A stretch of 64,000 nt of DNA from Planctomycetota bacterium. Lineage in GTDB: Bacteria > Planctomycetota > B15-G4 > JADJEK01. Of this stretch, positions 1 to 64,000 are shown in pieces. Where the stretch lies: contig JACQZJ010000028.1 of NCBI GenBank assembly GCA_016213895.1, forward strand, positions 1,653 through 65,652, given 5' to 3'. The position numbers and the translations under genes are program-made. How positions within the stretch are numbered: the stretch's first letter is position 1; every line of letters starts with the position of its first letter. A model generated the notes under the pieces. That model searched no databases. It saw nothing but the letters and a program-made list of their open reading frames with translations, and was not told where the DNA came from.

Positions 1-1300
1 CGCGGACGGCGGCGTCCGGGCGTTCGGCGCGGCGGCGCCGGTTCCGGACGCCGGCTGGACGGTGGTGGTGCTGCACGAGTACGAGGCGGCAATGGCGCCG
101 GCCCGCACCCTGTTCCGCAGCCTGCTGCTCTTCCTCTCGCTCTTGCTGCTCTCGGTCTTCCTGCTGTCCCTGCTCCTGTACCAGCGCTATCGCACGCAAC
201 AGCGCCTGCTGTGGCAGCTCGACCAGCAGGCCCGCTCGCTCGAGACCGAGGTGCGCGCGCGCACCGCCGACCTGGCGGCGACCAGCGCCCGCTACCGCGA
301 CCTGGTCGAGGACCTGCCGGACATCGTGTACGAGCTGGACGAAGCCGGTCGCTTCACGTTCGTCAGCCGGACGGTGGAGGCGGTGCTCGGCTTCCCGCCT
401 GCCGACCTGCTGGGGAAGACGCACCGCGAGTTCGTCGGGGCCGAGGACCGGGAGCGGTTCGACTCGTTCCGCACCGGTTTGACCGAGGGACAGCCGATGT
501 CGATCCTGGCGCTGCGCTACGCCACGGCGAGCGGCGGCAGGCGTTGGCTGTCGGTGCACAGCCGCGGCCTGTTCGACGCGCAGGGGCGGCTGCGCGGCCG
601 CCGCGGCGTGGCCCGCGACGTCACCCAGCAGGTGCTGGCGGAGAAGCGCATCCACGAGCTGTCGGGCAAGCTCATCAACGCCCAGGAGGAGGAGCGCAAG
701 CGGCTCGCGCTCGACCTCCACGACGAGACCGGGCAGCTCCTCTCGGCGCTGAAGCTGGGCCTGCAGGCGCTGGCCCGCTCGCGCCCGGAAGCCGCCGCGG
801 AGCTGGAGCGCCAGATCCAGCTCACGCAGCAGGCCATGGACCGCACCCGCACCCTGGCCTACAACCTGCGCCCCGCCATCCTCGACAACTTCGGGCTGGT
901 GCCGGCGCTCGAGGACCTCTGCGACACGCTGGCCGACTCGGGACGGTTGAAGGTGGACTACTCGCTGCAGGAGGTCGACGAGTCCCTGCTCCTGCCCAAC
1001 GTGAGGACCACGCTGTTCCGCTTCGTGCAGGAGGCGCTCACCAACGTCGTGCGCCACTCGGGCAGCGGCCGCGCCGAGGTGCGCCTGGTCAGCGGCGAAG
1101 CCCAAGTGCTGGTGGAGGTGCGCGACTTCGGCGGCGGCTTCGACGTGGGCCAGGCGCTGGACCCGGCGTCGGACCCGCGCCGCCTCGGGCTGGTGGGCAT
1201 GCGCGAGCGCCTCAACCTCGTGAGTGGCAGGCTGAGCATCGAGTCCTCTCCCGGCCTCACCGTGCTGAAGGCCGAGGTGGACCTGGGAGGCGCGGCATGA
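1..1300 (+). CDS. Sensor histidine kinase (TM helix, PAS, HisKA_3/NarX-type, HATPase_c); 5' end probably lies upstream of the window
   Basis: The frame is open from base 2. A hydrophobic stretch (LLLFLSLLLLSVFLLSLLL) is followed by a PAS-like segment. The H-box HDETGQLLSALKL and a C-terminal GxGxG ATPase region (VRDFGGGFDVG) are typical of NarL-partner kinases. The stop overlaps the start of the next gene (ATGA). Confidence 0.8.
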   Translation, partial: ADGGVRAFGAAAPVPDAGWTVVVLHEYEAAMAPARTLFRSLLLFLSLLLLSVFLLSLLLYQRYRTQQRLLWQLDQQARSLETEVRARTADLAATSARYRDLVEDLPDIVYELDEAGRFTFVSRTVEAVLGFPPADLLGKTHREFVGAEDRERFDSFRTGLTEGQPMSILALRYATASGGRRWLSVHSRGLFDAQGRLRGRRGVARDVTQQVLAEKRIHELSGKLINAQEEERKRLALDLHDETGQLLSALKLGLQALARSRPEAAAELERQIQLTQQAMDRTRTLAYNLRPAILDNFGLVPALEDLCDTLADSGRLKVDYSLQEVDESLLLPNVRTTLFRFVQEALTNVVRHSGSGRAEVRLVSGEAQVLVEVRDFGGGFDVGQALDPASDPRRLGLVGMRERLNLVSGRLSIESSPGLTVLKAEVDLGGAA

Positions 1301-1965
1301 AGGAGCGCGTGCGCGTGGTCGTGTGCGACGATCACGCCATCTTCCGCGAGGGGATCAAGCAGGTCCTCCTCGCCAACGGCTCCCTGGAGATCGTGGCCGA
1401 GGCCGCCACCGGCCTGGACGCGCTCCGGCTCATCCGCCAGGAGCGGCCGAGGCTCGTGATCATGGACATCTCCATGCCGGAAGTCTCGGGCATCGACGTC
1501 ACGCGGCAGGTGATGCAGGACCTGCCCGAGACGCGCGTCGTCATCCTCAGCGTGCACTCGCGCAAGATGTTCATCCTGGAGGCGTTGAAAGCCGGGGCGC
1601 GCGGCTACGTGCTCAAGGACTCGGCGGGCGAGAAGCTGCTCTCGGCGGTTGCGGCGGTGCTGAACGGCGAGTGCTACCTGGATTCGCCGATCGCCCAGCA
1701 CATCGTCGACGAGTTCATCCGCCTGCCGGCGCGCGACCAGGTCGCCGCGCAGGAGGAGCTGACCGACCGGGAGCGGCAGGTCCTGCTCTTGATCGTCGAA
1801 GGCTGCGGCAACAAGGAGATCGCGGCCAAGCTCCACCTCAGCCCCAAGACGGTCGACAACCACCGCTCGCGGCTCATGGCCAAGCTCGGCCGCCACGACG
1901 TCGTGGGCCTGGTGAAGTACGCGATCGGCCGCGGGCTGGTGGATCCGGACAGCTGGGGCCGGTGA
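1297..1965 (+). CDS. Two-component response regulator, NarL/FixJ (LuxR-type helix-turn-helix) family
   Basis: Receiver domain motifs (VVVCDDH, phospho-acceptor Asp in VIMDISMP, Lys in GYVLKD) and a C-terminal LuxR HTH (ELTDRERQVLLLIVEGCGNKEIAAKLHLSPKTVDNHRSRLMAKLG). The ATG at 1297 overlaps the kinase stop. Confidence 0.9.
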   Translation: MKERVRVVVCDDHAIFREGIKQVLLANGSLEIVAEAATGLDALRLIRQERPRLVIMDISMPEVSGIDVTRQVMQDLPETRVVILSVHSRKMFILEALKAGARGYVLKDSAGEKLLSAVAAVLNGECYLDSPIAQHIVDEFIRLPARDQVAAQEELTDRERQVLLLIVEGCGNKEIAAKLHLSPKTVDNHRSRLMAKLGRHDVVGLVKYAIGRGLVDPDSWGR

Positions 1966-2136
1966 GCAGGCCGGGGACGCGGGCAGGGAAGACTGAGGGA
2001 TCGCCCGAGCGCGAATGAGGTTCCTCCCTCATTCCGCCTGGCGCCAGGCCTCCCGAAGCTGGTCGTGAACGCCGGTTGGCCGGGCCCCGCCGCGGCCCGC
2101 GCCGGCGACACGTACGGCATCTGTGGGAGCCTTGAC

Positions 2137-2436
2137 ATGGCCTTTCGATTCAAGCTGGGAGCGTGGTCTAGCGCGCTCCTCCTGCTCCTCTCGCCCCTCA
2201 CGCGGGCCGCAGGCGAGAAGGCAACCGACCTGGTGGTGGTCGCGGACACCCGCGTGCTCGGCGGGTTCAACCGCTATCTCGCGGACCTCTACAACCACGA
2301 CCTGTGGCTGTTCGCGATCCACGCCGTGGTGCTGACCACCATCCTGGGCGGGACTCTCGGCCTGCTCATGGACGCGATCATGAAGCGCATCGGCATCGAT
2401 CTCGGGCGCAAGAAGACCGCGCAGCAGGAACACTGA
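2137..2436 (+). CDS. Small membrane protein (signal peptide plus one TM helix), function unknown
   Basis: Start MAFRFKLGAWSSALLLLLSPL with a second hydrophobic helix (LWLFAIHAVVLTTILGGTLGLL). It lies 15 bp upstream of the permease gene and is probably co-transcribed with it. Confidence 0.5.
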   Translation: MAFRFKLGAWSSALLLLLSPLTRAAGEKATDLVVVADTRVLGGFNRYLADLYNHDLWLFAIHAVVLTTILGGTLGLLMDAIMKRIGIDLGRKKTAQQEH

Positions 2437-2451
2437 CAGGAGCACGCGAAC

Positions 2452-3507
2452 ATGGACTGGCTGTACATGCACATGCCCATCGCGGGCGTCGACATCTTCT
2501 GGCCCGGACTCCTGCTCATCGGTTACGCGGTCGGCGTGATCGGCGGCTTCTTCGGCATGGGCGGCGCGTGGATGGTGACCCCCGGTCTCAACATCCTCGG
2601 CTTCCCCATGGCCTTCGCCATCGGCACCGACATTGCCCACATCGCGGGCAAGTCGATGATCTCCACCATGCGCCACTCGAAGTTTGGCAACGTGGACTAC
2701 CGCCTGGGGCTGATCATGCTGGTCGGCACCATGGCGGGCATCGAGGTCGGCGCGCAGGTCGTGATGTGGCTCGAGCGCCTCGGCGAGATCGGGCCGGTGG
2801 TGCGCTGGGTCTACGTGGTCTTCCTGGCCCTCATCGCGCTCATGGTCTTCTATGACTACGGCAAGGCGGTGGCCGGCCGCAAGAAGAGCCAGGACCCCAG
2901 TCACACCGGCGCCACCGGCGGCATCAACTGGGCGCCGAGCCTGCACAAGATCCGCATCCCGCCGATGGTCCACTTCCGCGTGGCCGGCATCTACTGCTCG
3001 ATGTGGCTGCCCATACTGGTCAGCTTCATCACCGGCGTCCTGGCCGGCTTCCTGGGAATCGGCGGCGGGCTCTTGCGCATGCCGGCTCTCGTCTACTTCA
3101 TCGGAGTGCCCACGCACGTAGCGGTGGGAACCGACCTGTTCGAGGTCATGATCTCCGGCCTGTACGGCGCGTTCACCTACAGCCTGAAGGGCCGCATCGA
3201 GCTGGTGGCGGTCTTCGTCATGCTGTGCGGCGCCGCCGTGGGCGCCCAGATCGGCACCGTCGCCACCAAGTACGCCAAGGGCTACGGCATCCGCCTGATG
3301 TTCGGCTTCGCGGTGGTCGCCTGCATGGTGTCGATCATCCTCAAGCAGATGGGCGTCACCACCACGGCCACGTTCATCATCCTGGGCGCGATCACCGCGA
3401 TCTGCGTCTACATTATGATCATCATGTTCCGGGGAGCGGCCCAGGAGCTGCGCGAGAAGCGCTGCGCCTCGTCGCAGCCGGCCGACCGAGTGGGAGCCGA
3501 GAGATGA
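2452..3507 (+). CDS. TauE/SafE (TSUP, DUF81) family anion exporter/permease
   Basis: Two internally repeated halves, each with a glycine-rich motif (GVIGGFFGMGGAWM and GFLGIGGGLL), and polytopic hydrophobicity, as expected for sulfite-exporter TauE/SafE proteins. Confidence 0.85.
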   Translation: MDWLYMHMPIAGVDIFWPGLLLIGYAVGVIGGFFGMGGAWMVTPGLNILGFPMAFAIGTDIAHIAGKSMISTMRHSKFGNVDYRLGLIMLVGTMAGIEVGAQVVMWLERLGEIGPVVRWVYVVFLALIALMVFYDYGKAVAGRKKSQDPSHTGATGGINWAPSLHKIRIPPMVHFRVAGIYCSMWLPILVSFITGVLAGFLGIGGGLLRMPALVYFIGVPTHVAVGTDLFEVMISGLYGAFTYSLKGRIELVAVFVMLCGAAVGAQIGTVATKYAKGYGIRLMFGFAVVACMVSIILKQMGVTTTATFIILGAITAICVYIMIIMFRGAAQELREKRCASSQPADRVGAER

Positions 3508-3821
3508 AGACGCTGCTGTCCTGCTGCCTGATGCTGCTCCTCCTGGTCGCTTGCGGCTGCGGGAATGGCGAGCGCGGCCAGGTGTACCAGGGTGTCTGTG
3601 TCAGAATGGATGCCGCCACGAAGACCCTCGAGCTGTCCAACACCGAGCCGGAGCTGAATCCCATCCCGGGCGGGACGGCGCTCTTCGACCTGTCGCGCGC
3701 CAGCGTGGGCCTTCTCCCGGAGCCGGGCGACGAGATCCGAGTCGCGTTCACCAGCGACGGCTCGACTCTCGTGGCGCACAAAGTCATGAACGTCTCCAAG
3801 CAGAGCCTGCGCGAGAAGTGA
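3504..3821 (+). CDS. Small lipoprotein
   Basis: ATG at 3504 overlaps the permease stop. Signal peptide with lipobox (MKTLLSCCLMLLLLVACGC). Confidence 0.6.
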   Translation: MKTLLSCCLMLLLLVACGCGNGERGQVYQGVCVRMDAATKTLELSNTEPELNPIPGGTALFDLSRASVGLLPEPGDEIRVAFTSDGSTLVAHKVMNVSKQSLREK

Positions 3822-3833
3822 AGGGAGGAAGTC

Positions 3834-4088
3834 ATGGACTTCCGCAGGCTGATCATCGTGTCGCTGATGGACCTCTTGCTGCTCGCGTCGCTCACCATCG
3901 CGATCTGGTGGGCGCACTTCGATCCGGCGGCAATCGCGTGGCGCTTCTGCCAGGTGTTCCTGCCGTGCGCGCTCCTGACGGTGCTGGCCGCCCGCGTCGT
4001 CCTCAAGCGGTTCGCCCCGAAGCGGGAGGACGCCGGACGGGGCTTTGGACCGGTGGGACTGTTCGGGAGGATTCCCGACAAGGACTGA
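3834..4088 (+). CDS. Small membrane protein, function unknown
   Basis: Strong RBS (GGGAGGAAGTC) before the ATG and two hydrophobic helices. It is tightly packed between the lipoprotein and the dikinase-like gene. Confidence 0.5.
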   Translation: MDFRRLIIVSLMDLLLLASLTIAIWWAHFDPAAIAWRFCQVFLPCALLTVLAARVVLKRFAPKREDAGRGFGPVGLFGRIPDKD

Positions 4089-4093
4089 GGGCG

Positions 4094-6589
4094 ATGGCGG
4101 CTTCCTTGCTCAACCGGCTGAAGAAGGCCTTGAACGTCCTGCGAGGCAAGCCGCCGGTGGCGGAACCGCAGCTCGCCGAGCTGAAGGCGCGGTTCAACGA
4201 CTTCAAGCACCTGTTGCGCGCCAACAACGACGTGCTGGGAATCATCGCGGAGATCCAGAACCGCCTGGACGAGAGCGGCTACCTGGGGCTGGACTTCCTG
4301 CGCTCGCGCTACATCGCCGCCAGCGCCAAGGTCCTGCTCATGATCCGCCACATGAACCTCATCAGCGGCGGGCGCTATCAGAGCCTGCTCGCCCCGTTCA
4401 TCGAGATCCGCCTGAAGGCGGATGACCTGCTCGCGGCCCAGGCAGGGGGCGAAGCACGGAACCCGTTCCTCCCGCTGGAGTCGGTGCTCCCGGGAATGGA
4501 GCACCTCTGCGGCGCCAAGGCGGCCAACCTGGCACAGCTCGCGCGTGAGGGGCTGCCAGTGCCCCCCGGGTTGGTCATCAGCACGGCCGCGTTCCGCCGC
4601 GTCATGGACGAATCCGGCCTCGACGCCACGCTGCGCAAGGGAGCACTGCAGGCGGAGGGGCGGGAGTGGGAAGCGCTCGAACGCTTCAGCCGCCGCATCG
4701 CGGACGAGTTCGAGCGGCTGCAGCTGCCGGCGGATCTCGAGCGCGAGCTGGTCGACCGCGCCGCCCAGTTGTCCGAGGCGCACGGCGGAGCGAGCCTCTC
4801 GATTCGTTCCAGCGCCCTCGGCGAGGACACGCAATCCTCGTTCGCCGGCTTGTACCAGAGGCTCGCCGACGCCGACGCCGAGATGGCGGCGCTGGTGCAG
4901 GTCATGGTCACGCCGGCGGCGAGCGGCGTGCTGTACACGCGCGATCCCCTGGGCGGCGGCGAAGACTTGATGCTGGTCAGCGCGGTTCCCGGACTGGGGC
5001 TCGGACTCGGCGACGGCTCCATCGACCCCGACGTGTACGCGGCCAGGGCTGGCGAGCGGCCGGTGGTGAACGTGCGGAACCTCGGCCGCCGGGGTCATTA
5101 CCTCGAGCTGGGTCCCGAGGGGCCGCGGCGGCGCGAGCTGGACGCCGCGGAGACGCGCGAGCCGCTTGTGCTCGCGGACGCCGTGCTGGAGCTGGTCCAA
5201 GTGGGCGCGCGCCTGCAGGATGTCCTCGGCGGACCGCTGGACGTCGAGTGGGTGCGGGACCGCGAAGGACGCTTCTGGATCCTCCAGGCGCGGCCGCTCT
5301 CGGTGCTGGAGTGGGCTGGCGCGGGCGCGCGCGTGCGCGTGAGCGCGCCAATGCTCCTCTCCGGCGGCCAGACAGCGAGGCCGGGCGCCGGCTGCGGGCC
5401 GGTCTTCCTGGTGAACGGACCGGAGGACATGGCGGCCTTCCGGGCGGGCGGCGTGCTGGTGGCGCGCGAATCGTCGCCGTCGCTGGCGTCGCTCCTGCCA
5501 GCGGCAGCGGCGGTGGTCACCGAGGTGGGAGGCGTGGCCGGGCACCTCGCCGCCCTGGCGCGCGAATATGGAGTGCCGGCGCTGCTCGGCGCCCGCGGCG
5601 CGCTCTCCCGGCTTCCCGCAACGGAGACCGTGACGGTGGACGCATCCGGCCGCAAGGTCTACTCCGGCCGCGTCGGCGCGCTCCTCGACCAGGAGGTGAC
5701 GGTCGGCTGGGCCCGCTCCACGGCGCGGGCCGCGCCCATCTGGCTGACGGCAGCGCAGCTCATCAGCCGGCTCAACCTCACCGATCCCCGTTCACGGGAC
5801 TTCAGCCCCAAGGGCTGCCGCAGCTTCCATGATCTGATCCGCTACATGCACGAGCTGTCGTTCCTGGAGATGTTCAACCTCGGAGACGAGGTCGGCCAGA
5901 CGGCTGGCGCCCAGGCGCGCCGCCTGCACGCGCTCCTCCCCTTCGAGCTGTGGTTCGTGGACCTCGGCGGCGGGCTCGCGGACGAGGGCGCCAAGCAACT
6001 GGAACCGGGGGCAGTGATCTCCAGGCCTGCCGCCGCGTTTCTCGGCGGGCTGCTCGACCCGCGTGTCCACTGGGGCGGGCCGCGCCCGCTCAGCCTGAAG
6101 GGGCTGGCTTCGGTCTTCACCGGCACGCTGCTGACGCCGCCGAACTCCGGCCAGATACGGGACCTCGGCAACCGCGCCTATGCGGTCGTGGGAGAGGACT
6201 ACTTCAACTTCAGCTGCCGGGTCGGATACCACTTCACCGCGCTCGACTGCTACTCGGGGTCGCGCATCAACGACAACTACATCGGCTTCCGCTTCCACGG
6301 CGGCGCGGCCACGGAGGACCGCCGCTCGCTCCGGGCGGAGATGGTCGAGCGCATCCTGCAGGGGCTCGAGTTCGCGGTGGAGCGGAACGGCGACGCGGTG
6401 AGCGCCTTCCTGAAGAAGCGATCGGCCGACGAGATCGAGAAGGTGCTGGCCGAGATGGGCCGGCTCGTGCTCTTCACCCGGCAGATGGACATGCTCATGG
6501 ACGGACCGGCCATGGTCGAGTGGCTCGCCCGGGCGTTTGCCCGCGGCGACTACAACCTGAGCCGCGCCAAGCCCGAACCGCGGCCCTGA
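4094..6589 (+). CDS. PEP-utilizing enzyme family protein (PEP synthase / pyruvate phosphate dikinase-like ATP-grasp domain plus swivel His domain) with atypical N- and C-terminal domains
   Basis: PPDK_N-like nucleotide-binding start (LCGAKAANLAQLAREGLPVPPGLVISTAAF), a DVEWV motif, and a mobile His domain (VGGVAGHLAALAREYGVPALLG). The C-terminal ~330 aa is not a clear PEP-binding TIM barrel. Confidence 0.8.
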   Translation: MAASLLNRLKKALNVLRGKPPVAEPQLAELKARFNDFKHLLRANNDVLGIIAEIQNRLDESGYLGLDFLRSRYIAASAKVLLMIRHMNLISGGRYQSLLAPFIEIRLKADDLLAAQAGGEARNPFLPLESVLPGMEHLCGAKAANLAQLAREGLPVPPGLVISTAAFRRVMDESGLDATLRKGALQAEGREWEALERFSRRIADEFERLQLPADLERELVDRAAQLSEAHGGASLSIRSSALGEDTQSSFAGLYQRLADADAEMAALVQVMVTPAASGVLYTRDPLGGGEDLMLVSAVPGLGLGLGDGSIDPDVYAARAGERPVVNVRNLGRRGHYLELGPEGPRRRELDAAETREPLVLADAVLELVQVGARLQDVLGGPLDVEWVRDREGRFWILQARPLSVLEWAGAGARVRVSAPMLLSGGQTARPGAGCGPVFLVNGPEDMAAFRAGGVLVARESSPSLASLLPAAAAVVTEVGGVAGHLAALAREYGVPALLGARGALSRLPATETVTVDASGRKVYSGRVGALLDQEVTVGWARSTARAAPIWLTAAQLISRLNLTDPRSRDFSPKGCRSFHDLIRYMHELSFLEMFNLGDEVGQTAGAQARRLHALLPFELWFVDLGGGLADEGAKQLEPGAVISRPAAAFLGGLLDPRVHWGGPRPLSLKGLASVFTGTLLTPPNSGQIRDLGNRAYAVVGEDYFNFSCRVGYHFTALDCYSGSRINDNYIGFRFHGGAATEDRRSLRAEMVERILQGLEFAVERNGDAVSAFLKKRSADEIEKVLAEMGRLVLFTRQMDMLMDGPAMVEWLARAFARGDYNLSRAKPEPRP

Positions 6590-6608
6590 ACAGTCCCGCG
6601 CCGCGCGC

Positions 6609-8120
6609 TCAGCGCGCGACGCGGAAGCCGATGCTGTCGCTCCTCCCGTCGAACGGAAACGAGAAGGAGCGGACCGCCGAGCGGCAGGAACTCGGCCCGC
6701 TGCGCCAGGATCCGCCGCGGAGCGCATGCCCGAAGCCCGTGTCCTCCGCGCTCAGCGGGTCTTTCCGGGGCGAACGGGCGTAGAAGTCCTTGTCGTACAC
6801 GTCCGCGCACCACTCCTCCACGTTTCCCAGCATGTCGAGGAATCCCCACGGATTCGCCGCGTACGTGCCCACGGGCGCCGTGAAGGCGCGGCCGTCGCCA
6901 TGGGGGAACACGTCAAACGGCGGCGGATGCCGTGCGCGCTTCAGTTGATCCTGGAAGTTCCCCGCGCCCTTGCCGTCCAGCTCGTCGTCGCCCCACCAGT
7001 ACGCCGTGCTCGTGCCCGCGCGGCACGCGTATTCCCATTCCGCCTCGCTGGGCAGGCGGTAGCCGTATGCCGCGCAGAACGCCTGCGCGTCCTTCCACGA
7101 CACCTGCGTCACTGGGTGCGAGTCGTCGCCCAACCCCGCCGCGTCGTCTGTGTATCCCCCTTCGCCCGACTCCTCTGCCTCGGTCCGATATCCAGTCCTC
7201 TTCGCGAACTCGCGCCACTGTCCGACCGTCACTTCCGTCTCGCTGAGGTAGAACAGCTTCGTGATCTCCACCTCGTGCCGCGGACGTTCGTCGTCAAACA
7301 GATACCCCTCCACCTCCCACTGCGGTGACCCCATCTCGAACTTCCCCGGATCCACCAGGATGAACGTGATCCCCGTCGCCGGGTCGCGCGCCTTCTTCGC
7401 GAAGCCCGCCGCTTCCACCCAGAATACGTCGCCGATCAGCGCCTGCGCATCGCCGTATGACATCGTGATGTATGCCGCGGCCGCGGAGTCCTTCATCACG
7501 AAGGCCCCGCCTCCCGGCTGCTCCGCATCGTCGACGCAGCCCACGATGAGCCGACTGTGGCCCGAACCCGCGGCTACGGGGTAGCCCTTGGCCAGCACGG
7601 CCTTGATCTCGCGCAGGTGTTCGTCCGTCAGTCCAGCTTCGGGCTTCCACGGATTGATCCAGTGGACCCGAAGGTCCAGACCCCGAATCTCCTTGGCCCG
7701 CGTCACCGCCTCCCCCGACGGCTTGAGCCCTGCATCGAACTCCGCCTGGTAGGGCATGTCCGCTTCCAAGCAGATGCCGTGCTCCTCGAAGCCCCGCAGC
7801 AAGTCATGGAAGAACCCACCGTCAGTCGGATCGCGCATGGCGGCGTTCGACGCCCAGTTCAGATACTCGACGCTGAGCGCGGTTCCCCGCCCGTAGTGCC
7901 GGGAGACGGCAAGCTCGAGCGCGCCCACAGTCGCGAAGACCGAGCAGGTGCCCCGCGCCCCCTGGCTGCGGGGCACAAGGCCCCACCCCTCGAGCTGCGG
8001 CCGCAGGTCCACGGACGCTGGCGCCTCCCCCTTGCCGGCGGGCAGATCGCCCTCCCGCAGAACCGCGGCGCCGAGTACCAGCGCCGCCAAGGTCCGCAGG
8101 AACCCTGAGGCTGCTCGCAT
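6609..8120 (-). CDS. Secreted fusion protein: papain-like (C1 family) cysteine peptidase domain plus FGE-sulfatase / SUMF1 domain
   Basis: N-terminal signal peptide. Papain-type active-site Cys context (QGARGTCSVFATVGALE). C-terminal formylglycine-generating-enzyme fold motifs (HPVTQVSWKDAQAFC, LPSEAEWEYACRAG, GNVEEWCAD, RGGSWRS, GFRVAR). Confidence 0.75.
   Translation of the reverse strand: MRAASGFLRTLAALVLGAAVLREGDLPAGKGEAPASVDLRPQLEGWGLVPRSQGARGTCSVFATVGALELAVSRHYGRGTALSVEYLNWASNAAMRDPTDGGFFHDLLRGFEEHGICLEADMPYQAEFDAGLKPSGEAVTRAKEIRGLDLRVHWINPWKPEAGLTDEHLREIKAVLAKGYPVAAGSGHSRLIVGCVDDAEQPGGGAFVMKDSAAAAYITMSYGDAQALIGDVFWVEAAGFAKKARDPATGITFILVDPGKFEMGSPQWEVEGYLFDDERPRHEVEITKLFYLSETEVTVGQWREFAKRTGYRTEAEESGEGGYTDDAAGLGDDSHPVTQVSWKDAQAFCAAYGYRLPSEAEWEYACRAGTSTAYWWGDDELDGKGAGNFQDQLKRARHPPPFDVFPHGDGRAFTAPVGTYAANPWGFLDMLGNVEEWCADVYDKDFYARSPRKDPLSAEDTGFGHALRGGSWRSGPSSCRSAVRSFSFPFDGRSDSIGFRVAR
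7250..7420. repeat. Duplicated DNA segment shared by the two FGE paralogs (copy 1)
   Basis: Roughly 85% nucleotide identity to 9105..9280 (GCGAAGAAGGCGCGCGAC...GGGATCACGTTCATCCTGGT...). The upstream regions also share a CGCCCAGGATCG motif. Confidence 0.7.
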
Positions 8121-8397
8121 GCATTCTCTCCGTCACGGCCTCGCCACGTCGCCCGGCCTGCCACGCCCGCGCCGGCCGCGCGCCAGGGTGCGCCAGGATC
8201 GCCGCTCTCGGCCAGCAGCGCAACCGGCTTGGGTTCCGGCAATGGGCGCGACCGTGGTCATAGCGCCGCGCAGCCTCCACCTTGCCACGGCCAGATGCCG
8301 CGCGGGGGCACTTGCTCTGCTCCGGCGCACTTCCCTGCCCGCGTGATCCGGGAGGGAAGGACGGGTAAGAGGGGAAGAGGATAGAGGATAAGAAGAA

Positions 8398-9429
8398 TCA
8401 GGGAGTCCTCGCGAGACGGAACCCGATGCCGTCGTACCGGCCGTCAGGAGCGTACCACAGGCGGAACGCGGAGCGGCAGTCCCTCGGATTGCTGCACCAG
8501 GCGCCGCCGCGAAGCGAACGGGCCCCGCCGCCGGCGCGCCCGGCATTCACCGGGTCCAGCTTCTGCGAACGGCCGTAGTAGCGCTCGTCGTACACGTCCG
8601 CGCACCACTCCCATACGTTCCCCAGCATGTCCCGAAAGCCCCACGCGTTTGCCGCGTACGTGCCCACCGGCGCCGTGAACACATGCCCGTCATCAAACGA
8701 GAACACTATCCCGCCGAAGTGGAACTTCCTCTTCGCCGCCTGGTCCGCGAAGTTGCCCTTGCCCTCGCCGCCGGACTCCTCATCGCCCCACCAGTACGCC
8801 GTGCTCGTGCCCGCGCGGCACGCGTACTCCCACTCCGCCTCGCTCGGCAACCGGCAGCCGAATTCCTTGCAGAAGGCCTGGGCGTCGTTCCACGACACCT
8901 GCGTCACCGGGTGCAGGTCGCTGAACTCGTACTCGTGCAAAGGTATCGGCTTTGCCCAGATCGCCCCCTTGCGCAACTCCCCACCATTTCCGGCTGCGTT
9001 GACGGTCCATCCCCCCTCACCGCTCTCCTCGGCGTCGGTCCGGTACTTGGTCTTCCGTGCGAACTCCCGCCACTGCCTTACCGTCACCTCGGTCTCCCCG
9101 AGATAGAACGGCTTGCTGATGTCCACCTCGTGCTGCGGGCGTTCGTCGTCAAACACTTCTCCCTCCACCACCTCCTCTTGCGGCGAACCCATCTGGAACG
9201 TCCCCGGCTCAACCAGGATGAACGTGATCCCCGTCGCCCGGTCGCGCGCCTTCTTCGCGAAGCCCGAAGCCCCGGCCGTGCCGTCCAGGACCTCCCAGCC
9301 CTCCGGGACCTTCCCCGCCGCCGGCGCCGCCTCGCCGCCCGCCTCCGCCTCCTGCCTGGCCCACGAAGCCGCCATCGCGGCCAGTGCCACCAAACCTCCC
9401 AGCGCCGCAACCTTCCGCTTCCCGCTCAC
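8398..9429 (-). CDS. Secreted FGE-sulfatase / SUMF1 domain protein (paralog of the downstream fusion protein)
   Basis: GTG start followed by a signal peptide. The same SUMF1 motifs are present (HPVTQVSWNDAQAFC, LPSEAEWEYACRAG, GNVWEWCAD, RGGAWCS, GFRLAR). The N-terminal region (GFAKKARDRATGITFILVEPG) is near-identical to the internal junction of the upstream gene. Confidence 0.8.
   Translation of the reverse strand: MSGKRKVAALGGLVALAAMAASWARQEAEAGGEAAPAAGKVPEGWEVLDGTAGASGFAKKARDRATGITFILVEPGTFQMGSPQEEVVEGEVFDDERPQHEVDISKPFYLGETEVTVRQWREFARKTKYRTDAEESGEGGWTVNAAGNGGELRKGAIWAKPIPLHEYEFSDLHPVTQVSWNDAQAFCKEFGCRLPSEAEWEYACRAGTSTAYWWGDEESGGEGKGNFADQAAKRKFHFGGIVFSFDDGHVFTAPVGTYAANAWGFRDMLGNVWEWCADVYDERYYGRSQKLDPVNAGRAGGGARSLRGGAWCSNPRDCRSAFRLWYAPDGRYDGIGFRLARTP
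9105..9280. repeat. Duplicated DNA segment shared by the two FGE paralogs (copy 2)
   Basis: See copy 1. The pattern indicates a tandem gene duplication that includes the 5' flank. Confidence 0.7.
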
Positions 9430-9826
9430 CTTCCTGCTCCTTCACGCAAGAACGTCCGCTTCGACGCCGCGATGCTACCACCAAGGCCCCACGCCTGCCT
9501 CCCGCGGCACGGCCTCGCCGCCTCCATCCGCGCTGCGCTGATGCGCGTTCCGCGCGCCCGCGTCGCCCAGGATCGTCGGTCGCCACGCCGCCCGTGCCTT
9601 CACCGCACCCAACCGCCCGCATCGCCGCCGCCGCCAACGAGCCACTCGTCGTTCCTCGCGAGCTGGATGCACCGAAAATCGCCCACCCGCCTCCGGATCC
9701 CAGGGCACCCCCGCGGCGCTCGTCACGGGAGGCATCCGCGGCGTCCGTCCCTCTCCACGCGCACTGGTCCGATTGTCATTTATCGATTCCTCCTCTCCCG
9801 CTGCCAGGCCGCATCATTGTCGTCTC

Positions 9827-11794
9827 TCAGTTCTCAATCACAATGGTCAGTGGCTCAGTCTCCCTCGAACACCACCGGGAAGTCCCATCGCCAAAGAGAA
9901 CCTCGCACTCATCCTCGTTCTTGAGCAGCACCACCCGTCCACGCCCGTTCTCGATGTAGCAGGTCACGGACTCGCTGGAGCCCTTCGGGCGCACGCGCAC
10001 AGATCTCGCCTCTATCCCATGACCATCACCGCTCACGAAATGGAACACCTGTACACGAAGCTTGTTCCTCATGTCGATCGAAGGAACCGAAACCGCCTCA
10101 CCGGGACGGCGTGGCAACGCAACCGAGACCGCCGCTGACTCCGCCAGCAGTCGTCCATTGGCGACAAGCCCAATCCTACCCTCGAAGGGTACGAGAAGCG
10201 CCGTAATGGAATAGCCTCCGTCAGGGCCAACAGGAGCAGACCGGCGGCAACCTGGCGGTCCCGTCTCCACGGACAACAACCCCGCGACTAGGGCATCTTC
10301 CTGTGTATCCAGAAGAACCGCACCAACTAAGTCAACCGCTGCTCCCAACTTGAGAGTCACTTCGGTGGACCCCGGCGGCAACAGCAATCCTCCTCCGGGC
10401 ACCAATGGTGCCGACGTTCCGTCACGAGATCCGAAGGAAACAAGGACCTCCTCGCAATCAACGAGTCCCCGGACTTCGTAACTACCATCCTCAGCCGACA
10501 CACCCAGCAGCTCCTGCCCGTCAGTCCACGGCAGCTCATTCTGACTCATACCGCGTGGCTCCACCTTGACCCAGGCTCGCCGCACCGGCTCGCCACTGCT
10601 CAACACAACCCGGCCACTGATGATCACTGGCCATGCCTCCAGGGAAACGTCTCCGAGATGCCTCTCGCCGTCTCCGGGACCTCCCCGAGACACGCGCATA
10701 CGGGACCACCCGCCCTTTGGCGCTCTCGCCGAGGGCCGAATCGCGATGTCGCACATGAAGTCCCCCTCGCCATCGGGACCGGGCACAGAGAAAGTCGCGC
10801 CCGCATCCGTCTTGCCTCGCGGAAAGGCAGATCGGTGCTTCCCAGTGCAGTCTGCCATTCGCATGTGAAACTCCGCGTCGGCCACGGGCAGTGCGTCGCC
10901 ATCCAGGAGTCGTCCAGACAGCACGACACGCCGCCGGCCAAGCACGATCGACACCCTTCGACAGTGCCCCGCGTATTCTGGGCCCTTCGCAAGCTCAGTT
11001 GCCCAGGAGAGAGCACCGGGTCGGTCGCCGGCGCCGATCTCCAATTCGCCACCGAGTTCAACACCTCGAAACACGACTTCGCCGCCAACGACCGGACACC
11101 TCGCAATCGTCTGAAAATCACCCGTCGGCCGTCTACAGGCTAGCGTGACTTCGCTGTCTCTGGGAATCTCTTGGTCCGCTGGATGCGGCATCACAGAGAC
11201 CTGAATGGTACCCACTGGCCCTAGCACGACAGTCACCAGCTCCCGCAGATCCGAAAGGTCCACCTCCTGAACCAGAGCCCGGTTCGTGCCTCGCGTTACC
11301 ACGACTTGGGCCATCCCCCCCTCGCGCGTGACCTTCTCACGGAGGGATGGGCCCACTTCGATTGTCGCAATCCCACTGGCGGGGTCAGTGGCAGCCGAGG
11401 CGATGCAGCGCACCGCTTCGGAATCGCCGCTGGGCGGTCCCGCGGCGAGGCACACATCGCGGTAGCCAACCGGGCTGCCGTCCGAGTCCAACACTCTCAC
11501 CCGCAAGGTCCCTTGCGCTGGCTCCGTAAAGGAGCCAGCGATGTCCGATTCCGAATGGCCGGCTACAGCGCGGACCGGCTCCTCGCCGGCCTCTTCTCGG
11601 TGAACAGGGTCTGTCTCACTACCCGGGCTGCCACCAACCTCCGTACCGCTGGCGCCCTCCTCATCCGACTGCCCTGATGGAACGCTGCAACGCTGCGCTG
11701 TGCGCACCACCAAGACTATGATGAGGAGAGCGACGATTGAAGCGGCAAAGAGCACCCGCTTCTGAGGTAGGCTTCCTATCCGGCTGCCAGTCAT
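9827..11794 (-). CDS. Membrane-anchored protein with a large extracytoplasmic domain of beta-sandwich repeats (carboxypeptidase regulatory-like)
   Basis: Short N-terminus then a TM helix (LFAASIVALLIIVLVV). Repeated LRVRVLDSDGSPV / GSYEVRGL-type motifs recur, as in the neighbouring large proteins. Confidence 0.6.
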   Translation of the reverse strand: MTGSRIGSLPQKRVLFAASIVALLIIVLVVRTAQRCSVPSGQSDEEGASGTEVGGSPGSETDPVHREEAGEEPVRAVAGHSESDIAGSFTEPAQGTLRVRVLDSDGSPVGYRDVCLAAGPPSGDSEAVRCIASAATDPASGIATIEVGPSLREKVTREGGMAQVVVTRGTNRALVQEVDLSDLRELVTVVLGPVGTIQVSVMPHPADQEIPRDSEVTLACRRPTGDFQTIARCPVVGGEVVFRGVELGGELEIGAGDRPGALSWATELAKGPEYAGHCRRVSIVLGRRRVVLSGRLLDGDALPVADAEFHMRMADCTGKHRSAFPRGKTDAGATFSVPGPDGEGDFMCDIAIRPSARAPKGGWSRMRVSRGGPGDGERHLGDVSLEAWPVIISGRVVLSSGEPVRRAWVKVEPRGMSQNELPWTDGQELLGVSAEDGSYEVRGLVDCEEVLVSFGSRDGTSAPLVPGGGLLLPPGSTEVTLKLGAAVDLVGAVLLDTQEDALVAGLLSVETGPPGCRRSAPVGPDGGYSITALLVPFEGRIGLVANGRLLAESAAVSVALPRRPGEAVSVPSIDMRNKLRVQVFHFVSGDGHGIEARSVRVRPKGSSESVTCYIENGRGRVVLLKNEDECEVLFGDGTSRWCSRETEPLTIVIEN

Positions 11795-12316
11795 TCGACC
11801 TGCCCTCGGGACGTGTTTGGGCGTTTCGGGTGATCACGGTGACGCGTTTGACGTCCTCCGAACGGCCCTTGGCCCGCGGGGTCGCCGACGCACCGTCGCA
11901 AGATGAGTGACCTCTCAACGCTCGCCCGCAACGCGTCACAGTACGCCATTTCACGGTGGACGATCGTACGGTCCGGTCGAGAAAATGGGGCTTCGACGTC
12001 TGGTGTGGGTAGCCACTTGGCCGTCCTCGGCGTTGCGCATGGAGTATTGACGATTCCGTGAGGTTGGGTGGCGGGGGTCGGGGAGGCCACGCGCCGCCCG
12101 CGGCTCCGGGGGCGCGACCGCGCCGAGCCGCAGCTGCTCGTCACGGCCGTGCGTCCCCTCGCCGCCGGGCTGCGCTCGCAAGCCCGCCGGACGACGCCAG
12201 TTGTGCGCCCGCCCCTTCGAAGTGAAGGGCGGGCGCTCCAGGGCCGATGTGCTTGAGGAGGGCCGGGGAGTCGTCCAGCCTATGCGGCGTTACCAACACG
12301 AAAGGTCGAAGCCGCG

Positions 12317-12811
12317 TTGTTCGCCATGGAGCGGCCCCGCCTGCACGGCAATCAGTACTCGGTGCCGCTGCCGGTGGGACGGCAGGTGCAGGTGCGCGAA
12401 ACGAGCCAGTCGATCGAGATCTACGACGGGCCGCGGACGGTGGCAACGCACCAGCGCGTGGAGGAGCCGGCCAACAAGCGGGTGACGGATCCGGCGCACC
12501 GCCCGCCACGAGGCGAGGGCAAGAAGATGCGCCTGGCTCAGGAGGAGGCGGCGCTCCTCGCGCTCGCGCCGGAGCTCCTGTCGTACGTCGACGGGCTCAG
12601 GAAGTCCGGGCAGGGCCTGCCCGTGCTGTGGCTGCGCCGCCTGCTGTCGCTCGTGCGCGACTACCCGCGCGCGCCGCTGGTCGCCGCCATCCAGGAGGCG
12701 GCGCGCTACGGGCTCTTCGATCTGCAGCGCCTGGAGCGCATGGTGCTGAAGCGCATCGGGGAGGACTTCTTCTTCCTCAACGGCGACAACGGAGAAGACC
12801 GGAATGAATGA
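12317..12811 (+). pseudogene. istA: IS21 transposase IstA, C-terminal fragment only
   Basis: The segment HGNQYSVPLPVGRQVQVRETSQSIEIYDGPRTVATHQR is the conserved IstA C-terminal domain. No upstream in-frame continuation exists. Confidence 0.7.
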
Positions 12812-13560
12812 CGAAGTCGAGCAGCTCTTGAAGAACCTGCACCTGTCGCGGATCGTCCAGGTCCTCGACGACGAGTTGGCCGCGGCCCGAGGAAAGGATC
12901 CTGGCCACGAGGAGTTCCTCCTGCGCCTCCTGCGCGCGCAGTGGCACGACCGCCAGGAGAAGGCCCTGGAGTGGCGCATCAAGCAGGCGCGCCTGCCTTT
13001 CCCCTGGACCATCGAGTCGTTTCCCTTCCAGCGCCAGACGGGTGTGAGCCGGCGACAGATCCGGAACTTCGCGACCCTGGAGTTCGTGCCACGGGCCGAG
13101 AACATCGTCTTCGTGGGCAAGACCGGCGTGGGCAAGACCGGGCTGGCGGTCGGGCTGTTGCTCAAGGCGCTGCAGAACGGCTACCGGGCGCTCTTCATCA
13201 AGGCCCAGGAGTTGTTCGACGAAATGTACGCCTCCCTCGCCGATCGCTCGACGCCGCGCTACATCCGTCGCCTCAGCCGCACCGACGCCCTGGCGGTCGA
13301 TGACCTCGGGCTGCGGCCGCTGGTGGGCGACGAGCCGCTGGACCTCTACGAGGTCATCCGCCAGCGCTACGAGCGCGGCTCGATGATCGTGACCTCGAAC
13401 CGGGCGATCGCGGAATGGCCGCCGCTCTTCCTGGACGCCCTGGTGGCGACCGCCGCCATGGACCGCCTGCTGCACGACGCGCAGGTGATCGTGATGGAAG
13501 GCGACTCCCACCGCAACCCGCCGACGACGAAGAGGCGGAAGGGGTGGAAGATGGTGGTGC
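12804..13560 (+). CDS. istB: IS21 helper ATPase IstB (3' end undefined; the frame reads through to 14612 without a stop)
   Basis: Walker A (VGKTGVGKTGLAVGL), Walker B (LAVDDLG) and a C-terminal LLHDAQVIVMEGDSHR motif. The native protein should end about 15 aa later; the long open tail is GC-driven read-through. Confidence 0.7.
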
Positions 13561-13989
13561 GGACGTCCGCCACGCGCGCGGAGCGACGCGGTGAGTCTCG
13601 TGTGCTGGTCACCGCCGTGGAGAGGCCGTGGACAGCTGACGCGGCGTGGAAAACTCCTTGCCTGTTTGAACGGCGGAGTTTCCCACACCGCTACCTGCCC
13701 ACGGCCTCCCCACGGCTCGTCCCCCGAAGAGCCCACGCCGGGCCGTCCGCTGCCGCTCTTTCCGCCCCCGATCCCTGGCCCGTTTCGCAAGAACCATGCC
13801 GCCAGCCGCCGTGGACCAGCCTGGCTGACCCGACCAGCGATTCTGCGCGGCGCCCACACCGCCTTCGTGCACAACGCCGAGCACGCCATCCGAACGTGCT
13901 CGACAAGTGGACTTGCTTGGCCGAACCAAGGGTGGACTTTGCAGGCCGGTCCTTGACAGAAACGGCCCTCTTCATCCGAGTAGACCACA

Positions 13990-16124
13990 GGCAGGACTCG
14001 CCCGGCGAGGACCGCGACGGACGCTTGGCCAGCGTTTCGCGTGAGCAGGATGCGCGCGTCGGGGACGAGACGTCCGTCGCGCCGGAGGACAACGCCGGCG
14101 ACCAGCGGCGGGGGCATCGCGATGTCTCCAAGAGCGATCGCGCCGCTTGCCGGGGCGTCGGCGATGCGCACGGAGCGGTCCGCGGCGCCAGCGGCGGCCG
14201 CCAGCGGGCGCAGCGTCAGCGTTGTGCCAACGGGCCGCTGCCGGTACTCCGCGACCTCGAAGGAGAAACGCCCGCAGTCATCGGTCTGGATCCACGAGCG
14301 CCTCACGCTGGAGTTCGCGTCCGCCTGCAGGTCCGCTTGGAAGATCTCGTGCGGGACGGGCGCGCCGTCTTCATGGACGAGCCGGCCCGACACGCTGACG
14401 AATCGGCCGTCCACGCTCAGATCGATGCGGGCAACGTCACCGGCCGATGTCGGCCCGTTCCCGGTCGTGCTGACGGGCTCCTGGTCCCAGCGGAGTGCTG
14501 CGCGCGCCTCCAGTGTGACTGCGATGCCGACGGGCCAGAAGTCGACTTTGCCGCTCACGGTCTTCCGCGTGAGCATCGTCAGGGCCGGGCTGAGTGCATC
14601 GTCTGCCGATGAGAGGGTGATCACTGCGCCATCGGCCAGCGGTGCCCCCGCGCATCCGGTGGTTTGGACGATGACCCGGCCTGTCGGAGGGCAGATCAGG
14701 GTCACCGGTTCACTGGGCCAGAGGCGCACGTCACCCGGGACCGTCGTCGCCACGGGATGAGCAAGCGGGAAGGCCAGGGCGACGGAGAGGACTGCTTGGG
14801 AATGCGGCGGAGGAGGATCGACCTTGGGCACAAGGCGCGCGAGCCCGCGCGCGTGGTCGGTTCGTGCGATCGCCAGGAATCTGGGTGTCTTCGTCCCGGC
14901 GCTCGGCGTCGTGCAGAGGAGCGCGACTGGAACATCGCCGACAGGCCGCGAGCAGGCGTCGACGACCCTCACGGCCAGGGAGGCCAGCGGCTCCAAAGAG
15001 ACCTCGACAGGGTCTTGTTGGCCGCTGCGAATGAGCGTCTTCCCAAACAGAGACTGACCGACGCGAGCGATGATCGTCGCTCCCATCGGGCCTGGCCGTG
15101 GGACGCAGGCGTTGCCATCCGCACCGGCCACGTCGCGGTACGTGAGCGAGCCGATCGCATCGAGCCAGTCGGCCAGGCTCAGTCGCTCCAGGTCGTGAAG
15201 CGCTTCGGCAAACGCCGCATCGAGGCAGCATCGGCCCTGCTCGATGAACAGAACCTCCGCTCCTGCCACGGGCTCCCCCGTGTCGGCTCTGACCACCCGC
15301 ACGGCCAGAGCAGGGGCGGATGCCGCCGCATCCGTCGGCGCTGATGCCAGTGGCACCCGGCTGGATTCTACCGGGGGGGGATCGGCGGAGACGGACTGCT
15401 TTCGGACAGGCGCTCTCCCAGCCCCTGCGGGCTGCGTGCCGGGAGATGGGATGTCGTCTCGGAACACCCAGATCGAGGATCCGGTCAGGATCGCCGCGAG
15501 CAGCACGGCAAGGGTCAGCAGTTTGCTCGCCACCAGCAGTCCACCCATCATCGATGCGTTCGCCTGCGGAGATCCCGATGCCAGCGGGAGCATCGCGGAA
15601 AGCCAGGCGGAACGGTCCCCGCCGTGTCTGCGGTCCAGTTGCTCTCTGAGCTTCCCGAGCGCGCGCGTCAGCCGGCTGTTCACTGTGGCCGGACTTGTTC
15701 CCTCGCGGCGCGCGATTTCCCTCGGGGCAAGCCCCTCGAAGAAGCGCCCCAGCACGGTGCCCCGGTAGGGCTCCTCGAGAGAGATCACTGCCGCTGCGAG
15801 CAGGCGCTGCTGCTCGAGGCGCTCCACGATCTCTTGCGCGGAGAGTCCGGGCTCAGGTCGCGCACCCTGCCTCTCGCGCCTCAGCCGGCGGGCGCTGCTG
15901 CGATGCTGTGCTGCCGCTACGTTCTTCACGATCCCGGCGAACCAGCCGCGGAAGGATCCTGTCGGCCGCGCGTCCGAAGTCAGAGCCGTGGAGTACGCAT
16001 CCTGGACGACGTCTTCGGCAAGATGAGAGTCCCCGACCAGCCGGCGGGCCAGGGCGATGACCCAGCCGCCATCTGCCGCAAGAACTTCGATTTCCCGGAA
16101 CGTCCGATCGGACATGGCATCCAT
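13990..16124 (-). CDS. ECF sigma factor fused to a TM helix and a large extracytoplasmic beta-sandwich domain (sigma/anti-sigma-like fusion); 3' end uncertain and possibly truncated by the IS21 remnant
   Basis: N-terminal sigma-70 region 2 (DVVQDAYSTALTSDARPTGSFRGWFAGIVKN) and region 4 (LEEPYRGTVLGRFFEGLAPREIARREGTSPATVNSRLTRA). A TM helix (LLTLAVLLAAILTGSSIWVF) follows, then AVRVVRADTGEPV-type repeats. The sequence becomes non-protein-like past roughly residue 700. Confidence 0.6.
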
Positions 16125-16413
16125 CAGTGCCTGGTCATGGCTGGCCTCAGTACGTGGTCGCCGGAGCCGGATTCAATGCAGGGAATCGGCCAGCAACATC
16201 AACGAAGAGGCTCTCTGACTTCAGTATAGGACGCGAATGGCCGTGGATCCGGGCAACGGACGGTGGGGATCGCGGCGGGCTTCGTCCAGCAGGTGGAGCG
16301 CTTCCCAGGAGGGAGGCACGTGCTCTGCGGCCGTCTCCCCGGGCGCCAGCGAGCGCGCAAGAAGCAAGGCAAGCGGAGGGTCGTGGTTCTGGCGGGGACG
16401 CCGGGAGTCCGCT

Positions 16414-17187
16414 TCAGCCGGATTCAGGCGCGTCCGGGCCGCTCTGCCAGCGGCGGAGGAGCCGGCCGGCCGCAGGCATGAGCAGCCGCTCGAAGAACCC
16501 GTGGAGCGGCGTCGCGAGCAGCAGGCTCATGGACGCGAGCGCGATGGAGCCGGAGCCGACGAGGTCGTCAGTCAGCCAGTGTGCGCCGCTCACCAGGCGC
16601 GGAAGGGAGAAGACCGCGGTGAAGGCCGCGTAGCACAGGCCCCAGGCCACGCCTCCATAGTACCAGAAGAAGCCGGTCAGCATCAGCAGGCAGACGCAGT
16701 GGTCGCCGAGGAAGGATTGGGTGGACGCGTCCTTCGAGGAGATCCAGGGAACGACTTTGGAGAGCCGAATCGCGCCGCTCACGACCCGAGTCGGACTGTG
16801 GCGGTGAATGTCGAGGACGTCGAGCCCCGCCAGCTTCCGCACCAACAGAATGAACAGCGCCACGGCCACGCCCGCGGCCGCCCGGCGGACCATTTGGCGG
16901 CGATCCCCGGCGAACACGAAGGCGCAGATGATCGCCAAGGTGAGGACGGCCGGCACGAGATCGAAGAGCCGGTGATTCGCGGCGGCCCACGCGACCTGCC
17001 ACCACCCCGGTCCGTCGAGGCTGCCGTTCAGCAGGTGGAATGCGGCACGGTCGAGGTGCTCCCAGTGGATGCGCGTGCTCGGGCAGAGCCACGAGCCGAG
17101 CAGGAGCCCGGCCAGCAGGTTGCACACCAGCAGCCCCACGACGCTCCAGCGAGCCGGGACGGCAGCGTCCGGCGCGAGATGCCTCAT
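16414..17187 (-). CDS. PAP2-superfamily membrane phosphatase
   Basis: Polytopic protein with PAP2 signature motifs (SFLGDH resembling PSGH, and SGAHWLTDD resembling SRxxxxxHxxxD). Confidence 0.75.
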   Translation of the reverse strand: MRHLAPDAAVPARWSVVGLLVCNLLAGLLLGSWLCPSTRIHWEHLDRAAFHLLNGSLDGPGWWQVAWAAANHRLFDLVPAVLTLAIICAFVFAGDRRQMVRRAAAGVAVALFILLVRKLAGLDVLDIHRHSPTRVVSGAIRLSKVVPWISSKDASTQSFLGDHCVCLLMLTGFFWYYGGVAWGLCYAAFTAVFSLPRLVSGAHWLTDDLVGSGSIALASMSLLLATPLHGFFERLLMPAAGRLLRRWQSGPDAPESG

Positions 17188-17385
17188 GAGATCCTCCAGA
17201 AGCGAATCGGCGTGGACCACGCCACGGCCTGCCTGAGAAGCAGTCGTCTCCGAGCGACGCCAACTTGCGCACGGGAACCCGGCGTGACGTGAAGAGCCCA
17301 GAGCACTACACTCTGCCGCAGCGCATGCCGCCCTGGATGCGCGTGAGTTGTCGCGGGCGAGGGCCCGGGCGGAGCGTGAAGCGTC

Positions 17386-18456
17386 GTGAGCTGGCCTGCG
17401 CTTGCGAGAAGGGCCGCAAAGGGGATCGCCATCCTCCTGGTTTCCTTCATCCTGGCCGAAATCGCGCTCCGAGCGTACGCGCACTTCCACCCGACGTTCA
17501 TCTTCTTCGATCCCTCGTACAATCGCTTCCGCGGGAATCCGGGGGCGCCCGACTACGATTTCCACCTCAATTCCCTGGGCTTCAAGGACGTGGAGTTCAA
17601 GCAGCAGAAGGAGGCGGGGACCTACCGAATCGTCGCCCTCGGTGACTCGTGCGCCTTCGGGGTCGTGCCATATCAGCACAACTACCTGACTCTGCTGGAA
17701 GAGAATCTGCGCGGGAACGGCCGCCGGGTCGAAGTGCTCAACATGGGCATTATTAGCACCGGACCGGAGCAGTACCTGGCGTTGCTCGCGAACGAGGGGC
17801 TGGGGCTGAAGCCCGACATGGTGCTGGTCTCCTTCTTCACCGGCAATGACTTCACGGACACACTCGCCAAGGAGCCCAGACGCTGGTGGCAGTACTCCGC
17901 TGTCGCGACGCTGGTCAGGTACGTCGTCGACCTGAATCTCAAGTACCAAGGGAGGTTGAGCTACCCGGGCGCTAGCTATGACGACAATGAGCCGACGTTC
18001 ACAGACGTGGCGTACCTGAGGATGGAGGTGGATCGCAGTCTGATCTACCTGAGGCGGAGGCCGTTCAAGAAGGCGTTCGCCGATGCGGTGGCGTATCTGG
18101 TGCGAATCAAGGACCTGTGCGAGGCGCGCGGGGTCGTGCTGACGGTCGTGATCATTCCTGACGAGGTCCAGGTGAGTCAGGGACTTCAGGCGAAGGTGAT
18201 GGAGACTCTCAGGGCGCCTCCCGAGGAGATCGACTTTGCGCTGCCCAACAGGTTCCTGGGTGAGGAGCTGGAGGTGCAGCAGGTGGACTGCGTGGACCTC
18301 TTGAGCGACTTCGTGGTCGCGGCGGTCGAGAGGGCGCTGTACAAGCCGCGGAACAGCCATTGGAACATCGCGGGGAACAGGCTGGCGGCGGAAGTCCTGG
18401 CCAGACACCTGGCCGCGAAGCTGGGCGGACCTGGCGCGCCTGATCCGCCGAGGTGA
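17386..18456 (+). CDS. SGNH/GDSL-family hydrolase with an N-terminal membrane anchor
   Basis: GTG start, TM helix (IAILLVSFILAEIAL), a GDS block (ALGDSCAFG), and GND (FFTGNDF) plus DxxH-like blocks. Confidence 0.7.
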   Translation: MSWPALARRAAKGIAILLVSFILAEIALRAYAHFHPTFIFFDPSYNRFRGNPGAPDYDFHLNSLGFKDVEFKQQKEAGTYRIVALGDSCAFGVVPYQHNYLTLLEENLRGNGRRVEVLNMGIISTGPEQYLALLANEGLGLKPDMVLVSFFTGNDFTDTLAKEPRRWWQYSAVATLVRYVVDLNLKYQGRLSYPGASYDDNEPTFTDVAYLRMEVDRSLIYLRRRPFKKAFADAVAYLVRIKDLCEARGVVLTVVIIPDEVQVSQGLQAKVMETLRAPPEEIDFALPNRFLGEELEVQQVDCVDLLSDFVVAAVERALYKPRNSHWNIAGNRLAAEVLARHLAAKLGGPGAPDPPR

Positions 18457-18531
18457 ACGGGTGGCGAGGGGAAGGCCGTGAGCGAGGCGGCCGCGACGCT
18501 CCTCCCTCTCTCTTCCGCGAGGTCAACCAGC

Positions 18532-21500
18532 CTACTGCAGCACCACCTGCACGACCTGATCGCTCGCGCCGTGCTGGATGTCGAGCGAGGCAGCGCCGGC
18601 ACCGGAGGTGATCGTCGCGGAGTAGACGCCGGGCTGGAGCGCGCCCAGGTCATAACGCCCCTGCTGGTGGCCGCCGAAGGCCTCGCTCAGGGCTTCGCCG
18701 AAGGTGATGAAGCGGGTCAGCTCCGTTCCCGCGGAGTCGAAGAGGCGGATGCTGGCCGCGCTGACCGGCTGGCCCACCGCGTCCCGCACCTCGACCACGA
18801 GGTTGGCCCCGACGCACAGCTCGATGTCGCGCTCGGTCACCTCGGAGGTGCGCACGTGCACGCCAGCGGCCACGCCAGGAGCGAAGCCCTGCGCTTTGAC
18901 CACGATGGAGTAGACGCCGGAGCGCATGCCGTCCGCGCTGTAGGCGCCTGATTCGCCCGTGAGGATCTCGCCGAAGTGGGCCTCGACCTCGTTGTTCCGC
19001 AGGAAGAAGAGCGTGGCGCCCTGGATCGGCCTGCCGCTCGCGTCGCTGACCTGGCCGTTCAAGGCGCCGCCGGGCTCGAGCAGGAAGTCCACTCCGCTGG
19101 TGAGTTCGCCGTCTTTCACCTCCACGAGCAGGGGCTCGGAGCGGCAGTAGCCGCAGGCGCCGATGCCGAACATGCCTGGCCCGCCCGCGGCCACGCTGTA
19201 GCGTCCGGGCGGCAGGCCGGTGGCGCGGAAGCGGCCGTCCTTGCCGGTGAAGAGGTCCACGACTCTGCGCGACCTGGCCGCGCGCGTCACGGCGTCGACC
19301 GTCGCTCCCTCGTCGAGAGTGTCGATGGACACCCGGGCGCCGGAGATCACTTTGTGGAAGGCCGCGGCGCACACGCCGCCCTCGATCCCGGTGGCGTCGA
19401 GCGCGAAGTCCAGCTCGTACTCTTCGACCTCGGGAATGGTGACGTCAAAGGACTGGCGCGTGGTCGCGGAGAGGGAGGATCCTCCCTGGATCGTCACGGT
19501 CCACTCGCCCGCCGGCATGTTCTTGACCTCGTAGCGTCCCTTGTCGTCGACCGCGGTGAGGCGCAGCCCCTCCTGGATGCCGCCGCCGCCCTCTCCCGGC
19601 GTGAACGAAAGGAACGCGCCGCGGAGCGGCTCGCTTCCTTCGGTGACCATGCCCCGGACCGTGACGCCCGCAGCCTCGCCGCCGGCGAAATCCACCACCT
19701 TTTCTTCGCCCGCCTTCAGCCTGACCGTGCGCGTGGCCAGACCCTCGACCAATGACGACATCATCGTCTCGGAGCCGATGTCGATCGACCCGCCGAGCTT
19801 CTGCACGGTGTAGGAGCCCGCGGCCAGGCCGGTCAGCTGGTAGCGTCCCTCCGCGTCCGTGTTGGTCATGATCGGCATCAGGTTGCCGGCCACGGTCGCC
19901 AGCACGACGTCGCCTCCGCGGGGCGAGCCGTCCGCGGCCGTGCCCGTGCCGCGGATCACTGCGCCGCGCTCGAGCCGGATGACGACGCCCTCCGCCACCT
20001 GCCCGTCGCCCAGCAGGACGCGGGCGGAGCTGCCGGGAGCGTAGCTGCGGGCCGTGACCGAAAGCCGATGGGCGCCCGCCTTCAGGCCGGTGATCGCGAA
20101 GCGGCCGCTCGCATCGGTATGCGTGTCGGAGTAGGGGGCAATCGGGTCCGGCTGGATCAGGGTGTTGCTGGCGCGCGTGGAGACCAGGGCGTTCGGCACC
20201 GGGGAGCCGGTCAGGGCCTCCAGCACCACGCCGCGGATCGCCGCCTCAGGGGGCAGGATGAGGATCACGCCGCGGACCTCTTCGCCGGGCCGAAGCTCGA
20301 TTTCCGGCGTGCTCTCGACGCCGTGCCCATCGGCTCTCACCCGGATGCGCCAGGTCCCCGCCTCGAGCTTGTGGAGAGTGAACGTGCCGTCGGCGCTGGC
20401 CACGTGCTCGAGCGGCGAGGGCGCGAAGCTCTTGGCGTCCAGGATGTCGAAGGGGCGGGTCGCGGCCGCCACGTAGCGCTGGATCGGCTCTGCATCGACG
20501 CGCGACAGGACGATGCCGGAGATGGATCCGTGCCGCTCGAGGACGACGGTGTGGTCGCTCGTGCCCGTGTCGACCCTCTCCAGGTGGCCGGTGGTCATCC
20601 CGTCCGCGCGGGCCGTGACGTCGTAGCTGCCTGGCTCGAGGGCCGGCGACACGAAACACCCGTTGTCGTCAGCGCGCGTCACCGAGCCGCCGAAGTCCTC
20701 GGCGCTCTCCGGCGGGACGCTCTTCGTGACTCCCATGCCCAGGAAGCCGCGGGGCTGGATGAAGCCGACGCTCGCCCCGGGCACGGGATGGTCCTGGTCG
20801 TCCACGACCGTGCCGGCGATGCGTTCGCCGCCCTTGAGCACGATCGGATCGGCGAGTTCCAGACCCCCTGCCGGCAGCTCCACGCGGCGCAGGGTGGCCG
20901 GGGAGAATCCCTCCGCCCGAACGGTCAGGCTGTACCGGTCAGCCGGCAGCCCGCTGATCTCGAAATTGCCCGAGGCGTCGCTTCGCCTCTCCACGGCGTC
21001 GAGGTCGTACGGGTCGATCTTGGCCAGCATGAACGTGGTCTCGGCCTTGCGGGCTGTCACCCGGGCCTCGGCGATTGGCTCTCCCCGCTCGCTCATGATG
21101 CGGCCGCGCAGGGCCGCGCCCTGCCCCGCGACGAGGAGGATCTGGGCGGTCTCACCCGGCGCGAGAGTCAGCCTTTCCGCGGCCGGGAGCAGGCCCTCCG
21201 GCTTGACGCGACAGACCATGGCCGCCTCCGCCGGCACTCCGGTGAACTCGAATCTTCCGTCCTCGCCGCACGCTGTGGTTCCGCTGCGCCAGGTCAGCCC
21301 CTCACGCATGATCTCCATCGCATCCAACGCGGGCTGGAGCATGACGCGTTCCGCGGCCAGGCCCGCTCCGCTTGGCGGGCGGGCCGCGCCGCGCACCACC
21401 CCGGCCGGCACGACGAGGACGGTCACCAGGCCCGGACCGCCCGCGGCGTCGACCCGAACGAGGTCGCGCGTGGCCGCGAACGGAGACAGTGCCCGGAGGA

Positions 21501-21999
21501 ATCCCCTGAGCCTGGGCCCGCGCAGCTCGAACGAACCGTCGGCGGCGATGGAGCCGCGGGCGAGCGGCACGGCGTCGGCCCGTCCTTGGCGCGGAAACTC
21601 GCTGTGGGCGAGCGCGGGGAGACGGACGAAGGGCGGCGGTTCGGAGAGGAGCACGACCTCACCATCGGCCACGGGCGAGCGGTCCAGCGCCCAGAGCACG
21701 AAACCCTCGAGAACGTCCTCGCGGACCGCGGCCTCGCTCCGGTCCGGCAGCGGCGGGGCTTCGATGTCCGGCAAGGTGACGTTCGGCGAATCCGCTCCGG
21801 CGAGAACTCCCTGGCCGGTCTCGAGCACGACGGGCGTGTCCTGATTACCCCGGTCAGCAAGCACGAGGAGGCAGACGACGGCGAGCGCCGCAAGCAGCGC
21901 GGCGGCGACAAGGAGAGTGCGTGTTCTCTGGGCCATGGCTGCGCTGGCATCCTCGAGTTTGGGCTGTTCACTCGGTATGAGAGGCGCCGCAACGGTCAT
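18532..21999 (-). CDS. Large membrane-anchored protein made of carboxypeptidase regulatory-like (CarbopepD_reg) beta-sandwich repeats
   Basis: N-terminal anchor (LLVAAALLAALAVVCLLVLA). At least 8 repeats of the type GRYEVKNMPAGEWTV, GRFRATGLPPGRYSV and GAYSADGMRSGVYSIVVKAQGFAP. Confidence 0.75.
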   Translation of the reverse strand: MTVAAPLIPSEQPKLEDASAAMAQRTRTLLVAAALLAALAVVCLLVLADRGNQDTPVVLETGQGVLAGADSPNVTLPDIEAPPLPDRSEAAVREDVLEGFVLWALDRSPVADGEVVLLSEPPPFVRLPALAHSEFPRQGRADAVPLARGSIAADGSFELRGPRLRGFLRALSPFAATRDLVRVDAAGGPGLVTVLVVPAGVVRGAARPPSGAGLAAERVMLQPALDAMEIMREGLTWRSGTTACGEDGRFEFTGVPAEAAMVCRVKPEGLLPAAERLTLAPGETAQILLVAGQGAALRGRIMSERGEPIAEARVTARKAETTFMLAKIDPYDLDAVERRSDASGNFEISGLPADRYSLTVRAEGFSPATLRRVELPAGGLELADPIVLKGGERIAGTVVDDQDHPVPGASVGFIQPRGFLGMGVTKSVPPESAEDFGGSVTRADDNGCFVSPALEPGSYDVTARADGMTTGHLERVDTGTSDHTVVLERHGSISGIVLSRVDAEPIQRYVAAATRPFDILDAKSFAPSPLEHVASADGTFTLHKLEAGTWRIRVRADGHGVESTPEIELRPGEEVRGVILILPPEAAIRGVVLEALTGSPVPNALVSTRASNTLIQPDPIAPYSDTHTDASGRFAITGLKAGAHRLSVTARSYAPGSSARVLLGDGQVAEGVVIRLERGAVIRGTGTAADGSPRGGDVVLATVAGNLMPIMTNTDAEGRYQLTGLAAGSYTVQKLGGSIDIGSETMMSSLVEGLATRTVRLKAGEEKVVDFAGGEAAGVTVRGMVTEGSEPLRGAFLSFTPGEGGGGIQEGLRLTAVDDKGRYEVKNMPAGEWTVTIQGGSSLSATTRQSFDVTIPEVEEYELDFALDATGIEGGVCAAAFHKVISGARVSIDTLDEGATVDAVTRAARSRRVVDLFTGKDGRFRATGLPPGRYSVAAGGPGMFGIGACGYCRSEPLLVEVKDGELTSGVDFLLEPGGALNGQVSDASGRPIQGATLFFLRNNEVEAHFGEILTGESGAYSADGMRSGVYSIVVKAQGFAPGVAAGVHVRTSEVTERDIELCVGANLVVEVRDAVGQPVSAASIRLFDSAGTELTRFITFGEALSEAFGGHQQGRYDLGALQPGVYSATITSGAGAASLDIQHGASDQVVQVVLQ

Positions 22000-22140
22000 G
22001 CCCGCGTGCAGCAGGGCATTACACGAGGATCAGAAAGCACTTATCGCGTCCCTGCGCGGGCCGCCTTGTGCCAAAACTGCTCACGGGAATCGGCACGCTC
22101 CCTGCGGCCGAAGCGACGGAGGCGTGTCGGACGCTTCCCG

Positions 22141-23574
22141 TCAGGCGTCGAGATCGACGTCGGCGATGCCGAGAACGGGCTGGAACGGAGCGATGGGGAC
22201 CGTGACCATGTCGCCGACGATGATCAGCCCTTCGACGCGCAGCGTGTAGTCCCCGTTCAACGTGAGGGGCACCTTGACGAGGTGCACCGCGACGAGGCTC
22301 GTGACCTTGTAAGCGGTGATGTTGACCACGGCTCCAGTCGGATCGAGGAGCGTGACCGTGATGTCCGTGAGCAGGAGCCCGCCCTTGGGGAACACGTTGG
22401 CGTTGACGATCGCTCCTGCGAGAGCGCCGATCTTGAACTCGACCAGGCTCTGCCCGGCCTTGGGCTCGGCCTTGGTGAAGGTGCGCGGCTTGGCCCGGTC
22501 CGGCAGCTTGCGATCGGTGAGCACCTTGTAGTCGCCCGTGCCCTTCTTGCCCTCGAAGCGCAGTGCAAAGAAGCCCGAGTCTTCCAGGTCGAACTGCTTG
22601 TTGTGGGTCTCGCCCCCCTTCAGCGTCCAGGACTTCACCACGGCGTCGAACTCGTCCACGATGCACACGCGCATCTTCTCGATGCCGTCGCCCGGCTTGA
22701 TCTTCAGCAGGAGCGTCATGCCCTTGAGGCCGTCGAACCAGGCCGCGTCGCTGTCGTCCTCGGCGTCGATCGAGCCGAGCAGCGTGTCCCCGACGGCGAA
22801 CGACTTCTTGGTGACCGCCAGGGTGACGTTGAAGTTGAAGATATTGCCGTTGCCGCCGCCGTTCATCTGGTGGGTGATTGTCACGAGTCCCGTGTAGTTG
22901 CCGTTCGCCAGGCCGATGGGGTCGATCTGGATCTCCACGGTCTGCGGGCTGCCGGACGGCGGGATCGAGCCAGTCGCGGGAACGGCCGTGATCCTCGAGG
23001 CAAGCGTGCCGCTGATGGCCGTGATCCAGTCGAGCTTGACCGTCTGGTTGCCGCTATTCGAGAGCGTGAGCACCACGGGGTCCGGAGGAATGCCGCCGGC
23101 ATCGTACGCGAAGGCAATGGGATTCGGACCGGTGACGGACAGAGTCCCCTCCGGGACGGTGACCGCTAGATTGACGTTGAAGCTGATGACGTTGCCGTTG
23201 CCGCCGCCGTTCAACTTGTGGACTACCCGCACCAGTCCCGTGTAGTTGCCGACCGCCAGGCCGACCGGATCGACGTAGACCTGTATGGTCTGCGGGCTGC
23301 CGAAGGCCGGGATGGAGCCGGTCGAGGGAACCGCCGAGAGCCTCGAGGCGAGCGTGCCGCTGATGGCCGTGATCCAGTCGAGCTTGACCGTCTGGTCGCC
23401 GGTGTTCGAGGCCGTGAGCACCGCCGGTCCCGGCAAGGGGTCGCCGTTTGCCCACGCGAAGTTGATCGGATTCGTGCCCGTGACGGTCAGGGTCCCCTCG
23501 GCTGCGACGAGGGTTCCGCTGAAGAGGCTGAGGACGAGAAGGGCTGTGAAGGGGCGCATCGTGACTCCTCGCAC
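22141..23574 (-). CDS. Secreted protein with two near-identical ~130-aa tandem repeats
   Basis: Signal peptide (MRPFTALLVLSLFSGTLVAAEG). Repeat 1 and repeat 2 share the string KLDWITAISGTLASR...GNYTGLV...NGGGNGN. GC content is lower than in the surrounding DNA. Confidence 0.65.
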   Translation of the reverse strand: MRGVTMRPFTALLVLSLFSGTLVAAEGTLTVTGTNPINFAWANGDPLPGPAVLTASNTGDQTVKLDWITAISGTLASRLSAVPSTGSIPAFGSPQTIQVYVDPVGLAVGNYTGLVRVVHKLNGGGNGNVISFNVNLAVTVPEGTLSVTGPNPIAFAYDAGGIPPDPVVLTLSNSGNQTVKLDWITAISGTLASRITAVPATGSIPPSGSPQTVEIQIDPIGLANGNYTGLVTITHQMNGGGNGNIFNFNVTLAVTKKSFAVGDTLLGSIDAEDDSDAAWFDGLKGMTLLLKIKPGDGIEKMRVCIVDEFDAVVKSWTLKGGETHNKQFDLEDSGFFALRFEGKKGTGDYKVLTDRKLPDRAKPRTFTKAEPKAGQSLVEFKIGALAGAIVNANVFPKGGLLLTDITVTLLDPTGAVVNITAYKVTSLVAVHLVKVPLTLNGDYTLRVEGLIIVGDMVTVPIAPFQPVLGIADVDLDA

Positions 23575-23766
23575 GCAACGGGGCTACCATTCATGGTAAC
23601 CCGTGCCAGGCGGAGCACCAGCGCCCTGTGCCGGAACCTCGGCATTTTGTCACCCTGCGGCAGGGGGCCGCCGCCCGGCGGAGGCGCGTCTCCCTGGCGG
23701 CTTGGCCTGGCCCGGGCGCGCTCGAGATGGCAGGATGGCCTCGTGGGCAAGGTCCGGAGGGCGGCC

Positions 23767-24364
23767 ATGCGCCGGGCTGCGACGTGGTTCGTGGAGGCGG
23801 TTCTTCTTCTTGCCGCCGCCGCGTGCGGCAGCCGGCCGGAGCCAGAGGCCGGGATGGCGAGTAGCGCAGCGGGCGTCTCCAGGACGGTCAGGATCGACGG
23901 CGCCGAGATCCACTGCCTGGGTCGACCTGCCTGGTTTCGGCGCGTCCGGACGGGTGTCGCTCGAGCCGGACGCCTTTCTCGCCGCCCTCCTCGACGCGCT
24001 CGAACTACGCCGGCCGGTGCTCGTGTCGCCGTCCCTGAGCGGCCGCTTCAGCCTGCCGTTCGCCGCCCGCAGCCCGGGCCAGCTCGCGGGCTTCGTCCCA
24101 ATCGCGCCGGCCGGCGTGGAGCACTGCCGCGAGGAGCTGGCTGGCGCGCACGTCGAGACCCTGGTGATCTGGGGAAGGAACGACCGCACGTTTCCCGTCG
24201 CCGGGGCGAGCGACCTGGCCGGGCTCATGCCGTCCGCGAGCATCGCGGTGATCGAGGACGCGGGCCATGCCTGCTACCTGGATCAGTCCGAGCGCTTCCA
24301 CGAGCTGCTGCTCGCGTTTCTCGCGCGCGCCGCCCCTACCGGTACGACTCCAGCTCGGCGTTGA
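23767..24364 (+). pseudogene. Alpha/beta-hydrolase lipoprotein, disrupted by an internal deletion and frameshift
   Basis: The N-terminus (lipobox LLLAAAACGS, then RIDGAEIHCLG) is in one frame. The remainder (DLPGFGASG...VIWGRNDRTF...IEDAGHACYLD) is in another frame. About 45 aa including the HG oxyanion-hole block are missing. Confidence 0.5.
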
Positions 24365-25364
24365 TCCTCATGCCGGCGCGCTCCGGCAGCGTGTCCCACA
24401 GCTCGTCCTGGATCTCCGCGAGGCGCGGCGATCCGGCGTGGTAGCGCAAGGACGCGGCCTGGCCGGGCACGGCGGTCAAGTGCCAGGCGAGGTGGTCGAC
24501 GCCGAGAGAGCGCGCGAGGCGCCGCGCTTCCTCCATCCCCTCGCCCGAGTCGTTCCACTCGAACAGGATGTAGCGCCAGATCAGCCACGGGCGCTCGCGA
24601 CCCTGCTCCTTCTTCATGGCCGCCAGGCGCCGCATGGCCTCGAGGACCCGCTCCAGGCGGCCTCCGCGCCGGTATTTCTCGTAGGTCTCCTGCCGCGCTC
24701 CGTCGACCGAGAAGATCAGGCAGTCGATGCCGCTGTTGAGGACCGCCTGGCGGCGCTCTTCGGTGTGGAAGAAGTGGCCGTTCGTGCTGGAGAGGATCAG
24801 GCAGCCAGGGTTCTTCTCCCGGCAGCAGCGCACCATCTCGTTCGCGGAGCGGTGCATGTAGTTCTCGCCGCCGAGGTGGAACTCCATGTACCCGAGGTCC
24901 GGGGAGAGCGCGTCGATGATCCTGGCGTAGGTGGCGAAGGGCAGGGAGAGGGAGGAGCGGCTGCCCTCGATTCCCGCGCGGTTGCAGCCGGGGCAGGAGA
25001 GGTTGCAGGCGGCGTGCGACTCGATGAAGAGGATGCGCGGCCGCGGCACGCCCGACTCGAAGTCCGGCGGCGGCGGCGGCCCGGCCGTGCGGTTGGGGCA
25101 GCCCCGGCAGATCGGCACCTGGTCGATGTCCGTGGCGATCGCGCGGCGCAGGGCGCGATAGGCCGGCCCGTTCCAGACCTCGTCGAAGCCCTGCCGGCCG
25201 AGGTCGCCGAGCGGGTTCCTCTTCTCCGCGTCCACGCAGGCGCAGACTGCGGTCCCGTCCGAGAGCACGGCGGTCTGGCGCCACGGCCGCGTGCAGTAGG
25301 GCCGGCTGGAGTCGGCCCGCAGCCACGTGGCGATCTCCGGGACGTGTTGTTCCTCGCGGTTCAT
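24336..25364 (-). CDS. Radical SAM enzyme with an N-terminal SPASM-like Cys-rich domain (circularly permuted arrangement)
   Basis: The rSAM core motif CNLSCPGC lies at residues ~113-120 of the protein counted from the MNREEQ start. It is preceded by a SPASM-like block (YCTRPW...DGTAVCAC...GDLGRQGFDEVWNG...ICRGCP). The gene may start 34 codons earlier, at 25466. Confidence 0.75.
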   Translation of the reverse strand: MNREEQHVPEIATWLRADSSRPYCTRPWRQTAVLSDGTAVCACVDAEKRNPLGDLGRQGFDEVWNGPAYRALRRAIATDIDQVPICRGCPNRTAGPPPPPDFESGVPRPRILFIESHAACNLSCPGCNRAGIEGSRSSLSLPFATYARIIDALSPDLGYMEFHLGGENYMHRSANEMVRCCREKNPGCLILSSTNGHFFHTEERRQAVLNSGIDCLIFSVDGARQETYEKYRRGGRLERVLEAMRRLAAMKKEQGRERPWLIWRYILFEWNDSGEGMEEARRLARSLGVDHLAWHLTAVPGQAASLRYHAGSPRLAEIQDELWDTLPERAGMRINAELESYR

Positions 25365-25497
25365 GGGCGGCCTGCCTGGCGCAGGGCGGCGGCGTTTGGC
25401 TCTCGGGGCGCTCTTGCACCATAGCCCGGCCTGGCCTACAACCTCGTCTTCATTCCGGCTCTGCAAGCGAGGAGGCGGCGGCGTGGTTCAGGGCGGG

Positions 25498-27123
25498 ATG
25501 CGGGCGCTCCTCGTGGCCGCCGTCCTGGCGCTGTCCCTGGCGCTGAACTGCGCGGGCATCGGCTTTGGCCAGCCCTGCCACTACGACCAGTCGGTGGACG
25601 CCATCCACCCGGCGCTCTCCCTGGACGCGCTCGAGCACCTCTGCGGCGGGAGCCGGATCACGGAGCTGAAGTACCCGCGCACGCACTTCCTGGCCCTCGG
25701 CCTGGTGCAGCGCGCCTACCTGCTGCTGCGCCACGGCCCGGAAGAGGCCGCGCGGCGGCAGGGCGAGCTGATGGCCGCGTTCGCGGCCGCGCCCGCGCTC
25801 TCCGGCGTGGAGGCGCGCGCCTCCTTCCGTCCCTTCGCCGGCACCATCGGCGAGCTGATCGTGGTGGGGCGCGTGCTCTCGGCTCTCTGCGGCTGCGGCG
25901 CCGTGCTCGCCCTGTTCCTGCTGGCGCGCGGCCTGTTCGGTTTCGTCGCGGGAGCGATCGCCGCCTTTCTCGCGGCGGTGAGCCATCCGCTGGTCTTCTA
26001 TTCGCACACCCTGAACGTCGAGACTCCCTACCTGTGCTGCGCGCTCTTCGCGCTCGCCAGCGCCGTGCGCGCGATCACGACGGGCGCGGCGCGCTGGATC
26101 TTCCTGGCCGTGCTGCTCGCGGCCCTCTCCGGTGCCATCAAGGACCAGGCGTTCGGCCTGTTCATCCTGGCGGCGCCGCTCTTCCTCTGGCTGCTGCTGC
26201 GGCCCGGTTCGTTGCGCCCCGGCGCGGCGCGTCCCTTCCCCCTGCTCGCCGTGTGTCTCGCCGTGCTCGCCGCGGCCGCCTTCTACCTCGCGCTGCTCGG
26301 CCTGCCCGGGGACGTCGAGGGATTCAAGCGGCACTTCGCGCACATCTTCGGCGCGGGCGTGGCGCCCTTTCGCGAGGCCTCGAACACGCTTCTCGGCCAC
26401 TTCGAGCTGCTGCGCTTGACCTTCCTGCACCTGCGAGACAGCCTGGGCGCGCCGCTCCTTCTCGCGGCCGCCGCTGGCGCGGCGTGGATGGCCGTGCGCG
26501 AAGGGCGCAAGGCCTTGGTGATCCTGCTGCCGATTGCCTCCTACTACCTCTCCTTCATCGCGCTCATCGGCTACGTGTACCTGCGCTTCACCCTGCCGAT
26601 CCTGCTGCTCGCGCTCGTCGCCGCCGCCTACCTGTGCACGGCGCTGCTGCGCGCGCCCTACGTGCGCGTCGCGGCCGCGGCCGGCCTGCTTCTCTTGCTC
26701 GGCAACCGGATGGTCCTGGCCGTGGATCTCGACCGCATGCTGCTCGCCGAGCCCAGGACCGAGGCGAGCGCTTTTCTGGAGGAAGTCCTGCCGGAGGGCG
26801 CGCGCGTCGCGGCCGCGATCGATCTGCCCATGCACAACATCGACTTCCCGGCGCGCGCGCAGGTCGAGTTCATCGACCTGCGGCCGCAAGCCGAGCGCGC
26901 GCTGCCCTGGGAGCCCGACTACGTCGTCGTGTCTCTCTTCCCGCCCACGCGCGGCATCGCCATGCCGGCGCCCGAGCCGCCCGAGATCCACGCGGAAGCC
27001 ACGCTCCTCGGCCTGCGCTTCGAGCTGGAGGAGTCGTTCACGCCTGCCATGAACCACCCGATCCAGCTCGGCGCGGCCTTCCAGCCCGTGATACTGGTCT
27101 ATCGCCGCGCCACGGGACCGTAG
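25498..27123 (+). CDS. GT-C fold membrane glycosyltransferase (ArnT / PMT, GT39/GT83-like)
   Basis: GGAGG RBS 23 bp upstream of the ATG. About 12 predicted TM helices with a periplasmic C-terminal domain, an arrangement typical of undecaprenyl/dolichyl-phosphate-sugar-dependent transferases. Confidence 0.7.
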   Translation: MRALLVAAVLALSLALNCAGIGFGQPCHYDQSVDAIHPALSLDALEHLCGGSRITELKYPRTHFLALGLVQRAYLLLRHGPEEAARRQGELMAAFAAAPALSGVEARASFRPFAGTIGELIVVGRVLSALCGCGAVLALFLLARGLFGFVAGAIAAFLAAVSHPLVFYSHTLNVETPYLCCALFALASAVRAITTGAARWIFLAVLLAALSGAIKDQAFGLFILAAPLFLWLLLRPGSLRPGAARPFPLLAVCLAVLAAAAFYLALLGLPGDVEGFKRHFAHIFGAGVAPFREASNTLLGHFELLRLTFLHLRDSLGAPLLLAAAAGAAWMAVREGRKALVILLPIASYYLSFIALIGYVYLRFTLPILLLALVAAAYLCTALLRAPYVRVAAAAGLLLLLGNRMVLAVDLDRMLLAEPRTEASAFLEEVLPEGARVAAAIDLPMHNIDFPARAQVEFIDLRPQAERALPWEPDYVVVSLFPPTRGIAMPAPEPPEIHAEATLLGLRFELEESFTPAMNHPIQLGAAFQPVILVYRRATGP

Positions 27124-27137
27124 TTTCGGACTCCCGG

Positions 27138-27983
27138 CTACTCGTCCTTCTTCCCCTCTTCGTCGCCGCCGAGCAGACCGCCGAGCCGGTCCTTCACGCC
27201 CTCGACCGCGCCCTTCACCTCCTCGCCAACGGCCCCGATCCGGCCGCCCACGTTCTTGAGGAACTTCGCGGCGTTCCTCGCCACCTCGCCGTCGAGGATG
27301 CCCTGCAGGTCAGGCGGCGCCAGGCCGCTCTTGGTCACGGCCGCCAGGATCGTGCCCAGGATCTCCTCGAGAAGCTGCGGCAGGGTGACGTCCCGCGAGG
27401 CGCTCGCCTCCTCGCCCGAGCCGCCGATGTCCGTCAGCTCGATCGTGGGCAGGCTGATGGTCTGTTCGGTCTTCAGGAGGAGCGACTGGGCGAGGCGCAC
27501 CTTGGGCGAGGTGATGGTCACCCGGCCGATCCTGAGCTTCTTGGAGGACGCCCCCTCTTCGTCCGCCGCGGGCTTTGCTTCTGCCTCGCCGCCGCCGGTG
27601 CGGGACTTCAGGTGGTCCATGAGCGCCCCGAAGTTGCTCCCGCCCGTGGAGACCTCGAGCGTGATCAGGGGCTCCGCGATGTCGATGTACTCGATCTCGA
27701 TCGTGTCGCTCAGGAGCGAGCTGACGGCGGTCTTGACGTCGATCTTGCCGACCTCGAGCGCGCTGTCCGCCTTGAAGCCCTCGGGGTTGCGGATGGCGAG
27801 CTTCTCCATCTGCACCTGCCCGCGGAGCAGCGACAGGGAGGCGGAGGACAGCTCCGTCTGGGAGCCGAGCGCCCAGGTGCCGCCTTTCACCACTCCCTTC
27901 TGCAGGATGCCTCCGGCCAGCCAGGAGACCGCGAAGGGGAGAAGGAGGATCACGATGACGACGACGATGATCAGCTTCTTCAT
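27138..27983 (-). CDS. Membrane-anchored periplasmic protein, AsmA-like/unknown
   Basis: The N-terminal anchor (MKKLIIVVVIVILLLPFAV) is encoded with noticeably lower GC. The rest is Gly/Glu-rich and acidic. Family assignment is weak. Confidence 0.55.
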   Translation of the reverse strand: MKKLIIVVVIVILLLPFAVSWLAGGILQKGVVKGGTWALGSQTELSSASLSLLRGQVQMEKLAIRNPEGFKADSALEVGKIDVKTAVSSLLSDTIEIEYIDIAEPLITLEVSTGGSNFGALMDHLKSRTGGGEAEAKPAADEEGASSKKLRIGRVTITSPKVRLAQSLLLKTEQTISLPTIELTDIGGSGEEASASRDVTLPQLLEEILGTILAAVTKSGLAPPDLQGILDGEVARNAAKFLKNVGGRIGAVGEEVKGAVEGVKDRLGGLLGGDEEGKKDE

Positions 27984-28041
27984 TTCGGTTTCTCCTGCGC
28001 CCGAGGCGCGAGCGAGACGATACCCGCCGCGGCCGCCGCCG

Positions 28042-29643
28042 TCACCGCGAAGCGCAGATCGCGAGGCGCGGATCGCCCCCTGGTCCGAGCACGCGGTGCG
28101 ATCCCGATCGCAGCCGCCGGCTGCCGAACCAGATCAGGGGCTCGGTCTCGCGGGCCAGCTCGTCCCAGGACTCCGCTTCCTCCACGGGCGCGAGGAAGTA
28201 GACCCCTCGTTGGTCGGAGCGCGCCGCCCGGAGCACGTCCTCTGGCCGGCCGACCAGCTTGAACGCGCGCACGTCGTAGTCCTGGAGCGGCCGGCAGTCC
28301 ATCTCCAGCTCCTCCGGCACGAAGACCGTGGAGCCGGGCGCGGCGTGCGCTCGGATCCAGTCGCTGGCGAGGTTGCGGGAGTCGGGAGACAGGTCATAGG
28401 CGCGCGCCAGCGCCGGCCAGGACAGGCCGAAGGCGCAGGCGCAGAGCAGGAGGATGGTGCAGCAGGCCGCCGCCCGGCGCGCGGGGGCGCGCGCCGGCCA
28501 ACGCCGCTCGAGCAGGCCGGCCGCGAAGCGCGCGACGAACACGAGTCCGACGGCGGCGAACAGGGCGCAGAAGGGGAACATGCTCACGACGTTGCGGATG
28601 AAGTGCACCTTCTGAGCGCTCATGTAGAGCCCGAGGACCAGCGGATAGGACAGGAGGATCGCCGCCCTTCGCCAGTCGACGAAGAAGGAGCGCGCGATGC
28701 CGATCAGCGCCAGGACGAGCACGACCGGGCCGAAGTTGGCCCGCAGGCTGTCCAGGTAGAACATGACCTGCGCCAGGCCCGACTCGGAAGTGAAGTCGGC
28801 GTGGCCGCGCGCGTAGTGGCGGATCTCCAGTCCGACGTCGTTCAGGAAGGCGGACAAGTCGAAGAGGCAGGGCGTGGTGGCGAGAAAGACCACGGCCGTC
28901 GTGCCGAGGAAGAGCGCGCCGCGCAGCATGAAGCGCCGCTCGCGCAGCACGAGGTTGAGGAGGAACGGCACGACGATCGGCCAGAGGTTGTACTTGCTGC
29001 CGATGGTCAGCGCGCACAGCACGCCGGGAACGAGGCAGCGCTCGGCGGGGCTTTCCGAGTCCGTGCGCCGGAACAGGTAGAGAACCGCGAGCAGGGCGAA
29101 GAAGCACCCGAACATGTCCACGTTCAGGTACTCCCAGGAGTAACCGAGGTACGTGAACGAGGCCGAGAGCAGGAGCGGCGCGAGCACGAGGACCAGCGCC
29201 GAGCCCGTCAGGCGCCAGCCGATGATCGCGGAAAAGACCATGGCCAGGACCGAGAGCAGCGCGAACAGCAGGCGCGCCGGCAGGACGATGCTCGAGTGCT
29301 CGTAGTACGGGAAGGTGAGGCAGCCGATCTGGTCGACGGTCTCCAGCTCCTGCCGCGACGAGGCGAAGAGGAAGCCCGCGACCAGACTCGCCGCCGTGAC
29401 GTAGATCGGCGGCGAGGGGTAGCGGTACCAGTGGGGCAGGTAGTCGCCGCTCGTGATGATCTGCTGCCCCAGGCCCGTGAGGTGGCGCTCGTCCTCGTGC
29501 AGGGGATAGGGGAGCGAGCCGCGGATCAGGTCGACGCGCACCCAGAACGCGGCAACGATGATCAAGAGGAGCGCCAGCACGGCGCAGCGCAACTCCACGC
29601 GGCGCGCGCCGCCTTCGGTCTCCATGCCCTCGGCCCGCAACAT
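28042..29643 (-). CDS. GT-C fold membrane glycosyltransferase (PMT_2 / ArnT-like), second copy
   Basis: Polytopic N-terminal region followed by a soluble C-terminal domain. It is divergent from, but architecturally like, the first copy. A DE-like motif lies near the first loop (HEDERH). Confidence 0.7.
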   Translation of the reverse strand: MLRAEGMETEGGARRVELRCAVLALLLIIVAAFWVRVDLIRGSLPYPLHEDERHLTGLGQQIITSGDYLPHWYRYPSPPIYVTAASLVAGFLFASSRQELETVDQIGCLTFPYYEHSSIVLPARLLFALLSVLAMVFSAIIGWRLTGSALVLVLAPLLLSASFTYLGYSWEYLNVDMFGCFFALLAVLYLFRRTDSESPAERCLVPGVLCALTIGSKYNLWPIVVPFLLNLVLRERRFMLRGALFLGTTAVVFLATTPCLFDLSAFLNDVGLEIRHYARGHADFTSESGLAQVMFYLDSLRANFGPVVLVLALIGIARSFFVDWRRAAILLSYPLVLGLYMSAQKVHFIRNVVSMFPFCALFAAVGLVFVARFAAGLLERRWPARAPARRAAACCTILLLCACAFGLSWPALARAYDLSPDSRNLASDWIRAHAAPGSTVFVPEELEMDCRPLQDYDVRAFKLVGRPEDVLRAARSDQRGVYFLAPVEEAESWDELARETEPLIWFGSRRLRSGSHRVLGPGGDPRLAICASR

Positions 29644-29755
29644 CTCGCTCCTCGCGGCCTGAAACCCGCGGCGTCCGCTTCGACCGGACTACTACACGGC
29701 CGGAACGTGCGCGAAGCAAGCACGAGGGGGGCGCCCGCTGCGGAGGGCGGCGGCG

Positions 29756-30937
29756 TCAGCCTCCCTTGTCGCGCCAGGGGGCATACCCTTCTATGACGAA
29801 GGGCGACAGGTCCTCGAACCCTCCGACCTCATCGTAGAAGGGCGTGACGATCGCTTCCTTGATCGCCTCGACCTCGGCGCGCGCTGGATCGTACGTGATG
29901 CGCACCGGCGCGTGGCCCGGACCCGGCCAGGTCTCGACCTTGAGGTAGCCTTCTACCTCGAAGATGTCCTCGCGGAACAGGAAGCTGGCCAGGCGGCTGG
30001 ACGAGCCGCGGCACGTCACGCCCTCGATGCGCAGGTCGAGCGTCTCGGTCACAGCCGGGGGCTTACCGCGCGCCACGAAGAAGGAGGGCAGCGGGAACAG
30101 GTAGGCGGCGCTCACCACGGACGCCGTGATCGCGAGCAGCACGGCGACCGCGGCCGCCTGCGGCCAGGCGCGGTGCGTGCGCCCCGGCGGGCCCCAGGTG
30201 AGCGTGCTCTTGCGGCGCGTGGGGCAGGAGGAGACGCAGGACAGGCAGCTGGTGCAGCGCGCGGCGGTCACCTCCTGCTTGCGCGAGACAGGGATGTTCA
30301 TCGGGCAGACGGTCTCGCAGTGGCCGCAGTCCGAGCAGGTCTCGAGATCGCGCCGCACGCGCGCCAGCCCGAAGCGCGACAGGGGATTGAAGAGCGCCGC
30401 CAGCGGGCACAGCCAGCGGCAGAAGGGGACGGTGAGGAAGAGCGCGCCGGCGACGATGGCGCCGGAGACGACGTAGGCCCAGAAGGTGATGTCCTCGCCG
30501 TGCCGGCTGAGCAGGGCGTAGCACGGGTCCGCGGTGCGGAACAGCAGCTCGCCGGCCTTCCACGTCACCCAGAGGATGAGCGCGAGCACGCCGTACTTCA
30601 AGAGCGCCAGGACCGATTCCAGGGCCTGCGGCACGCGCGCCGGCTTGATGCCGGCGCGCCGAGCCAGCTTGCCGAGCCACTCGGTGATCGTGCCGATCGG
30701 GCAGATGTAGCTGCAGAAGGCGCGCCGCAAGAGCAGGGCCATGAGCAGCACGCCGCCGAGCGCGAAGAAGTTGGAGACCGCCAGCGAGCAGGGCATGTTC
30801 CCTTCGTTGGCGTAGGTGTAGATCGCCTCCGCGCCGCCGAAGGGGCACCAGCGCTCGGCGTTGCCGCCCACGACGAACACGCCGATCAACGTCAGGGCCA
30901 GGAAGGCGGCCTGGATGGCTCGCCGCGTCCTCTGCAT
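29756..30937 (-). CDS. Membrane polyferredoxin (NapH / MauN / CcoG-like, two 4Fe-4S motifs) with a C-terminal HMA-like domain
   Basis: TM helices flank a CxxCxxCxxxCP motif (CSDCGHCETVCP) and a second cluster motif (CTSCLSCVSSCP). The C-terminal region (RIEGVTCRGSSSRLASF...) resembles a heavy-metal-associated fold with a single Cys. The start was re-assigned to the in-frame MQRTRR at 30937. Confidence 0.75.
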   Translation of the reverse strand: MQRTRRAIQAAFLALTLIGVFVVGGNAERWCPFGGAEAIYTYANEGNMPCSLAVSNFFALGGVLLMALLLRRAFCSYICPIGTITEWLGKLARRAGIKPARVPQALESVLALLKYGVLALILWVTWKAGELLFRTADPCYALLSRHGEDITFWAYVVSGAIVAGALFLTVPFCRWLCPLAALFNPLSRFGLARVRRDLETCSDCGHCETVCPMNIPVSRKQEVTAARCTSCLSCVSSCPTRRKSTLTWGPPGRTHRAWPQAAAVAVLLAITASVVSAAYLFPLPSFFVARGKPPAVTETLDLRIEGVTCRGSSSRLASFLFREDIFEVEGYLKVETWPGPGHAPVRITYDPARAEVEAIKEAIVTPFYDEVGGFEDLSPFVIEGYAPWRDKGG

Positions 30938-31031
30938 GGCACGCGCCTCGTTCGCTGCTGTAGGGGCCGGAAACAGGAAAGGGCGGTTCGACCCGCCCCT
31001 TCCCGCGCTGAAACGCCGCTGGCTGCTGCGC

Positions 31032-31931
31032 CTAGCCGTCGGCGTCCTTCTTGTCGTCGGCGCAGCCGTCGTCCTTTTCGCTCGAGCAGCCGCCCTTGCT
31101 GGGGCAGGAGCCGCAGTCCGCTCCGCTGCTGCAGGACGACTCCGCGACCTTGGACTCGGTGGCAAGGACCGTCTCGAAGTTGGCGTTCGCCGGCAGGGCC
31201 TTGAACTCCGGGAGGTTCACGACGAACTCCCGGAAAGCGGTGATGCCGCGCGGGGAAGTGGACTCGAAGGCCGAGGTCAGGCGGACCATGGCGTCGTCCA
31301 CCTTGCCGCACAGCACCTCGAGGCGGGCCACGTCGCACAGAAGGCGCGGGCTCGCGGGCTCGGGCAGGACGACCTGCTCGAGGATGGCGCCGGCCTCGTC
31401 GAGCTTCTTCTGCCGGCCGAGACCGATGCCCAGGAGGACCTTGGCCTGAGGCGTGAGGTCGGCCTGCGGCTGGCTGGCGAGCAGCTCCACCACCTCGGCG
31501 TCCTCTTCCATGTTCAGCAGGGCGTCCGCCAGGAGGGTCGCGCTGCCGACCGACTGCTTCTTCTCATGCATCTGGCGGGCGAGGGCCAGCAGGTCAGCGT
31601 AGAGGCGGTTGCTGTAGTAGAAGTTCTTGAGCGTCGCCGCCGTCTTGGTCCACTGCTCGGGATCCTGCTCCGCGGCGAGGCCCTCGCGCAGCGACACGAC
31701 CTTGCGCAGGACCATGTACTTCTGGCGGTACTCGGTCTTCTCCTCGTCGAGCTGGCTGGCAGCGGCGTAGGCGTCGAGCGCGCCGCTGAAATCCCCCCGG
31801 TGCAGGAGATCGGTCCCCTTGGCGAACTCGAGGGCGGCCTTGTCCGCGTCCGGTCCATCGTAAGCCGCCGCCCCGCCAGCGGCGAGCAGGCCGAACATCA
31901 CGCTGATCAACATCATCCGTGGGAGCTTCAT
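31032..31931 (-). CDS. Secreted TPR-like helical protein with a Cys-rich acidic C-terminal tail
   Basis: Signal peptide (MKLPRMMLISVMFGLLAAGGAAA). Helical repeats. Tail sequence SSCSSGADCGSCPSKGGCSSEKDDGCADDKKDADG. Confidence 0.65.
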   Translation of the reverse strand: MKLPRMMLISVMFGLLAAGGAAAYDGPDADKAALEFAKGTDLLHRGDFSGALDAYAAASQLDEEKTEYRQKYMVLRKVVSLREGLAAEQDPEQWTKTAATLKNFYYSNRLYADLLALARQMHEKKQSVGSATLLADALLNMEEDAEVVELLASQPQADLTPQAKVLLGIGLGRQKKLDEAGAILEQVVLPEPASPRLLCDVARLEVLCGKVDDAMVRLTSAFESTSPRGITAFREFVVNLPEFKALPANANFETVLATESKVAESSCSSGADCGSCPSKGGCSSEKDDGCADDKKDADG

Positions 31932-32480
31932 CGTCTCGATCCTGTTCCTGTCGTGTGCTTGCCTCGGTTCTGGCCGGGGCGTTCCGATAGCCAGATACAG
32001 TCTAGTAGAAACCGGCCAGGCGCCGCCAGGGAGCGCGAGAAAGCGCGCGGATTTCGCTCCGACGTTTCGTTTCTGCGGCCTGTTGCGCGGGCGCGAAAGC
32101 GCAGGTGGTCCGGGCGGTGCGTCGCGGCCGTTTTCCCCGGACTGGAGCGGGAGGGCGGTGAGCAGAGCGTCGCGGCCGTTTCCCCGGGGTCCGGGGCCGC
32201 ATGGCGACTTCCGGTGCATCGCGTGCGCGACGAACGAGCAGGGGCTCGTCACGGCAGAGGCGATGCCGGCGGTTCCGTGGCGTGAGAAACGGCAGGCGTG
32301 AATCGGTACGACGTCGCTGGCGGCCCCTGAACCGGGGAAAGGCCGCGCCGCTCCACGTGGATCCCGTGCTCGCGGTCGAGGCGGGCCTGCTCGAATCAAC
32401 GTACTTGATGTAGGCGATCGCGGGTGGGACCCGCGATCGCACGGAATGTGTGCACCGCGCTGGGACGCGCGGTGCGGCCG

Positions 32481-33812
32481 TCATCCGCCGAAGAGGCGCT
32501 GGCGCGGGATCTCGTCCTCGCCGACCTCGGCCACCTGCGCCCCGAGGTCCTTCTGCGCGCCCGAGCCGGAGAGCACGGCGAGCGCGACCTCGAACGTCTT
32601 CTTCACCGCGTCGTCGGCTTCGGCGTCGCGCGCGGCCTCGAGCGCCGCCACGAAGCGCGGTTCGCGCGAGATGGCTGCGGCGCAGGCCGCCGCCCTCCTG
32701 ACGCCGCCGGACGCGTCGCCGAGCGCCTGCGAGAGCAGGTCCTCGATCTCGTCGTCCATCTGCAGGGAGCCCGCGGCGATGAGCGCGTTCTTGCGCAGCA
32801 GGACCTCCTTGGGCCCGTCGTCGCGGGCTGCCTTGAGAACCGTCTTCCTGGCCTTGTCGTCCTCGGCGCCGAGCGCTCCCGCGGCCCGCAGCCACTCCTT
32901 GGCCACGGCCGCCTCCTTCTCCTTCTTGTAGGCCTCGAGGACCTCCTTCAGCGCCTTCGGGCTGCCGAGCTGCTCCAGGGCCACGGCCGCCTCGGCGCGG
33001 ATCTTCGGCTCGCCGTCCTTGGCGAGCGGCAGGATCACCTCGTAGTAGGAGGGCGGCGAGGCCTCGCCGACCGCGCGGATGCACTCCGCGAGCGTCTGGC
33101 TGCCGTCGCGCCGCATCCAGCGCGAGCCGAACTGGATTTTGGCGAAGGCGATGGCCTCGGGCTCGTCGGCGGTGATGAGGCGCAGGAAGAGGAGGTGCAC
33201 ATTGTCGCGCGAGGTGGTCTTGGCCTCCTCGAGCAGCTGGAGCGCCTGCTCGCGGTTCAGGCTGCCGGCATCGCCGGCGCCTGGGTCGATCACGCCCTTG
33301 AGGATGAGGCGCTTGGGCGCGCGGCCGCCCCTGGTCTTGAACTCGGGATCGACCGAGCCGATCGCCATGAGGAAGCACCAGGTCAGCTCGCTCTTGGTGA
33401 CGGCATAGGGCACCGAGAGGATCACGGCGCCGCTCGCGTCGAGGAAGACGTGCTGCGGCGCGATGACCCAGCCGTTCGCCGCTTCCTTCACCACGCGCTT
33501 GCGCACCTGCTTGTCGACCGCCTGGTGCACCGCGCAGGAAACGCCGCCGAAGCGTGGGCACTCGCGCTCGCCTCCGGCGTGCGTCTCCTTCGAGGCCAGG
33601 AGGTTCGCCGTCAGGCCGGCCAGCTTGACGATGTCCTTGTCCTTGTAGACCGTGTTCGCGAGCGTGTCGTTGGCGCGCTCGCCGTCCATGTTGACGGCGA
33701 CGAAGACGACCTTGTTCTCGGCGCGGGCCTTCTCCAGGGCGGCGTCGAGCGACTCCTGCCACGCGATGCCGGCGAGCGCGGCCAGGAGGAAGGGGATGAG
33801 CAAGGCGGGCAT
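32481..33812 (-). CDS. Secreted thioredoxin-fold (redox-inactive, no CxxC) plus HEAT-repeat protein
   Basis: Signal peptide MPALLIPFLLAALAG. A Thioredoxin_7-like N-terminus (WQESLDAALEKARAENKVVFVAVNMDG) has the CxxC position replaced. The C-terminus carries HEAT-like repeats. Confidence 0.65.
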   Translation of the reverse strand: MPALLIPFLLAALAGIAWQESLDAALEKARAENKVVFVAVNMDGERANDTLANTVYKDKDIVKLAGLTANLLASKETHAGGERECPRFGGVSCAVHQAVDKQVRKRVVKEAANGWVIAPQHVFLDASGAVILSVPYAVTKSELTWCFLMAIGSVDPEFKTRGGRAPKRLILKGVIDPGAGDAGSLNREQALQLLEEAKTTSRDNVHLLFLRLITADEPEAIAFAKIQFGSRWMRRDGSQTLAECIRAVGEASPPSYYEVILPLAKDGEPKIRAEAAVALEQLGSPKALKEVLEAYKKEKEAAVAKEWLRAAGALGAEDDKARKTVLKAARDDGPKEVLLRKNALIAAGSLQMDDEIEDLLSQALGDASGGVRRAAACAAAISREPRFVAALEAARDAEADDAVKKTFEVALAVLSGSGAQKDLGAQVAEVGEDEIPRQRLFGG

Positions 33813-34007
33813 GGTTCTCGCTTTCTGGGCACGGGAGCGGCCGGCGGATTGTAGCGCGGGCGCCCGCGCGCGGCCCCTTGCTTGCGGCGCCCCTGGATCG
33901 CCCGTATCCTGGCGCGTGTCACGTCCACGTGGACCTGAAGGGCGCGGCCCAGGCGCGGGCCGCGCCCCCGCGTTTCCGCTCCGGGTTCCTTTCACAGGAG
34001 GAGAGAC

Positions 34008-34433
34008 ATGCTTCGACACATCCTGCTGACTGGCGCGCTGTGCCTGTCCCTGCCCTTCGCTGTTTCCGCCGACTGCAACCTGGCCCTGAACGTCACGCCG
34101 GACACGGTGGTGACCGCGGGCAGCACGGTCACGATCGACGTGACCGGGGCCGCGCCCACGGACTACGTCTTCCTGGTCTTCGGCAACACGCTCGGCTCGA
34201 CGACGGTCGACATCGGCGGCTTCGTCTCGGTCACCCTGGGGCTCGCCCAACCGTTCAACCTGGCTTTCCTCGGCACGGGCGACGCCGCGCTCGCCTTCAC
34301 TCTGCCGCAGGTGCCGCCGCAACTGGCCGGCTTGACGTTTCACATGCAGACCTTCTCGCTCGCGCTGTCCATGGGCGGCGGCATGCCCACCGTGACCGCC
34401 TGCGTGAGCAACATGGATTTGCTCTCGTTCTGA
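34008..34433 (+). CDS. Small secreted protein, unknown function
   Basis: Excellent RBS (AGGAGGAGAGAC) before the ATG. Signal peptide MLRHILLTGALCLSLPFAVSA. Confidence 0.6.
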   Translation: MLRHILLTGALCLSLPFAVSADCNLALNVTPDTVVTAGSTVTIDVTGAAPTDYVFLVFGNTLGSTTVDIGGFVSVTLGLAQPFNLAFLGTGDAALAFTLPQVPPQLAGLTFHMQTFSLALSMGGGMPTVTACVSNMDLLSF

Positions 34434-34458
34434 GACCGAAAGCGACGTTTCACTGCAA

Positions 34459-34502
34459 CGGAGGCCATCGGATCGCGCATCCGGTGGTCTCCGCGCTTTT
34501 CC
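34459..34502 (+). terminator. Putative intrinsic terminator (imperfect GC hairpin followed by a T4 run)
   Basis: The arms GGAGGCCATCGGATCGCG and CGCATCCGGTGGTCTCC can pair with three mismatches. The run GCGCTTTTCC follows. It lies 26 bp after the stop of the small secreted protein gene. Confidence 0.35.
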
Positions 34503-34537
34503 CGGCGCGCCGCGCGCCGTGCGCTCGCTGAGGAAAC

Positions 34538-35461
34538 ATGGAGATCCTCGACACCGTCTTGCCCGTCTTCGTGGTCATGGGCGCTGGCTATCTGCTGCGC
34601 GTGACCGGGCAGATCGAGGCAGCGGTCAACGCCGCCTTCGCCCGGCTCGTCTTCTACGTCGCGGCCCCGGCGCTGCTGTTCCGCGGCGCCGCGCTCGCGC
34701 CACTCTCCGAGAGCGTGGACCTGAAGACCCTGGCCGTGCTTGGCGGCGCCACGCTCGCCGTGGCCTTCGCCGTGTACGCCGCGGCCGCGCGCGCCGCGCC
34801 CGCTCGGCGCGGCGTGCTGGCCCAGGGCGCGCACCGCAGCAACATGGTCTTCGTCGGCTTGCCGGTCGCGGCCTACGCCTGCGGCGAGGAGGTGCTCGGC
34901 GCGGCCGCGGTGTTCATCGGCTTCATGGTCATCGTGTGCAATCTCCTGTCGGTCCTGGTGCTGGTCCTGCCGCACAACCGCCAGGCGCTGAAGGGCGGCG
35001 CGGCGCGCCGCACGCTGCTCGAGATCCTGGGAAACCCGCTGATCCTCTCCTGCGCCGCGGGGCTGCTCTTCTCCGCGTGGGACATCCGCCTGCCGGTGAG
35101 CGTCGATCGCTCGCTCGAGCTGATCGGCGCCATCGCGCTGCCGCTCGCGCTGCTCTCTTCGGGCGCAAGCATCGACCTCGGCAAGCTCTGCGCCGACGGC
35201 AGGACGGCCGCCTGGGTCTCCCTCATCAAGCTCGTGGTCCATCCCGGGCTGGTCTACCTCGGTCTCAGGTGGGCCGGCCTCGAAGGAGCCGGCCTGGCCT
35301 GCCCGGTGCTGGTGATGGCCGCGCCGACCGCGGTGGTGTCGGCCGTGATGGCCCGCGAGATGAAGGGCGACGAGCCGCTCGCCGCCGCGATCGTGATCGG
35401 CTCGACGCTCGGCTCGCTCTTCACCCTGTCCGGGTGGATCTGGCTCTTGGGCGCGGGGTAG
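34538..35461 (+). CDS. AEC (auxin efflux carrier / malate permease-like) family transporter
   Basis: Start MEILDTVLPVFVVMGAGYLLR. About 10 TM helices and a conserved C-terminal half typical of the AEC family. Confidence 0.85.
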   Translation: MEILDTVLPVFVVMGAGYLLRVTGQIEAAVNAAFARLVFYVAAPALLFRGAALAPLSESVDLKTLAVLGGATLAVAFAVYAAAARAAPARRGVLAQGAHRSNMVFVGLPVAAYACGEEVLGAAAVFIGFMVIVCNLLSVLVLVLPHNRQALKGGAARRTLLEILGNPLILSCAAGLLFSAWDIRLPVSVDRSLELIGAIALPLALLSSGASIDLGKLCADGRTAAWVSLIKLVVHPGLVYLGLRWAGLEGAGLACPVLVMAAPTAVVSAVMAREMKGDEPLAAAIVIGSTLGSLFTLSGWIWLLGAG

Positions 35462-35900
35462 TTGCTGTTGCGTAGCGCGCCCGGTGGCACGGATCCGTCG
35501 TTCTCGTCGCACATACGGAGGCACGCGATCGGCGGCGGGATCCGGCAGCCTCTCGGTCCGAAGGCCATCAACAAGTGAAGCCCACGGTGGACGAACACCG
35601 TGGGCTTCTCGCATTCCCGCGCTGCCGTCGTGCTTCACCGGCCTTCGGCAGCGCCAGCAACCGTGGATGCATCCTACATCAAGCCGAGGCCGGCCGCACG
35701 TCCGCGAGCGATCGCTCGCTGCCGGCCGTTCGTGGTCGCGAGCCACGATCCGGGGCCATCCGGCCGCCTCGAACCGGATCTTCCCGACCGCTGCCCCCAG
35801 GGGATCGAAGAGGCGGACGGACGCGCCTGCTCGGTCAGGATTTCGTTCTTCCGCGGGCGCAAGGCCGGACCGGGGTATCAGGCCTCAACTCGCGTGGCCG

Positions 35901-36241
35901 ATGATCGGCAACGGCATCTACCGCTTGACCCAGGCATTCCCGGCGGACGGGCGCTTCGGCGTGACGTCGCAACTGCGCAGGGCGGCGACCTCGGTGCCGA
36001 CCAACATCGCGGAGGGATCGCGGCGGCAACGGCCGGCGGACTTCGCCCGGTTCTTGAACATCGCGGAAGGTTCCCTGGCCGAGGTTGAATACCTGCTGCT
36101 GCTGAGTCGCGACCTGGGCTACGTGGCGGGAAAACAGTGGAAGCCCAGCTTGGCGAGACGGGCGAGATCTTCGCGATGCTGCATGCGCTGCGCAGGAAGG
36201 TGGAGGACGGTAGCGGGCCGTCCGGAACTTCCGACTACTGA
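35901..36241 (+). pseudogene. Four-helix-bundle protein (TIGR02436; the '23S rRNA intervening-sequence protein' family), N-terminally truncated and frameshifted
   Basis: The core block YRLTQAFPADGRFGVTSQLRRAATSVPTNIAEGSRRQRPADFARFLNIAEGSLAEVEYLLLLSRDLGYV is in one frame. The C-terminus ETGEIFAMLHALRRKVEDG is in the -1 frame. The shift sits at an A4 run (GGGAAAACAG). Confidence 0.6.
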
Positions 36242-36325
36242 CTTCGAACTTCCGACTCGCGGCGGCGCCGGCCCGCTACAATCGAACAAGACGAGAGGAT
36301 CTCACACGAACTGCGGCGGCCGGCT

Positions 36326-37093
36326 TTGGTTGCGGCGCCGCCGCGATGTGATGGTCGTCAGCGGGTCGTGAGGATGGTCATGGTATGCGCGGATGCCCTG
36401 AGGGGGAAACCGCGAGAACGTCAGCCACGTGGTTGGCTGTTTCGTGCCGGGGCAGTGGCCTTCGGCGCGGTGGTGGTGGTCTTCGCGTGGAGGGTTGTTT
36501 ATGAGCTGGAGGAGCTTCGGTCTGCAGCGGAGGCGTTGTGTACCGAGAGTGCGCGCGCGCACTCGGAGGTCAGGGAGGGACTGAGCCGGGTGGAGCGAGC
36601 GGTCGATAGTCTGATGGGGGCGGAGGTTGTTCTGCCGAATAGGGTATTGGGCAAGGATGATGATGATCCTGCTGCTCGCGGGGACAGCGTGGCGTGGTCG
36701 AAGGATCACGACGAGATTGGCGGGTCGTCGTCGGCTGGCGCTGAGCGAGCCGCTGTGGACCCTGCAGAGGACGTCGAGAGGTCTTGTGCGTGGACTGACT
36801 TCGTGCCGCGAGAGCTGGCCAGTGTGCTGGTGGCGCATGGGCTCACGCCCTTCGACTCGGGCGTGGACCGCGCCTTGTCGGAGGCTGCTCGGCAGTGGCG
36901 AGACGTGGTGCAGGCCGAGGAGGAGGCGCGCGCAGCGTGGAACCAGCGCTACGGCAATGTCGGTGCAAGTGATCCTCTCTGGTCCGAGAGACAAGAAGCG
37001 CAGATGAACATGGAGTTAGTTGGGCGGCGGGAGAGGAAGAGAATCTTGGATGCGTTTGATCTGAGTGTAGGGCAGGTTGCAGCGCGGGAGTGA
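36326..37093 (+). CDS. Hypothetical membrane-anchored coiled-coil protein with atypical codon usage
   Basis: G-first RNY periodicity, but third positions are G/T-rich, unlike the C-rich third positions elsewhere. Anchor sequence AVAFGAVVVVFAWRVVY. The start may be at 36374. Confidence 0.45.
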   Translation: MVAAPPRCDGRQRVVRMVMVCADALRGKPRERQPRGWLFRAGAVAFGAVVVVFAWRVVYELEELRSAAEALCTESARAHSEVREGLSRVERAVDSLMGAEVVLPNRVLGKDDDDPAARGDSVAWSKDHDEIGGSSSAGAERAAVDPAEDVERSCAWTDFVPRELASVLVAHGLTPFDSGVDRALSEAARQWRDVVQAEEEARAAWNQRYGNVGASDPLWSERQEAQMNMELVGRRERKRILDAFDLSVGQVAARE

Positions 37094-37250
37094 AGGAGCG
37101 CGCGCAGCTTGGTGTGGATCTTCCCGCGCACCGTGCCGTGTGCCCTGTCCAGTTCGAGCGCGATCTTCCGGCTCCCTTTCCCTGCTCGAGGCGAGCGATC
37201 AGCGCCTCTCGGTACGGCCCCGGCAGGTCCCCGAGGGCTGCGGCGAGCGC
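37085..37250 (-). pseudogene. ECF sigma factor fragment (region 4 only), frameshifted
   Basis: Minus-strand translation gives LPGPYREALIARLEQGK, then after a 1-nt shift SRKIALELDRAHGTVRGKIHTKLRAL. This matches sigma-70 region 4_2. No region 2 is present. Confidence 0.5.
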
Positions 37251-37265
37251 TTCCCGGGTCTCCTG

Positions 37266-37280
37266 GGGGTGGGGGGGGGG
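37266..37280. repeat. Homopolymeric tract (G5-T-G10)
   Basis: The sequence GGGGGTGGGGGGGGGG is read directly. It sits in the 40-bp gap between the BNR gene stop and the sigma fragment. Confidence 0.9.
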
Positions 37281-37321
37281 TCGAAGGTACGGAAGGGTAG
37301 ACGCTTCCTTCCGCGGCGGCG

Positions 37322-39952
37322 CTACGGGCAGAAGGTCACCTGCAGCGCGTCCGAGTGCTGCACGTCGCCGCCGAAGCCCGGGTCGCGCGCCGCGAACTCG
37401 TAGCAGAAGGACTTGCCGGCGAGCCACGCCGTGACGGGGATCGCGACGGACACCGCGCCGGCAGCGTCCGTCTGCACGTAGGTGCGCGTGACGAAGCCGC
37501 CGGTCCAGATGGTGCCCCAGCCCTCGACGTTCTGGCCCTGCTGGTCGCCGGTGAACAGTACGCCCAGGCTGTTCGGCCGGAAGCCCGCGCCGGCCACGGC
37601 GAAATTCGGGTTGCCCAACGCGGGGTCGCCGCCCGTCGCCGCGATGACCGCGAGCTGGCCGGTCGAGCCAGTCTCGCCGTAGCCGTAGTTCCACACCGCG
37701 CAGCCGGACGGATCGGGCACGCGGTAATCCCAAATGCCGCGCCCGTACGTGCCGAAGCGCATCGTGCCCGCGCTTCGCACCGCCTCCACCGACCACCAGT
37801 TGGTGATCGGCGCGTGCACGTCCATGACGTTCGTCCACGCTCCGGCCGCGCGGTCGTAGCGGTAGGCGCCGGCGTCGGTCGCGGCGTAGATGTCGCCGCT
37901 CCCGTCGCAGGAGTAGGCCAGGCCGTTGACCAGGGTCTGCGGCAGGCCGCTCACGAGCGGCTGCCAGGTCTGTCCGCCGTCGATGGTGCGGATGACTCCG
38001 GGCGCGCTGTAGCCCGAGCCGCCCACCGCGCACTCGAGCGGGTTCGCGGGATGCACGGCGATCGCCTGGCCGTAGAAGTACTGCCCGGCCGGCGCGCCCG
38101 GCAGCGGGCTGGTCCAGGTCACGCCGTGGTCCGTGGACACGTAGACGTAGCCGGCCTCGTTCACCGCGTAGCAGCGCTGGGAGTCGGTGGGGGCGAAGGC
38201 CAGAGCCGTGAGGAAAGCGCCGCCGCCGGCGGTGAACGCCTGGCTCGAGTGCAGAGTCGGGCTCCATGTGGAGAACACGCCCTTGGCGAAGCGCCACAGC
38301 CGGTCGCCGCAGAAGAAGAACGCGGTCTTGTCGAGCGGATCGGCGGCGACCGGCGGCATCCACTCGCAGGCGCAGCCGGCCGGATAGTCGACGAAGAAGA
38401 GCGATGGACTCGACTCGCCCTTCTGCACCAGGATGAAGCCCGGGTAGGTGCTGAACACCCAGGCGTGCGTGCCGTCGGCCGAGGTCAGGTGGCCGTAGTC
38501 GCCGCTGATGAGCTGCGTGAACGGCGTGGACGGGCCCGCGGGCAGGGGCTGCACGAACACGCCGCGCTGGTAGCCCTGGTCCTGGGAGCCGGCGGCGATG
38601 ACCAGCGGGTTCGCGGCCGAGGTGAGCGTGGAGTAGTACTGGCTCACGCCGAGCCCGGAGAGCGAGAGGTTGTTCACCGTGGCCGCGAGCGTGTCGCTGT
38701 CGTAGAGGCCGCCGTCGGTGCAGAAGTACCAGCGCTCGCTCCCCGGCAGCGAGGGATGCGGCAGGCAGTGGAGCCCGAAGATGTCGGCGTGCAGCCTGTG
38801 GGCGGGATCGCCGTAGTAGTCGTACCAGGCGTTGACGTGGGCGAAGTTCGCGCCGCCGTTGCTCGAGCGCCAGGCCTCGACCTCGCCGTAGACCACGACG
38901 TTCTGGTCGGTGATCGAGGCGCAGAGCGGTCCCCAGAAGGAGGGAAGCGTGTTCACCTGGGCGAAGCTCGCGCCGCCGTTGCTGGAGCGATGCAGCTGCC
39001 ACTGGCCGCCCGCGTAGACGGCCGCGTAGAGCGCCGGGGCCCCGGCCTCGGAGCCCGCCAGCACGCCGCTCGACGTGCCGCTCGCGACGGTCGAGAGCTT
39101 GGTGAAGGTGTAGCCGGCGTTGGTGGAACGCAGCAGGTCGCCCTGGTGCAGCAGGTAGAGGGTGGAAGACGCGGCCGCGCCCGTGCGCGGCGCCCAGAGC
39201 CAGGCGTCCGACGCCGGGCTCGAGGACCAGCGCTGCAGGAAGGTGTGGCCGCGATCGATCGAGGCGAAGACGGCGCTCCAGGCGCCGGCGCGTCCCAGGC
39301 AGACGATCGTGTCGCTCGCGTCCTGGAGGACATGCAGCCCGCGCACGCTCGTGATGTTCCCGGCGCCCGCCGGGATCTGCCACGTGGCGCCGCCGTCGTG
39401 CGTCACGCGAAGCCTGCCGTCCACCTCGGCGACCACGACGTCCGGATCGCCCGGATTGCTGCCGGCCACCACGACCAGGTCCTCGACGTGGCCATAGAGG
39501 TTGTCGCCGATCGGCTCCCAGTTCGTTCCCGCGAGCGCGCCGCGCCAGATCCCGCCGAGATCCGACCCGGAGTAGAGCGTGGCCTGGTCCGATCCGATGG
39601 CGGCGCAGCGCATGCGGCCGGCCAGGTTGCTCGAGCCGACCTCCGTCCACGGGCTTGGCGCCGCGCGCGCCAGCCCCAGGCCGGTCAGGCGGTTGCGGCG
39701 CTCCATCTCGCGCGCGCCGTTTTCCGCGTTGATCGCGTGCCAATCGACGCCCGGAGCCGTGCGGTGGATGCGCTCCATCCAGGCGCGTCGGCCGCGTCCC
39801 AGCTCTTCCTCGACGTGGCGGTCGTTGCGGCCTCCCGCGGGCGCGGGCGCGGGCAGCCCTTCGCCCGGCCGGGCGCAGCACCCGAGCGCGGGAGCGAGCA
39901 CGAGCGCAACGAGCGAGACGAGCAGGACGCGGGGGCGGGCGAGGCTTCGCAT
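37322..39952 (-). CDS. BNR/Asp-box repeat lipoprotein (sortilin/Vps10- or xyloglucanase-like beta-propeller glycoside-hydrolase-like protein)
   Basis: Lipobox (LVLAPALGCC). Multiple SxDxGxTW-type Asp-boxes (STNAGYTF, SSNGGASF, SSNGGANF, STDHGVTWT, TIDGGQTWQ). Confidence 0.75.
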   Translation of the reverse strand: MRSLARPRVLLVSLVALVLAPALGCCARPGEGLPAPAPAGGRNDRHVEEELGRGRRAWMERIHRTAPGVDWHAINAENGAREMERRNRLTGLGLARAAPSPWTEVGSSNLAGRMRCAAIGSDQATLYSGSDLGGIWRGALAGTNWEPIGDNLYGHVEDLVVVAGSNPGDPDVVVAEVDGRLRVTHDGGATWQIPAGAGNITSVRGLHVLQDASDTIVCLGRAGAWSAVFASIDRGHTFLQRWSSSPASDAWLWAPRTGAAASSTLYLLHQGDLLRSTNAGYTFTKLSTVASGTSSGVLAGSEAGAPALYAAVYAGGQWQLHRSSNGGASFAQVNTLPSFWGPLCASITDQNVVVYGEVEAWRSSNGGANFAHVNAWYDYYGDPAHRLHADIFGLHCLPHPSLPGSERWYFCTDGGLYDSDTLAATVNNLSLSGLGVSQYYSTLTSAANPLVIAAGSQDQGYQRGVFVQPLPAGPSTPFTQLISGDYGHLTSADGTHAWVFSTYPGFILVQKGESSPSLFFVDYPAGCACEWMPPVAADPLDKTAFFFCGDRLWRFAKGVFSTWSPTLHSSQAFTAGGGAFLTALAFAPTDSQRCYAVNEAGYVYVSTDHGVTWTSPLPGAPAGQYFYGQAIAVHPANPLECAVGGSGYSAPGVIRTIDGGQTWQPLVSGLPQTLVNGLAYSCDGSGDIYAATDAGAYRYDRAAGAWTNVMDVHAPITNWWSVEAVRSAGTMRFGTYGRGIWDYRVPDPSGCAVWNYGYGETGSTGQLAVIAATGGDPALGNPNFAVAGAGFRPNSLGVLFTGDQQGQNVEGWGTIWTGGFVTRTYVQTDAAGAVSVAIPVTAWLAGKSFCYEFAARDPGFGGDVQHSDALQVTFCP

Positions 39953-40020
39953 GGGCCGTCCTTCTGGGTTCAGGGCGACGCAGGGCTGAACCCAGCATAA
40001 CCGGAGCCCGGCGCCGCAGC

Positions 40021-40533
40021 CTACGGGTCGATCTTCTCGAGCGCCGCCTGGATCACCGCCGAGAAGTCGGCGGGAAAGGGCGCGCCAGCGTGGCGCACTT
40101 GAACCGGGACGCCCTTGGTCTTCTCCAGCAGGTCGCGGCACAGGCCGCAGCTCTCGAAGTGGGAACGGGCCTGCTGCCTCGTCTCCTCGGGCAGGGCCGC
40201 CTCGTTGAGCGGGTCGGCGCACTGGAAGAACGTCTCGGGGTCGATGTGGCCGCCCCCGGCCTCCTCCATCCGCATGCTGACGAGCGCCGTCCACGTGGCG
40301 CGAAAGACCCAGTTGTAGAAGGTCTCGACCAGGTCGACGAAGCGGCCGGCGCGGAGGTCCGCGGCCAGGGACTGCACGACGCGGGCGAGGCGCGGAGCCG
40401 CTTCCACGTCGGCCTTGCCATAGAAGCGCACGAGCCCTTCGCGAAAGAGCGCCCCGTGGCGTTCGAAAAGGCCCTTCAAACCCTCTCGGTCGCGGCCGAC
40501 GATCTTCCTCAGGACGTCGCGTTCGGTTGGCAT
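40021..40533 (-). CDS. Hypothetical cytoplasmic protein with a C-terminal HxxxCxxC zinc-finger-like motif
   Basis: 170-aa ORF ending in the motif SHFESCGLCRD. It is divergently oriented from the B12-rSAM gene. Confidence 0.5.
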   Translation of the reverse strand: MPTERDVLRKIVGRDREGLKGLFERHGALFREGLVRFYGKADVEAAPRLARVVQSLAADLRAGRFVDLVETFYNWVFRATWTALVSMRMEEAGGGHIDPETFFQCADPLNEAALPEETRQQARSHFESCGLCRDLLEKTKGVPVQVRHAGAPFPADFSAVIQAALEKIDP

Positions 40534-40799
40534 GGCGGCGGATCCGATGCTATCTCACGGATGTGCTGTAACTCGCCGGCGGTCATGCACTTAGGCCTGC
40601 CGCTCCGGCGGGCGGCTTGCTTTCCTCCGTCCCTGAGGATACGTTCGCTCCATCGGGCGGCGAGTATACACCTTCGGCACCGGGGGAGCGCAAGACGACG
40701 GCCGCGCGCGTAACTGGTCGTTCCCGTTGGCCTTGAGGATTGCCGGAACAGCGACGATAGACACCTGAGAGCGCGCTCCGAGGGCGCCGGTGAGGAGCC

Positions 40800-42332
40800 A
40801 TGCGAGTCCTGTTCGTCCAGAAGTACCTCCCCGCCGAGATGATCGGGATCATGTACCTGTCGACGTGGCTGAAGAAGGCCGGCCACGAGGTCAGGACCCA
40901 GTTCCTCCCGGAGAAGGACTGGCTGGAAAAGATCAAGGAGTACCAGCCCCAGGTCCTGGCCTACTCGATGACCACCGGCGACCACGTGTACTACCTGGGC
41001 CTGAACCGGCAGTTGAAGGAGCTGACCGGCGCGTTCTCGGTCTTCGGCAACTCCCATCCCACCTTCGTGCCGGAGATGATCGAGGAGGAGGGGGTGGACG
41101 CCATCTGCCGCGGCGAGGGCGAGATCGCCTTCGCGGATCTCTGCAACCGCCTGCAGAAGGGCGAGGACGTCTCCGACACCAAGAACTTCTGGATCAAGCA
41201 GAACGGCACGATCCACAAGAACCCCCTGCGGCCGCTGGCGCATAACCTCGAGGCTCTCGGGTTCCCGGATCGCGGCGTCATCTACGACCACGGCGACTGC
41301 TACCGCGAGATCGAGCGCAAGATCTTCATCACCGCGCGCGGCTGCCCCAACAGCTGTTCCTACTGCTTCCACCACGCCTGGCGCGACAAGGTCTACGGCG
41401 CCACGGTCAAGGACTACGTGCGCAAGCGGTCGGTCGGCCACGTCATCGAGGAAATCAACCTGGTGCGCGAGAAGTACCCCTTGCGCTTCGTGCACTTCCT
41501 CGACGACATCTTCAACATCAGCGATCAGTGGCTCGACGAGTTCTGCGTGAAGTGGCCCAAGGAGGTCAACCTCCCCTTCGACGTGATCCTGCGCACCAAC
41601 CTTACCACCGAGCAGCAGATGAAGGACCTGAAGCGGGTGGGCTGCATCTCGGCGCGCCTGGCCTTCGAGGCGGCGAACGACTACATCCGCAACGTGGTCT
41701 ACAGGAAGAGCGTGACCATGGAGGACCTGAAGACCTCCTCCCGGCACGTCAAGGAGGCCGGCCTCCGCCTGACCTCGCTGCAGCTCCTCGGCGCGCCCGG
41801 CGGCACGCTCGAGGACGAGCTGGACACGCTGCGCCTCAACATCGAGTGCAAGGTCGACCACCCTTGGGTCAGCCTGCTGCAGCCCTACGCGATGACCGAC
41901 ATCAACGAATACACCAAGGAGATCGGCATCGCGGTCGACGAGTGGGACAAGTTCCCGGAGAAGTTCAACCGCACCACGGCGGTGCACCACCAGCACCGCC
42001 GCGAGGTCGAGAACCTGCACAAGCTCTTCCCCTTCGTGGTGCGCTTCCCGTTCCTCATGCCGATCGTGCCCTTCCTGCTCCGTATGCACTTTCTCCGGCC
42101 CCTCTACCTCGCGATCTACGCCCTGTGGACCGAGTACCTGGTGAGCGAGCAGAACCAGCAGTGGTCCGAGGCCACCGGGAAGCGCGGCCTGCTGTCGTGG
42201 GCGCCCGTCGACTGGCTGCACCGCACCACGGTCAAGGTCTTCCTGCGCCTGCGCGAGGTGCTCTTCGGCAAGAAGTTCAGGAAGGCCCAGCTCAAGCTGC
42301 AGATGAGCACCGACACCCTGATCCACTCGTGA
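40800..42332 (+). CDS. B12-binding-domain radical SAM enzyme (class B rSAM methyltransferase-like)
   Basis: N-terminal cobalamin-binding Rossmann-like region (VLFVQKYLPAEMIGIMYLSTWLKKAGHEV), rSAM motif CPNSCSYC, and a long C-terminal domain. GC is lower than in the flanking DNA. Confidence 0.85.
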   Translation: MRVLFVQKYLPAEMIGIMYLSTWLKKAGHEVRTQFLPEKDWLEKIKEYQPQVLAYSMTTGDHVYYLGLNRQLKELTGAFSVFGNSHPTFVPEMIEEEGVDAICRGEGEIAFADLCNRLQKGEDVSDTKNFWIKQNGTIHKNPLRPLAHNLEALGFPDRGVIYDHGDCYREIERKIFITARGCPNSCSYCFHHAWRDKVYGATVKDYVRKRSVGHVIEEINLVREKYPLRFVHFLDDIFNISDQWLDEFCVKWPKEVNLPFDVILRTNLTTEQQMKDLKRVGCISARLAFEAANDYIRNVVYRKSVTMEDLKTSSRHVKEAGLRLTSLQLLGAPGGTLEDELDTLRLNIECKVDHPWVSLLQPYAMTDINEYTKEIGIAVDEWDKFPEKFNRTTAVHHQHRREVENLHKLFPFVVRFPFLMPIVPFLLRMHFLRPLYLAIYALWTEYLVSEQNQQWSEATGKRGLLSWAPVDWLHRTTVKVFLRLREVLFGKKFRKAQLKLQMSTDTLIHS

Positions 42333-42454
42333 GAAGCGCTCTGGGGGCGCCCTGGCCGGCGGCGCGCGCCGCCTGAATGCCGCCGCACTCTTGCGGCCGG
42401 CCCGCGCGTTCCATAGAACTCGCGGTCCTCGTCCCGCTCCCACGGAAGCCCCAC

Positions 42455-44797
42455 ATGACCGCAGAGACTCGATCGGCGTCCCCGCCCGCGGAACGTGCCG
42501 GCGCCGCGCTCCTTCTCGCCGTGGCGCTGCTCTCCGCCTCCGGCCTGATGTTCGAGGTGACGCTCACGCGCCTGTTCTCCGCCACGATCTGGTACCACTA
42601 CACCTTCGTCGCGATCTCGGTGGCCCTGTTCGGCTGGGGCCTGGGCGGCTTCCTGGTGTGCGTGCTGCGCCTGGCGCGCTTCGAGCGCCAGGTGGCCTCG
42701 ATCCTCGGCGCGCTCTCCCTGCTCGTGGCCGTGACCTTCCCGCTCTTCCTCGTGCTGCTCCTCCAGGTCGGATTCACGCCGCACGACCTGACCTGGTACT
42801 TCCTGCTCAGCCTGCTGCCGTTTCTCGCCGGCGGCGCGGCGCTCAGCCTCGCCTTCGAGAGCCGCGGCAAGGACTCGAACCGCCTCTACTTCGCCGACCT
42901 CCTGGGCGCGGCCGCGGGCACGCTGCTCGTTCCGCTGGCGCTCTCCCGCCTGGGCGCGGAGACGACCATCCTGGCGATCGGCGTGCTGCCCGGGATCGCG
43001 GGCGTCTTGCTCCTCGCACCTTGCGGCGGCGAAGGGCGCCCCTGGCGGCTTCTCGCCGCGCTCGTTCCGCTCGCGGCCGCCCTCTGCGCCGCGTGGAACC
43101 TGACGAGCGACGCCCTGGCGGTGCGGGACGCTCCTGAGAAGGAGCTCTACAAGCTGCTCGCCGCCCATCCCGGGAAGGCGCGCGTGGACAGCGACCGCTG
43201 GAACGCCTACTCGCGCATCACGGCTGTTTCCGGGTTCGACGAGTTCCACATCGCGCGGCTCTTCATCGACAGCAGCGCCGAGACGAGCGTGCTGCGCTGG
43301 AACGGCACGGACCAGGACCCGCCGGGCGCCGCCTCCTGGTTCCGGGCCTTTCCCTTCCGCATGAAGCGCGGCGCGCGCGTGCTGGTGATCGGGCCGGGCG
43401 GCGGAACCGACGTGGTGCTGGCGCTCGTCACCGGCAGCCCGAAGGTGACGGCCGTGGAGATGAACCCGCTCATCGTGGATTGCGTGCGCCGCATCGGCGC
43501 GGCGGCGGGCAACCTCTACGACCATCCGCGCGTCGAGCTGGTCATGCAGGAGGGGCGCAACTACATCGAGCGCACGGACGAGCGCTTCGACCTGATCGTG
43601 CTCGGCTGGGTCGATTCCTGGGCGTCGGTGGCGAGCGGCGGCCTGGCCCTGACCGAGAACTACCTGTACACGCAGGAGGCGCTCGCGGCCTACTACGACC
43701 ACCTGACCGAGGACGGCGCGCTGGCCATCATCCGCTGGCCGATCGACGTGCGGCGCCTCGCGGCCAATGCCGTGGCGTTCCTCGGCGCGCGCGGGCTTCC
43801 GCCGCAAGATGTCGGCCGGCGCGTGCTGGCCGCCAGCCTGCGCCGGCCCGAGGCGGACGAACTGTCCACGGTCGAGACCGTGTTCCTGCTCGCCCGCTCG
43901 CCGCTTCTGCCCGAGAAGGTCGGCGAGCTGCTCGCCGGGCACGAGGACGCGTACTTGATGCACGCCCCGGGCCGGGCGTCCGCGCAGCCCTGGGACGCGC
44001 TCTTCTCCGGGGAAATGACGCTCGCCGCCTACGGCGACAGCTTCGACACGCTCGCCACCCCGGTGAGCGACGACCATCCCTTCTACTTCGCGTGGGACAA
44101 GCCGCTCGGCATCCCGGGCTTCGTGGTGCGGCTGCTGCTCCTGCCGGTCGGTGCGGTCGTGGCCTTCACGCTGCTCCTGCTCCTCGGCGCCAAGCGCCTC
44201 GGCTTCCGGGCGCCGCGCGGCCGCACCGTGGCGTACTTCGGCGCGCTCGGCATGGGCTTCATCATCGTCGAGGTGGCGCTCATTCAGCGCCTGATCCTGC
44301 TGCTCGGCCATCCGCTCTACAGCCTGGTGGTGATCCTGTTCACGCTGCTCGTCTGCGGGGGGATCGGCTCGCTCTGCGCGCGGCGCGTCCCGGCCGAAGG
44401 AGTGCGGCGCGCGCTCGGTTGGATCGTGCCGCTCGTGGTGCTGCTCTTGCTCGCCGGCGCCTTTGCCCTGCCGGACCTCGTGCGGGCGCTCCTGCCGCTC
44501 GCACTCCCGGCGCGCGTCCTGCTCGCAGGCCTGCTCGTCCTGCCGTTCGGCTTCCTCATGGGCATGCCCTTCCCGCTGGGGCTGCGCCACGAGGCGGCCG
44601 ATCCGGGCGGCGCGCCCCTGTCCGCGCTCTGGGGCGTGAACGGCGTGGCCTCGGTGATCGGCTCGATCTGCGGGCTGAGCCTCGCGCTGATCGCCGGCTT
44701 CACCTGGGTCTTCGTGCTCGGCGCCGTCTGCTACGCGGTCGCCTGGGTGGCGCGGCCGCGCGTGCCTCGCCTCGCGCAAGGCGAGCGCGTACCATAG
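42455..44797 (+). CDS. Membrane-embedded spermidine-synthase-like (aminopropyltransferase fold) protein with N- and C-terminal polytopic domains
   Basis: About 7 N-terminal TM helices. A SpeE-like Rossmann core (VLVIGPGGGTDVVLAL...VTAVEMNPLIVD...DLIVL). About 5 C-terminal TM helices. Confidence 0.8.
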   Translation: MTAETRSASPPAERAGAALLLAVALLSASGLMFEVTLTRLFSATIWYHYTFVAISVALFGWGLGGFLVCVLRLARFERQVASILGALSLLVAVTFPLFLVLLLQVGFTPHDLTWYFLLSLLPFLAGGAALSLAFESRGKDSNRLYFADLLGAAAGTLLVPLALSRLGAETTILAIGVLPGIAGVLLLAPCGGEGRPWRLLAALVPLAAALCAAWNLTSDALAVRDAPEKELYKLLAAHPGKARVDSDRWNAYSRITAVSGFDEFHIARLFIDSSAETSVLRWNGTDQDPPGAASWFRAFPFRMKRGARVLVIGPGGGTDVVLALVTGSPKVTAVEMNPLIVDCVRRIGAAAGNLYDHPRVELVMQEGRNYIERTDERFDLIVLGWVDSWASVASGGLALTENYLYTQEALAAYYDHLTEDGALAIIRWPIDVRRLAANAVAFLGARGLPPQDVGRRVLAASLRRPEADELSTVETVFLLARSPLLPEKVGELLAGHEDAYLMHAPGRASAQPWDALFSGEMTLAAYGDSFDTLATPVSDDHPFYFAWDKPLGIPGFVVRLLLLPVGAVVAFTLLLLLGAKRLGFRAPRGRTVAYFGALGMGFIIVEVALIQRLILLLGHPLYSLVVILFTLLVCGGIGSLCARRVPAEGVRRALGWIVPLVVLLLLAGAFALPDLVRALLPLALPARVLLAGLLVLPFGFLMGMPFPLGLRHEAADPGGAPLSALWGVNGVASVIGSICGLSLALIAGFTWVFVLGAVCYAVAWVARPRVPRLAQGERVP

Positions 44798-44802
44798 CGG
44801 CG

Positions 44803-45336
44803 GTGGACGGCGAGGCCGAGCTGCTGGAGATCCTGCGCGAGCACTGGGTGCTGGCTCTCGCAACGCGCGATCCCGAGGACGCGTCCCGCGAGCCCTACTC
44901 CACGCCGCTCTTCTACGCGCTCGTGGACGAGGAGCGCCTGCCTGGCTGCGGCGCGCCCGTCCTCGTCTTCGCCGGCAAGGAGTCGTCGGCCCACGGCCGG
45001 CACCTCGGCTTGGGCCCGACGCGCGCGTCGGCCGCCGTCTTTCTCGAGACCGAGACAGTGGGCCAGATTCGCGGCGTGCAGCTTCGGGGCCACGTGGTCC
45101 AGGCCGCGGCCTGCGCCCGACGCGCCGCCTCCGCTTTTCGGGCCGCGTACTTGACGCGACACCCGGTGGCCGCGCCTCTGCTCCTTCTTCCCGGCGAGAC
45201 GCTCTACGCCTTCGTCATCTCCTGGGCCAAGGTCACGGACAACCGCTTCGGCTTCGGCGTGCGCAAGGTCGTGGAGTTCGCGCCGGACTGGTCCGTCCTC
45301 GGCTGCGATCCGCCCGACGCCGAGCCAGCGCGGTGA
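44803..45336 (+). CDS. Pyridoxamine 5'-phosphate oxidase-like FMN-binding split-barrel protein
   Basis: GTG start 6 nt after the upstream stop. Sequence LEILREHWVLALATRD...PYSTPLFYAL is typical of the PNPOx / general-stress-protein-26 fold. Confidence 0.6.
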   Translation: MDGEAELLEILREHWVLALATRDPEDASREPYSTPLFYALVDEERLPGCGAPVLVFAGKESSAHGRHLGLGPTRASAAVFLETETVGQIRGVQLRGHVVQAAACARRAASAFRAAYLTRHPVAAPLLLLPGETLYAFVISWAKVTDNRFGFGVRKVVEFAPDWSVLGCDPPDAEPAR

Positions 45337-45539
45337 GACGGATCGTCCTCACGCAGGAAGGTCGGCGCCGTCGAGCAGGTTCTGCACCAGGCGGATCATG
45401 AGTTCCTTCTGCGCCGGGTCGCTCTGGGCGGTGAGAAGCGCCAGCGCCACCATCGCGTTGTCGGGCAGGCGCGGCGCGCGCGTCGTCGAGGGACAACAAC
45501 GCAGTCGGCGCCGCCGGTCGCGGGGGATTCCCCGCCGGC

Positions 45540-45810
45540 CGGTCCTCGTCAACCTCGAAGAGCAGGCGCCAGGCCCGGGCATACTGGGTTGTCGCCGTAC
45601 TCGACACATGGTCCGCAGCGCATTGCGGCGAACCGCCGCTTGCCATCGTCACCGACCGCGAACCGGAGAACCTGAACGGCGCCGTCGAGGCATGGTGCGA
45701 GGAGCATCGCGTGGTGCATGTGAAGAACGCCCAGCACACGCCGCAGCACATTCTCTGGGCCGAGCACGGCTGGCGCGAGGTGAAGACGGAGAGCGGCCTG
45801 GGTGCCCCGC
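45540..45810 (+). pseudogene. Degenerate DDE integrase-core (rve-like) transposase fragment
   Basis: YWVVAVLDTWS resembles the YLxxvlDxfSR block. IVTDREPENLNGAVEAWCEEHRVVHVKNAQHTPQ resembles the DNGxEF...PxxPQ block. A large internal deletion separates the two. Confidence 0.35.
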
Positions 45811-46180
45811 TCCTTGTGCCCTCCACGACCGCGGGGCGCCGCCGCCCCGACCCAGCGCCCTGGCGCCTGAACGAAGGCCGCCTGCGCAAGACGCTTGGCT
45901 TTCGCACCGCGGCGGAGCGTGACAAAGACCCGGCGCCGCGCTACAGTGCGGAGCAGCGCGAGGCCTTCTGCGCCGCCGCGCGGGACGCGTGCGCGACGCC
46001 CAGGAGAAGGCACCCTGCCGAACGAGACGCCCTGTGGGAAGTCATGGAGTCCCTTGGCTTGATCACCCGAACCCGAGGCGAGGCGCGGCGTGACGCCATA
46101 CCGGAAGTTGTTTCGTGAGCACTACAGGCAAGTGAGGCCGCAGTGAACAGACACCGCGGCAGAAAGAAGCGTGAACGCGG

Positions 46181-46708
46181 ATGTTGACGGGTCGGAGACA
46201 AGGGACTCTGCGGTCCGTATCGTTACTGATGGCTGCCTGGGTCTGCGGTTGCTCGGCCCGTGATGGAAGGGACGGCTGCGTCGAATGTCTGGCTACGGCC
46301 GATTACAAGGTGGGTGGGATCTGCTGTCGGTTGCCCATCAACTGGCAGAAAGGCGGCGGTTTCTGGTCAGAGGGAGGGGCCGGCGATACGCTGTTCTCCG
46401 GAAGGACGGGAGATGGGGGCGGAGCGGTGCACGTAACGATCAAGAAGGTGGGTTATGACTTGTCCGTCGAGATCTCTGAGGAGAACCTGGCAAGAGCCAT
46501 GACCATCGGTGGGCTGCGTGTGACGCCTTGTGCGATCGGTGGGTCTGATAGTGGAGCTTTCTTGACCTACGTACTCGACGATGTCGACGGGACTCGGTAT
46601 GTCGTGATGATAGATGGAGTTGCGGCCCTAATCAGACAACATATGGACTGTATAGGGACGTTTCTAGCATCAATGCGCAGCGAGCAGGGGGCGGGGAGGG
46701 GGAAGTAG
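46181..46708 (+). CDS. Hypothetical lipoprotein-like protein encoded by a low-GC patch
   Basis: Local GC is roughly 57% against about 70% genome-wide. Signal-like N-terminus (LLMAAWVCGCS). No recognisable domain. Confidence 0.45.
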   Translation: MLTGRRQGTLRSVSLLMAAWVCGCSARDGRDGCVECLATADYKVGGICCRLPINWQKGGGFWSEGGAGDTLFSGRTGDGGGAVHVTIKKVGYDLSVEISEENLARAMTIGGLRVTPCAIGGSDSGAFLTYVLDDVDGTRYVVMIDGVAALIRQHMDCIGTFLASMRSEQGAGRGK

Positions 46709-46879
46709 AGCGGGCGGACGGGTGCGCCGATCTGCGCCGGGTTGCGAGCCGGCGCGATCAAGTGCCGCCGGCATGGTATGGACGTGCGCGTCGTTCTGCG
46801 TCCGCTCCGCGGCGACCGCTATCGGTTCTGCTATCGGCGGAAACGCAGAGGCCGGAACTCCGCTCGCCTGCAACGACTT

Positions 46880-46954
46880 GGCGCGATCCCCTCCCGGTCC
46901 TGAAAACCGCTTAGTCGAAAGGCTACAGGAGTTCGAATCTCCTGCCCTCCGCCA
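46880..46954 (+). other. tRNA 3'-end-like fragment (T-arm, acceptor 3' strand and encoded CCA) without a matching 5' half; possible attachment-site remnant
   Basis: AGGAG-TTCGAAT-CTCCT forms a canonical T-stem/loop. It is followed by GCCCTCC-G-CCA. No complementary GGAGGGC 5' acceptor strand or D-arm is present upstream. Confidence 0.35.
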
Positions 46955-47100
46955 GTTTGTCTTCGCCACGGCGCGCACGGGGGCGCAGGGAATGGGGCTC
47001 CCAAGCCGTATCTGTGGGTGAATACGGATCGGGATCGCCGGCGGAGCAGGACTTGGCCGCTGGCCGCCCGCACGATTCGCGCGCGGGCTGAGGCCGCCCG

Positions 47101-48297
47101 TCAGTTCCACGTGCTCCACTGGATGAGCCAGAAGAAGCGGTAGCGGTTCTCGGTGGGGCTCGTCTCGAACTCGAACATGCCGAGGGGGAAGAGGGACAGC
47201 TCGGTCTGCTCGGCTGGAGCGCGGCCGGCGGCGCGCAGGAAGTGGCTGCTGTAGTTGGCGCCGAACTGGAAGATGAAGTCGAGCAGGGACCAGGAGGTCT
47301 GGTCGACGCTGCTCTCGTACTCGAAGAGGATGGGGAAGAAGAAGCGCGACGAGTCCATGGCGCCGGCCCTGACCGGGAGCGAAGCGCTGTGCGACCCGAG
47401 CGGGCCGAGGACGCTGAGGTTCATGTCGCCGTCCGCCGCGGCGGGCTGGGTGGGCGCGGCCTGGGCCGCGTCCGGCAGCTCCACGACGTCCGCCGGCAGC
47501 TTGAGCGCTGCAGCGCGGGCGCGCACTCCGTCGCGCACGCGCGCCAGGCTCACGTCCGTGTCGCCGTCCACGCTGAGCACGCGGTCGCCGCAGCGGAAGC
47601 CGGCGTGGTAGGCGGGCGAGCCCGTGACCACGCCCGAGACCACGGTCAGCGGCGCGGCCACGGCGTAGATCTCGGACGCGAGATCGGGCGGAACGGTCGC
47701 GACCTGCAGGCCGGTCAGCTCCTGCACTCCCTTCGAGGTCTCAAGCGGGAACGAATCGGTCTTGGTCTCGGTGACCTTCTTGCTGTCCGGCACGACCTCG
47801 AGGGCGAGGGCGACGCGGCCCTTCGCCTCTCCCTCGCCGCCGCCGGCGCGCGAGAGCTGGAAGGTGAGCGGCGCGCCGGGCGCGAGCACGGGCGCGAGCA
47901 GCTCCTCGAACTGCTGCTTGCTGACGAGCGGTTTGCCGTTCATCGACAGGATGACGTCCCCCTCCACGAGACCGGCCTTGGCGGCGCTCGATCCTTCGCC
48001 CACGCGCTCGACGAAGACGCCTTCCCAGGGTGCGACCGCCAGGTCCTTGGCCAGATCCGCGGTGACCGAGGCCACGACCAGGTTGACCGTGGACTTCTCG
48101 CGCTCGGTCGTGGTCACGCGGTGGATGGCCGGGGCGCTCTCGCTGCCGGGCAGCAGGCGGAAGACCACGCTGCCCCCTTCGCCCAGATCCTTGCGGGCAA
48201 GCTGCACGTCCTCCTTCGGGACCTTGACGGTCACGCCGGCGCATGAGGTCAAGGCGAGCAGCGCGGCGGCAAGAGAGAGCGAGTTCCTGATCAGCAT
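47101..48297 (-). CDS. Lipoprotein with two PDZ domains and a C-terminal domain of unknown function
   Basis: Lipobox (LLALTSCAG). PDZ signatures (GLVEGDVILSMNGKPL and AGFRCGDRVLSVDG). Confidence 0.75.
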   Translation of the reverse strand: MLIRNSLSLAAALLALTSCAGVTVKVPKEDVQLARKDLGEGGSVVFRLLPGSESAPAIHRVTTTEREKSTVNLVVASVTADLAKDLAVAPWEGVFVERVGEGSSAAKAGLVEGDVILSMNGKPLVSKQQFEELLAPVLAPGAPLTFQLSRAGGGEGEAKGRVALALEVVPDSKKVTETKTDSFPLETSKGVQELTGLQVATVPPDLASEIYAVAAPLTVVSGVVTGSPAYHAGFRCGDRVLSVDGDTDVSLARVRDGVRARAAALKLPADVVELPDAAQAAPTQPAAADGDMNLSVLGPLGSHSASLPVRAGAMDSSRFFFPILFEYESSVDQTSWSLLDFIFQFGANYSSHFLRAAGRAPAEQTELSLFPLGMFEFETSPTENRYRFFWLIQWSTWN

Positions 48298-48363
48298 GGC
48301 TGTCTCCGCATCATCTGTCGCCGGGGAAACGAGCGCCGGCGAGGGTTTGGTTCCACGATTCCG

Positions 48364-49620
48364 TCACAACGTGCCCCAGGTCTCGGACTCGAGGATGAGC
48401 AACGCGTTCTTCTCCCACCAGGAGTTCCAGTAGCTCGCGCCGTCCTCCACGCGCGGCTTTTCGTCCCGCGTCGCGCGCGCCGTGAAGAAGCGCTCGACGC
48501 GGTCGAGCGCGCCGCCCTGCTTCTCGCCGTCTCGGTCCACGGCCACGAGCCGGTCCGCGAGCGCGGCGTCGCTCTCCAGCTCGCGGCGCATTTCCTCGAG
48601 CCGGGAGAGGGCGAGCTGGACCACCTGCGGGTCCCTGTCCTCGAGCAGCACGAGCAGGCGCGGCACGATCTCGTACCGCGGCCCGAAGGTCTCGAGGCTC
48701 ACCCTGCCCTCGGCGCGCGTGACGACGACTGCGGAGGGAACGTCTGCCTCCGGGGCGGGGCTCGCCGCGGCGACAGAGACCGGAGCGGCGGCCTCGGGCA
48801 GGGCCCCGGGCAAAACCGGAGCGGGCGCCGGCTCCTCGGCCGCGGCGGGCGCGGCCGCGACCGCTTCCGCGCGTTCCCTGAGCGCGCCGGCCAGCGACGA
48901 GCCGAAGAGGTCGATGGAGCGGCTCACCTCGCGCGCCGCCTGCCGCACGGCCTCGCTGTCCACCTCGAGGCTCAGGTCGAGGAGCGGGCCGCGGCGCACG
49001 GTCCGCACCCTCTCGACCACCTTCTCCACGACCTCGGGCGGCGGCGGCGCCTCGGGCCGAGCCTCGATGCGCAGCGCGCCCGCGTCGCCGAGGACGAGCG
49101 AGACCCCGCCTCCCTGGCGCACGCTCAGCACGTCCCCGGCTCTCGGCTCGAAGACGTTCGCGGGATCGAGCGGCCGCGCGCGCCCGTCTCTGAGCAGCGT
49201 GCCTTCCCCGGCGACGAGCTGCAGGCCGACCGGCTGCGGGACAAAGCGCACGGCCGGCGGCGGCGCCACCGCCGTCTCGCCCTGCGTCTCCGGGAGGTTC
49301 GCCATGACCAGCACGGCCGCGGCCGCGCCGAGCGCCGCCGCCAGGACGTGCGTGCCCGCGCGCCGCACCCGCGCCGCACCGGCCCAGCGCTGCTCGCCCG
49401 CGGTTTCGCCGACCGCGGCCATGATCGACGCCACGTGCTCGCGCGGCGTCGGACCGACCTCGAGCGCGCGCAGCCTGGCCGTGGCCGCGGCAAAGGACGC
49501 GTACTCCTGGCGGCAGGCCGCGCACTGCTCGAAATGCGCGCGCACGGCCTCTTCGAGCGAGCCCGAGAGCCGCGCGTCCAGGATGTCCGAGAACAGGGGG
49601 AGGATCGCCTCACACTTCAT
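48364..49620 (-). CDS. Anti-sigma factor (zinc-finger ZAS-type N-terminus, single TM helix, large extracytoplasmic domain)
   Basis: N-terminal HFEQCAACRQEY (HxxxCxxC) motif. TM helix VLAAALGAAAAVLVMANL. The start overlaps the sigma-factor stop by 11 nt. Confidence 0.7.
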   Translation of the reverse strand: MKCEAILPLFSDILDARLSGSLEEAVRAHFEQCAACRQEYASFAAATARLRALEVGPTPREHVASIMAAVGETAGEQRWAGAARVRRAGTHVLAAALGAAAAVLVMANLPETQGETAVAPPPAVRFVPQPVGLQLVAGEGTLLRDGRARPLDPANVFEPRAGDVLSVRQGGGVSLVLGDAGALRIEARPEAPPPPEVVEKVVERVRTVRRGPLLDLSLEVDSEAVRQAAREVSRSIDLFGSSLAGALRERAEAVAAAPAAAEEPAPAPVLPGALPEAAAPVSVAAASPAPEADVPSAVVVTRAEGRVSLETFGPRYEIVPRLLVLLEDRDPQVVQLALSRLEEMRRELESDAALADRLVAVDRDGEKQGGALDRVERFFTARATRDEKPRVEDGASYWNSWWEKNALLILESETWGTL

Positions 49621-50206
49621 GGCAGGCACCTGGCGCACTGGCCCGGCCGGCGAGGCCGCCGGCCGCCTTCAGGTATTGGTCGCGGAAGGCGAAACGTCCC
49701 CGGTTCACCCGCGACTTCACGGTCCCCACGGCGCAGTCGAGGCTCCTGGCCGCTTCCTCGTAGGAGAAGTCCAGCACGTCGACCAGGCAGAGCGCGCTGC
49801 GGAAAGGCTCCGGCACGCGCTCGAGCGCCGCCTCGATGGCCGCCGCCTCGTCGCTGCGGCCGCGCGGGTCGAACCATCCGCCGGCCGCGGGCGCCGCACT
49901 GAGGTCGCCGGCGCAGACCTCGCGGCGCCGCTGGCGCTGCCTGAGCGCGTCCCGCACGTGGTTCAGGGCGATGCTGAACAGCCAGGAGCGGAACGAGCCC
50001 TCGGGGCGGTAGCGGTGCATGGCCCGGAACACCTTGACCCAGACTTCCTGGGCCAAGTCGAGGGCGGCGTGGTGGTCGTTCACCTGCTTTCCGATCACGG
50101 CCAGGAGGGACGAACCGAAGCGCGCGACGAGCGCCTCGAAGGCGTCGCGGCGGCCTGCCGCGGCCTCCCTGGCGAGATCCTCGTCTGCTGGGTAGGTCTG
50201 ATGCAT
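49610..50206 (-). CDS. ECF (group IV) RNA polymerase sigma factor
   Basis: Region 2 (AALDLAQEVWVKVFRAMHRYRPEGSFRSWLFSIALNHVRD) and region 4 (VLDFSYEEAARSLDCAVGTVKSRVNRGR). Confidence 0.85.
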   Translation of the reverse strand: MHQTYPADEDLAREAAAGRRDAFEALVARFGSSLLAVIGKQVNDHHAALDLAQEVWVKVFRAMHRYRPEGSFRSWLFSIALNHVRDALRQRQRRREVCAGDLSAAPAAGGWFDPRGRSDEAAAIEAALERVPEPFRSALCLVDVLDFSYEEAARSLDCAVGTVKSRVNRGRFAFRDQYLKAAGGLAGRASAPGACHEV

Positions 50207-50343
50207 CCGGACCGCACGGGAAACGCCGGCGCCTGCGCGGAAGTTCCCGCCCGACGCCGATTCTACGCATTCCCCTGCCGCGCGGCCGGGCCGTGTGCGT
50301 ATCCTGGGCGCCTGCCCCGGACCCGTGCGAAGGGAGGCGCGCG

Positions 50344-51408
50344 ATGATCATGCAGACTGTGCTTCTGGCCGCGATGCTCCTCTTCTCGCCGCAGGAGGGC
50401 GCCCAGGAAGCCGCGCCGGCCTGGCAGGACCTCTTCGACGGCCGCACCCTCGATGGGTGGGCGCGGCGGGGAGGCGCCGCGCTCTATTGCGCCGAGGAGG
50501 GCTGCATCGCCGGCGCGTCGGTCCCGCGCACGGCGAACACCTTCCTCTGCACCGAGCGGCTCTACGGCGACTTCATCCTGGAGTACGAGTTCAAGGTCGA
50601 TCCCGAGCTGAACTCGGGTGTGCAGATCCGCAGCTTCCTCGCGGGCGAGCGCGTCACCGGCTACCAGGTCGAGATCGACATGGACCCGAAGCGCGACCGC
50701 TTCTGGACGGCCGGCCTCTACGAGGAACGGCGGCGCGGCTGGCTCGACGACCTGTCGGACAACGAGGCGGCGCGCGCGGCGCACCGACTGGGCGAGTGGA
50801 ACCAGGTGCGGGTGGAGGCGTTGGGGGACCGCATTCGCACCTGGCTGAACGGCGTGCCCGCTGCCGACCTGGTCGACCCGGTCTTGTTTGAGGGCTTCAT
50901 CGGCCTGCAGGTGCACGGCGTGGGAGAGCGCGCGGACCCGCTCGTGGCGCGCTGGCGCAACCTGCGCATCCAGGACCTCGGCCGCCACAGGTGGCGCCGG
51001 TTCCTCGAAGGCCCGGCGGCCGCGCTCGAGAGCGCCGAGGCGTATCTCGACGCGACGCTGGCCATCGAGTTCCGGCTGGAAGGGTGCGGGCTCGTCGCGT
51101 CCTGGGGCGACATCCAGGTCCGGGTCGGGGCGGACCGGGGGAGCGGCGAAGTGCGGGCCGGCGAGGTGCTTCTTCCCTGGCAGATCGCCGCCGGGCAGGT
51201 TCAAGTCATGCCGGCCGACCCGGCCTCTGACCGCCTGACGCTCAGCCGGCACGGGCGGCGCGTGGCGGCGCACCTGAACGGCGTGCGGCTCGCCGATCTC
51301 GAGACCGCGGAGCCCGCGGCCGGCGGCTCCGCGCTGAAGGCCGCGCTCGACGGGCAAGGCGGCGCGGGCGCCGGCATCCTGCTCCTCGAGGTGTTGGCGC
51401 CGGAGTGA
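50344..51408 (+). CDS. Secreted DUF1080 (3-keto-disaccharide hydrolase-like concanavalin/jelly-roll) domain protein
   Basis: Signal peptide MIMQTVLLAAMLLFSP. The DUF1080 hallmark WQDLFDGRTLDGW...NSGVQIRS is present. Confidence 0.7.
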   Translation: MIMQTVLLAAMLLFSPQEGAQEAAPAWQDLFDGRTLDGWARRGGAALYCAEEGCIAGASVPRTANTFLCTERLYGDFILEYEFKVDPELNSGVQIRSFLAGERVTGYQVEIDMDPKRDRFWTAGLYEERRRGWLDDLSDNEAARAAHRLGEWNQVRVEALGDRIRTWLNGVPAADLVDPVLFEGFIGLQVHGVGERADPLVARWRNLRIQDLGRHRWRRFLEGPAAALESAEAYLDATLAIEFRLEGCGLVASWGDIQVRVGADRGSGEVRAGEVLLPWQIAAGQVQVMPADPASDRLTLSRHGRRVAAHLNGVRLADLETAEPAAGGSALKAALDGQGGAGAGILLLEVLAPE

Positions 51409-51415
51409 GCCCTGC

Positions 51416-52321
51416 ATGAACACGGATGACCGGAGCGCCGCCCTGGAGCGGCGCATCGCCGAGCTGGAAGCGGAGCTGGGGCGGCAGCGCACCTGGCGGC
51501 CGCCGGGCCACTTCTACTCGCCCATTCCCGATCCGGCAGAGGTGGAGAAGCGCCAGGAGCGGATCTTCGACTGCACGCCGCGCCACCTGCCCGGCATCGA
51601 CCTGAACGCCGAGCGCCAGCTCGGCCTGCTCGATGAGTTCAAGGAGTACTACCGGGAGATGTCCTTTCCCGTAGAGCGGCAGGACGGGAGGAGGTACTGG
51701 TTCGAAAACATCCAGTATTCCTACTCCGACGCCGTCTTCCTCTACTGCATGATCCGCCACGCGCGCCCGCGGAGCATCATCGAGGTGGGCTCGGGCCACT
51801 CGTCCTGCCTCATGCTCGACACGAGCGACCTCTTCTTCGGCGGCGCCATCGAGTGCACCTTCATCGACCCGTTTCCCGAGGCGCTGCGCGCCCTGCTTCT
51901 GCCGGGAGACGAGGCGCGCGTGCGCATCGTGCCGGAGCCGGTGCAAGACGTGCCGCTCGAGCTGTTCTCCGCGCTCGAGGAGAACGACATCCTCTTCATC
52001 GACTCGACGCACGTGGTCAAGACCGGCGGCGACGTCAACCACCTCTTCTTCGAGGTGCTGCCGCGCCTGGCGCGCGGCGTCTACGTCCATGTGCATGACG
52101 TGCACTTTCCCTTCGAGTACCCGAAGGAGTGGGTGCTGGAGGGCCGCGCCTGGAACGAGACCTACCTGCTGCGCGCCTTCCTCATGTACAACCGCGCCTT
52201 CGAGGTGCAGTGCATGAACACCGCTCTCGAGAGGTTCAGGACCGAGTGGTTCCGCGAGCACATGCCCCTCTGCCTGAAGAACCCGGGAGGCAGCATCTGG
52301 CTCAGGAAGGCGGGCGAGTGA
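51416..52321 (+). CDS. Class I SAM-dependent methyltransferase (Methyltransf_24 / CmcI-like)
   Basis: Sequence IIEVGSGHSS...ILFIDSTH. It starts 8 nt after the DUF1080 gene stop. Confidence 0.75.
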   Translation: MNTDDRSAALERRIAELEAELGRQRTWRPPGHFYSPIPDPAEVEKRQERIFDCTPRHLPGIDLNAERQLGLLDEFKEYYREMSFPVERQDGRRYWFENIQYSYSDAVFLYCMIRHARPRSIIEVGSGHSSCLMLDTSDLFFGGAIECTFIDPFPEALRALLLPGDEARVRIVPEPVQDVPLELFSALEENDILFIDSTHVVKTGGDVNHLFFEVLPRLARGVYVHVHDVHFPFEYPKEWVLEGRAWNETYLLRAFLMYNRAFEVQCMNTALERFRTEWFREHMPLCLKNPGGSIWLRKAGE

Positions 52322-52893
52322 CGCGGCGGCGGCGCGCCGTCCTGCTGCTTCCGCTCCTGGCTCTCGTTTCCTGGAGCGACCCTCCGCCCGTGCCGAGCAA
52401 GAAGGGGCTCGGGGTGCAGATGATCGACGATGCTCTCTCCCTGGGGATCGCCCACGCCACGCTGAACGTGCAGATCGGCGATCTTCTCGTTGCCGCGCCG
52501 CAAGCGGACGACGTGATCGTGGCCTGCGAGGGGCAAGAGGTGCGCTTCGCGGCCCAGGCTGCCGCCGCCCTCGACCTGCAGGTCGAGCCGCTCGCCGCCG
52601 CGGGCGTGCGAGTGTATCTCATCCTGCTGGCGCGCGCGACCGGCGATCCGGCGCGCGACGCGCTCATCCTGCACCGCCACGTCGACCACGCCGGAGAAGG
52701 CGGGCTGCGCCTCGGCCTGTGGACCAGGAAGGAAGGCACGCTCTGCGCCCCGGACTGGCCGCGCCGCATGCACGAGGTCTTCCGCCTGTGCCACGGGCCA
52801 GGGGGCGAGGAGGCGCTGCGCTTCGCCCTGCCGGTCATCGGCATCCAGGACTGGGGCGAGGTGGTCGCGAGCGAGGAGGGCGAACAAGGCTGA
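52318..52893 (+). CDS. Secreted hypothetical protein
   Basis: GTG start overlapping the methyltransferase stop (GTGA). Signal peptide RRRRAVLLLPLLALVSWS. Confidence 0.5.
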   Translation: MTRRRRAVLLLPLLALVSWSDPPPVPSKKGLGVQMIDDALSLGIAHATLNVQIGDLLVAAPQADDVIVACEGQEVRFAAQAAAALDLQVEPLAAAGVRVYLILLARATGDPARDALILHRHVDHAGEGGLRLGLWTRKEGTLCAPDWPRRMHEVFRLCHGPGGEEALRFALPVIGIQDWGEVVASEEGEQG

Positions 52894-53334
52894 GACATCC
52901 TGTCTCAAGCCCTCTGCATGAGACGACGTCGAAGATCGTCGTCGGGGGAGCAGGAGAGGGCGCTCTCCGCCGCCGCTTCGGCGCGCTAACGTGTTCGAAG
53001 GGCCTTGCGCCGCCCGCGGCATCGGCTGCACGGCCGCGCCGAGCCGCGCCGAAGGTCGGGCGCGGGAAGCCAGGTGCCGCGAACGCGGCTCGTCACGGCC
53101 GTGCGTGCCTGCATCTGCGGGCTCTGCTGGCACAAGGCCAGACCTAGCAGTGGTTGACGCGACCGCCCTGACGAGTGAAGGGCGGTCGCGCTGGCGAACT
53201 GTCGCGGGGGTGGGTCCACGTTCTCCGGCACGAGGCGAACGGACGGGATCTTGCCTCTCACGGCTTCAGGGCCAGGGTGCACGCGGTGGTGCGGGCGGGT
53301 TTCTACCGGACGAGCTGGTTGACGGGGGGCAGCG

Positions 53335-54042
53335 TCAGAGAGCCCGGGCGGCGGGAACCTCGCGCATGCTGATCAGGCCGCGCTTCCGCCAGCCGAGTCC
53401 GAGCAGCCAGGTTCTCGCTCGCGCCAGCGGGGGGTCTCCGTCCCTATCGCTCAGGCCGCGGGGCAGCCGGCCCGCGGTCTCCTTCCAGCCGCCGAACCAG
53501 AATCCGCTGGCGAAGGGATCGAGCAGCGCCTTCCCGAGCCGCGCCGCGTGCCGCCGCGCGTTGTTGAGGACGTAGCAGAGAGCGTTCCTCACCTCGCGCG
53601 GCGTCCTCAGGATGCGGGCGTGGTAGCGGTCGGCGAACACCCGCCCGTGGCGCTCCCAGAGCCGGTTCAGCGCCTTGGCCAGCCGAATCAAGAGTCCCTG
53701 CATGCCCTTCGCCAGCGCCTCCCGGTCCTTTCCCTCGCAGATCATGTGCAGGTGGCTCGTCTGCACCGAGTAGTGCGCCAGCCGAAACCCGAACCGGTCG
53801 CACCCAGCCGCGAACGCGCCCTTCAGCACACGGTAGGTCTTCGCGTCGCGGAGCCGCGGCAGGCCCTGCTCGAGCCGCACGGTCACGTGCACGGGGAAGC
53901 GCGCCGCGAGCTTCTCGCGCGTCCTGTGCGACAGCCCGGCCCGCTCCCCCTTGGGCTTGCGTCCGGCGCCGGGACGCCGGCCGCCACGCCTGGCGAACGC
54001 GAACCGTTGCTGGCTCGGGATCGGTTGTCGCTTCCTGCCCAT
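53335..54042 (-). mobile_element. IS200-like Y1 transposase of the REP-associated tyrosine transposase (RAYT) type
   Basis: HLHMICE matches the HuH motif. The catalytic Tyr region (VFADRYHARIL) and an Arg/Gly-rich N-terminus are present. Confidence 0.75.
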
Positions 54043-54362
54043 GTGATTGAGCAGATATTAGCCATTGGCCACCAGGAAGTCAAGCAGAAACCCACAGTTC
54101 ATGCGTGTCACACGACGAGGAAGCGCCCCACCGCGGCGGGGAAGTGGTGATCGACGCGAAGGGACACGGTCTTGCAGCTCGCCCAGGAAGATACGGCCGA
54201 AGCGGCCGTGCGCGCGGCAAGGCCTTGTCGGTCAGAGGGTGGCGGGCGGCGCGTGGATACCGGCGGGGAGGCTGAAGAAACGATCGCAGGGAGCTACAGT
54301 CACTTCAGGAGAGGCCCGTTCACCCCGACGTCGCGGTCGCCGCAGCAACGCAACTGGCTCGC

Positions 54363-57300
54363 TCACTTCACCCTGAGCAACGGCGTGAAGTAGCGGTAGT
54401 AGACCTCGAGCGCCAGCACGCACATGGCCGTGGAGTAGCCGCGGCTCTGGTCCGTGTCGCACGCGCGCTCCGAGTAGGGGCAGATCGGCCGCCACGAGCC
54501 GTCTCGCTGCTGCGCCGGCAAGAGAGTCGCCTTCATGGCCTCGTTCCAGCGCCGCCAGTCCTCGCCGCCGGCGCGGAACAGGGCGAGCGAGCCGTAGTAC
54601 CAGAAGTAGAGGTTGCCCGAGGCGTCCTCGACGAACTGCTCCTCGCCGCGGCAGCGATACTCGGCGGGCGAGCGCTCGAGCACGAACGCGCGCGGCCGCG
54701 CGAACTCGCGCGAGGCGATGTCGTCCCCGAGCAGCGAGAGGGCGAACAGCGCCGCGGGCGTGGACGCGGGCAGCGTGCGGTACGACGAGTCGAGCCGCTC
54801 CGGGTCGTGGCAGTAGCGGTAGAAGCCGCCGCGCGCGTCGTAGGCGTTCTTCAGGAACGCGGCCGCGCGCTCGAACACGACATCCTCCACGGCGAGGCCG
54901 CCGAGGCGCGCCGACTCGAGCGCCATGATCTGCCAGGCGCTGATCGACACGCGCGACCAGCGGTCGAAGTGCTGGCCCTCGGGGTTGTAGTAGCCCCAGC
55001 CTCCGCCCAGGCGCGCGTCGCGGCTCTGGCTCTGGTTCTTGAGGATCTCGGCCACCGCACGTTCCAGGGGCGCGCGCAGCGCCTCGTCCCGCGTCATGGC
55101 GTAGCACTCGGCGAGCGCGTAGGTCGCGATGCCGTGGCTGTAGGACGAGGTCCAGCCGAAGTGGCCGGACTCTTCGTCCTGCACCTCGCGCAGGAAACGG
55201 AGCGCCTTCCCTACCACGCCGCTGTGCTCGGTCGCGGACGCTTGCGTGTGGCCGGCGCCGAGGAAGGCGAGCAGGCAGAGCCCGCTCTTCCCTACGCAGA
55301 CGAAGCCGTACTTGTCCTCGTAGTCGTCCTGCGAGCCCCAGAAGCCGTCCTTGTTCTGCAGGCGCGCCAGGTAGGCGAGGCCGTCCGCGACCGCCTTCTC
55401 GGTCTCGCGGCTCCCACCATGCAGCTCGATCGCCTTCTGCTTCTCGCTGCCGAAGCGGTTGCGATACGGCGTGTGCTCGAGGCGGCGCGGCAGCTCCGCG
55501 TCCGGCTCGCCGGGCGCGGCGCGTGCGATCTCGAGCGCGGGCCCGGGCCGCGGCGAAGGCGGCGCGAGCGGCTGGTCGAAGGCGAGGCGCGCCGGCCCGG
55601 AGGAGCTTTCGGACCGGCGCGGCAGGGCGTCGAGAGCGCGCGGCGCGGGCAACGCGAGGCCCTCTCTCGCGCCCGCGGCCGGCTCGTTCTGAGTTGCCGC
55701 ATCCTGTTCCCAGCCCTCCGGACGGTCGTCGAGCGCCACGTCCAGGAGGTCCCCCGCGGCACGCGCCGGCTCCGCGCCCCCCCGCGCGCGCGGCGGAGCG
55801 CTCTCCGCTAGGGCACCGGCGCGCCTCGGGCCTATCCCCTGCGGCGCGGGCGCGCCCGCGAGCGCGTCTCCCGCGGGAAGCGGCGCCGTCTCGCCGCCGA
55901 AGCGGTCGGGCCCCGGCCCTTTCGGCGAGCGAGCACCCGGCGTGGCGGGCGGCAGGCTCGGCAGCGGCTCGGAAACGCGCGATCCCTCTCCCGGCGCCTG
56001 CGCGAGCGGCGCGAAGGACTCGGCGTCCTCGAGAGCCGGCAGGGAACGTGCGTGCTGCAAGGGCAAGCTTGGCGCGAGAGCAGCCCTTTCTGCCGGCGCT
56101 TCAGGACCCTGGCCGCCATCCTGCGCGCGAACCACGAGCGGCCGGTCGGGCCGGGCCTCCTGCTCGCCGGATGCCGCGCCCGCCCGCACGCCGGGGAGCG
56201 GCTCTCGCGGAGCTGCGGGCGCGCCCCGCTCTGGCGCGCCGCCGATGTCTCTTACGGCGAGGAGGAGCGCGGGCGCATCTGCCGCCATGCGCTCCTGCGG
56301 CGCGCCGTTGTCCGCGAGCGCCACGTCGGGCAGGCCGTCCGCCGCGGAGCGGTCGGGCGCCTCCCCCGGCCGGCGGCCGGGCGCGGGCGGAGCCTCGGGT
56401 CGCGCGCGCGAGGCCGCCGCGAGGGGCGCTGCTTCGAGGCCTTGCACCGGCGGCTGTGCTGCCGCGCGCTCGGGCCCGGCGAGCTCCGCGGCCGCGCGCT
56501 CTGCCCGGAGCACGCCGCCCAGCTCACGTTCCGCCGCGCCGTCCGCGCGCGTCCTGGCGAGGGCCACGTGGAAGAGCGCGTCCCGTCCCCCCGGCGCGTC
56601 GAAGGCGCCGCCTTTGACCGTGACCTGCTGGAAGTACCAGAGCATCAAGAGGTGCAGCACGAGCGCGAGCAGGTAGCAGCGGTAGAGGACGTCGAGCGAC
56701 TCCCAGCGCTTCGCCAGCCAGGCGAGCAGGGCGGCGAGCAAGAGCGCGGCCAGGATCGTCAGGTCGAGCCAGCCGATCGGTCTCCCCGGCATGCGGAACA
56801 GCTCGAGCGAGCGCGCCCGCAGCAGGTCGAAGTCGCCCGCGGCGTTCTCGGCCGAGAACAACAGGGTGAAGCCGTCCGCGGCCGGCAGCGGCCCGCGCTC
56901 GGAGGCAGGCGTGTTCACGCCTGCCACGGGCTTGGCCGGCAGGAAGACGCCGCGGTCGCGCACGCTGCGGTACAGATCGAAGCCGCCGCAGCCGTCCTCG
57001 CGGTCAGAGGCGAAGAGCAGGGCCGCGCCGTCGGCGGAGAGCGCGGGCTCGCGATCGTCCTGCAACGAGTTGACCGCCGCGAGCGGCGCGACGGCGTATT
57101 CCGGGCTCGCGCCGTCCTGCGGCGCCGGTCCGGGAGTCGCCAGGTAGAGGTCGAAGTCGCGCTGGCCGCGGTTCGAGGCGAAGGCGAGCACGCCGCTGCC
57201 CGCCAGGCCGGCCGGATCGGTCTCGTCGGCCGCGCTGTTCAGACCGCCGCCGGCCGGCTCTGGCAGGTCGAACACGCCGCTTCGCACGCGGCTCACGTAC

Positions 57301-57740
57301 AGGTCGAAGCCGCCCGCGCCGCCCGGCCGGTTCGACGCGAAGTAGAGCGCGTCGCCGGCAAAGGCCGGCGCAATCTCGTCGCATGGCGAGTTGAGGAGCG
57401 AGAGCGGCTCGGGCGGGCCGGGCTCGCCGCCGCTCATCTCGCAGACGTAGAGGTCCTGGTTGAGGCCGGGCTTGCCGGCGCAGAAGACCAGGCGGAGCCC
57501 GTCCGGCGAGAGCGCGGGCCGCGTCTCCCAGTCCTCGCCGTTCACGGCCGGAGAGAGCGGCACGGGGTCGTCCCAGACCGCGTAGCGCATTTCCTCGCCC
57601 GCCGTGCTGGCGAAGTGGCGTTCGCCGTCGGTCCAGGTCGCCTCGTCGCCGAGGTGCGAGCGGAAGCGCAGGTAGGCCAGGAAGAAGCCCGCGGCGAGGA
57701 GCGCCAGGGCGATGACGGCGGTCTTGCCCGGGTGCCTCAT
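54363..57740 (-). CDS. Multidomain envelope protein: N-terminal TM helix, TolB-like PD40 beta-propeller repeats, two internal TM helices, Pro/Ala-rich extended region, C-terminal prenyltransferase / squalene-cyclase-like alpha-alpha toroid
   Basis: PD40 repeats (LSPDGLRLVF, ALYFASNRPGGAGGFDLY, SADGAALLFASDR). Internal helices (LTILAALLLAALLAWL, LLALVLHLLMLWYF). Five toroid repeats of the QxxDGxW type (QNKDGFWG, DEESGHFGWTS, RLGGGWGYY, ARGGFYRY, QQRDGSWR). Confidence 0.75.
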   Translation of the reverse strand: MRHPGKTAVIALALLAAGFFLAYLRFRSHLGDEATWTDGERHFASTAGEEMRYAVWDDPVPLSPAVNGEDWETRPALSPDGLRLVFCAGKPGLNQDLYVCEMSGGEPGPPEPLSLLNSPCDEIAPAFAGDALYFASNRPGGAGGFDLYVSRVRSGVFDLPEPAGGGLNSAADETDPAGLAGSGVLAFASNRGQRDFDLYLATPGPAPQDGASPEYAVAPLAAVNSLQDDREPALSADGAALLFASDREDGCGGFDLYRSVRDRGVFLPAKPVAGVNTPASERGPLPAADGFTLLFSAENAAGDFDLLRARSLELFRMPGRPIGWLDLTILAALLLAALLAWLAKRWESLDVLYRCYLLALVLHLLMLWYFQQVTVKGGAFDAPGGRDALFHVALARTRADGAAERELGGVLRAERAAAELAGPERAAAQPPVQGLEAAPLAAASRARPEAPPAPGRRPGEAPDRSAADGLPDVALADNGAPQERMAADAPALLLAVRDIGGAPERGAPAAPREPLPGVRAGAASGEQEARPDRPLVVRAQDGGQGPEAPAERAALAPSLPLQHARSLPALEDAESFAPLAQAPGEGSRVSEPLPSLPPATPGARSPKGPGPDRFGGETAPLPAGDALAGAPAPQGIGPRRAGALAESAPPRARGGAEPARAAGDLLDVALDDRPEGWEQDAATQNEPAAGAREGLALPAPRALDALPRRSESSSGPARLAFDQPLAPPSPRPGPALEIARAAPGEPDAELPRRLEHTPYRNRFGSEKQKAIELHGGSRETEKAVADGLAYLARLQNKDGFWGSQDDYEDKYGFVCVGKSGLCLLAFLGAGHTQASATEHSGVVGKALRFLREVQDEESGHFGWTSSYSHGIATYALAECYAMTRDEALRAPLERAVAEILKNQSQSRDARLGGGWGYYNPEGQHFDRWSRVSISAWQIMALESARLGGLAVEDVVFERAAAFLKNAYDARGGFYRYCHDPERLDSSYRTLPASTPAALFALSLLGDDIASREFARPRAFVLERSPAEYRCRGEEQFVEDASGNLYFWYYGSLALFRAGGEDWRRWNEAMKATLLPAQQRDGSWRPICPYSERACDTDQSRGYSTAMCVLALEVYYRYFTPLLRVK

Positions 57741-57746
57741 CGGCCG

Positions 57747-58166
57747 CTAACCGCCGCTCGCGTCGAGCGTGCCCACGGCGAGGTTCGTCAAACCGGCGGC
57801 GCCGCAGGCGTCCATCACTTGCACGATCCTCTCGTGGTGCACCAGCCGGTCGCCGCGGATGGTGACCGGTAGCTCGGCGCTCTTCCGCGCCGCGCGCTCC
57901 AGGGCGGCGGCCAGGCCGGCCTGGTCGGTCTCGCGCCCGGAGACGATCAGCGTGCCGTCCTGCAGCACGTTGATGATCAGCTCGTCCGGCGCCTCGCCCG
58001 GCGCCTCGCCGGAGACGGCCTGCGGCAGCTCGATGCCGATCTCCCGCTCCGGGTCGAGGAAGGAGGTCGCGCACATGAAGAAGATGAGCAGCAGGAAGAC
58101 CATGTCGATGAGCGGCGTGAGGTTGATCTGGAAGTGCTCGTTGTCTTCCGTGTCACGGATGTGCAT
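57747..58166 (-). CDS. ExbD/TolR-family biopolymer transport protein
   Basis: Start re-assigned to MHIRDT, which has a GGAGG RBS. The ExbD signature INLTPLIDMVFLLLIFFM is present. Confidence 0.85.
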   Translation of the reverse strand: MHIRDTEDNEHFQINLTPLIDMVFLLLIFFMCATSFLDPEREIGIELPQAVSGEAPGEAPDELIINVLQDGTLIVSGRETDQAGLAAALERAARKSAELPVTIRGDRLVHHERIVQVMDACGAAGLTNLAVGTLDASGG

Positions 58167-58818
58167 GGGTCGCCTCCGCAACCTGCAGGTACATCTCCTC
58201 CGTGTCGCGCACGAAGCGGTCGATCTTGCCCTTGAAGTAGAAGTAGGCCGCCTGCGTGGGGATGGCGATGGCCAGGCCCGCGGCCGTGGTGATGAGCGCC
58301 TGGGAGATGCCGGTGGCGAGCAGCGCCGGCTTGCCCAGGCCGTCCCGGAGCGCGATGTTCGAGAAGGCGATGATCATGCCCCAGACCGTGCCGAGCAGCC
58401 CGAGGAGCGGCGAGATCATGGCCACGACCACGAGCGGCTTGAGGTTGGCCGAGAGCGCGCGCACCTCGCGCGAGCCCGCGTCCTCGACCGCCTTTTCGAC
58501 CTCGAGCACGGGCGCGCCAATGCGCCTCAGGCCGGCGCCGAGGATGCGCGCCAGCGGCAGCGCGCGCTCCGCGCAGAGCGCCGCGCCGCCCACCGCGCCG
58601 CCGCTCTTGACCGCCGCGAGCAGCTCCTGGCCGAAGCGCCGGCCGCCGAGGCGGCCGCCGCGCAGGCGGATGGCGCGCTCCACGATGTAGGCCAGCGCGA
58701 TGACCGAGCACAGGCCGAGCGGCCACATGAGCGGCCCCCCGTTCACCACCAGGTCGTACAGGGAGAGCAGGTAGGGCGCATCTCCTCGCTGCGCCGCCAA
58801 GAGCGTCATCGCTGGCAT
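58153..58818 (-). CDS. ExbB/TolQ/MotA-family proton channel
   Basis: Three TM helices and the conserved C-terminal TolQ block (MISPLLGLLGTVWGMIIAF...ALITTAAGLAIAIP). It overlaps the start of the ExbD/TolR gene. Confidence 0.85.
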   Translation of the reverse strand: MPAMTLLAAQRGDAPYLLSLYDLVVNGGPLMWPLGLCSVIALAYIVERAIRLRGGRLGGRRFGQELLAAVKSGGAVGGAALCAERALPLARILGAGLRRIGAPVLEVEKAVEDAGSREVRALSANLKPLVVVAMISPLLGLLGTVWGMIIAFSNIALRDGLGKPALLATGISQALITTAAGLAIAIPTQAAYFYFKGKIDRFVRDTEEMYLQVAEATHAHP

Positions 58819-58831
58819 GGACTCCTCCACC

Positions 58832-60067
58832 TCAGAACGTCTTCAGCTCGTCCAGGCGCGCGCGCGCCTGCGCGGCGAACGGCGACTGGGGGTGTTTCTG
58901 CACGATCTCCTGGTACTGGCCGCGTGCTCGGTCCGCGTCGCCGAGTTTCTCCAGGCACTGGCCGGCGAGAAAGAGCGCCTCGGCCACCTCGGCCTCGCCG
59001 CCGAAGAGCACGGCCACCTTCAGGAACTCGGCGAGCGCCTTCTCGGTGTCGCCGGCCAGGCCGTGGAGGCGCCCGAGCTCGATGCGCGCCTGCGCCGCCA
59101 GCACGCCGCGATCCCGGGCGATCACGCGCTCGAGCGCCTGCCGCGCGCCGCGCGCGTTGCCGCGCGCGGAGAGCGCGCGGCCGCGCCACAGCTCGGCCTC
59201 GGCGCCGTTCTCGAACTCGGGGAAGCGCCGCGCCAGCTCGGTGAGGGCCTCCTCGCCCTCCTGCCAGCGCGCGTCGCGGCAGTGGGCGAGGCCCAGGCGG
59301 AAGAGCGTCTTGGCCATTGCCTCGTGGCCGGGAGACGCGCGCCGCAGGCGCTCGAAGCAGGCGATCGCCTCGTCCAGGCGGTCGAGGCGGTAGAGCATCT
59401 CCCCTTGCAGGTAGAGGCTCTCCCCGAACAGGGGGCTTGTCGGGTGCTCTTCGGCCAGACGAGCGAACGAGCCCGCGGCGCCGGCAGCGTCGCCCTCGCG
59501 CATGCGCGCGAATCCGCCCTTGTAGAGGGCGCGGTCCGCGGCCGGGCCGCCCGGCGTCTTTGCCGCGATCTCGTAGAGAGGCACGGCGCGCGCGTCCTCT
59601 GCGCGCTCGTAGAGCGCCTCGGCCACGAAGAAGGCGGCCTCCGCGAGACGCGGATCCTCGGGCGCGCAGGCCAGCGCCTGGCTGAGGTGCGCCTCGGCCG
59701 CGTCGGGGTCGCCCTGCTCCAGGGAGATGTAGGCGCGCTCGATGCGCGCGGCCGCGCAAAGCTCGGCGCCCGCGCCGTCGAGGGACGCGAGCAGGGCGTC
59801 CGCCTCGGCGGCGCGGCCGCCCTTGGCGAGCGCCTGCGCCGCGGCGCGTGCCGCGTCCAGCAGCTTCTGCCCGTTCGGGGACGCCTCGCGCAGGCGCGCG
59901 CAGCTTTCCGCCGCGCCGTCCAGGTCCCCTGCCCTCAGCTCGGCAAAGACGAGCAGCTCGAGCGCCGCCGCGCGCAGGTCCGCCGCCAGGCCCTCCTGGC
60001 TGGCGAGCTGGCGCAGCTCCTTGGCCGCGGCCGCGTGCTCCCCGCGTTCATGGAGCGCCCCGGCCAT
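58832..60067 (-). CDS. TPR-repeat protein (start uncertain, between 60067 and 60148)
   Basis: Repeated A/L/G/Y-rich 34-residue units. It ends 2 nt before the ExbB/TolQ gene. Confidence 0.6.
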   Translation of the reverse strand: MAGALHERGEHAAAAKELRQLASQEGLAADLRAAALELLVFAELRAGDLDGAAESCARLREASPNGQKLLDAARAAAQALAKGGRAAEADALLASLDGAGAELCAAARIERAYISLEQGDPDAAEAHLSQALACAPEDPRLAEAAFFVAEALYERAEDARAVPLYEIAAKTPGGPAADRALYKGGFARMREGDAAGAAGSFARLAEEHPTSPLFGESLYLQGEMLYRLDRLDEAIACFERLRRASPGHEAMAKTLFRLGLAHCRDARWQEGEEALTELARRFPEFENGAEAELWRGRALSARGNARGARQALERVIARDRGVLAAQARIELGRLHGLAGDTEKALAEFLKVAVLFGGEAEVAEALFLAGQCLEKLGDADRARGQYQEIVQKHPQSPFAAQARARLDELKTF

Positions 60068-61667
60068 CCCGTCGCGCGCGCCCGCGGCCAAGGCGCAGAA
60101 GGGCGATGAGCACGTCCGGGCGATGAGCGCCCTCGGGATGCTCGGCAAGGTGCCGCTCGAAAGAACGAAGTGCCGCGCCCTGCTGGCCCGTGCCTTCGCA
60201 GGCGCGGCCCAGCATGTAGAGGGCCTCCTCCTGCTCCTTCGCTCCTTGGCCGTGGTCCACGACCCAGCGGAAGGCCTCGGCCGCCGCGGCGTGCTCGCCG
60301 TTCAGGAAGCGGCACCAGCCGGCGCGCTCGGTCGCGCTCAGCTTCACGGCCTCGTCGCCGGAGCGCGCCGCCTCCAGGAACTGAGCCGCGGCGCCCGCGT
60401 AGTCCTCTTCCGCCAGGAGGCACTCGCCGAGGATGGCGCGCGCGGCCGCGGCGTAGGAGCTTTCTTTTCGCTCCGCGAGCAGGCGCTCGGCCAGCTGGCG
60501 CGCGCCGGCCGGCCGCCCGGCGTTCAAGCTGGCCGCGGCCGCGGAGTAGAGGGCGTGGTCGCTTTCTGACGCGGCGTAGGCCTCGGCCGCCTCGGCGCTC
60601 CGCCCCAGGTCGAAGAGCAGGTCGCCGCGCGCGACCTGGCAGCGCTCGCAGAGCTCCGCCTCGGGCTTCAGGGCCAGGGCGCGCTCGCAGTCGGCGAGCG
60701 CGCCGGCCGGGTCGCCGGCCGCGGCGCGCGCGCGCGACCGCCAGTAGCAGAGCTCCGCGCCTTCCTGCGCCGTGGCCGAGGAGAGCACGGCTGCGGCCGC
60801 CTCGGCCTGGCCCGCCTTCAACAGGTGGATGCCGCACTGCAGGGTCGCCTCGGCGGCGTAGCGGCTCTCCGGCACGCGCTCCACCACCTTGCCGAACATC
60901 TCGGCCGCGGCGGCGTGCTCGTCGAGCTCGCCGAGCGCGAAGCCCGCGCCGCGCAGGGCGGAGTCGAGGAAGGGGCCGTCCTCGACCTGGGTGTAGGCGG
61001 CGAGCGCCTCTTGCGGGCGCCCGGCCTCGAGAAGGCACTCGCCGGCGAGGAAGCGCAGCTCGCCATCGAGGGGGTCGCCGCGGTGGAGGCGCGTGAACTC
61101 CTCGATGGCGGCGAGCGCCGCGTCGTATTCGCCGCAGCGGAAGCGACACCAGGCGATCCCGTAGCGCGCCTCGCGCGCGTAACGGCCCTCGGCGTCGGTG
61201 GCGAGCGCCTGCTCGTAGAGCGGCCGCGCGGCCGCGAAGTCGCCCTTGCGGAAGGCGGCCTCGCCCAGGAGGAAGGTCGCCGGCAGGCGCAGGTAGGGCC
61301 GGTCGAGCTCGAGCACGCGGGCGAGCGCGGCCTCTGCCTCGGCGAAGCGGCCGGCCCGCAGCTCGCACTCGCCCAGGCGGAAGGCAGCTTCGGCCGCGAA
61401 CTCGAAGTCCGCGAGGTCCAGGAGGCGGCGGAAGTGGGGCGCGGCCTCGGCGCCGCGCTCCAGCTCGAAGAGGGCCGTGGCCAGGCGGTAGCGCGCGTGC
61501 GCCTCGCGCGCGTGGCCGCGGTGTTCCTTCAGGAAGGCTTCCGCCTCCTTCACGGCCATGTCGTACATCCCCTTCTCGCAGAGGCCGGCGATGAACTGGT
61601 ACTGGTCGTCGGCTTCGTCTGGGGCGGGCAAGAGGAGCGCGAGGAAGAGGACGAGGATCGAGGACAT
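60048..61667 (-). CDS. Secreted TPR-repeat protein
   Basis: AGGAGGGGAG RBS. Signal peptide MSSILVLFLALLLPAP. About 12 TPR units. The frame overlaps the next TPR ORF by 20-100 nt. Confidence 0.65.
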   Translation of the reverse strand: MSSILVLFLALLLPAPDEADDQYQFIAGLCEKGMYDMAVKEAEAFLKEHRGHAREAHARYRLATALFELERGAEAAPHFRRLLDLADFEFAAEAAFRLGECELRAGRFAEAEAALARVLELDRPYLRLPATFLLGEAAFRKGDFAAARPLYEQALATDAEGRYAREARYGIAWCRFRCGEYDAALAAIEEFTRLHRGDPLDGELRFLAGECLLEAGRPQEALAAYTQVEDGPFLDSALRGAGFALGELDEHAAAAEMFGKVVERVPESRYAAEATLQCGIHLLKAGQAEAAAAVLSSATAQEGAELCYWRSRARAAAGDPAGALADCERALALKPEAELCERCQVARGDLLFDLGRSAEAAEAYAASESDHALYSAAAASLNAGRPAGARQLAERLLAERKESSYAAAARAILGECLLAEEDYAGAAAQFLEAARSGDEAVKLSATERAGWCRFLNGEHAAAAEAFRWVVDHGQGAKEQEEALYMLGRACEGTGQQGAALRSFERHLAEHPEGAHRPDVLIALLRLGRGRARRDGRGAP

Positions 61668-61949
61668 GCGGCTCCCCTCCTGGGCACGAGAGAGGTTCGA
61701 TGCCGCGCCGGTCCGGCCCGGGAGGGAACCGCGGCCGCCCCGGCGCGGAACTCCTATACGTTTAGGAGTTGGCGCGTGTGAGGGCATCAGGATTTTTCCG
61801 TGACTCGCCGCGCCGCGGCGGCAAGGCGGGTGCGGATTGACACTTCCGGAGCAGAGCCTCTATGGTGCGCCCTTCCCGCGCGTCTTTCCGCCGGCCGGCA
61901 CGATGCTTCGGGGCGGCGGTCTCCCGCGCGCGATCGGAGGAAGCCCGTC

Positions 61950-63137
61950 ATGGACCTCGGCAAGATCCAGGCCGCTCTCAGGGACGCCCGGCTCGACGGG
62001 TGGCTCTTCTACGACTTCCACAACCGGGACGTGCTCTCCTACCGCGTCCTGGGGATGGACCCCGCCAAGTTCACCTCGCGGCGCTGGTTCTATCTCATCC
62101 CGGCCGCGGGCGAGCCGCGCAAGCTCGCGCACCGCGTGGAGCCGACCAAGCTCGACTTGCTTCCCGGCAAGAAGGAGATGTACCTCTCCTGGCGCGAGCT
62201 GCACCGGAAGATCGGCGAGCTCCTGCGCGGCATGCGGCGCGTGGCCATGCAGTACTCGCCGCTCAGCAACATCCCGTACGTCTCCATGGTGGACGGCGGG
62301 ATCCTCGAGCTGGTGCGCCAGACGGGGGTCGAGGTCGTGTCCTCGGCCGACCTGGTGCAGACCTTCGAGGCGGTCCTGGACCAGGAGGCGTACCAGAGCC
62401 ACGTCGAGGCGGCGGCGCGCGTGGACCGCATCCGCGACGAGGCGTTCGCCGAGGTCGGCCGCCGCATCCACGCGGGCAAGCCGCCCACGGAGTATGAGAT
62501 CCAGCAGTTCATCGTGCGCCGCTTCGGCGAGGAGGGCCTCACTTGCAAGGGGGAGAACCCGATCGTCGGCGTCAACGACCACCCGGCCAACCCGCACTTC
62601 GAGCCCACGCCCGAGAACAGCTACACGCTCAAGGCCGGCGACACGTTGCTCATCGACCTGTGGGCCAAGCTCGACCGTCCCAAGGCGGTGTTCTACGACA
62701 TCACCTGGTGCGGCTTCATCGGCCGCGGGCAGGTCCCGCCGCGCTATGCCGAGATCTTCGCGACGGTGCGCGACGCGCGCCGCGCGGCCGTGGACTTCGT
62801 GCGGCGGCGCTTCGCCGCCGCGGAGGCGGTGGCTGGCTTCGAGGTCGACGACGCCTGCCGCAAGGTGGTGGCCGACGCCGGCTACGGCGCCGAGTTCGTG
62901 CACCGCACGGGACACTCGATCGGCGAGGAAGTGCACGGCAACGGCGTGAACATCGACAACCTCGAGACCAGGGACGAGCGCCTGCTCGTGCCCGGGATCT
63001 GCTTCTCCGTCGAGCCCGGCATCTACCTCGAGGGGGAGATGGCGGCCCGCTCCGAGATCAACGTGTTCATCACGCCCGCGGGGGAGGTCACGGTCGCCGG
63101 CCGGCAGCAGGAAGAGCTGGTCGTCGTGGACGCCTGA
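61950..63137 (+). CDS. M24-family metallopeptidase (Xaa-Pro aminopeptidase / creatinase-like)
   Basis: GGAGG RBS. N-terminal creatinase-like domain followed by a pita-bread domain with metal ligands (DLWAKLD...HRTGHSIGEEVHG...FSVEPGIY). Confidence 0.85.
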   Translation: MDLGKIQAALRDARLDGWLFYDFHNRDVLSYRVLGMDPAKFTSRRWFYLIPAAGEPRKLAHRVEPTKLDLLPGKKEMYLSWRELHRKIGELLRGMRRVAMQYSPLSNIPYVSMVDGGILELVRQTGVEVVSSADLVQTFEAVLDQEAYQSHVEAAARVDRIRDEAFAEVGRRIHAGKPPTEYEIQQFIVRRFGEEGLTCKGENPIVGVNDHPANPHFEPTPENSYTLKAGDTLLIDLWAKLDRPKAVFYDITWCGFIGRGQVPPRYAEIFATVRDARRAAVDFVRRRFAAAEAVAGFEVDDACRKVVADAGYGAEFVHRTGHSIGEEVHGNGVNIDNLETRDERLLVPGICFSVEPGIYLEGEMAARSEINVFITPAGEVTVAGRQQEELVVVDA

Positions 63138-63168
63138 TCCCCTCGCGGCCGCCTGCAGAGAGAATGCC

Positions 63169-64000
63169 ATGAGCTACTACGTCTGGATCATCCTCGCCTA
63201 CCTTCTGGTTCTCCTCGGCTTCAACTTCTGGAGGTCCTTCAAGGTCAAGAGCCAGGAGGACTTCATGGTGGCCGGGCGCTCCCTGTCCATGCCCGTCCTG
63301 GTGTTCACCCTGGTGTGCACCTGGATCGGCTCGGGGACGTTCATCGCCGGGGCGGAGTTCGCCTACCAGGCCGGCTTCTCCGCGCTGTGGATGGCGGCCG
63401 GCGCCTGGGCCGGCATCGTCGTCATCTACTTCCTCGCGGCGCGCGTGCGCACCTTCGGCCAGTACACCATCGGCGACATCCTCGAGGTGCGCTACGGTCC
63501 GCTCGCGCGCCTGCTCGGCGCGCTGGCCCTGATCGTGAGCTTCACGGCCATCGTCAGCTACCAGTTCCGCGCCGGCGGGTTGATCCTGAACATGATCACG
63601 CGCGGGGCGGAGAACCGCTCGGTCTTGACGCTCGCGAGCGGCGAGCGCGTTTCGGTGCAGGACCTGCGCGAGTACCAGGCCAGCGCGATCGTCAAGCAGG
63701 ACGGGTCGCGCGTCGAGGCCTTCAACCTGATGACCGATCAGGCCGCGGGCGTGCACCGCTTCTACGACGAGGCCGGGGAAGAGCGCACCGTGCCGCTCAG
63801 CGCCGCGCTCCGGGTCGAAGCGGGCAAGGGGGTGTACCTGCACCGCCTGGCGGACGGGAGCGTCGCGCGCCTCGCGGCCGCGGACATCGTGGACAAGGAG
63901 TTCGAGGGGACGATCTCGCGGAACAAGGGAGCGGTGATCGCGGCGATCTTCGTCATCCTGTTCACCGCGCTCGCCGGCATGATGGCCGTGGCGCACACCG
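63169..64000 (+). CDS. Sodium:solute symporter (SSS) family transporter, 3' end truncated by the window edge
   Basis: Start MSYYVWIILAYLLVLLGFNFW...DFMVAGRSL and polytopic hydrophobicity. The frame is open to the window end. Confidence 0.75.
   Translation, partial: MSYYVWIILAYLLVLLGFNFWRSFKVKSQEDFMVAGRSLSMPVLVFTLVCTWIGSGTFIAGAEFAYQAGFSALWMAAGAWAGIVVIYFLAARVRTFGQYTIGDILEVRYGPLARLLGALALIVSFTAIVSYQFRAGGLILNMITRGAENRSVLTLASGERVSVQDLREYQASAIVKQDGSRVEAFNLMTDQAAGVHRFYDEAGEERTVPLSAALRVEAGKGVYLHRLADGSVARLAAADIVDKEFEGTISRNKGAVIAAIFVILFTALAGMMAVAHT

Follow-up and report, generated by a model that had tools for sequence, protein, structure and literature searches.

A NapH-like polyferredoxin with a single-cysteine HMA-like domain and its secreted TPR partner in uncultured Planctomycetota

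Two adjacent genes on the minus strand of the window, the whole 64-kb stretch of DNA analysed, encode a membrane-bound polyferredoxin and a secreted TPR protein, which together look like an uncharacterised device exporting electrons to a cysteine- or metal-based site. The polyferredoxin is a member of the NapH/NosR/CcoG polyferredoxin superfamily with five transmembrane helices, and is neither CcoG nor NapH proper. With moderate confidence, the pair is read as a NapH-type transmembrane electron module whose output on the periplasmic side is new and based on thiols or a metal. An earlier note on this DNA had placed the two genes at 29756–31931 and quoted one peptide from each product. These coordinates are exact, and both peptides are present, IEGVTCRGSSSRLASF comprising aa 304–319 of the polyferredoxin and SSCSSGADCGSCPSKGGCSSEKDDGC aa 265–290 of the TPR protein. 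The genes are:

29756–30937, minus strand: polyferredoxin gene, 393 aa, ATG at 30937, stop ending at 29756 (MBI4878711.1; NCBI label '4Fe-4S binding protein')
31032–31931, minus strand: gene of the secreted TPR protein, 299 aa, ATG at 31931, stop ending at 31032 (MBI4878712.1, HY812_03505; NCBI label 'hypothetical protein', database entry 100% identical)

In 68 of the 78 species-level loci that could be tested, the TPR gene is located directly upstream of the polyferredoxin gene and on its strand; the other 10 lack an adjacent partner. Every other neighbour family occurs in at most 9 of 80 loci, so that no further neighbour of the polyferredoxin is conserved; the pairing can not be attributed to chance. 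Full-length homologues of the polyferredoxin number 866, and the family is kept in about 240 species-level genomes. The best 80 loci all belong to uncultured Planctomycetota, and the hosts of the two-gene module are Planctomycetota represented by metagenome bins only, mostly labelled Phycisphaerae.

The predominant part of the polyferredoxin displays the NapH-type layout, in which a four-helix core with two CX3CP motifs is followed by two cytoplasmic [4Fe-4S] motifs:

30698–30715, minus strand: first CX3CP motif, C75-S-Y-I-C79-P80, at the cytoplasmic end of TM2, invariant
30404–30421, minus strand: second CX3CP motif, C173-R-W-L-C177-P178, invariant
30215–30358, minus strand: cytoplasmic 2x[4Fe-4S] ferredoxin domain (Fer4_10, Fer4_7 and Fer4 in Pfam)

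Pfam detects Fer4_5 twice together with 4Fe-4S dicluster domains (PF12801 at E=2.6e-15), and weak Fer4_18 matches that are also found on many homologues. The best curated matches are NapH/MauN (77.4 and 77.0 bits for TIGR02163 and NF007013, far below the cut-offs of 213 and 234) and NosR. The NapH/CcoG-like core described in the earlier note is thereby corroborated. Its assignment to CcoG/FixG, however, is not, as TIGR02745 scores 18.7 bits (E=6.6e-4, residues 62–180 only) against a cut-off of 316.7. Counted over 81 species-level sequences, all 16 cysteines of the protein are essentially invariant, with C139 as the single exception. Cysteines 201, 204, 207 and 211 and cysteines 228, 231, 234 and 238 form two CxxCxxCxxxC motifs of the ferredoxin domain (8/8 invariant), and eight invariant non-cluster cysteines are distributed over both membrane faces. 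The CX3CP motif defines the membrane module of NapH, NosR and RdhC (PMC5928378). Proteins with PF12801 form a modular transmembrane electron-transfer apparatus with varied extracytosolic domains, the electron-transfer class of which is set by FMN-binding or ApbE partners (PMC8238504). Such partners are absent here, and the PF12801 core is accompanied by an extracytosolic domain and a partner protein. A Foldseek search of the PDB with the whole model found no significant counterpart of the membrane core, and a profile search of the PDB returned generic ferredoxin domains only, so that no NapH-like structure exists for comparison.

Outside the core, the features of the polyferredoxin are as follows:

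30788–30862, minus strand: outward-facing loop 1, aa 26–50, with the invariant motif E28-R-W-C31-P-F-G-G, and C50
30485–30553, minus strand: outward-facing loop 3, aa 129–151, with D137-P-C139-Y and R145-H146-G-E-D, net charge −2.0
30089–30169, minus strand: fifth transmembrane helix, aa 257–283 (hydropathy; AF2 helix at 260–280)
29768–30088, minus strand: predicted periplasmic HMA-like domain, aa 284–390
30005–30013, minus strand: C309-R310-G311, at the first-Cys position of the HMA motif MxCxxC, second Cys absent

Around the five hydrophobic segments, net charges alternate (+2.9/−2.1/+4.0/−2.0/+5.2/−5.7), a distribution which predicts a cytoplasmic Fe-S domain and an HMA-like domain beyond the cell membrane. 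Due to its net charge of +5.2 the ferredoxin domain is predicted to be cytoplasmic, and loop 1, with −2.1, is predicted to face outward. C31 and C50 of loop 1 are found in 81/81 sequences, C139 and H146 of loop 3 in 80/81 and 79/81, respectively. According to the AF2 secondary structure, all four outward cysteines are situated at or near helix N-termini, which would be a typical site for reactive or liganding cysteines. No conserved twin-arginine motif precedes the fifth helix, alignment A1 being variable at the expected RR site, and a Tat-dependent helix as in the NapH-NapG fusion was therefore rejected. The lack of a Tat motif on this helix and on the partner argues against a pre-assembled periplasmic Fe-S cluster.

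The C-terminal domain displays the β-α-β-β-α-β ferredoxin-like fold and is a degenerate HMA domain of HMA ancestry in which the first metal-site cysteine is kept. The earlier note had proposed such a single-Cys domain, to be given up if the domain modelled as the Ig-like domain of CcoG. The proposal holds, since the domain models as an HMA fold and has no Pfam match to the Ig-like FixG_C. C309 and R310 are present in 81/81 sequences and are followed by Gly in 78 and His in three of them. The resulting motif, C-R-G-[SNRTKA], aligns with GMTCAAC but does not match the two-Cys pattern GMxCxxC, whereas the aromatic residue that HMA sites typically have in loop 5 is kept as Y367. The homology is remote, as a family profile reaches the HMA domains of CopA (E=3.3e-5) and Pfam HMA (PF00403) stays below threshold on the domain of the window (13.2 bits, E=0.12; threshold 24.8); weak PF00403 matches occur in 8 of 28 family members (best 8.5e-4). 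In Foldseek against the PDB, CsoZ was the only match, and it covers the C-terminal domain. In contrast to CopZ/Atx1, CsoZ, MerP and the N-terminal domains of P1B-ATPases, which carry a two-Cys C-x-x-C, the domain has a one-Cys C-R-G-x with an invariant Arg beside the Cys, additional strands at both termini and conserved patches of its own, R-D-D and E-x-W-P-G-P-G. It also differs in occurring fused to the polyferredoxin only: all 55 phmmer matches among 1.8 billion representatives belong to its own family or fragments thereof, and no other architecture is found among them. One Cys alone cannot chelate Cu(I). A rhodanese or PTP-type C-X5-R loop (CRGSSSR) was considered and rejected, because the family does not conserve R315 and has the Cys at the N-terminus of an HMA fold.

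The partner protein contributes the following features:

31863–31931, minus strand: Sec-type signal peptide, aa 1–23, ending in AAA before YDG, read from the sequence, without twin arginine
31086–31160, minus strand: conserved C-terminal Cys4 peptide of 25 residues, T258-E-S-K-V-A-E-S-S-C267-S-S-G-A-D-C273-G-S-C276-P277-S-K-G-G-C282
31035–31085, minus strand: variable extension, aa 283–299, SSEKDDGCADDKKDADG, acidic here, Lys/Ser-rich in other lineages

Orthologues share the n-h-c pattern and the AxA site of the signal peptide, in agreement with the secretion assumed in the earlier note, and the signal places the partner on the same side of the membrane as the HMA-like domain; both are predicted to be periplasmic. 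The protein contains TPR repeats; TPR_CcmH_CycH matches weakly in a single one of 36 partners. Of the acidic, CxxC-rich tail that had been described as a plausible metal-binding element, the Cys4 core is conserved, whereas the acidic part is lineage-specific. For each of the four cysteines, conservation is 90% or more in partners that share 31–84% identity, so that the claim is not overturned by their loss in orthologues. The peptide forms near-invariant columns in alignment A3 and contains 11 invariant positions in alignment A5; the invariant non-Cys residues among them imply specific docking. Across the fetched loci, the strict form of the motif occurs in 65 partner ORFs and in none of the other ORFs in about 1 Mb, and within the window the TPR protein is its only real-frame match. 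A tail-only profile (A5, 41 columns) returned 95 candidates and two short fragments from a collection of 5.8 billion proteins. About 12 orthologous tails carry extra Cys/His in low-complexity extensions, such as CPH...CPH or repeated CENS/CDKS, which may hint at metal binding.

Genes for cbb3 oxidase or NosZ assembly, which the earlier note had suggested looking for, are missing from the 64-kb window and from the 80 related loci: no cco (ccoNOQP/ccoHIS), nos or cop genes were found in the window or among the conserved neighbours. Nap genes are absent nearby, and a NapG/MauM partner in a nap/mau operon context was not found. Likewise, no gene for a metal transporter, a cuproenzyme or a thiol-redox partner is conserved near the pair; a CDF transporter follows the polyferredoxin gene in one locus only. 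The flanking genes (Trx-like/HEAT, two PMT_2, AsmA-like, radical SAM/SPASM) were rejected as parts of the system, being common to the closest relative, L007, only. An ABC-2 permease beside some paralogues was rejected as a Nos-like link, as the gene encodes an NF041647 ABC-permease/CPBP-protease fusion and not NosY. An Rfam scan of the upstream region for riboswitches or other regulatory RNA found nothing.

The outer module differs between polyferredoxin subfamilies, with FMN in NosR and PceC, a ferredoxin in NapG and an Ig-like domain in CcoG. NapH resembles the polyferredoxin in its four-helix core, the two CX3CP motifs at the cytoplasmic face, the two [4Fe-4S] motifs and a periplasmic partner. 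However, the fifth helix and the HMA-like domain are extra here, the nap context is lacking, and the partner is a Sec-exported TPR/Cys4 protein in place of the Tat-exported four-cluster ferredoxin NapG. Moreover, the three invariant outward-facing cysteines seen here are not known from E. coli NapH. In the dual Sec/Tat polyferredoxin of the delta-proteobacterium MLMS-1, a NapH-NapG fusion, one polypeptide joins a NapH core to a fifth TMD and then to a redox domain in the periplasm (PMC5449189); core, fifth helix and predicted periplasmic domain follow in this order here too. The fifth TMD of that protein carries a twin arginine and exports a folded four-cluster ferredoxin, whereas neither a conserved RR nor a pre-assembled cofactor is seen here. 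CcmH/CcmI of System I cytochrome c maturation, like the TPR partner, combine a periplasmic TPR with a redox-active Cys motif. This is an analogy only, since the matches are to generic TPR without specific homology, and the cysteines form a C-terminal Cys4 and not LRCxxC.

From these features we infer electron flow, docking and substrate as follows. Reducing equivalents from a cytoplasmic donor or quinol would be relayed by the Fe-S/CX3CP module as far as Cys309 and the cysteines of the outward-facing loops, where the Cys4 peptide, carried on the flexible C-terminus of the TPR protein, would dock; the degenerate HMA domain would be rigidly attached behind the fifth helix. Either the composite thiol site would then reduce and bind a thiophilic metal ion, with Cu(II) to Cu(I) as the leading candidate, and the TPR protein would take the metal to a client, or the site would hold the cysteines of the partner reduced in a DsbD-like thiol relay. 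It is tentatively proposed that the outer loops, the one-Cys HMA remnant and the docked Cys4 peptide together reduce a metal, likely copper, outside the cytoplasm and load the TPR carrier for periplasmic clients. The earlier note had seen a periplasmic pair for metal reduction and hand-off. The predicted location of both parts agrees with this; the metal itself is less certain, as no copper-specific tie of the pair was found. Copper reduction and hand-off is plausible, metal hand-off and a thiol-disulfide relay being comparably so.

An Fe-S-driven thiol-disulfide relay, functionally analogous to DsbD/CcdA and without a metal substrate, is likewise possible. Electrons would run from the clusters via the CX3CP cysteines and the loop cysteines to Cys309 and on to the Cys4 peptide, which the TPR domain would offer to client proteins, as might be compared with the TPR-plus-Cys proteins CcmH/CcmI in cytochrome c maturation. 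The eight invariant non-cluster cysteines on both membrane faces suit such a route, as do the Sec-type, cofactor-free nature of every extracytoplasmic part, the Arg beside Cys309, which is expected to lower the pKa of the thiol, and the single TPR_CcmH_CycH match. CX3CP motifs are, moreover, considered likelier redox disulfides than cluster ligands (PMC5928378). On the other hand, the carrier domain derives from a metal-binding fold and not from thioredoxin or Ig, and the Cys/His-rich tail extensions resemble metal-binding sequences. With four cysteines and a conserved Pro and Gly, the peptide also differs from the usual CxxC redox motifs, and a thioredoxin-like neighbour is found only in the genus of the window.

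That the polyferredoxin is no more than a NapH-like quinol dehydrogenase, or a ferredoxin protein facing the cytoplasm, appears rather unlikely. Here the HMA-like domain would be a disulfide-tethered structural lid, and the TPR protein would help in assembly or stability or act as adaptor to a periplasmic reductase not linked to the pair. Extracytoplasmic cysteines are often mere structural disulfides, which fits a lid and counts against a reactive site, and when the CX3CP motifs of NapH were mutated, its periplasmic partner NapG was lost from the membrane (PMC5928378). A lid does not, however, account for an invariant C-R-G exactly at the HMA metal-site position, the retained Y367, the placement of the four outward cysteines at or near helix N-termini or the invariant non-Cys residues of the partner peptide. 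Quite improbable is a CcoG/FixG-type cupric reductase for the assembly of cbb3 oxidase (or NosZ) in which an HMA-like domain replaces the Ig-like one. CcoG/FixG/RdxA shares the general plan, in which five TM helices and two CX3CP motifs are combined with two [4Fe-4S] clusters and a C-terminal domain in the periplasm (PMC7558416), and the Fer4_18 matches and the HMA ancestry of the extra domain would fit as well; both proteins point to a possible copper link. Yet the periplasmic domain of CcoG is Ig-like (PMC7558416), and the low TIGR02745 score, the missing FixG_C and the absence of the ccoGHIS/ccoNOQP context in the window and the 80 loci all speak against it. Moreover, the proposed acceptors of Cu(I) from CcoG are cytoplasmic CopZ and P1B-ATPases (PMC7558416) and not, as the earlier note had it, periplasmic chaperones, whereas it is on the outer side that the pair has its novel conserved features. 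Several source MAGs also come from apparently anoxic settings, judged by isolate labels (Zodletone spring, digesters, deep mines).

NapH-like polyferredoxins are a widespread and mechanistically obscure transmembrane electron route, the known subfamilies of which are defined by the module on the outside, and the pair presents a new one: a degenerate metal-binding domain with a docking Cys4 peptide on a TPR carrier. If copper or another thiophilic metal is both reduced and handed off by the pair in the periplasm, a gap would be filled; a review of bacterial copper homeostasis does not mention a dedicated periplasmic cupric reductase (PMC7558416). Should the composite-site copper reading be true, this would be the first case in bacteria of a cupric reductase and chaperone that work together outside the cytoplasm and are powered by Fe-S, and a thiol relay would represent an Fe-S-driven alternative to DsbD. 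Under either reading, the invariant CX3CP motifs and outward-facing cysteines make this a compact two-protein system for probing the role of CX3CP. The three polyferredoxins with C-R-H in place of C-R-G all occur without an adjacent partner.

The two genes are co-directional, separated by a gap of 94 bp, and lie between the following neighbours:

24336–29643, on the downstream side of the pair and close to it: two membrane glycosyltransferases of the ArnT-like PMT_2 type, clustered with an AsmA/DUF748-like protein and a radical SAM/SPASM enzyme
29756–30937, minus strand: gene 1, encoding the polyferredoxin (393 aa; ATG at 30937, stop ending at 29756)
31032–31931, minus strand: gene 2, encoding the TPR/Cys4 partner (299 aa; ATG at 31931, stop ending at 31032)
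32481–33812, minus strand, immediately upstream of the pair: a secreted HEAT-repeat protein whose N-terminus is weakly thioredoxin-like (DUF255)

At a G+C content of about 70% in the window, GC3 supports both ORFs as real genes. Their products are deposited as MBI4878711.1 (labelled '4Fe-4S binding protein' by NCBI) and MBI4878712.1 ('hypothetical protein') from a metagenome-assembled 'Planctomycetes bacterium' with the locus tag prefix HY812_, and both peptides quoted in the earlier note were found in the encoded proteins. Rfam elements were not detected within the window.

The synteny of polyferredoxin and TPR partner is tight and exclusive. Scanning one genome for each GTDB species revealed relatives in 239 species, the best 80 of which are all Planctomycetota MAGs, mostly labelled Phycisphaerae; according to the isolate labels, several source MAGs originate from Zodletone spring, digesters and deep mines. 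Upstream DNA was available for 78 loci, and in 68 of them the TPR/Cys4 gene directly precedes the polyferredoxin gene on the same strand; five independent contexts show this direct adjacency. All-against-all clustering of neighbouring ORFs yielded no other family common to more than 9 of the 80 loci. The genes flanking the pair in the window, including the downstream group, are common to the nearest relative (L007) only, and the thioredoxin-like/HEAT protein is therefore unlikely to belong to the module. The 64-kb window is devoid of cbb3 oxidase genes and of nos, nap and cop genes.

The gene 1 product is a NapH-superfamily transmembrane Fe-S protein. Pfam assigns two Fer4_5 domains (PF12801) and a 2x[4Fe-4S] ferredoxin domain, and the membrane module consists of four helices with two CX3CP motifs (C75x3C79P and C173x3C177P), as found in NapH, NosR and RdhC (PMC5928378). 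It is followed by two CxxCxxCxxxC motifs, an arrangement known from NapH and NosR (PMC5928378). Among curated families, the top matches are NapH/MauN, at 77 bits against cut-offs of 213 and 234, and NosR. Assignment to NapH proper was rejected, since the curated scores fail and the operon context is absent; the same applies to CcoG (18.7 bits; cut-off 316.7), whose Ig-like domain is missing as well. Searches of the PDB gave no solved structure for the membrane core.

Five hydrophobic segments are predicted in the protein, and the net charge of the connecting regions across 121 homologues alternates from +2.9 (N-terminus) to −2.1 (loop 1), +4.0 (loop 2), −2.0 (loop 3), +5.2 (Fe-S domain) and −5.7 (C-terminal domain). 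By the positive-inside rule, this alternation predicts that the Fe-S domain and the CX3CP motifs face the cytoplasm, as in NapH, and that loops 1 and 3 together with the C-terminal domain are located on the periplasmic side. In a NapH-NapG fusion the fifth helix is Tat-dependent (PMC5449189), whereas no twin-arginine is conserved before TM5 in the homologue alignment of the present family. The exported domain is thus predicted to fold after export, with no cofactor inserted beforehand.

All 16 cysteines of the polyferredoxin are invariant or nearly so among 81 species-level sequences. In addition to the eight cluster ligands and the four cysteines of the CX3CP motifs, these include C31 (in E-R-W-C-P-F-G-G) and C50 in outer loop 1, C139 (in D-P-C-Y; 80/81) in outer loop 3, which also carries His146 (79/81), and C309 with the adjoining Arg310 (both 81/81) in the C-terminal domain. 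AF2 secondary structure places each of the four outward cysteines at a helix N-terminus or just before it.

AF2 predicted the full-length protein with confidence (pLDDT 87.3, pTM 0.80) and the isolated C-terminal domain (residues 284–393) with a still higher pLDDT of 93.8. The modelled domain displays a β-α-β-β-α-β topology with additional edge strands, and Foldseek ranked CsoZ, periplasmic MerP and CopA at the top (probability 0.97–0.99), which bears out the earlier proposal of an HMA-like rather than an Ig-like CcoG domain. A family profile retrieved the HMA domains of B. subtilis CopA (E=3.3e-5), with all other metal-ATPase HMA domains further down the list. In this alignment the family cysteine corresponds to the first cysteine of GMTCxxC, and an aromatic residue past helix 2 to the conserved loop-5 Tyr/Phe. 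The motif of the domain is C309-R310-G311-x, the second HMA cysteine being absent from every sequence. Pfam HMA matches the window domain with 13.2 bits (threshold 24.8) and gives weak matches in 8 of 28 family members; of three HMA hallmarks compared, the domain shares the fold but neither the Pfam score nor the two-cysteine motif. Judged from profile and model, the domain is a remote, degenerate HMA homologue. It is confined to this polyferredoxin family (55 matches by phmmer in 1.8 billion representatives). Since the short linker from TM5 adds a β-strand to its sheet in the AF2 model, the domain is probably held near the membrane surface.

The gene 2 protein starts with a Sec-type signal peptide (AAA|Y) lacking a twin arginine, continues with TPR repeats of a generic kind, and is predicted to be periplasmic. 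By far its most conserved part is the C-terminal peptide after the TPR region, a putative docking peptide with the consensus T-x-S-K-V-x-E-S-x-C-S-x-G-x-x-C-x-x-C-P-x4-C. Its residues C267, C273, C276, P277 and C282 reach a conservation of at least 90%, though the partners share only 31–84% identity, and eleven positions are invariant in an alignment of 23 tails. Within the approximately 1 Mb of fetched loci, 65 ORFs carry the strict motif, all of them partners; in the window, gene 2 is its sole real-frame match. Past the fourth cysteine, length (3–40 residues) and composition vary, and about 12 tails carry extra Cys or His (e.g. ...CPH...CPH, repeated CENS/CDKS). Thus, of the CxxC-rich acidic tail described earlier, the cysteines proved conserved among orthologues, but the acidity is limited to the lineage of the window, the tails being Lys/Ser-rich elsewhere. 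One homologue (P0125) ends in an unrelated, Arg-rich stretch of 60 residues in place of the Cys4 peptide found in all others, most likely due to a frameshift in that assembly.

Several loci deviate from the paired arrangement. The partner-less L040 is an 89%-identical paralogue of L056, located about 120 kb away on the same contig (CAXXKI010000013.1) of one genome, and the TPR/Cys4 gene adjoins only the latter copy. L069, L074 and L084 form one subclade in which C-R-H replaces C-R-G; in L084 the R-D-D patch has disappeared too. These are the sole three such sequences and all lack an adjacent partner, a weak sign that residue 311 and the partner may be functionally coupled. In L033, L044, L069 and L074, which represent two divergent subclades without an adjacent TPR partner, the polyferredoxin gene is directly preceded by genes for an ABC ATPase and for a fusion of an ABC permease with a CPBP intramembrane protease (NCBIfam NF041647, 614–640 bits; e.g. 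L069:2874-5934, L044:394-3583). The gene order in L044 is TPR (variant Cys tail), ABC, ABC/CPBP, polyferredoxin, RnfC. These genes may belong to the system as an additional part, or their synteny may be coincidental.

A published description of the polyferredoxin/TPR-Cys4 family was not found in the literature; the family is conserved, clearly delimited and testable. PF12801 proteins have been described as a modular transmembrane electron-transfer apparatus with varied outer modules (PMC8238504), and the HMA-like domain together with the TPR/Cys4 partner is therefore read as a new outer module. Electrons would flow to the outward cysteines, the tail of the partner would dock at C309 and the loops, and the substrate would be either a metal or a disulfide. 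Since both exported parts lack a Tat signal, an Fe-S cluster pre-assembled for the periplasm is unlikely. The cysteines may also be purely structural.

Both substrates appear comparably plausible, and a genomic link of the family to a specific substrate was not found. A thiophilic metal might be reduced and captured, with Cu(II) to Cu(I) as the leading candidate; this would be in line with the HMA ancestry of the C-terminal domain, the Cys/His-rich tail extensions and the analogy with CcoG. The earlier premise that CcoG-type cupric reductases feed periplasmic chaperones is inaccurate, since according to a review (PMC7558416) the Cu(I) from CcoG goes to cytoplasmic CopZ and to P1B-ATPases. An Fe-S-driven thiol-disulfide relay, on the other hand, could account for the eight invariant non-cluster cysteines on both membrane faces, and the CX3CP motifs are thought likelier to be redox disulfides than cluster ligands (PMC5928378). 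The TPR-plus-Cys arrangement of the partner, analogous to that of CcmH/CcmI, would likewise suit such a relay.

Further features were observed elsewhere in the window:

6609–9429, minus strand: two tandem FGE-sulfatase (formylglycine-generating-enzyme-like) paralogues, the first with a weak papain-like N-terminal match
12317–14612, plus strand: an IS21-type element, comprising an ORF with a Mu-transposase C-terminal domain and then an IstB-like ATPase, adjoining a stretch of lower G+C (10–12 kb, 63%)
35484–36371, plus strand: an ORF with a match (E=3e-27) to PF05635, the '23S rRNA-intervening sequence protein' family, where GC3 flagged no gene
48364–50206, minus strand: an ECF sigma factor and a zf-HC2 anti-sigma factor, an ordinary envelope system
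57747–61787, minus strand: an ExbB/ExbD pair and, after it, two large TPR proteins, likewise an ordinary envelope system

Follow-up and report, generated by a model that had tools for sequence, protein, structure and literature searches.

The interval described here belongs to a 64-kb stretch of DNA (positions 1-64000, hereafter the window) and is probably a mosaic of dead mobile DNA in which three pieces without relation to one another adjoin: the right end of an insertion sequence, an ORFan cargo gene and an attachment (att) site for an element that targets tRNA-Ser(UGA) (Table 1). We interpret 46780-46994 as the probable attachment site left by an integrative element whose target would have been the anticodon stem-loop of the tRNA-Ser(UGA) gene. 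This site would consist of an element-derived arm with two copies of GCTATCGG, the tRNA from the anticodon stem to the CCA, and about 40 further nt. Elements of this kind bring along a duplicate of the 3' part of the tRNA; recombination into the gene then restores it and displaces the original 3' part to the element's far end. Here, only that far end with its orphan 3' part would remain, while the integrase, the element body and the regenerated tRNA would lie outside the window. We regard the site as a dead scar because an integrase, an intact tRNA and a second att copy are all absent from the window. An earlier note on this DNA had read the interval as the trace of an integrated element, and our analysis supports that reading in part.

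Table 1. Features of the interval, with positions in the window
Feature	Position	Strand	Remarks
Patch that follows the stop of a PNPOx-like ORF (44803-45336) and reaches to the breakpoint of the insertion sequence	45337-45587		
86-codon ORF in the patch	45349-45609	-	No Pfam or NCBIfam match
5'-truncated gene of a probable DDE (rve-type) transposase	45588-46118	+	Residues 108-290 of the 290-aa protein P0002
Terminal inverted repeat at the right end of the insertion sequence	46094-46121		Reverse complement TGCTCACGAAACAACTTCCGGTATGGCG; terminus ...GAGCA at 46121
orf175 module	46127-46721	+	Conserved 54-nt leader (46127-46180) and ORF (46181-46708)
Conserved spacer 5' of the tRNA piece	46780-46893	+	Homologous to L005 about 1592-1701
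tRNA-Ser(UGA) 3' fragment	46894-46954	+	Last 61 nt: anticodon, variable and T arms, acceptor 3' strand, G73, CCA
Conserved sequence downstream of the CCA	46955-46994	+	Motif CACGGCGCGCACGGGGGCGCAGGGAAT at 46967-46993, common to L005

A truncated insertion sequence and the low-GC gene orf175

Protein identity, truncation and a terminal inverted repeat show that 45588-46121 represents the last 534 bp, at the right end, of an insertion sequence with three genes that resembles the IS481 and IS3 families; the rest of this element has been deleted. Over 183 aa, the transposase fragment shares 66% identity with P0002 (tblastn, E=1e-73), a 290-aa rve-only protein encoded by the third gene of a parent element whose other products are a 436-aa protein with HTH and rve domains and a 249-aa protein without a family. 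The first 107 codons of the gene are absent and the frame is still open, with a Ka/Ks of 0.275 for the fragment. An intact copy of the element lies in contig L005; DNA homology to this contig begins at about 45573-45588, the left edge of the transposase, and the right inverted repeat in the window aligns with both repeats of the intact element (L005 7753-7783 and 10847-10876). No left inverted repeat of the insertion sequence is present in the window, which holds a remnant and not an element. L005 itself stops at the insertion-sequence terminus, and Logan contig L010 stops 10 nt short of it.

P0002 matches both the IS481 and the IS3 transposase models of NCBIfam over the catalytic region (E=1.9e-14 and E=2.1e-12) as well as Pfam rve (E=1.4e-4), with all scores under the curated cut-offs (IS481, 54 bits where 224 are required; IS3, 47 bits where 160 are required). 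The window translation matches Pfam rve weakly (E=0.11). As in these two families, which have DDE enzymes of the rve fold and TG...CA ends, the roughly 30-nt inverted repeats of the L005 element begin with TG. The element differs from them in its scores, which fall far under the cut-offs, and in its three-gene parent, of which the window retains only those last 534 bp. Searches of plasmids with the rve fragment (tblastn) returned only IS3 transposases at E=2-7, and P0002 had no relatives in viral contigs.

DDE transposases are not the enzymes that generate tRNA att duplications, and an rve fragment near a tRNA stump is not necessarily the integrase responsible. The earlier note had taken the rve-like fragment for an integrase core; the fragment is indeed present, but its assigned role falls away, as the insertion sequence from which it comes is distinct and has inverted repeats of its own. 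The remnant documents a rare three-gene DDE insertion sequence. To its left, the patch at 45337-45587 shows no homology to L005 or to L006, a contig that carries a relative of orf175, and its codon-position GC is unlike that of host genes.

The gene orf175 encodes 175 aa and has a GC content of 58.7%, against a window mean of 69.8% and about 72% in the flanking genes, in agreement with the earlier note's description of a low-GC gene. The whole module is 81.6% identical at the nucleotide level to L006 205-803, and the flanks are unrelated on both sides. Searched against 5.8 billion clustered proteins and against 1.84 billion representatives, orf175 finds only itself and P0004 (66-68% amino-acid identity), and it belongs to no family in Pfam, PHROG or NCBIfam; P0004 in turn has no relatives in viral contigs. 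The N-terminus of orf175, MLTGRRQGTLRSVSLLMAAWVCGCS, resembles a signal peptide or lipobox and includes LLMAAWVCGC, for which the counterpart in P0004 is LLMTAWVCACS; the earlier note's term lipoprotein would derive from this stretch. Compared with the lipobox [LVI][ASTVI][GAS]C, position -2 is C, which is atypical. The Ka/Ks of orf175 is 0.57. We read it as an ORFan cargo gene whose small product is probably exported.

A tRNA-Ser(UGA) fragment without its 5' half

Downstream of orf175 lies the 3' two-thirds of a tRNA-Ser(UGA), an identification that is confirmed. The fragment has the features by which a tRNA-Ser is recognized: an anticodon arm (CGGT at 46895-98, loop CCTGAAA at 46899-46905 and ACCG at 46906-09, with anticodon TGA), a long variable arm (TAGTC-GAAA-GGCTA, 46912-46925), a T arm with the TTCGAAT loop (AGGAG-TTCGAAT-CTCCT, 46927-46943), an acceptor 3' strand (GCCCTCC, 46944-46950) and the discriminator G73 (46951), followed by CCA (46952-46954). 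It folds as the three expected hairpins. Position 27 is unpaired (C opposite C43), with pairing from position 28, and position 33 is C where U is usual. This U33-to-C change shows that the fragment is no longer under selection as a tRNA or as an att site. The 3'-end fragment of about 35 nt that the earlier note reported is real, but it extends to 61 nt and includes the anticodon and variable arms.

Comparisons with other tRNAs agree with this identification. By blastn, 46894-46958 matches annotated tRNA-Ser genes of phages, including one for which the called anticodon is tga, and 27 nt identical to the 3' end of the fragment terminate a tRNA-Ser(CGA) called by ARAGORN in one metagenome contig. 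Aligned by Rfam to the tRNA-Sec model (E=0.05), the fragment appears as a 5'-truncated tRNA with a long variable arm. A single copy of the 27-nt 3' end is present in the window, where 0 copies are expected (100 shuffles). Neither ARAGORN nor Rfam makes a tRNA call at the site, as would be the case if the resemblance were due to chance, but this explanation is effectively refuted by the fit of 61 nt to three arms, an acceptor strand and CCA, by the absence of the 27-mer from shuffled sequence and by the matches to called and annotated tRNA-Ser genes.

We found no 5' half for this fragment. ARAGORN called 0 tRNA or tmRNA genes across 1-64000, Rfam gave no matches in the 64-kb window at gathering thresholds and no tRNA match in 46500-47400 at E<=10, and a regex search of the window found no Ser-type acceptor-plus-D-arm that could serve as a split 5' half. 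The sequence upstream of the fragment cannot pair with GCCCTCC at the proper distance to complete a cloverleaf. These results bear out the earlier note's view that the tRNA 3' end is an orphan, and no full tRNA is called here by the prediction tools. A permuted or two-piece tmRNA, an idea prompted by the T arm, the CCA and a U at position 70, was rejected: the ARAGORN tmRNA search was negative, no Rfam tmRNA match appeared even at E<=10, and the G discriminator and the Ser-type anticodon and variable arms also rule it out.

The three intact hairpins, the encoded CCA and the conservation of a similar piece in L005 might instead suggest that the piece functions as a tRNA-like RNA or supplies half of a split tRNA gene. 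We find this scarcely credible: the folding energy of the fragment is unremarkable (z=-1.15; 24 of 200 shuffles fold equally well), no promoter-like or terminator-like sites flank it, its 5' half is absent from the window and position 33 is mutated. No split tRNA genes are known from bacteria.

Nor did the window contain the partners of an integration. The second copy of the fragment that the earlier note envisaged as the other att site did not materialize: the 27-mer has no second copy in the 64-kb window with up to 3 mismatches, a whole-window repeat search was likewise negative, and a local repeat search of 44700-47200 gave short repeats at chance level only. An intact target tRNA with a matching 3' end, as used in Islander to identify islands, is absent from this 64-kb window of the 110.5-kb contig. 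A scan of called or likely ORFs for tyrosine recombinases (PF00589) found none in 30 composition-supported ORFs or in the ORFs of 42-50 kb. The pair that defines an island, a regenerated gene and a displaced fragment, was not found in the 64 kb, which speaks against this reading.

An att-like block common to the window and L005

The tRNA piece and its flanks recur in L005 (from ENA ERZ25039495 contig_79088) as a homologous block of about 215 nt. By blastn, 46780-46993 matches L005 1592-1801 at 69-70% identity (E=1.4e-24), with the block ending at 46993. The L005 piece is also a 3' part of tRNA-Ser(UGA), and in both contigs the tRNA similarity starts at position 27/28, in the 5' strand of the anticodon stem, with C27 facing C43 and pairing from position 28 onward in each copy; like the displaced tDNA fragments of Islander, each starts at a canonical crossover sublocation (anticodon or T region). 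The spacer upstream aligns locally with L005 at a score of 27, against 9.5 +/- 1.4 in 500 shuffles (z=12.4; 0/500 as good). Its direct repeat lies at 46818-46825 and 46830-46837, and both copies of the GCTATCG motif are kept in L005. We read this spacer as a putative element-derived att arm. Beyond the CCA, the similarity is short and weak (z=3.6; 6/500 shuffles as good), and this stretch is probably the end of the att identity block. The conservation of about 40 nt past the CCA fits an identity block that extends beyond the tRNA, and equally an unrecombined attP.

Within the tRNA piece, the variable stem is TAGTC/GGCTA in the window and GTCCC/GGGAC in L005, and the T stem is AGGAG/CTCCT and CGGGG/CCCCG, respectively, with all pairs preserved. 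Among four sequences, 6 pairs are changed on both sides, a number matched by 0/500 shuffles. These compensatory changes imply that the copies in the window and in L005 come from different functional tRNAs and not from one decaying pseudogene. No tRNA gene is called in L005 and no integrase is found within the 10.9 kb of it that were analysed. Small ORFs that lack Pfam matches flank the block there on either side, in the manner of element DNA, and 2.4 kb from it is an excisionase-like HTH_17 gene. The comparative case includes L005 as the sole other contig, one that is metagenomic and unrelated. In this comparison the shared arrangement, the spacer similarity, the common start and the compensatory stems favour an att site used by a tRNA-targeting integrative element over a random deletion; the earlier note, too, had ascribed the orphan 3' end to an element that integrates into a tRNA gene.

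We also considered whether a native tRNA-Ser(UGA) gene upstream of the PDZ gene might have lost its 5' third by an insertion-sequence-linked deletion, leaving a pseudogene stump in place. The truncated insertion sequence 770 nt away indicates that deletions have occurred at this locus, the C33 mutation represents decay, and the window holds no partner tRNA. Such a truncation is nevertheless unlikely, because L005 has the identical left limit at 27/28 and a homologous 110-nt upstream spacer, and two independent random deletions would not end at one base beside homologous sequence. Moreover, compensatory stem differences are not expected to persist in a dead stump, and the loss of a sole tRNA-Ser(UGA) gene is expected to be harmful.

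A second alternative keeps the att site and changes its history: 46780-46994 could be an unrecombined attP on an element fragment that arrived otherwise, in a larger transposon or by illegitimate recombination. This would suit the similarity to L005 on both flanks of the tRNA piece, and likewise the small ORFs and the HTH_17 gene near the L005 block. Breaks occur at 46111 and 46966 in Logan contigs from the same sample, with L002 beginning at 46966; since Logan was assembled from 31-mers, they may reflect a second copy of the segment in the population, which would also fit. We consider it improbable all the same, given the weakness of the downstream similarity, the lack of an integrase adjoining the block in the window or in L005, where an attP normally adjoins its integrase gene, and the defective tRNA that C33 would yield on regeneration. 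The surviving junction is most likely of the attR type and less likely an attP-bearing internal piece, and we infer that a tyrosine-type integrase made it.

It is very unlikely that the three-gene DDE insertion sequence itself mobilized the block, homing to tRNA-Ser(UGA) and bringing a replacement 3' end. The block and the rare DDE family do co-occur in two unrelated contigs with no integrase seen, which would be in keeping with such an element.

Known tRNA-targeting elements and the genomic setting

An anticodon-centred class of tRNA-integrated islands and prophages was reportedly described by Williams in 2002. Anticodon-centred att sites leave a fragment that covers the anticodon stem and everything 3' of it. 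In Islander, where this class is described, a 3' tDNA fragment is present in 3760 of 3919 islands and an anticodon-centred attP in 2083 (PMC4383910). The putative attR in the window resembles those of anticodon-centred islands in its orphan piece, which covers the anticodon stem through the 3' end and is oriented like the tRNA itself, in the element-type arm with short direct repeats 5' of this piece, and in the adjoining cargo of foreign composition within a stretch that varies between relatives. It differs in that no intact tRNA, integrase or island body lies within 47 kb upstream, in the small amount of surviving non-core DNA (at most about 2.3 kb), in the U33C change and in the identity that seems to continue for about 40 nt past the CCA. 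Phage mv4 inserts into a tRNA-Ser gene, at the 3' end of that gene (bioRxiv 10.1101/2023.11.06.565760). It shares with the putative att site here the use of a tRNA-Ser gene as attachment site and differs in using the 3' end, whereas the boundary here is at the anticodon stem.

The closest relative, at about 90% nucleotide identity, matches the window at 37313-44758 and 47083-58605, and 44759-47082 is unmatched in the contigs recovered from it. Both of these contigs (L001 and L007) end within 0.4 kb of the junctions, and more distant relatives are non-syntenic. Because the genes on the left, at 37313-44758, are syntenic with the closest relative and host-like in codon composition, any island body has to have been lost by deletion, unless a rearrangement shifted the junction. 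The locus is ordinary genome debris from a past integration, of little import beyond annotation. It would mark tRNA-Ser(UGA) as an integration target in a Phycisphaerae-like lineage, and the scar would explain the short-read assembly breaks in the population. The conserved att arm with its GCTATCG repeats could serve as a probe for the live element and for the integrase that goes with it.

No viral contig in the scans contained an exact match to the 34-mer or the 27-mer, and blastn against plasmids returned nothing. The GCTATCG-repeat pattern had 40 viral matches, none with the att block, and these were put down to chance. A metagenome scan with the 3' end of the fragment recovered two unrelated contigs (L003 and L004) that have only the tRNA 3' end in common. 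A direct repeat (12085-12180 and 53001-53132) brackets the locus, but it was rejected as an island boundary or att pair: it is REP-like and intergenic, and lies beside a Y1-transposase-like gene.

The tRNA-like sequence at 46894-46954

The forward-strand segment 46894-46954 is the 3'-terminal 61 nt of a tRNA-Ser(UGA), folding into exactly three hairpins (anticodon, variable, and T). The earlier note had described a fragment of roughly 35 nt with a T arm, an acceptor 3' strand, and CCA but without a 5' half. That motif is present, but the piece is larger and includes the anticodon and variable arms. The absence of a 5' half was borne out: in the window, ARAGORN called no tRNA or tmRNA gene (positions 1-64000), and hence no intact partner, Rfam reported no hit passing its gathering thresholds and, around the fragment, no tRNA even at E<=10, and a Ser-type acceptor-plus-D-arm sequence is absent. 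Nor does the window hold a second copy of the fragment that could serve as the other att site; its 27-nt 3' end occurs once, where shuffles expect 0.

By blastn, the region matched annotated phage tRNA-Ser genes from exactly 46894/5, one of them with anticodon tga. Cut at 46893, the sequence aligns in Rfam as a 5'-truncated long-variable-arm tRNA (E=0.05), and the identical 27 nt close an ARAGORN-called tRNA-Ser(CGA) on metagenome contig L004.

Features of the tRNA fragment (window) and inverted repeats of the homologous insertion sequence (contig L005)
Feature	Position	Strand	Context
Position 27, unpaired C	46894	+	tRNA fragment
Anticodon stem 5' strand CGGT	46895-98	+	tRNA fragment
Anticodon loop CCTGAAA, anticodon TGA, C at position 33	46899-46905	+	tRNA fragment
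Anticodon stem 3' strand ACCG	46906-09	+	tRNA fragment
Variable arm TAGTC-GAAA-GGCTA	46912-25	+	tRNA fragment
T arm AGGAG-TTCGAAT-CTCCT	46927-43	+	tRNA fragment
Acceptor 3' strand GCCCTCC	46944-50	+	tRNA fragment
Discriminator G	46951	+	tRNA fragment
3' end CCA	46952-54	+	tRNA fragment
L005 element inverted repeats TGCTCACGAAAAGACTTCCGGTACGGCG	7753-7783 and 10847-10876		bracket three genes

L004 (Ga0066903_101898650; 1.1 kb, 58.5% GC) carries six tRNA genes within 750 nt (121-867: Ser-CGA, Trp, Leu-CAA, Leu-GAG, Tyr, Ser-GCT). On metagenome contig L003 (Ga0193725_1000326), a full-length sequence resembling tRNA-Ser/Sec, with UGA in its anticodon loop, spans positions 1646-1735 and ends in the same 27 nt as the window fragment. 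Its anticodon stem is weak and T4 and C69 are mismatched; it receives no ARAGORN call and only 25.6 bits from the Rfam tRNA-Sec model. Window 46893-46960 also aligns (E=0.026) with the central part of sX4 (RF02223), a Xanthomonas sRNA model whose consensus itself resembles the 3' part of a tRNA plus a following CCA.

A shared att-like block and the probable origin of the scar

Window 46780-46993 is homologous to positions 1592-1801 of metagenome contig L005 (69-70% identity, E=1.4e-24). L005 has its own tRNA-Ser(UGA) 3' piece (1702-1762), in which U33 is normal and which likewise receives no tRNA call. In both sequences tRNA likeness begins at the identical point, with C27 unable to pair with C43 and pairing from position 28. 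The upstream spacer is shared as well (score 27 vs 9.5 +/- 1.4; 0/500 shuffles as high). Within it, a GCTATCG(G) motif occurs twice at a distance of 12 nt (46818-25 and 46830-37 in the window), and L005 has kept both copies. After CCA, weaker similarity continues for about 28-40 nt (z=3.6).

The variable stem reads TAGTC/GGCTA in the window and GTCCC/GGGAC in L005, the T stem AGGAG/CTCCT and CGGGG/CCCCG, respectively, with all pairs retained. Counted over the two pieces plus two further tRNA-Ser-like sequences, there are 6 double-sided pair changes, against 2.6 +/- 1.1 in shuffles (0/500 reach 6). These compensatory changes indicate that the two pieces descend from different working tRNAs, and their identical left limit with an adjoining homologous arm argues that one kind of site-specific recombination made both. 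Two random deletions would not yield such a limit and arm.

An element that inserts into a tRNA gene has the gene's 3' portion in its attP; recombination rebuilds the gene on one side of the element, and the 3' portion it displaced stays on the other (PMC4383910). Pieces that run from anticodon stem to 3' end typify the anticodon-centred class, to which 2083 of 3919 Islander islands belong (PMC4383910). By this analogy, window 46780-46994 is most likely an attR, the junction of a tRNA-integrating element. Cargo (orf175, a low-GC ORF of 175 aa) and an element arm would lie to its left, and the host PDZ gene is 146 nt to its right. The element body, integrase, and regenerated tRNA would since have been lost or split off through rearrangement, plausibly by the deletion that took most of the adjacent insertion sequence. 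Scans of the 30 composition-supported ORFs and of local ORFs gave no PF00589 domain, and C33 fits a tRNA piece no longer under selection. The block might instead be an attP that never recombined, on a piece of an element left stranded here, which we consider quite unlikely. The earlier note's interpretation is partly right: the stump would be the integration footprint that it proposed, as the L005 block and its identical left limit suggest, but the rve fragment is probably the tail of an unrelated insertion sequence, and the intact partner tRNA was not seen.

To the left of the scar, GC3 of the genes resembles that of the host (0.85-0.97), and many of these genes carry housekeeping-type Pfam domains; they are not an island body. 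The closest genome found, MAG GCA_020723465.1 (DYIW01; ~87-90% nucleotide identity), aligns to window 37313-44758 and 47083-58605, with no match in its contigs to 44759-47082; both contigs stop at the scar, where the synteny comparison ends. In this relative a REP-like repeat follows the spermidine-synthase-like gene, and an AAA_14 ATPase gene follows the PDZ gene. Logan contigs of SRR12113406 match window 36241-46111 and 46966-51061 at 100% and 99.98% identity. With the k=31 that Logan uses, these breaks at 46111 and 46966 suggest a repeated or polymorphic state, within the population, of the stretch they enclose. Overall, the feature is a fresh instance of a very well-known kind, a tDNA att remnant next to the debris of an insertion sequence, mildly unusual only for its rare three-gene DDE element and ORFan gene.

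The insertion-sequence tail and the low-GC gene

Pfam rve matches the window fragment marginally (E=0.11), and ORF 45711-46118 is NCBI protein MBI4878723.1, 'MAG: hypothetical protein HY812_03560 [Planctomycetes bacterium]', from a contig of 110,544 bp. The window translation shares 66% identity with residues 108-290 of P0002, a 290-aa protein of L005, which itself matches the NCBIfam IS481 (E=1.9e-14) and IS3 (E=2.1e-12) transposases and Pfam rve (E=1.4e-4), all under curated cut-offs. Its family is very rare, with 2 matches to the window fragment among 5.8 billion clustered proteins. In L005 (ENA ERZ25039495 contig_79088) it belongs to a three-gene insertion sequence (7753-10876) with inverted repeats of ~30 nt at both ends, ~6 kb downstream of the att-like block. 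The genes are, in order, a 436-aa HTH+rve IS481-like transposase, a 249-aa protein without Pfam, PHROG, or NCBIfam match, and the rve-type P0002.

The right inverted repeat is present at window 46094-46121, which sets the element terminus at 46121. DNA homology to the L005 element starts at ~45573-45588, so the window appears to retain only 534 bp at the right end of an insertion sequence of ~3.1 kb, which has lost its left repeat, both upstream genes, and codons 1-107 of the third gene. Given this repeat and the P0002 identity, what had been taken for an integrase-core remnant is probably an unrelated DDE transposase remnant, not the integrase type that makes tRNA att sites. L005 ends at the element terminus and Logan contig L010 10 nt short of it, as expected of a multi-copy element.

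The low-GC gene is confirmed: ORF 46181-46708 has 58.7% GC, vs ~70% for the window, and weak codon-position bias. Block 46127-46721 is 81.6% identical to L006, a Logan contig from another run, with unrelated flanks on both sides and a Ka/Ks of 0.57 for orf175. Searched against 5.8 billion clustered proteins, and against 1.84 billion representatives, orf175 matched just itself and the L006 homologue, and Pfam, PHROG, and NCBIfam give no family match. The N-terminus is signal-peptide-like with an atypical lipobox, from which a lipoprotein is a guess. The 54-nt leader (46127-46180) is ~96% identical to L006, vs ~80% for the coding region, and may be a sequence conserved for regulation or recombination.

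Other repeats and transposase traces

An intergenic repeat of ~95 nt ending in a GC-rich hairpin occurs at 12085-12180 and 53001-53132 (77-83% identity); being REP-like, it was rejected as the att pair of the locus. The second copy adjoins gene 53335-54042 (-), whose 235-aa product weakly matches IS200-like Y1 transposases (PF01797, E=0.0025), and the repeats and gene may represent a REP together with its associated transposase. Next to the first copy, a 184-aa ORF (12257-12808) matches the Mu transposase C-terminal domain only (PF22483, E=5.5e-10) and looks like another transposase remnant.

A second intergenic repeat, of ~340 nt with GTCGCGGCCGTTT(T)CCCCGG motifs, lies at window 32137-32475 and at non-syntenic places in two of the relative's contigs (L007 12341-12774, L001 4301-4441; 72-84% identity); one copy, after the spermidine-synthase-like gene, is the end point of synteny with the window. 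Genes 6609-8132 and 8398-9441 are neighbouring FGE-sulfatase paralogues, 75-89% identical over several stretches, and ORF 22141-23583 contains a 300-nt direct repeat (22810-23457; 348-nt spacing, 80% identity).

Follow-up and report, generated by a model that had tools for sequence, protein, structure and literature searches.

ExbB/TolQ is a stator protein that forms a pentamer, and TonB and TolA bind their targets by beta-strand addition via an alpha/beta domain. In Myxococcus, the TolQR-like motors of the Agl-Glt gliding machinery drive TonB-like proteins, with TPR proteins alongside. The D-box of TonB follows a hydrophobic-polar-hydrophobic-polar-hydrophobic-hydrophobic-polar pattern (PMC10907165). 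In Planctomycetes, the Tol-Pal set is reportedly largely reduced (PMC8871954), and in PVC bacteria, transducers with a TMH(SHLS)-linker-vWA architecture are encoded downstream of TPR-tolQ-tolR (Williams-Jones et al. 2025, Mol Biol Evol, PMC12204202). Here we describe a planctomycetal cassette which, judging from its sequence, is probably a Tol/Ton-type envelope-spanning machine driven by the proton-motive force, with a 1125-aa fusion protein as its force transducer.

Organization and conservation of the cassette

The window (the whole 64,000-nt stretch of DNA analyzed) carries on its minus strand, in order, genes for a TPR protein, an ExbB/TolQ-type and an ExbD/TolR-type subunit, followed by the 1125-aa ORF (Table 1). 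An ORF check returned all five ORFs on this strand, where the preliminary description had placed them. As described there, the exbB and exbD ORFs overlap and the fusion ORF lies directly downstream, with its start 6 nt past the stop codon of exbD. Across the cassette, stop and start codons overlap or nearly abut.

Table 1. Positions of the cassette features in the window.
Feature	Position	Strand	Basis
TPR protein, N-terminal half, CpoB/YbgF-like	60048..61787	-	TPR families and TIGR02795
TPR protein, C-terminal half, different reading frame	58832..60148	-	tblastn with the TPR proteins of relatives
ExbB/TolQ-type proton-channel subunit	58153..58830	-	PF01618 MotA_ExbB, E 6e-29
ExbD/TolR-type subunit	57747..58181	-	PF02472 ExbD, E 4e-30
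1125-aa fusion, putative force transducer (stop codon included)	54363..57740	-	single ORF
TM1, predicted N-terminal signal-anchor helix, aa 4-29	57654..57731	-	hydropathy (aa 8-26), modelled helix
Five-bladed PD40 beta-propeller, TolB-like, aa 55-315, predicted periplasmic	56796..57578	-	PD40 E 4e-21 and model
TM2, first hairpin helix, aa 324-345, ends in conserved AWLAKRW	56706..56771	-	hydropathy, alignment, model
TM3, S/A-x3-H motif, putative TonB/TolA-type docking helix, aa 347-372	56625..56702	-	alignment
D-box / motor-box-like strand, aa 390-396, FHVALAR	56553..56573	-	conserved alternating pattern
Pro/Ala/Gly-rich low-complexity linker, aa 380-770, "domain II", containing the D-box-like strand	55431..56603	-	composition
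(alpha/alpha)6 toroid, terpene-cyclase / prenyltransferase superfamily, aa 771-1125	54366..55430	-	

Both upstream ORFs match many Pfam TPR families and had been taken for two TPR proteins. Our results show instead that they are halves of one TPR gene, with the reading frame changing between them near 60103-60105. By tblastn, residues 21-531 of the 1010-aa TPR protein of a related locus (L001) align to the N-terminal half in frame -3, and residues 708-1009 of the same protein and 641-1059 of its counterpart in L003 map to the C-terminal half in frame -1. In L001, L003 and L083, TPR is a single gene of 1010-1071 aa. The resemblance to CpoB/YbgF was borne out, as TIGR02795 (tol_pal_ybgF) matches the N-terminal half with 117 bits for a cutoff of 90. 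Translation probably begins at the ATG at 61667, which yields MSSILVLFLALLLP, a predicted signal peptide without a lipobox Cys.

The ExbB-like protein has TolQ as its best NCBIfam match (85.9 bits, under the equivalog cutoff) and TolQ chains as its nearest solved relatives (E 1e-11), with the helices GTVWG and ALITTAAGL..IP aligned. The ExbD-like protein, whose TM aspartate lies within INLTPLIDMVFLLLIFFM, can be aligned with ExbD of E. coli and Serratia, INVTPFIDVMLVLLIIFM included, and is nearer to ExbD structures (E 1e-10) than to TolR (E 3e-4). In the pair, the channel helices are canonical and the TM aspartate is present. The motor families PF01618 and PF02472 are shared with the TonB and TolA systems, but both proteins score under the NCBIfam equivalog cutoffs for Ton and Tol.

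To assess conservation, we compared 55 related loci, each from a distinct Planctomycetota genome. Upstream of the toroid region, ExbB is found in 53 of them, ExbD in 53 and a PD40 region in 51. The order TPR-ExbB-ExbD-fusion is conserved, with ExbB and ExbD upstream on the same strand at 53 of the 55 loci, so the exbB-exbD-fusion arrangement whose survey the preliminary description had proposed is kept. This synteny persists down to 35% toroid identity, and the genes flanking the cassette vary. None of the genes adjoining the cassette in the neighborhoods of related loci is a conserved candidate target, which counts against the transducer reading.

A surface-motility or shape-change engine resembling Agl-Glt (motility was also suggested by the authors of the vWA transducer work, PMC12204202) would account for a weak GltC match in the TPR proteins and for a close homolog (P0095) in strain Poly30, of the shapeshifting Saltatorellus group. 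However, the GltC match reaches 17 bits against a cutoff of 450, no other glt-like genes were found adjacent to the cassette, and the cassette is spread over many Planctomycetota and Phycisphaerales MAGs, beyond the shapeshifters. We consider such an engine very improbable.

Architecture of the fusion protein

From N- to C-terminus, the encoded protein consists of a predicted signal-anchor helix, a PD40 propeller, a membrane hairpin of two helices, a linker rich in Pro and Ala, and a toroid. It is identical to NCBI protein P0001, titled "PD40 domain-containing protein [Planctomycetes bacterium]", and over 100 full-length homologs exist, ranging from 1045 to 1616 aa. Because about 105 of the 120 homologs listed carry the N-terminal propeller, TM hairpin and C-terminal toroid in one protein, the single-ORF fusion is real and not a chimera. 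Orthologs are never annotated as conventional TolA or TolB, only as "PD40 domain-containing" or "hypothetical". The N-terminal anchor and two further TM helices first reported are supported by hydropathy (aa 8-26, 325-343 and 351-373) and by the AlphaFold model, in which TM1 is helical with a pLDDT of 81-95.

Four PD40 repeats had been counted in the propeller, whereas the AlphaFold model has five blades of four strands each (pLDDT >90). Foldseek against the PDB returned TolB chains as best matches (E 5e-13, 19-20% identity), and the best NCBIfam matches were PorE and CHU_0125. The PD40-repeat blades are common to all of these proteins. However, TolB has six blades, bears an N-terminal alpha/beta domain that is missing here and is soluble, whereas the fusion propeller is tethered to the inner membrane at both sides. 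A propeller fixed in this way cannot act like soluble TolB, and this counts against the transducer reading. Compared to PorE and CHU_0125, the fusion propeller lacks the OmpA-like domain and is inner-membrane-tethered, not an outer-membrane lipoprotein.

The S/A-x3-H motif of TM3 is formed here by A359 and H363 (nt 56652-56666). In the homolog alignment, H363 is invariant (117/117), position 359 is occupied by Ser (80%) or Ala (20%), and position 370 is Phe or Leu. Relatives located away from exbBD or devoid of the propeller retain both SxxxH and the toroid: the motif, which reads SIFAH, SLALH, SVLVH or SVSIH in propeller-less and orphan relatives, precedes the toroid in the propeller-less cassette member L083 and in the orphan single-TM members L072, L073 and L075. 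It appears to be equivalent to the "SHLS" motif of TonB/TolA, with the invariant His at exactly the TonB/TolA position. Between 17 and 23 residues past TM3 lies the D-box-like segment (family consensus F-R-V-R-L-A-S, V392 conserved at >=90%), and its conserved alternating pattern fits that of the TonB D-box (PMC10907165). The invariant His in the last TM helix and the D-box-like strand after it are new, and these motifs strengthen the analogy with TonB/TolA well beyond what the preliminary description could see.

Three observations on these motifs count against the transducer reading. The shared motif is reduced to S/A-x3-H-x6-F/L, the last Ser of SHLS not being conserved; the window protein has Ala, not Ser, at the first position; and the model leaves the D-box-like segment disordered (pLDDT <50). 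Such disorder would be expected of a strand formed on binding, yet is no evidence for one.

The TonB/TolA-like spacer reported initially was found at about aa 380-770, with 10-22% Pro and 20-34% Ala per 50-aa window. It spans about 390 aa here and 340-850 in relatives, its length being highly variable while both flanks are conserved. The fusion shares with TonB and TolA a three-part layout, an S-x3-H docking helix, a D-box-like strand and a periplasm-spanning Pro-rich region, but its docking helix is the third TM instead of the first, its linker is much longer, and TonB_C or TolA domain III is absent, a toroid standing at the C-terminus instead.

The proposed coupling of the fusion to the motor is deduced from synteny and short motifs, and orphan toroid proteins occur away from exbBD; the 1125-aa protein could instead be anchored in the membrane as a periplasmic binding or scaffold protein and make no use of the motor. 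This is quite improbable given the same-strand ExbB and ExbD upstream in 53/55 loci across deep divergence and changing flanks, the tight spacing of stop and start codons, and the His at the TonB/TolA position.

A toroid at the C-terminus

The C-terminal domain, ending in the near-invariant tail LEVYYRYFTPLL, is modelled as a six-hairpin (alpha/alpha)6 toroid (AlphaFold, pLDDT 93). In the model, it folds as the alpha/alpha barrel initially proposed, in place of the TonB/TolA C-terminal domain. The five QxxDGxW repeats were not recovered: only two motifs are strict (aa 795 and 1077) and the remaining ones are degenerate. Class II terpene cyclases are the closest structural matches, and unrelated sugar-acting toroids are almost as good.

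According to the preliminary description, the cassette could be a polyisoprenoid-handling machine, in which the motor would position an active terpenoid cyclase or prenyltransferase-like toroid to remodel hopanoids or undecaprenyl carriers. PF13243 (SQHop_cyclase_C) lies just above its gathering score (28.9 bits for a cutoff of 26.1), the family profile matches SHC with an E of 1e-11, and conserved aromatics (Y97, W166, W277 and Y279, domain numbering) line the inner helices. However, PF00432 is below cutoff in the Pfam search, and the DxDD motif is absent: in a low-scoring segment of the family alignment, the DVDD of SHC aligns to P-R-x-S-V-T, and therefore a near-invariant Ser replaces the general acid. 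No Cys is invariant in the alignment and the D/C/H triad of the prenyltransferase zinc site is lacking, so that such a site or a thioester is unlikely. Known enzymes with this fold are cytoplasmic or monotopic and are not carried on a 390-residue periplasmic tether. Compared to class II terpene cyclases (SHC, OSC, single-domain MstE and the myxobacterial SHC-like 8paj), the toroid lacks DxDD, has two strict QW motifs only and is predicted to be periplasmic and tethered. There is thus only a slim chance that it is an active enzyme; since it lacks the catalytic signatures seen in its structural relatives, the toroid is probably a binding head.

In another reading, the fusion protein would be to planctomycetes what TonB proper is to other bacteria: the toroid would engage outer-membrane transporters or crateriform uptake structures and energize the entry of large substrates into the enlarged periplasm. 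The logic of SxxxH, D-box and linker is that of TonB, the ExbD-like protein is nearer ExbD than TolR, orphan toroid proteins unlinked to exbBD recall the numerous orphan paralogs of tonB found in other bacteria, and the very large toroid family (7159 cluster representatives at E <= 1e-30) would suit a multi-paralog energizer. We nevertheless regard it as unlikely: the genes beside the cassette include no conserved TonB-dependent receptor and no other conserved outer-membrane gene, the propeller, TPR and ExbB proteins indicate Tol over Ton, and the toroid model contains no Ton-box-binding beta sheet. The toroid also offers no obvious equivalent to TonB/TolA beta-strand addition, which counts against the transducer reading itself.

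A putative force transducer and its relation to known systems

If the 1125-aa protein is a force transducer, TM3 would dock outside the ExbB pentamer, like the SHLS helix of TonB/TolA, and the ExbD dimer would capture the D-box-like strand. Proton flow would then make the motor pull the linker, which would span the wide planctomycetal periplasm, and the toroid at its far end would grip a protein, glycan or lipid partner in the outer membrane or cell wall. The five-bladed propeller, kept at the inner membrane by TM1 and TM2 on either side, and the ~1000-aa CpoB-like TPR protein would serve as accessory periplasmic modules. A role in envelope maintenance or tethering seems somewhat more likely than nutrient import because of the TolQ-leaning ExbB, the TolB-like propeller, the CpoB-like TPR and the reportedly reduced planctomycetal Tol-Pal set; this is the weakest step of the proposal.

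The vWA transducers, also hosted by Planctomycetes, share with the fusion the SHLS-type His TM helix, the motor-box strand, a disordered Pro-rich linker and a C-terminal domain that is globular and unrelated to TonB_C, and in each case the gene is located downstream of tolQ/tolR-like genes and one for a TPR protein. They differ by their vWA domain instead of an (alpha/alpha)6 toroid, a heterologous tolR/exbD pair instead of one gene, and a linker of ~100 residues instead of ~390; in addition, in most members described here the docking helix is preceded by an N-terminal anchor and a TolB-like propeller. The configuration had been called undescribed, which applies to the toroid variant. For the class as a whole, the claim needs tempering, as these vWA transducers downstream of TPR-tolQ-tolR, published in 2025, already lack a TonB C-terminus (PMC12204202).

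As corrected here, the initial observation is confirmed, and its interpretation is supported in part. The cassette would represent a conserved, undescribed variant of the machines energizing the outer membrane, with a C-terminal domain new for a TonB/TolA-type transducer.

The cassette and its conservation

The cassette lies in a part of the window with about 70-80% G+C and consists of a TPR gene, an ExbB/TolQ-type gene, an ExbD/TolR-type gene and the fusion gene, in that order. The fusion protein runs from a first membrane helix through a PD40 propeller and a two-helix hairpin (TM2-TM3) into a Pro/Ala/Gly-rich linker and a C-terminal toroid (aa 771-1125).

Features of the cassette and its surroundings, in window positions
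Feature	Position	Strand	Length	Matches
TPR ORF, N-terminal half	60048-61787	(-)	579 aa	
TPR ORF, C-terminal half	58832-60148	(-)	438 aa	
ExbB/TolQ-type ORF	58153-58830	(-)	225 aa	MotA/TolQ/ExbB (Pfam), E 6e-29
ExbD/TolR-type ORF	57747-58181	(-)	144 aa	ExbD/TolR (Pfam), E 4e-30
Fusion ORF	54363-57740	(-)	1125 aa	PD40, E 4e-21; SQHop_cyclase_C, 28.9 bits (gathering score 26.1)
Fusion tail, aa 1111-1125	54366-54410			
ORF adjoining the fusion gene downstream	53335-54042	(-)	235 aa	REP-associated tyrosine transposase, weak (NF047646, E 2e-9, 37 bits vs cutoff 80)
ECF sigma factor (Sigma70_r2/r4_2) with adjacent zf-HC2 anti-sigma factor, 3-keto-disaccharide hydrolase family protein, Methyltransf_24 protein	48364-50206 and 50293-52321	(-) and (+)		
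M24 peptidase, divergent from the cassette	61800-63137	(+)		

The protein identical to the fusion in NCBI is named "PD40 domain-containing protein" and comes from a Planctomycetes MAG. A word-indexed protein search found 156 relatives, 120 of them listed. Most of these 120 are 1045-1616 aa long, and their names read only "hypothetical", "PD40", "WD40-like" and, once, "prenyltransferase/squalene oxidase repeat-containing", so that orthologs are not conventionally named TolA or TolB. When the three parts were searched separately by BLAST, all of them (propeller, membrane hairpin and C-terminal domain) were found on a single chain in about 105 of these 120 proteins; the toroid was the most conserved part (55-72% identity) and the linker varied strongly in length. 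The claim of a single-ORF fusion is thus borne out. Since so many homologs share the three-part chain, and 51 of 55 loci have a PD40 region ahead of the toroid, a missed stop or an assembly chimera is ruled out.

Synteny was compared first at the loci of two homologs, P0039 and P0095. A 698-kb MAG contig and the complete genome of the cultured strain Poly30 (CP036434.1), which carries P0095, both show TPR (1010 or 1063 aa)-ExbB-ExbD-fusion between unrelated flanks. The complete genome OZ245838.1 has the cassette as well. A toroid-profile scan of one genome per GTDB species then gave at least 573 relatives, the best 80 of which are nearly all from Planctomycetota MAGs, Phycisphaerales included. 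The window proteins were searched by tblastn on the relatives' loci, and 55 loci with sufficient upstream sequence were counted. ExbD was found upstream, on the same strand and in the same order, in 53 of them and ExbB likewise in 53, together with the C-terminal (52/55) and N-terminal (49/55) halves of the TPR protein. This order persists even where the toroids are only 35% identical. On the downstream side, the most widespread gene cluster occurs in just 14 of 57 loci. Because the upstream order is kept and nothing downstream exceeds this count, we regard the cassette as a self-contained four-gene unit.

In one sub-clade, represented by locus L063 (11896-14520, +) and about 14 related loci, the fusion gene is followed by a gene of about 870 aa. 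Judged by eye, this gene resembles one for a thioredoxin/DUF255-type protein whose C-terminal part is itself alpha/alpha-toroid-like. As it occurs in only 14/57 loci, it is probably a matter of local sub-clade synteny. In the window, the 235-aa ORF downstream stands outside the conserved cassette; it has an H-L-H motif and no Pfam match at E <= 0.001. None of the sigma/anti-sigma, hydrolase, methyltransferase and peptidase neighbours is kept beside the cassette in relatives.

Both motor proteins match their Pfam families far above cutoff (PF01618, MotA_ExbB, 100.9 bits vs 22.9; PF02472, ExbD, 104.9 bits vs 25.4). Judging from alignments to solved chains, they have the expected functional residues. 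The proton-binding transmembrane Asp is kept in the ExbD-like protein (INLTPLIDMVF vs INVTPFIDVML of ExbD), and the channel helices LGLLGTVWGM and ALITTAAGLAIAIP of the ExbB-like protein match GLFGTVWGI and ALIATAIGLFAAIP of TolQ, its GTVWG and ALITTAAGL..IP helices aligning with the solved TolQ chains. No further toroid, ExbB or ExbD paralog was found within the 64-kb window.

In NCBIfam, the ExbB-like protein is nearest to TolQ (TIGR02796, 85.9 bits vs cutoff 221) and the ExbD-like protein to TolR/ExbD (TIGR02801, 67 bits vs cutoff 127), both proteins staying far below every equivalog cutoff; among solved chains, the latter is closer to ExbD than to TolR. With ExbB leaning to TolQ and ExbD to ExbD, the motor proteins by themselves point both ways between Tol and Ton. 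A TonB-like role in import is one rival reading of the cassette, and a role in motility is another.

The preliminary description had counted two TPR proteins. The repeats stand: both ORFs pass the tol_pal_ybgF model (TIGR02795, 114 and 117 bits vs cutoff 90.1), with repeated units of a protein of about 1000 aa, and both are far under the cutoff of the full-length CpoB model PRK10803. Two separate genes, however, are not what the relatives show: loci L001, L003 and L083 each have one gene of 1010-1071 aa, with the first ORF matching its N-terminal half and the second its C-terminal half. In the window, this gene spans 58832-61787 (-) in two overlapping frames with a junction near 60103-60105. 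The frame change is either an assembly frameshift error or a genuinely split or pseudogenised gene.

Propeller, putative docking helix and linker

Hydropathy places membrane helices of the fusion at aa 8-26, 325-343 and 351-373. A model of residues 1-400 (pLDDT 85.4, 20 aligned homologs) has a helix (aa 4-29), a propeller of five blades (aa 55-315) and a hairpin (aa 324-345 and 347-372), with disorder beyond residue 376. Among solved structures, Foldseek matches the propeller best to TolB chains (E 5e-13, 19-20% identity), and in NCBIfam the PD40 region resembles the propellers of PorE and CHU_0125; TIGR02800 (TolB) scores 15.7 bits vs a cutoff of 343. TolB has six blades and an N-terminal alpha/beta domain and is soluble in the periplasm. 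The fusion propeller, in contrast, is modelled with five blades, without the N-terminal domain and held between two membrane helices. "TolB-like" is still a fair label for the modelled blades. The four PD40 repeats first proposed give way to five blades. Given a cytoplasmic N-terminus, propeller, linker and toroid would all lie in the periplasm.

TonB and TolA bind their motors through the SHLS motif (S-x3-H-x6-L-x3-S) with its essential His (PMC12204202). When the hairpin region of 117 homologs was aligned, His363 of TM3 proved invariant (117/117). At position 359, 80% have Ser and 20%, like the window, have Ala, and position 370 is Phe or Leu; the last Ser of SHLS is not conserved. At the level of sequence, TM3 thus has the S-x3-H-x6-L part of the motif. 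Between 17 and 23 residues after TM3, at aa 390-396, comes a conserved F-R-V-R-L-A-S (FHVALAR in the window), in which Val392 is kept in at least 90%. The D-box of TonB is a strand captured by the ExbD dimer, with hydrophobic and polar residues alternating (PMC10907165). By pattern match, aa 390-396 fits this description; the monomer model shows no strand there. The linker (aa 380-770) contains 10-22% Pro and 20-34% Ala, and its length varies among homologs.

The same SxxxH motif was found at loci L072, L073, L075, L083, L053, L066 and L011. At L083 (9089-11041, +), TPR (1071 aa), ExbB and ExbD are followed by a 650-aa toroid protein that lacks the PD40 propeller and keeps the linker and a two-helix hairpin with SIFAH. 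The toroid proteins of L072 (9290-11020, +; 576 aa), L073 and L075 have only about 200-240 residues ahead of the toroid, with one membrane helix containing SLALH, SVLVH or SVSIH and a short acidic/Ala-rich linker. At L072, the locus of these three that was inspected, no exbB or exbD lies nearby, and its toroid gene may be likened to orphan tonB genes. Divergent propeller-bearing relatives keep SLLIH or SVLLH. As the propeller-less L083 protein, the orphans and the divergent members all retain SxxxH, the constant core is the SxxxH helix, linker and toroid, and the propeller is an add-on.

The C-terminal toroid

The last 355 residues of the fusion have an ordinary composition. AlphaFold2 modelled them from an alignment of 26 family members as a toroid (pLDDT 93.4, pTM 0.93) with twelve main helices alternating between outer and inner layers, so the alpha-alpha barrel predicted at the outset is upheld. 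The "five QxxDGxW repeats" hold as a repeat toroid but not as five strict motifs, which occur at aa 795 and 1077 only. The HMM searches gave PD40 and, just above its gathering score, SQHop_cyclase_C; Prenyltrans was under its Pfam cutoff. No TonB_C or TolA match was found in the fusion in Pfam or NCBIfam, and the C-terminal domain is all-helical, which agrees with the claim that a toroid replaces the usual TonB/TolA domain.

A single toroid sequence gave nothing significant against PDB sequences. The family profile alone reaches SHC, through repeat units, with E 1e-11; it matches thioester domains (TEP1 and A2M, E 5e-4 to 0.06) and a PL10 pectate lyase weakly. On the strength of the model, the toroid belongs to the terpene-cyclase superfamily. 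With the profile, 20,720 cluster representatives are found at E <= 0.001, of which 7,159 reach E <= 1e-30. The best 150 are 306-2279 aa long and all contain the toroid, with few exceptions at the C-terminal end. The top match, P0121 (1100 aa), aligns to the profile in three stretches and has TED_complement, SQHop_cyclase_C and Prenyltrans Pfam matches; its best toroid match begins at residue 21 and its architecture is unlike the fusion. The tail of the fusion, aa 1111-1125, LEVYYRYFTPLL(K/R)V, is almost invariant family-wide, even at 35% overall identity, and is modelled at pLDDT 65-72, under the confidence of the barrel. This tail may serve for interaction or sorting.

An enzymatic role for the toroid is a rival reading. 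Where the family profile is aligned to SHC, the SHC stretch GGFAFQFDNVYYPDVDDTAVVVWAL lies opposite the family GGWGYY..PD....D.WPR.SVTAWQVMAL in a low-scoring segment whose flanking pattern matches. Here D374-V-D-D-T-A of SHC aligns to P-R-x-S-V-T-A, and a near-invariant Ser takes the place of the general acid Asp376, this being read from the same low-scoring segment. Among 26 toroids, the invariant columns include no acidic cluster. Nor is any Cys invariant or near-invariant, and this makes a zinc site of the prenyltransferase kind, or a thioester, unlikely.

Three known families were considered and rejected. A class II terpene cyclase (SHC/OSC) would account for the (alpha/alpha)6 toroid with QW repeats and the SQHop_cyclase_C match, but the catalytic DxDD is absent, as far as the weak alignment segment tells. 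For a protein prenyltransferase beta subunit, Prenyltrans stays under cutoff and the Asp/Cys/His zinc ligands are not found. An alpha-2-macroglobulin/complement thioester domain is met by weak profile matches, lacks the CGEQ motif and has no conserved Cys. The polyisoprenoid-handling enzyme first envisaged is therefore not supported: DxDD was not found, Prenyltrans is below cutoff and no Cys is conserved. Because these catalytic signatures are missing, we read the toroid as a putative binding module or an enzyme of unspecified chemistry, not as a cyclase.

Relation to known transducers and possible role

Compared with Tol-Pal, the cassette includes a CpoB/YbgF-type TPR protein (TIGR02795 above cutoff), whereas its motor genes miss the TolQ/TolR equivalog level; no OmpA-like (Pal) gene was found in the cassette here, nor at L001 or L003. 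Like TonB and TolA, the fusion has an S/A-x3-H helix and a Pro-rich extended domain II; unlike them, it carries an all-helical toroid in place of the C-terminal alpha/beta strand-addition domain. To our knowledge, the only well-studied heads through which ExbB/TolQ-type motors exert force on the outer envelope are TonB_C and TolA-III. A third head, vWA, was proposed in 2025; in those transducers an SHLS membrane helix and a motor box are followed by a linker of about 100 residues, which leads to the vWA domain at the C-terminus (PMC12204202). The operon logic is common to both, but the head of our cassette is a toroid, there is one tolR-like gene, the linker is much longer and a TolB-like propeller is inserted. 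A search of open-access papers and bioRxiv found no toroid-headed TonB-like transducer or cassette. With the same logic as the vWA transducers, a different head and no paper describing it, we rate the toroid-headed transducer as neither already known nor categorically new.

We propose that an ExbB5-ExbD2-type motor would bind TM3 through His363 while ExbD binds the D-box-like strand. Proton flow would then pull on the long flexible or polyproline-like linker, at whose end the toroid would hold a partner located at the outer membrane or the wall. Stretched out in full, a linker of 390 residues could reach well beyond the width of a normal periplasm, which may fit the enlarged one described for Planctomycetes. 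Besides a wide periplasm, these bacteria have an unusual mode of division. A reduced Tol-Pal set has also been reported for them (PMC8871954). That reduction and the Tol-flavoured accessories of the cassette tilt us somewhat towards envelope maintenance or tethering as the energised process.

A bolder reading, which we consider rather unlikely, is that toroid-headed SxxxH proteins are the main carriers of proton-motive energy to the outer envelope in Planctomycetota and form a phylum-wide third transducer class after TonB_C/TolA-III and vWA. The barrel would then grip a non-protein ligand (for instance a glycan, or a polyisoprenoid lipid such as a hopanoid), and the propeller-bearing, exbBD-linked form would replace the reduced Tol-Pal in outer-membrane constriction during FtsZ-less division.

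The toroid family is large and wholly uncharacterised, and its members go under public names such as "PD40 domain-containing protein" or "hypothetical protein". Should the alpha/alpha barrel, a fold of enzyme type, prove to be a fourth such head, the motor-docking module of SxxxH helix, D-box and linker would be a portable cassette that can be fused to quite different effectors. For Planctomycetes, the four-gene cassette is a concrete candidate for how these bacteria energise outer-membrane processes or hold the membrane to the wall.
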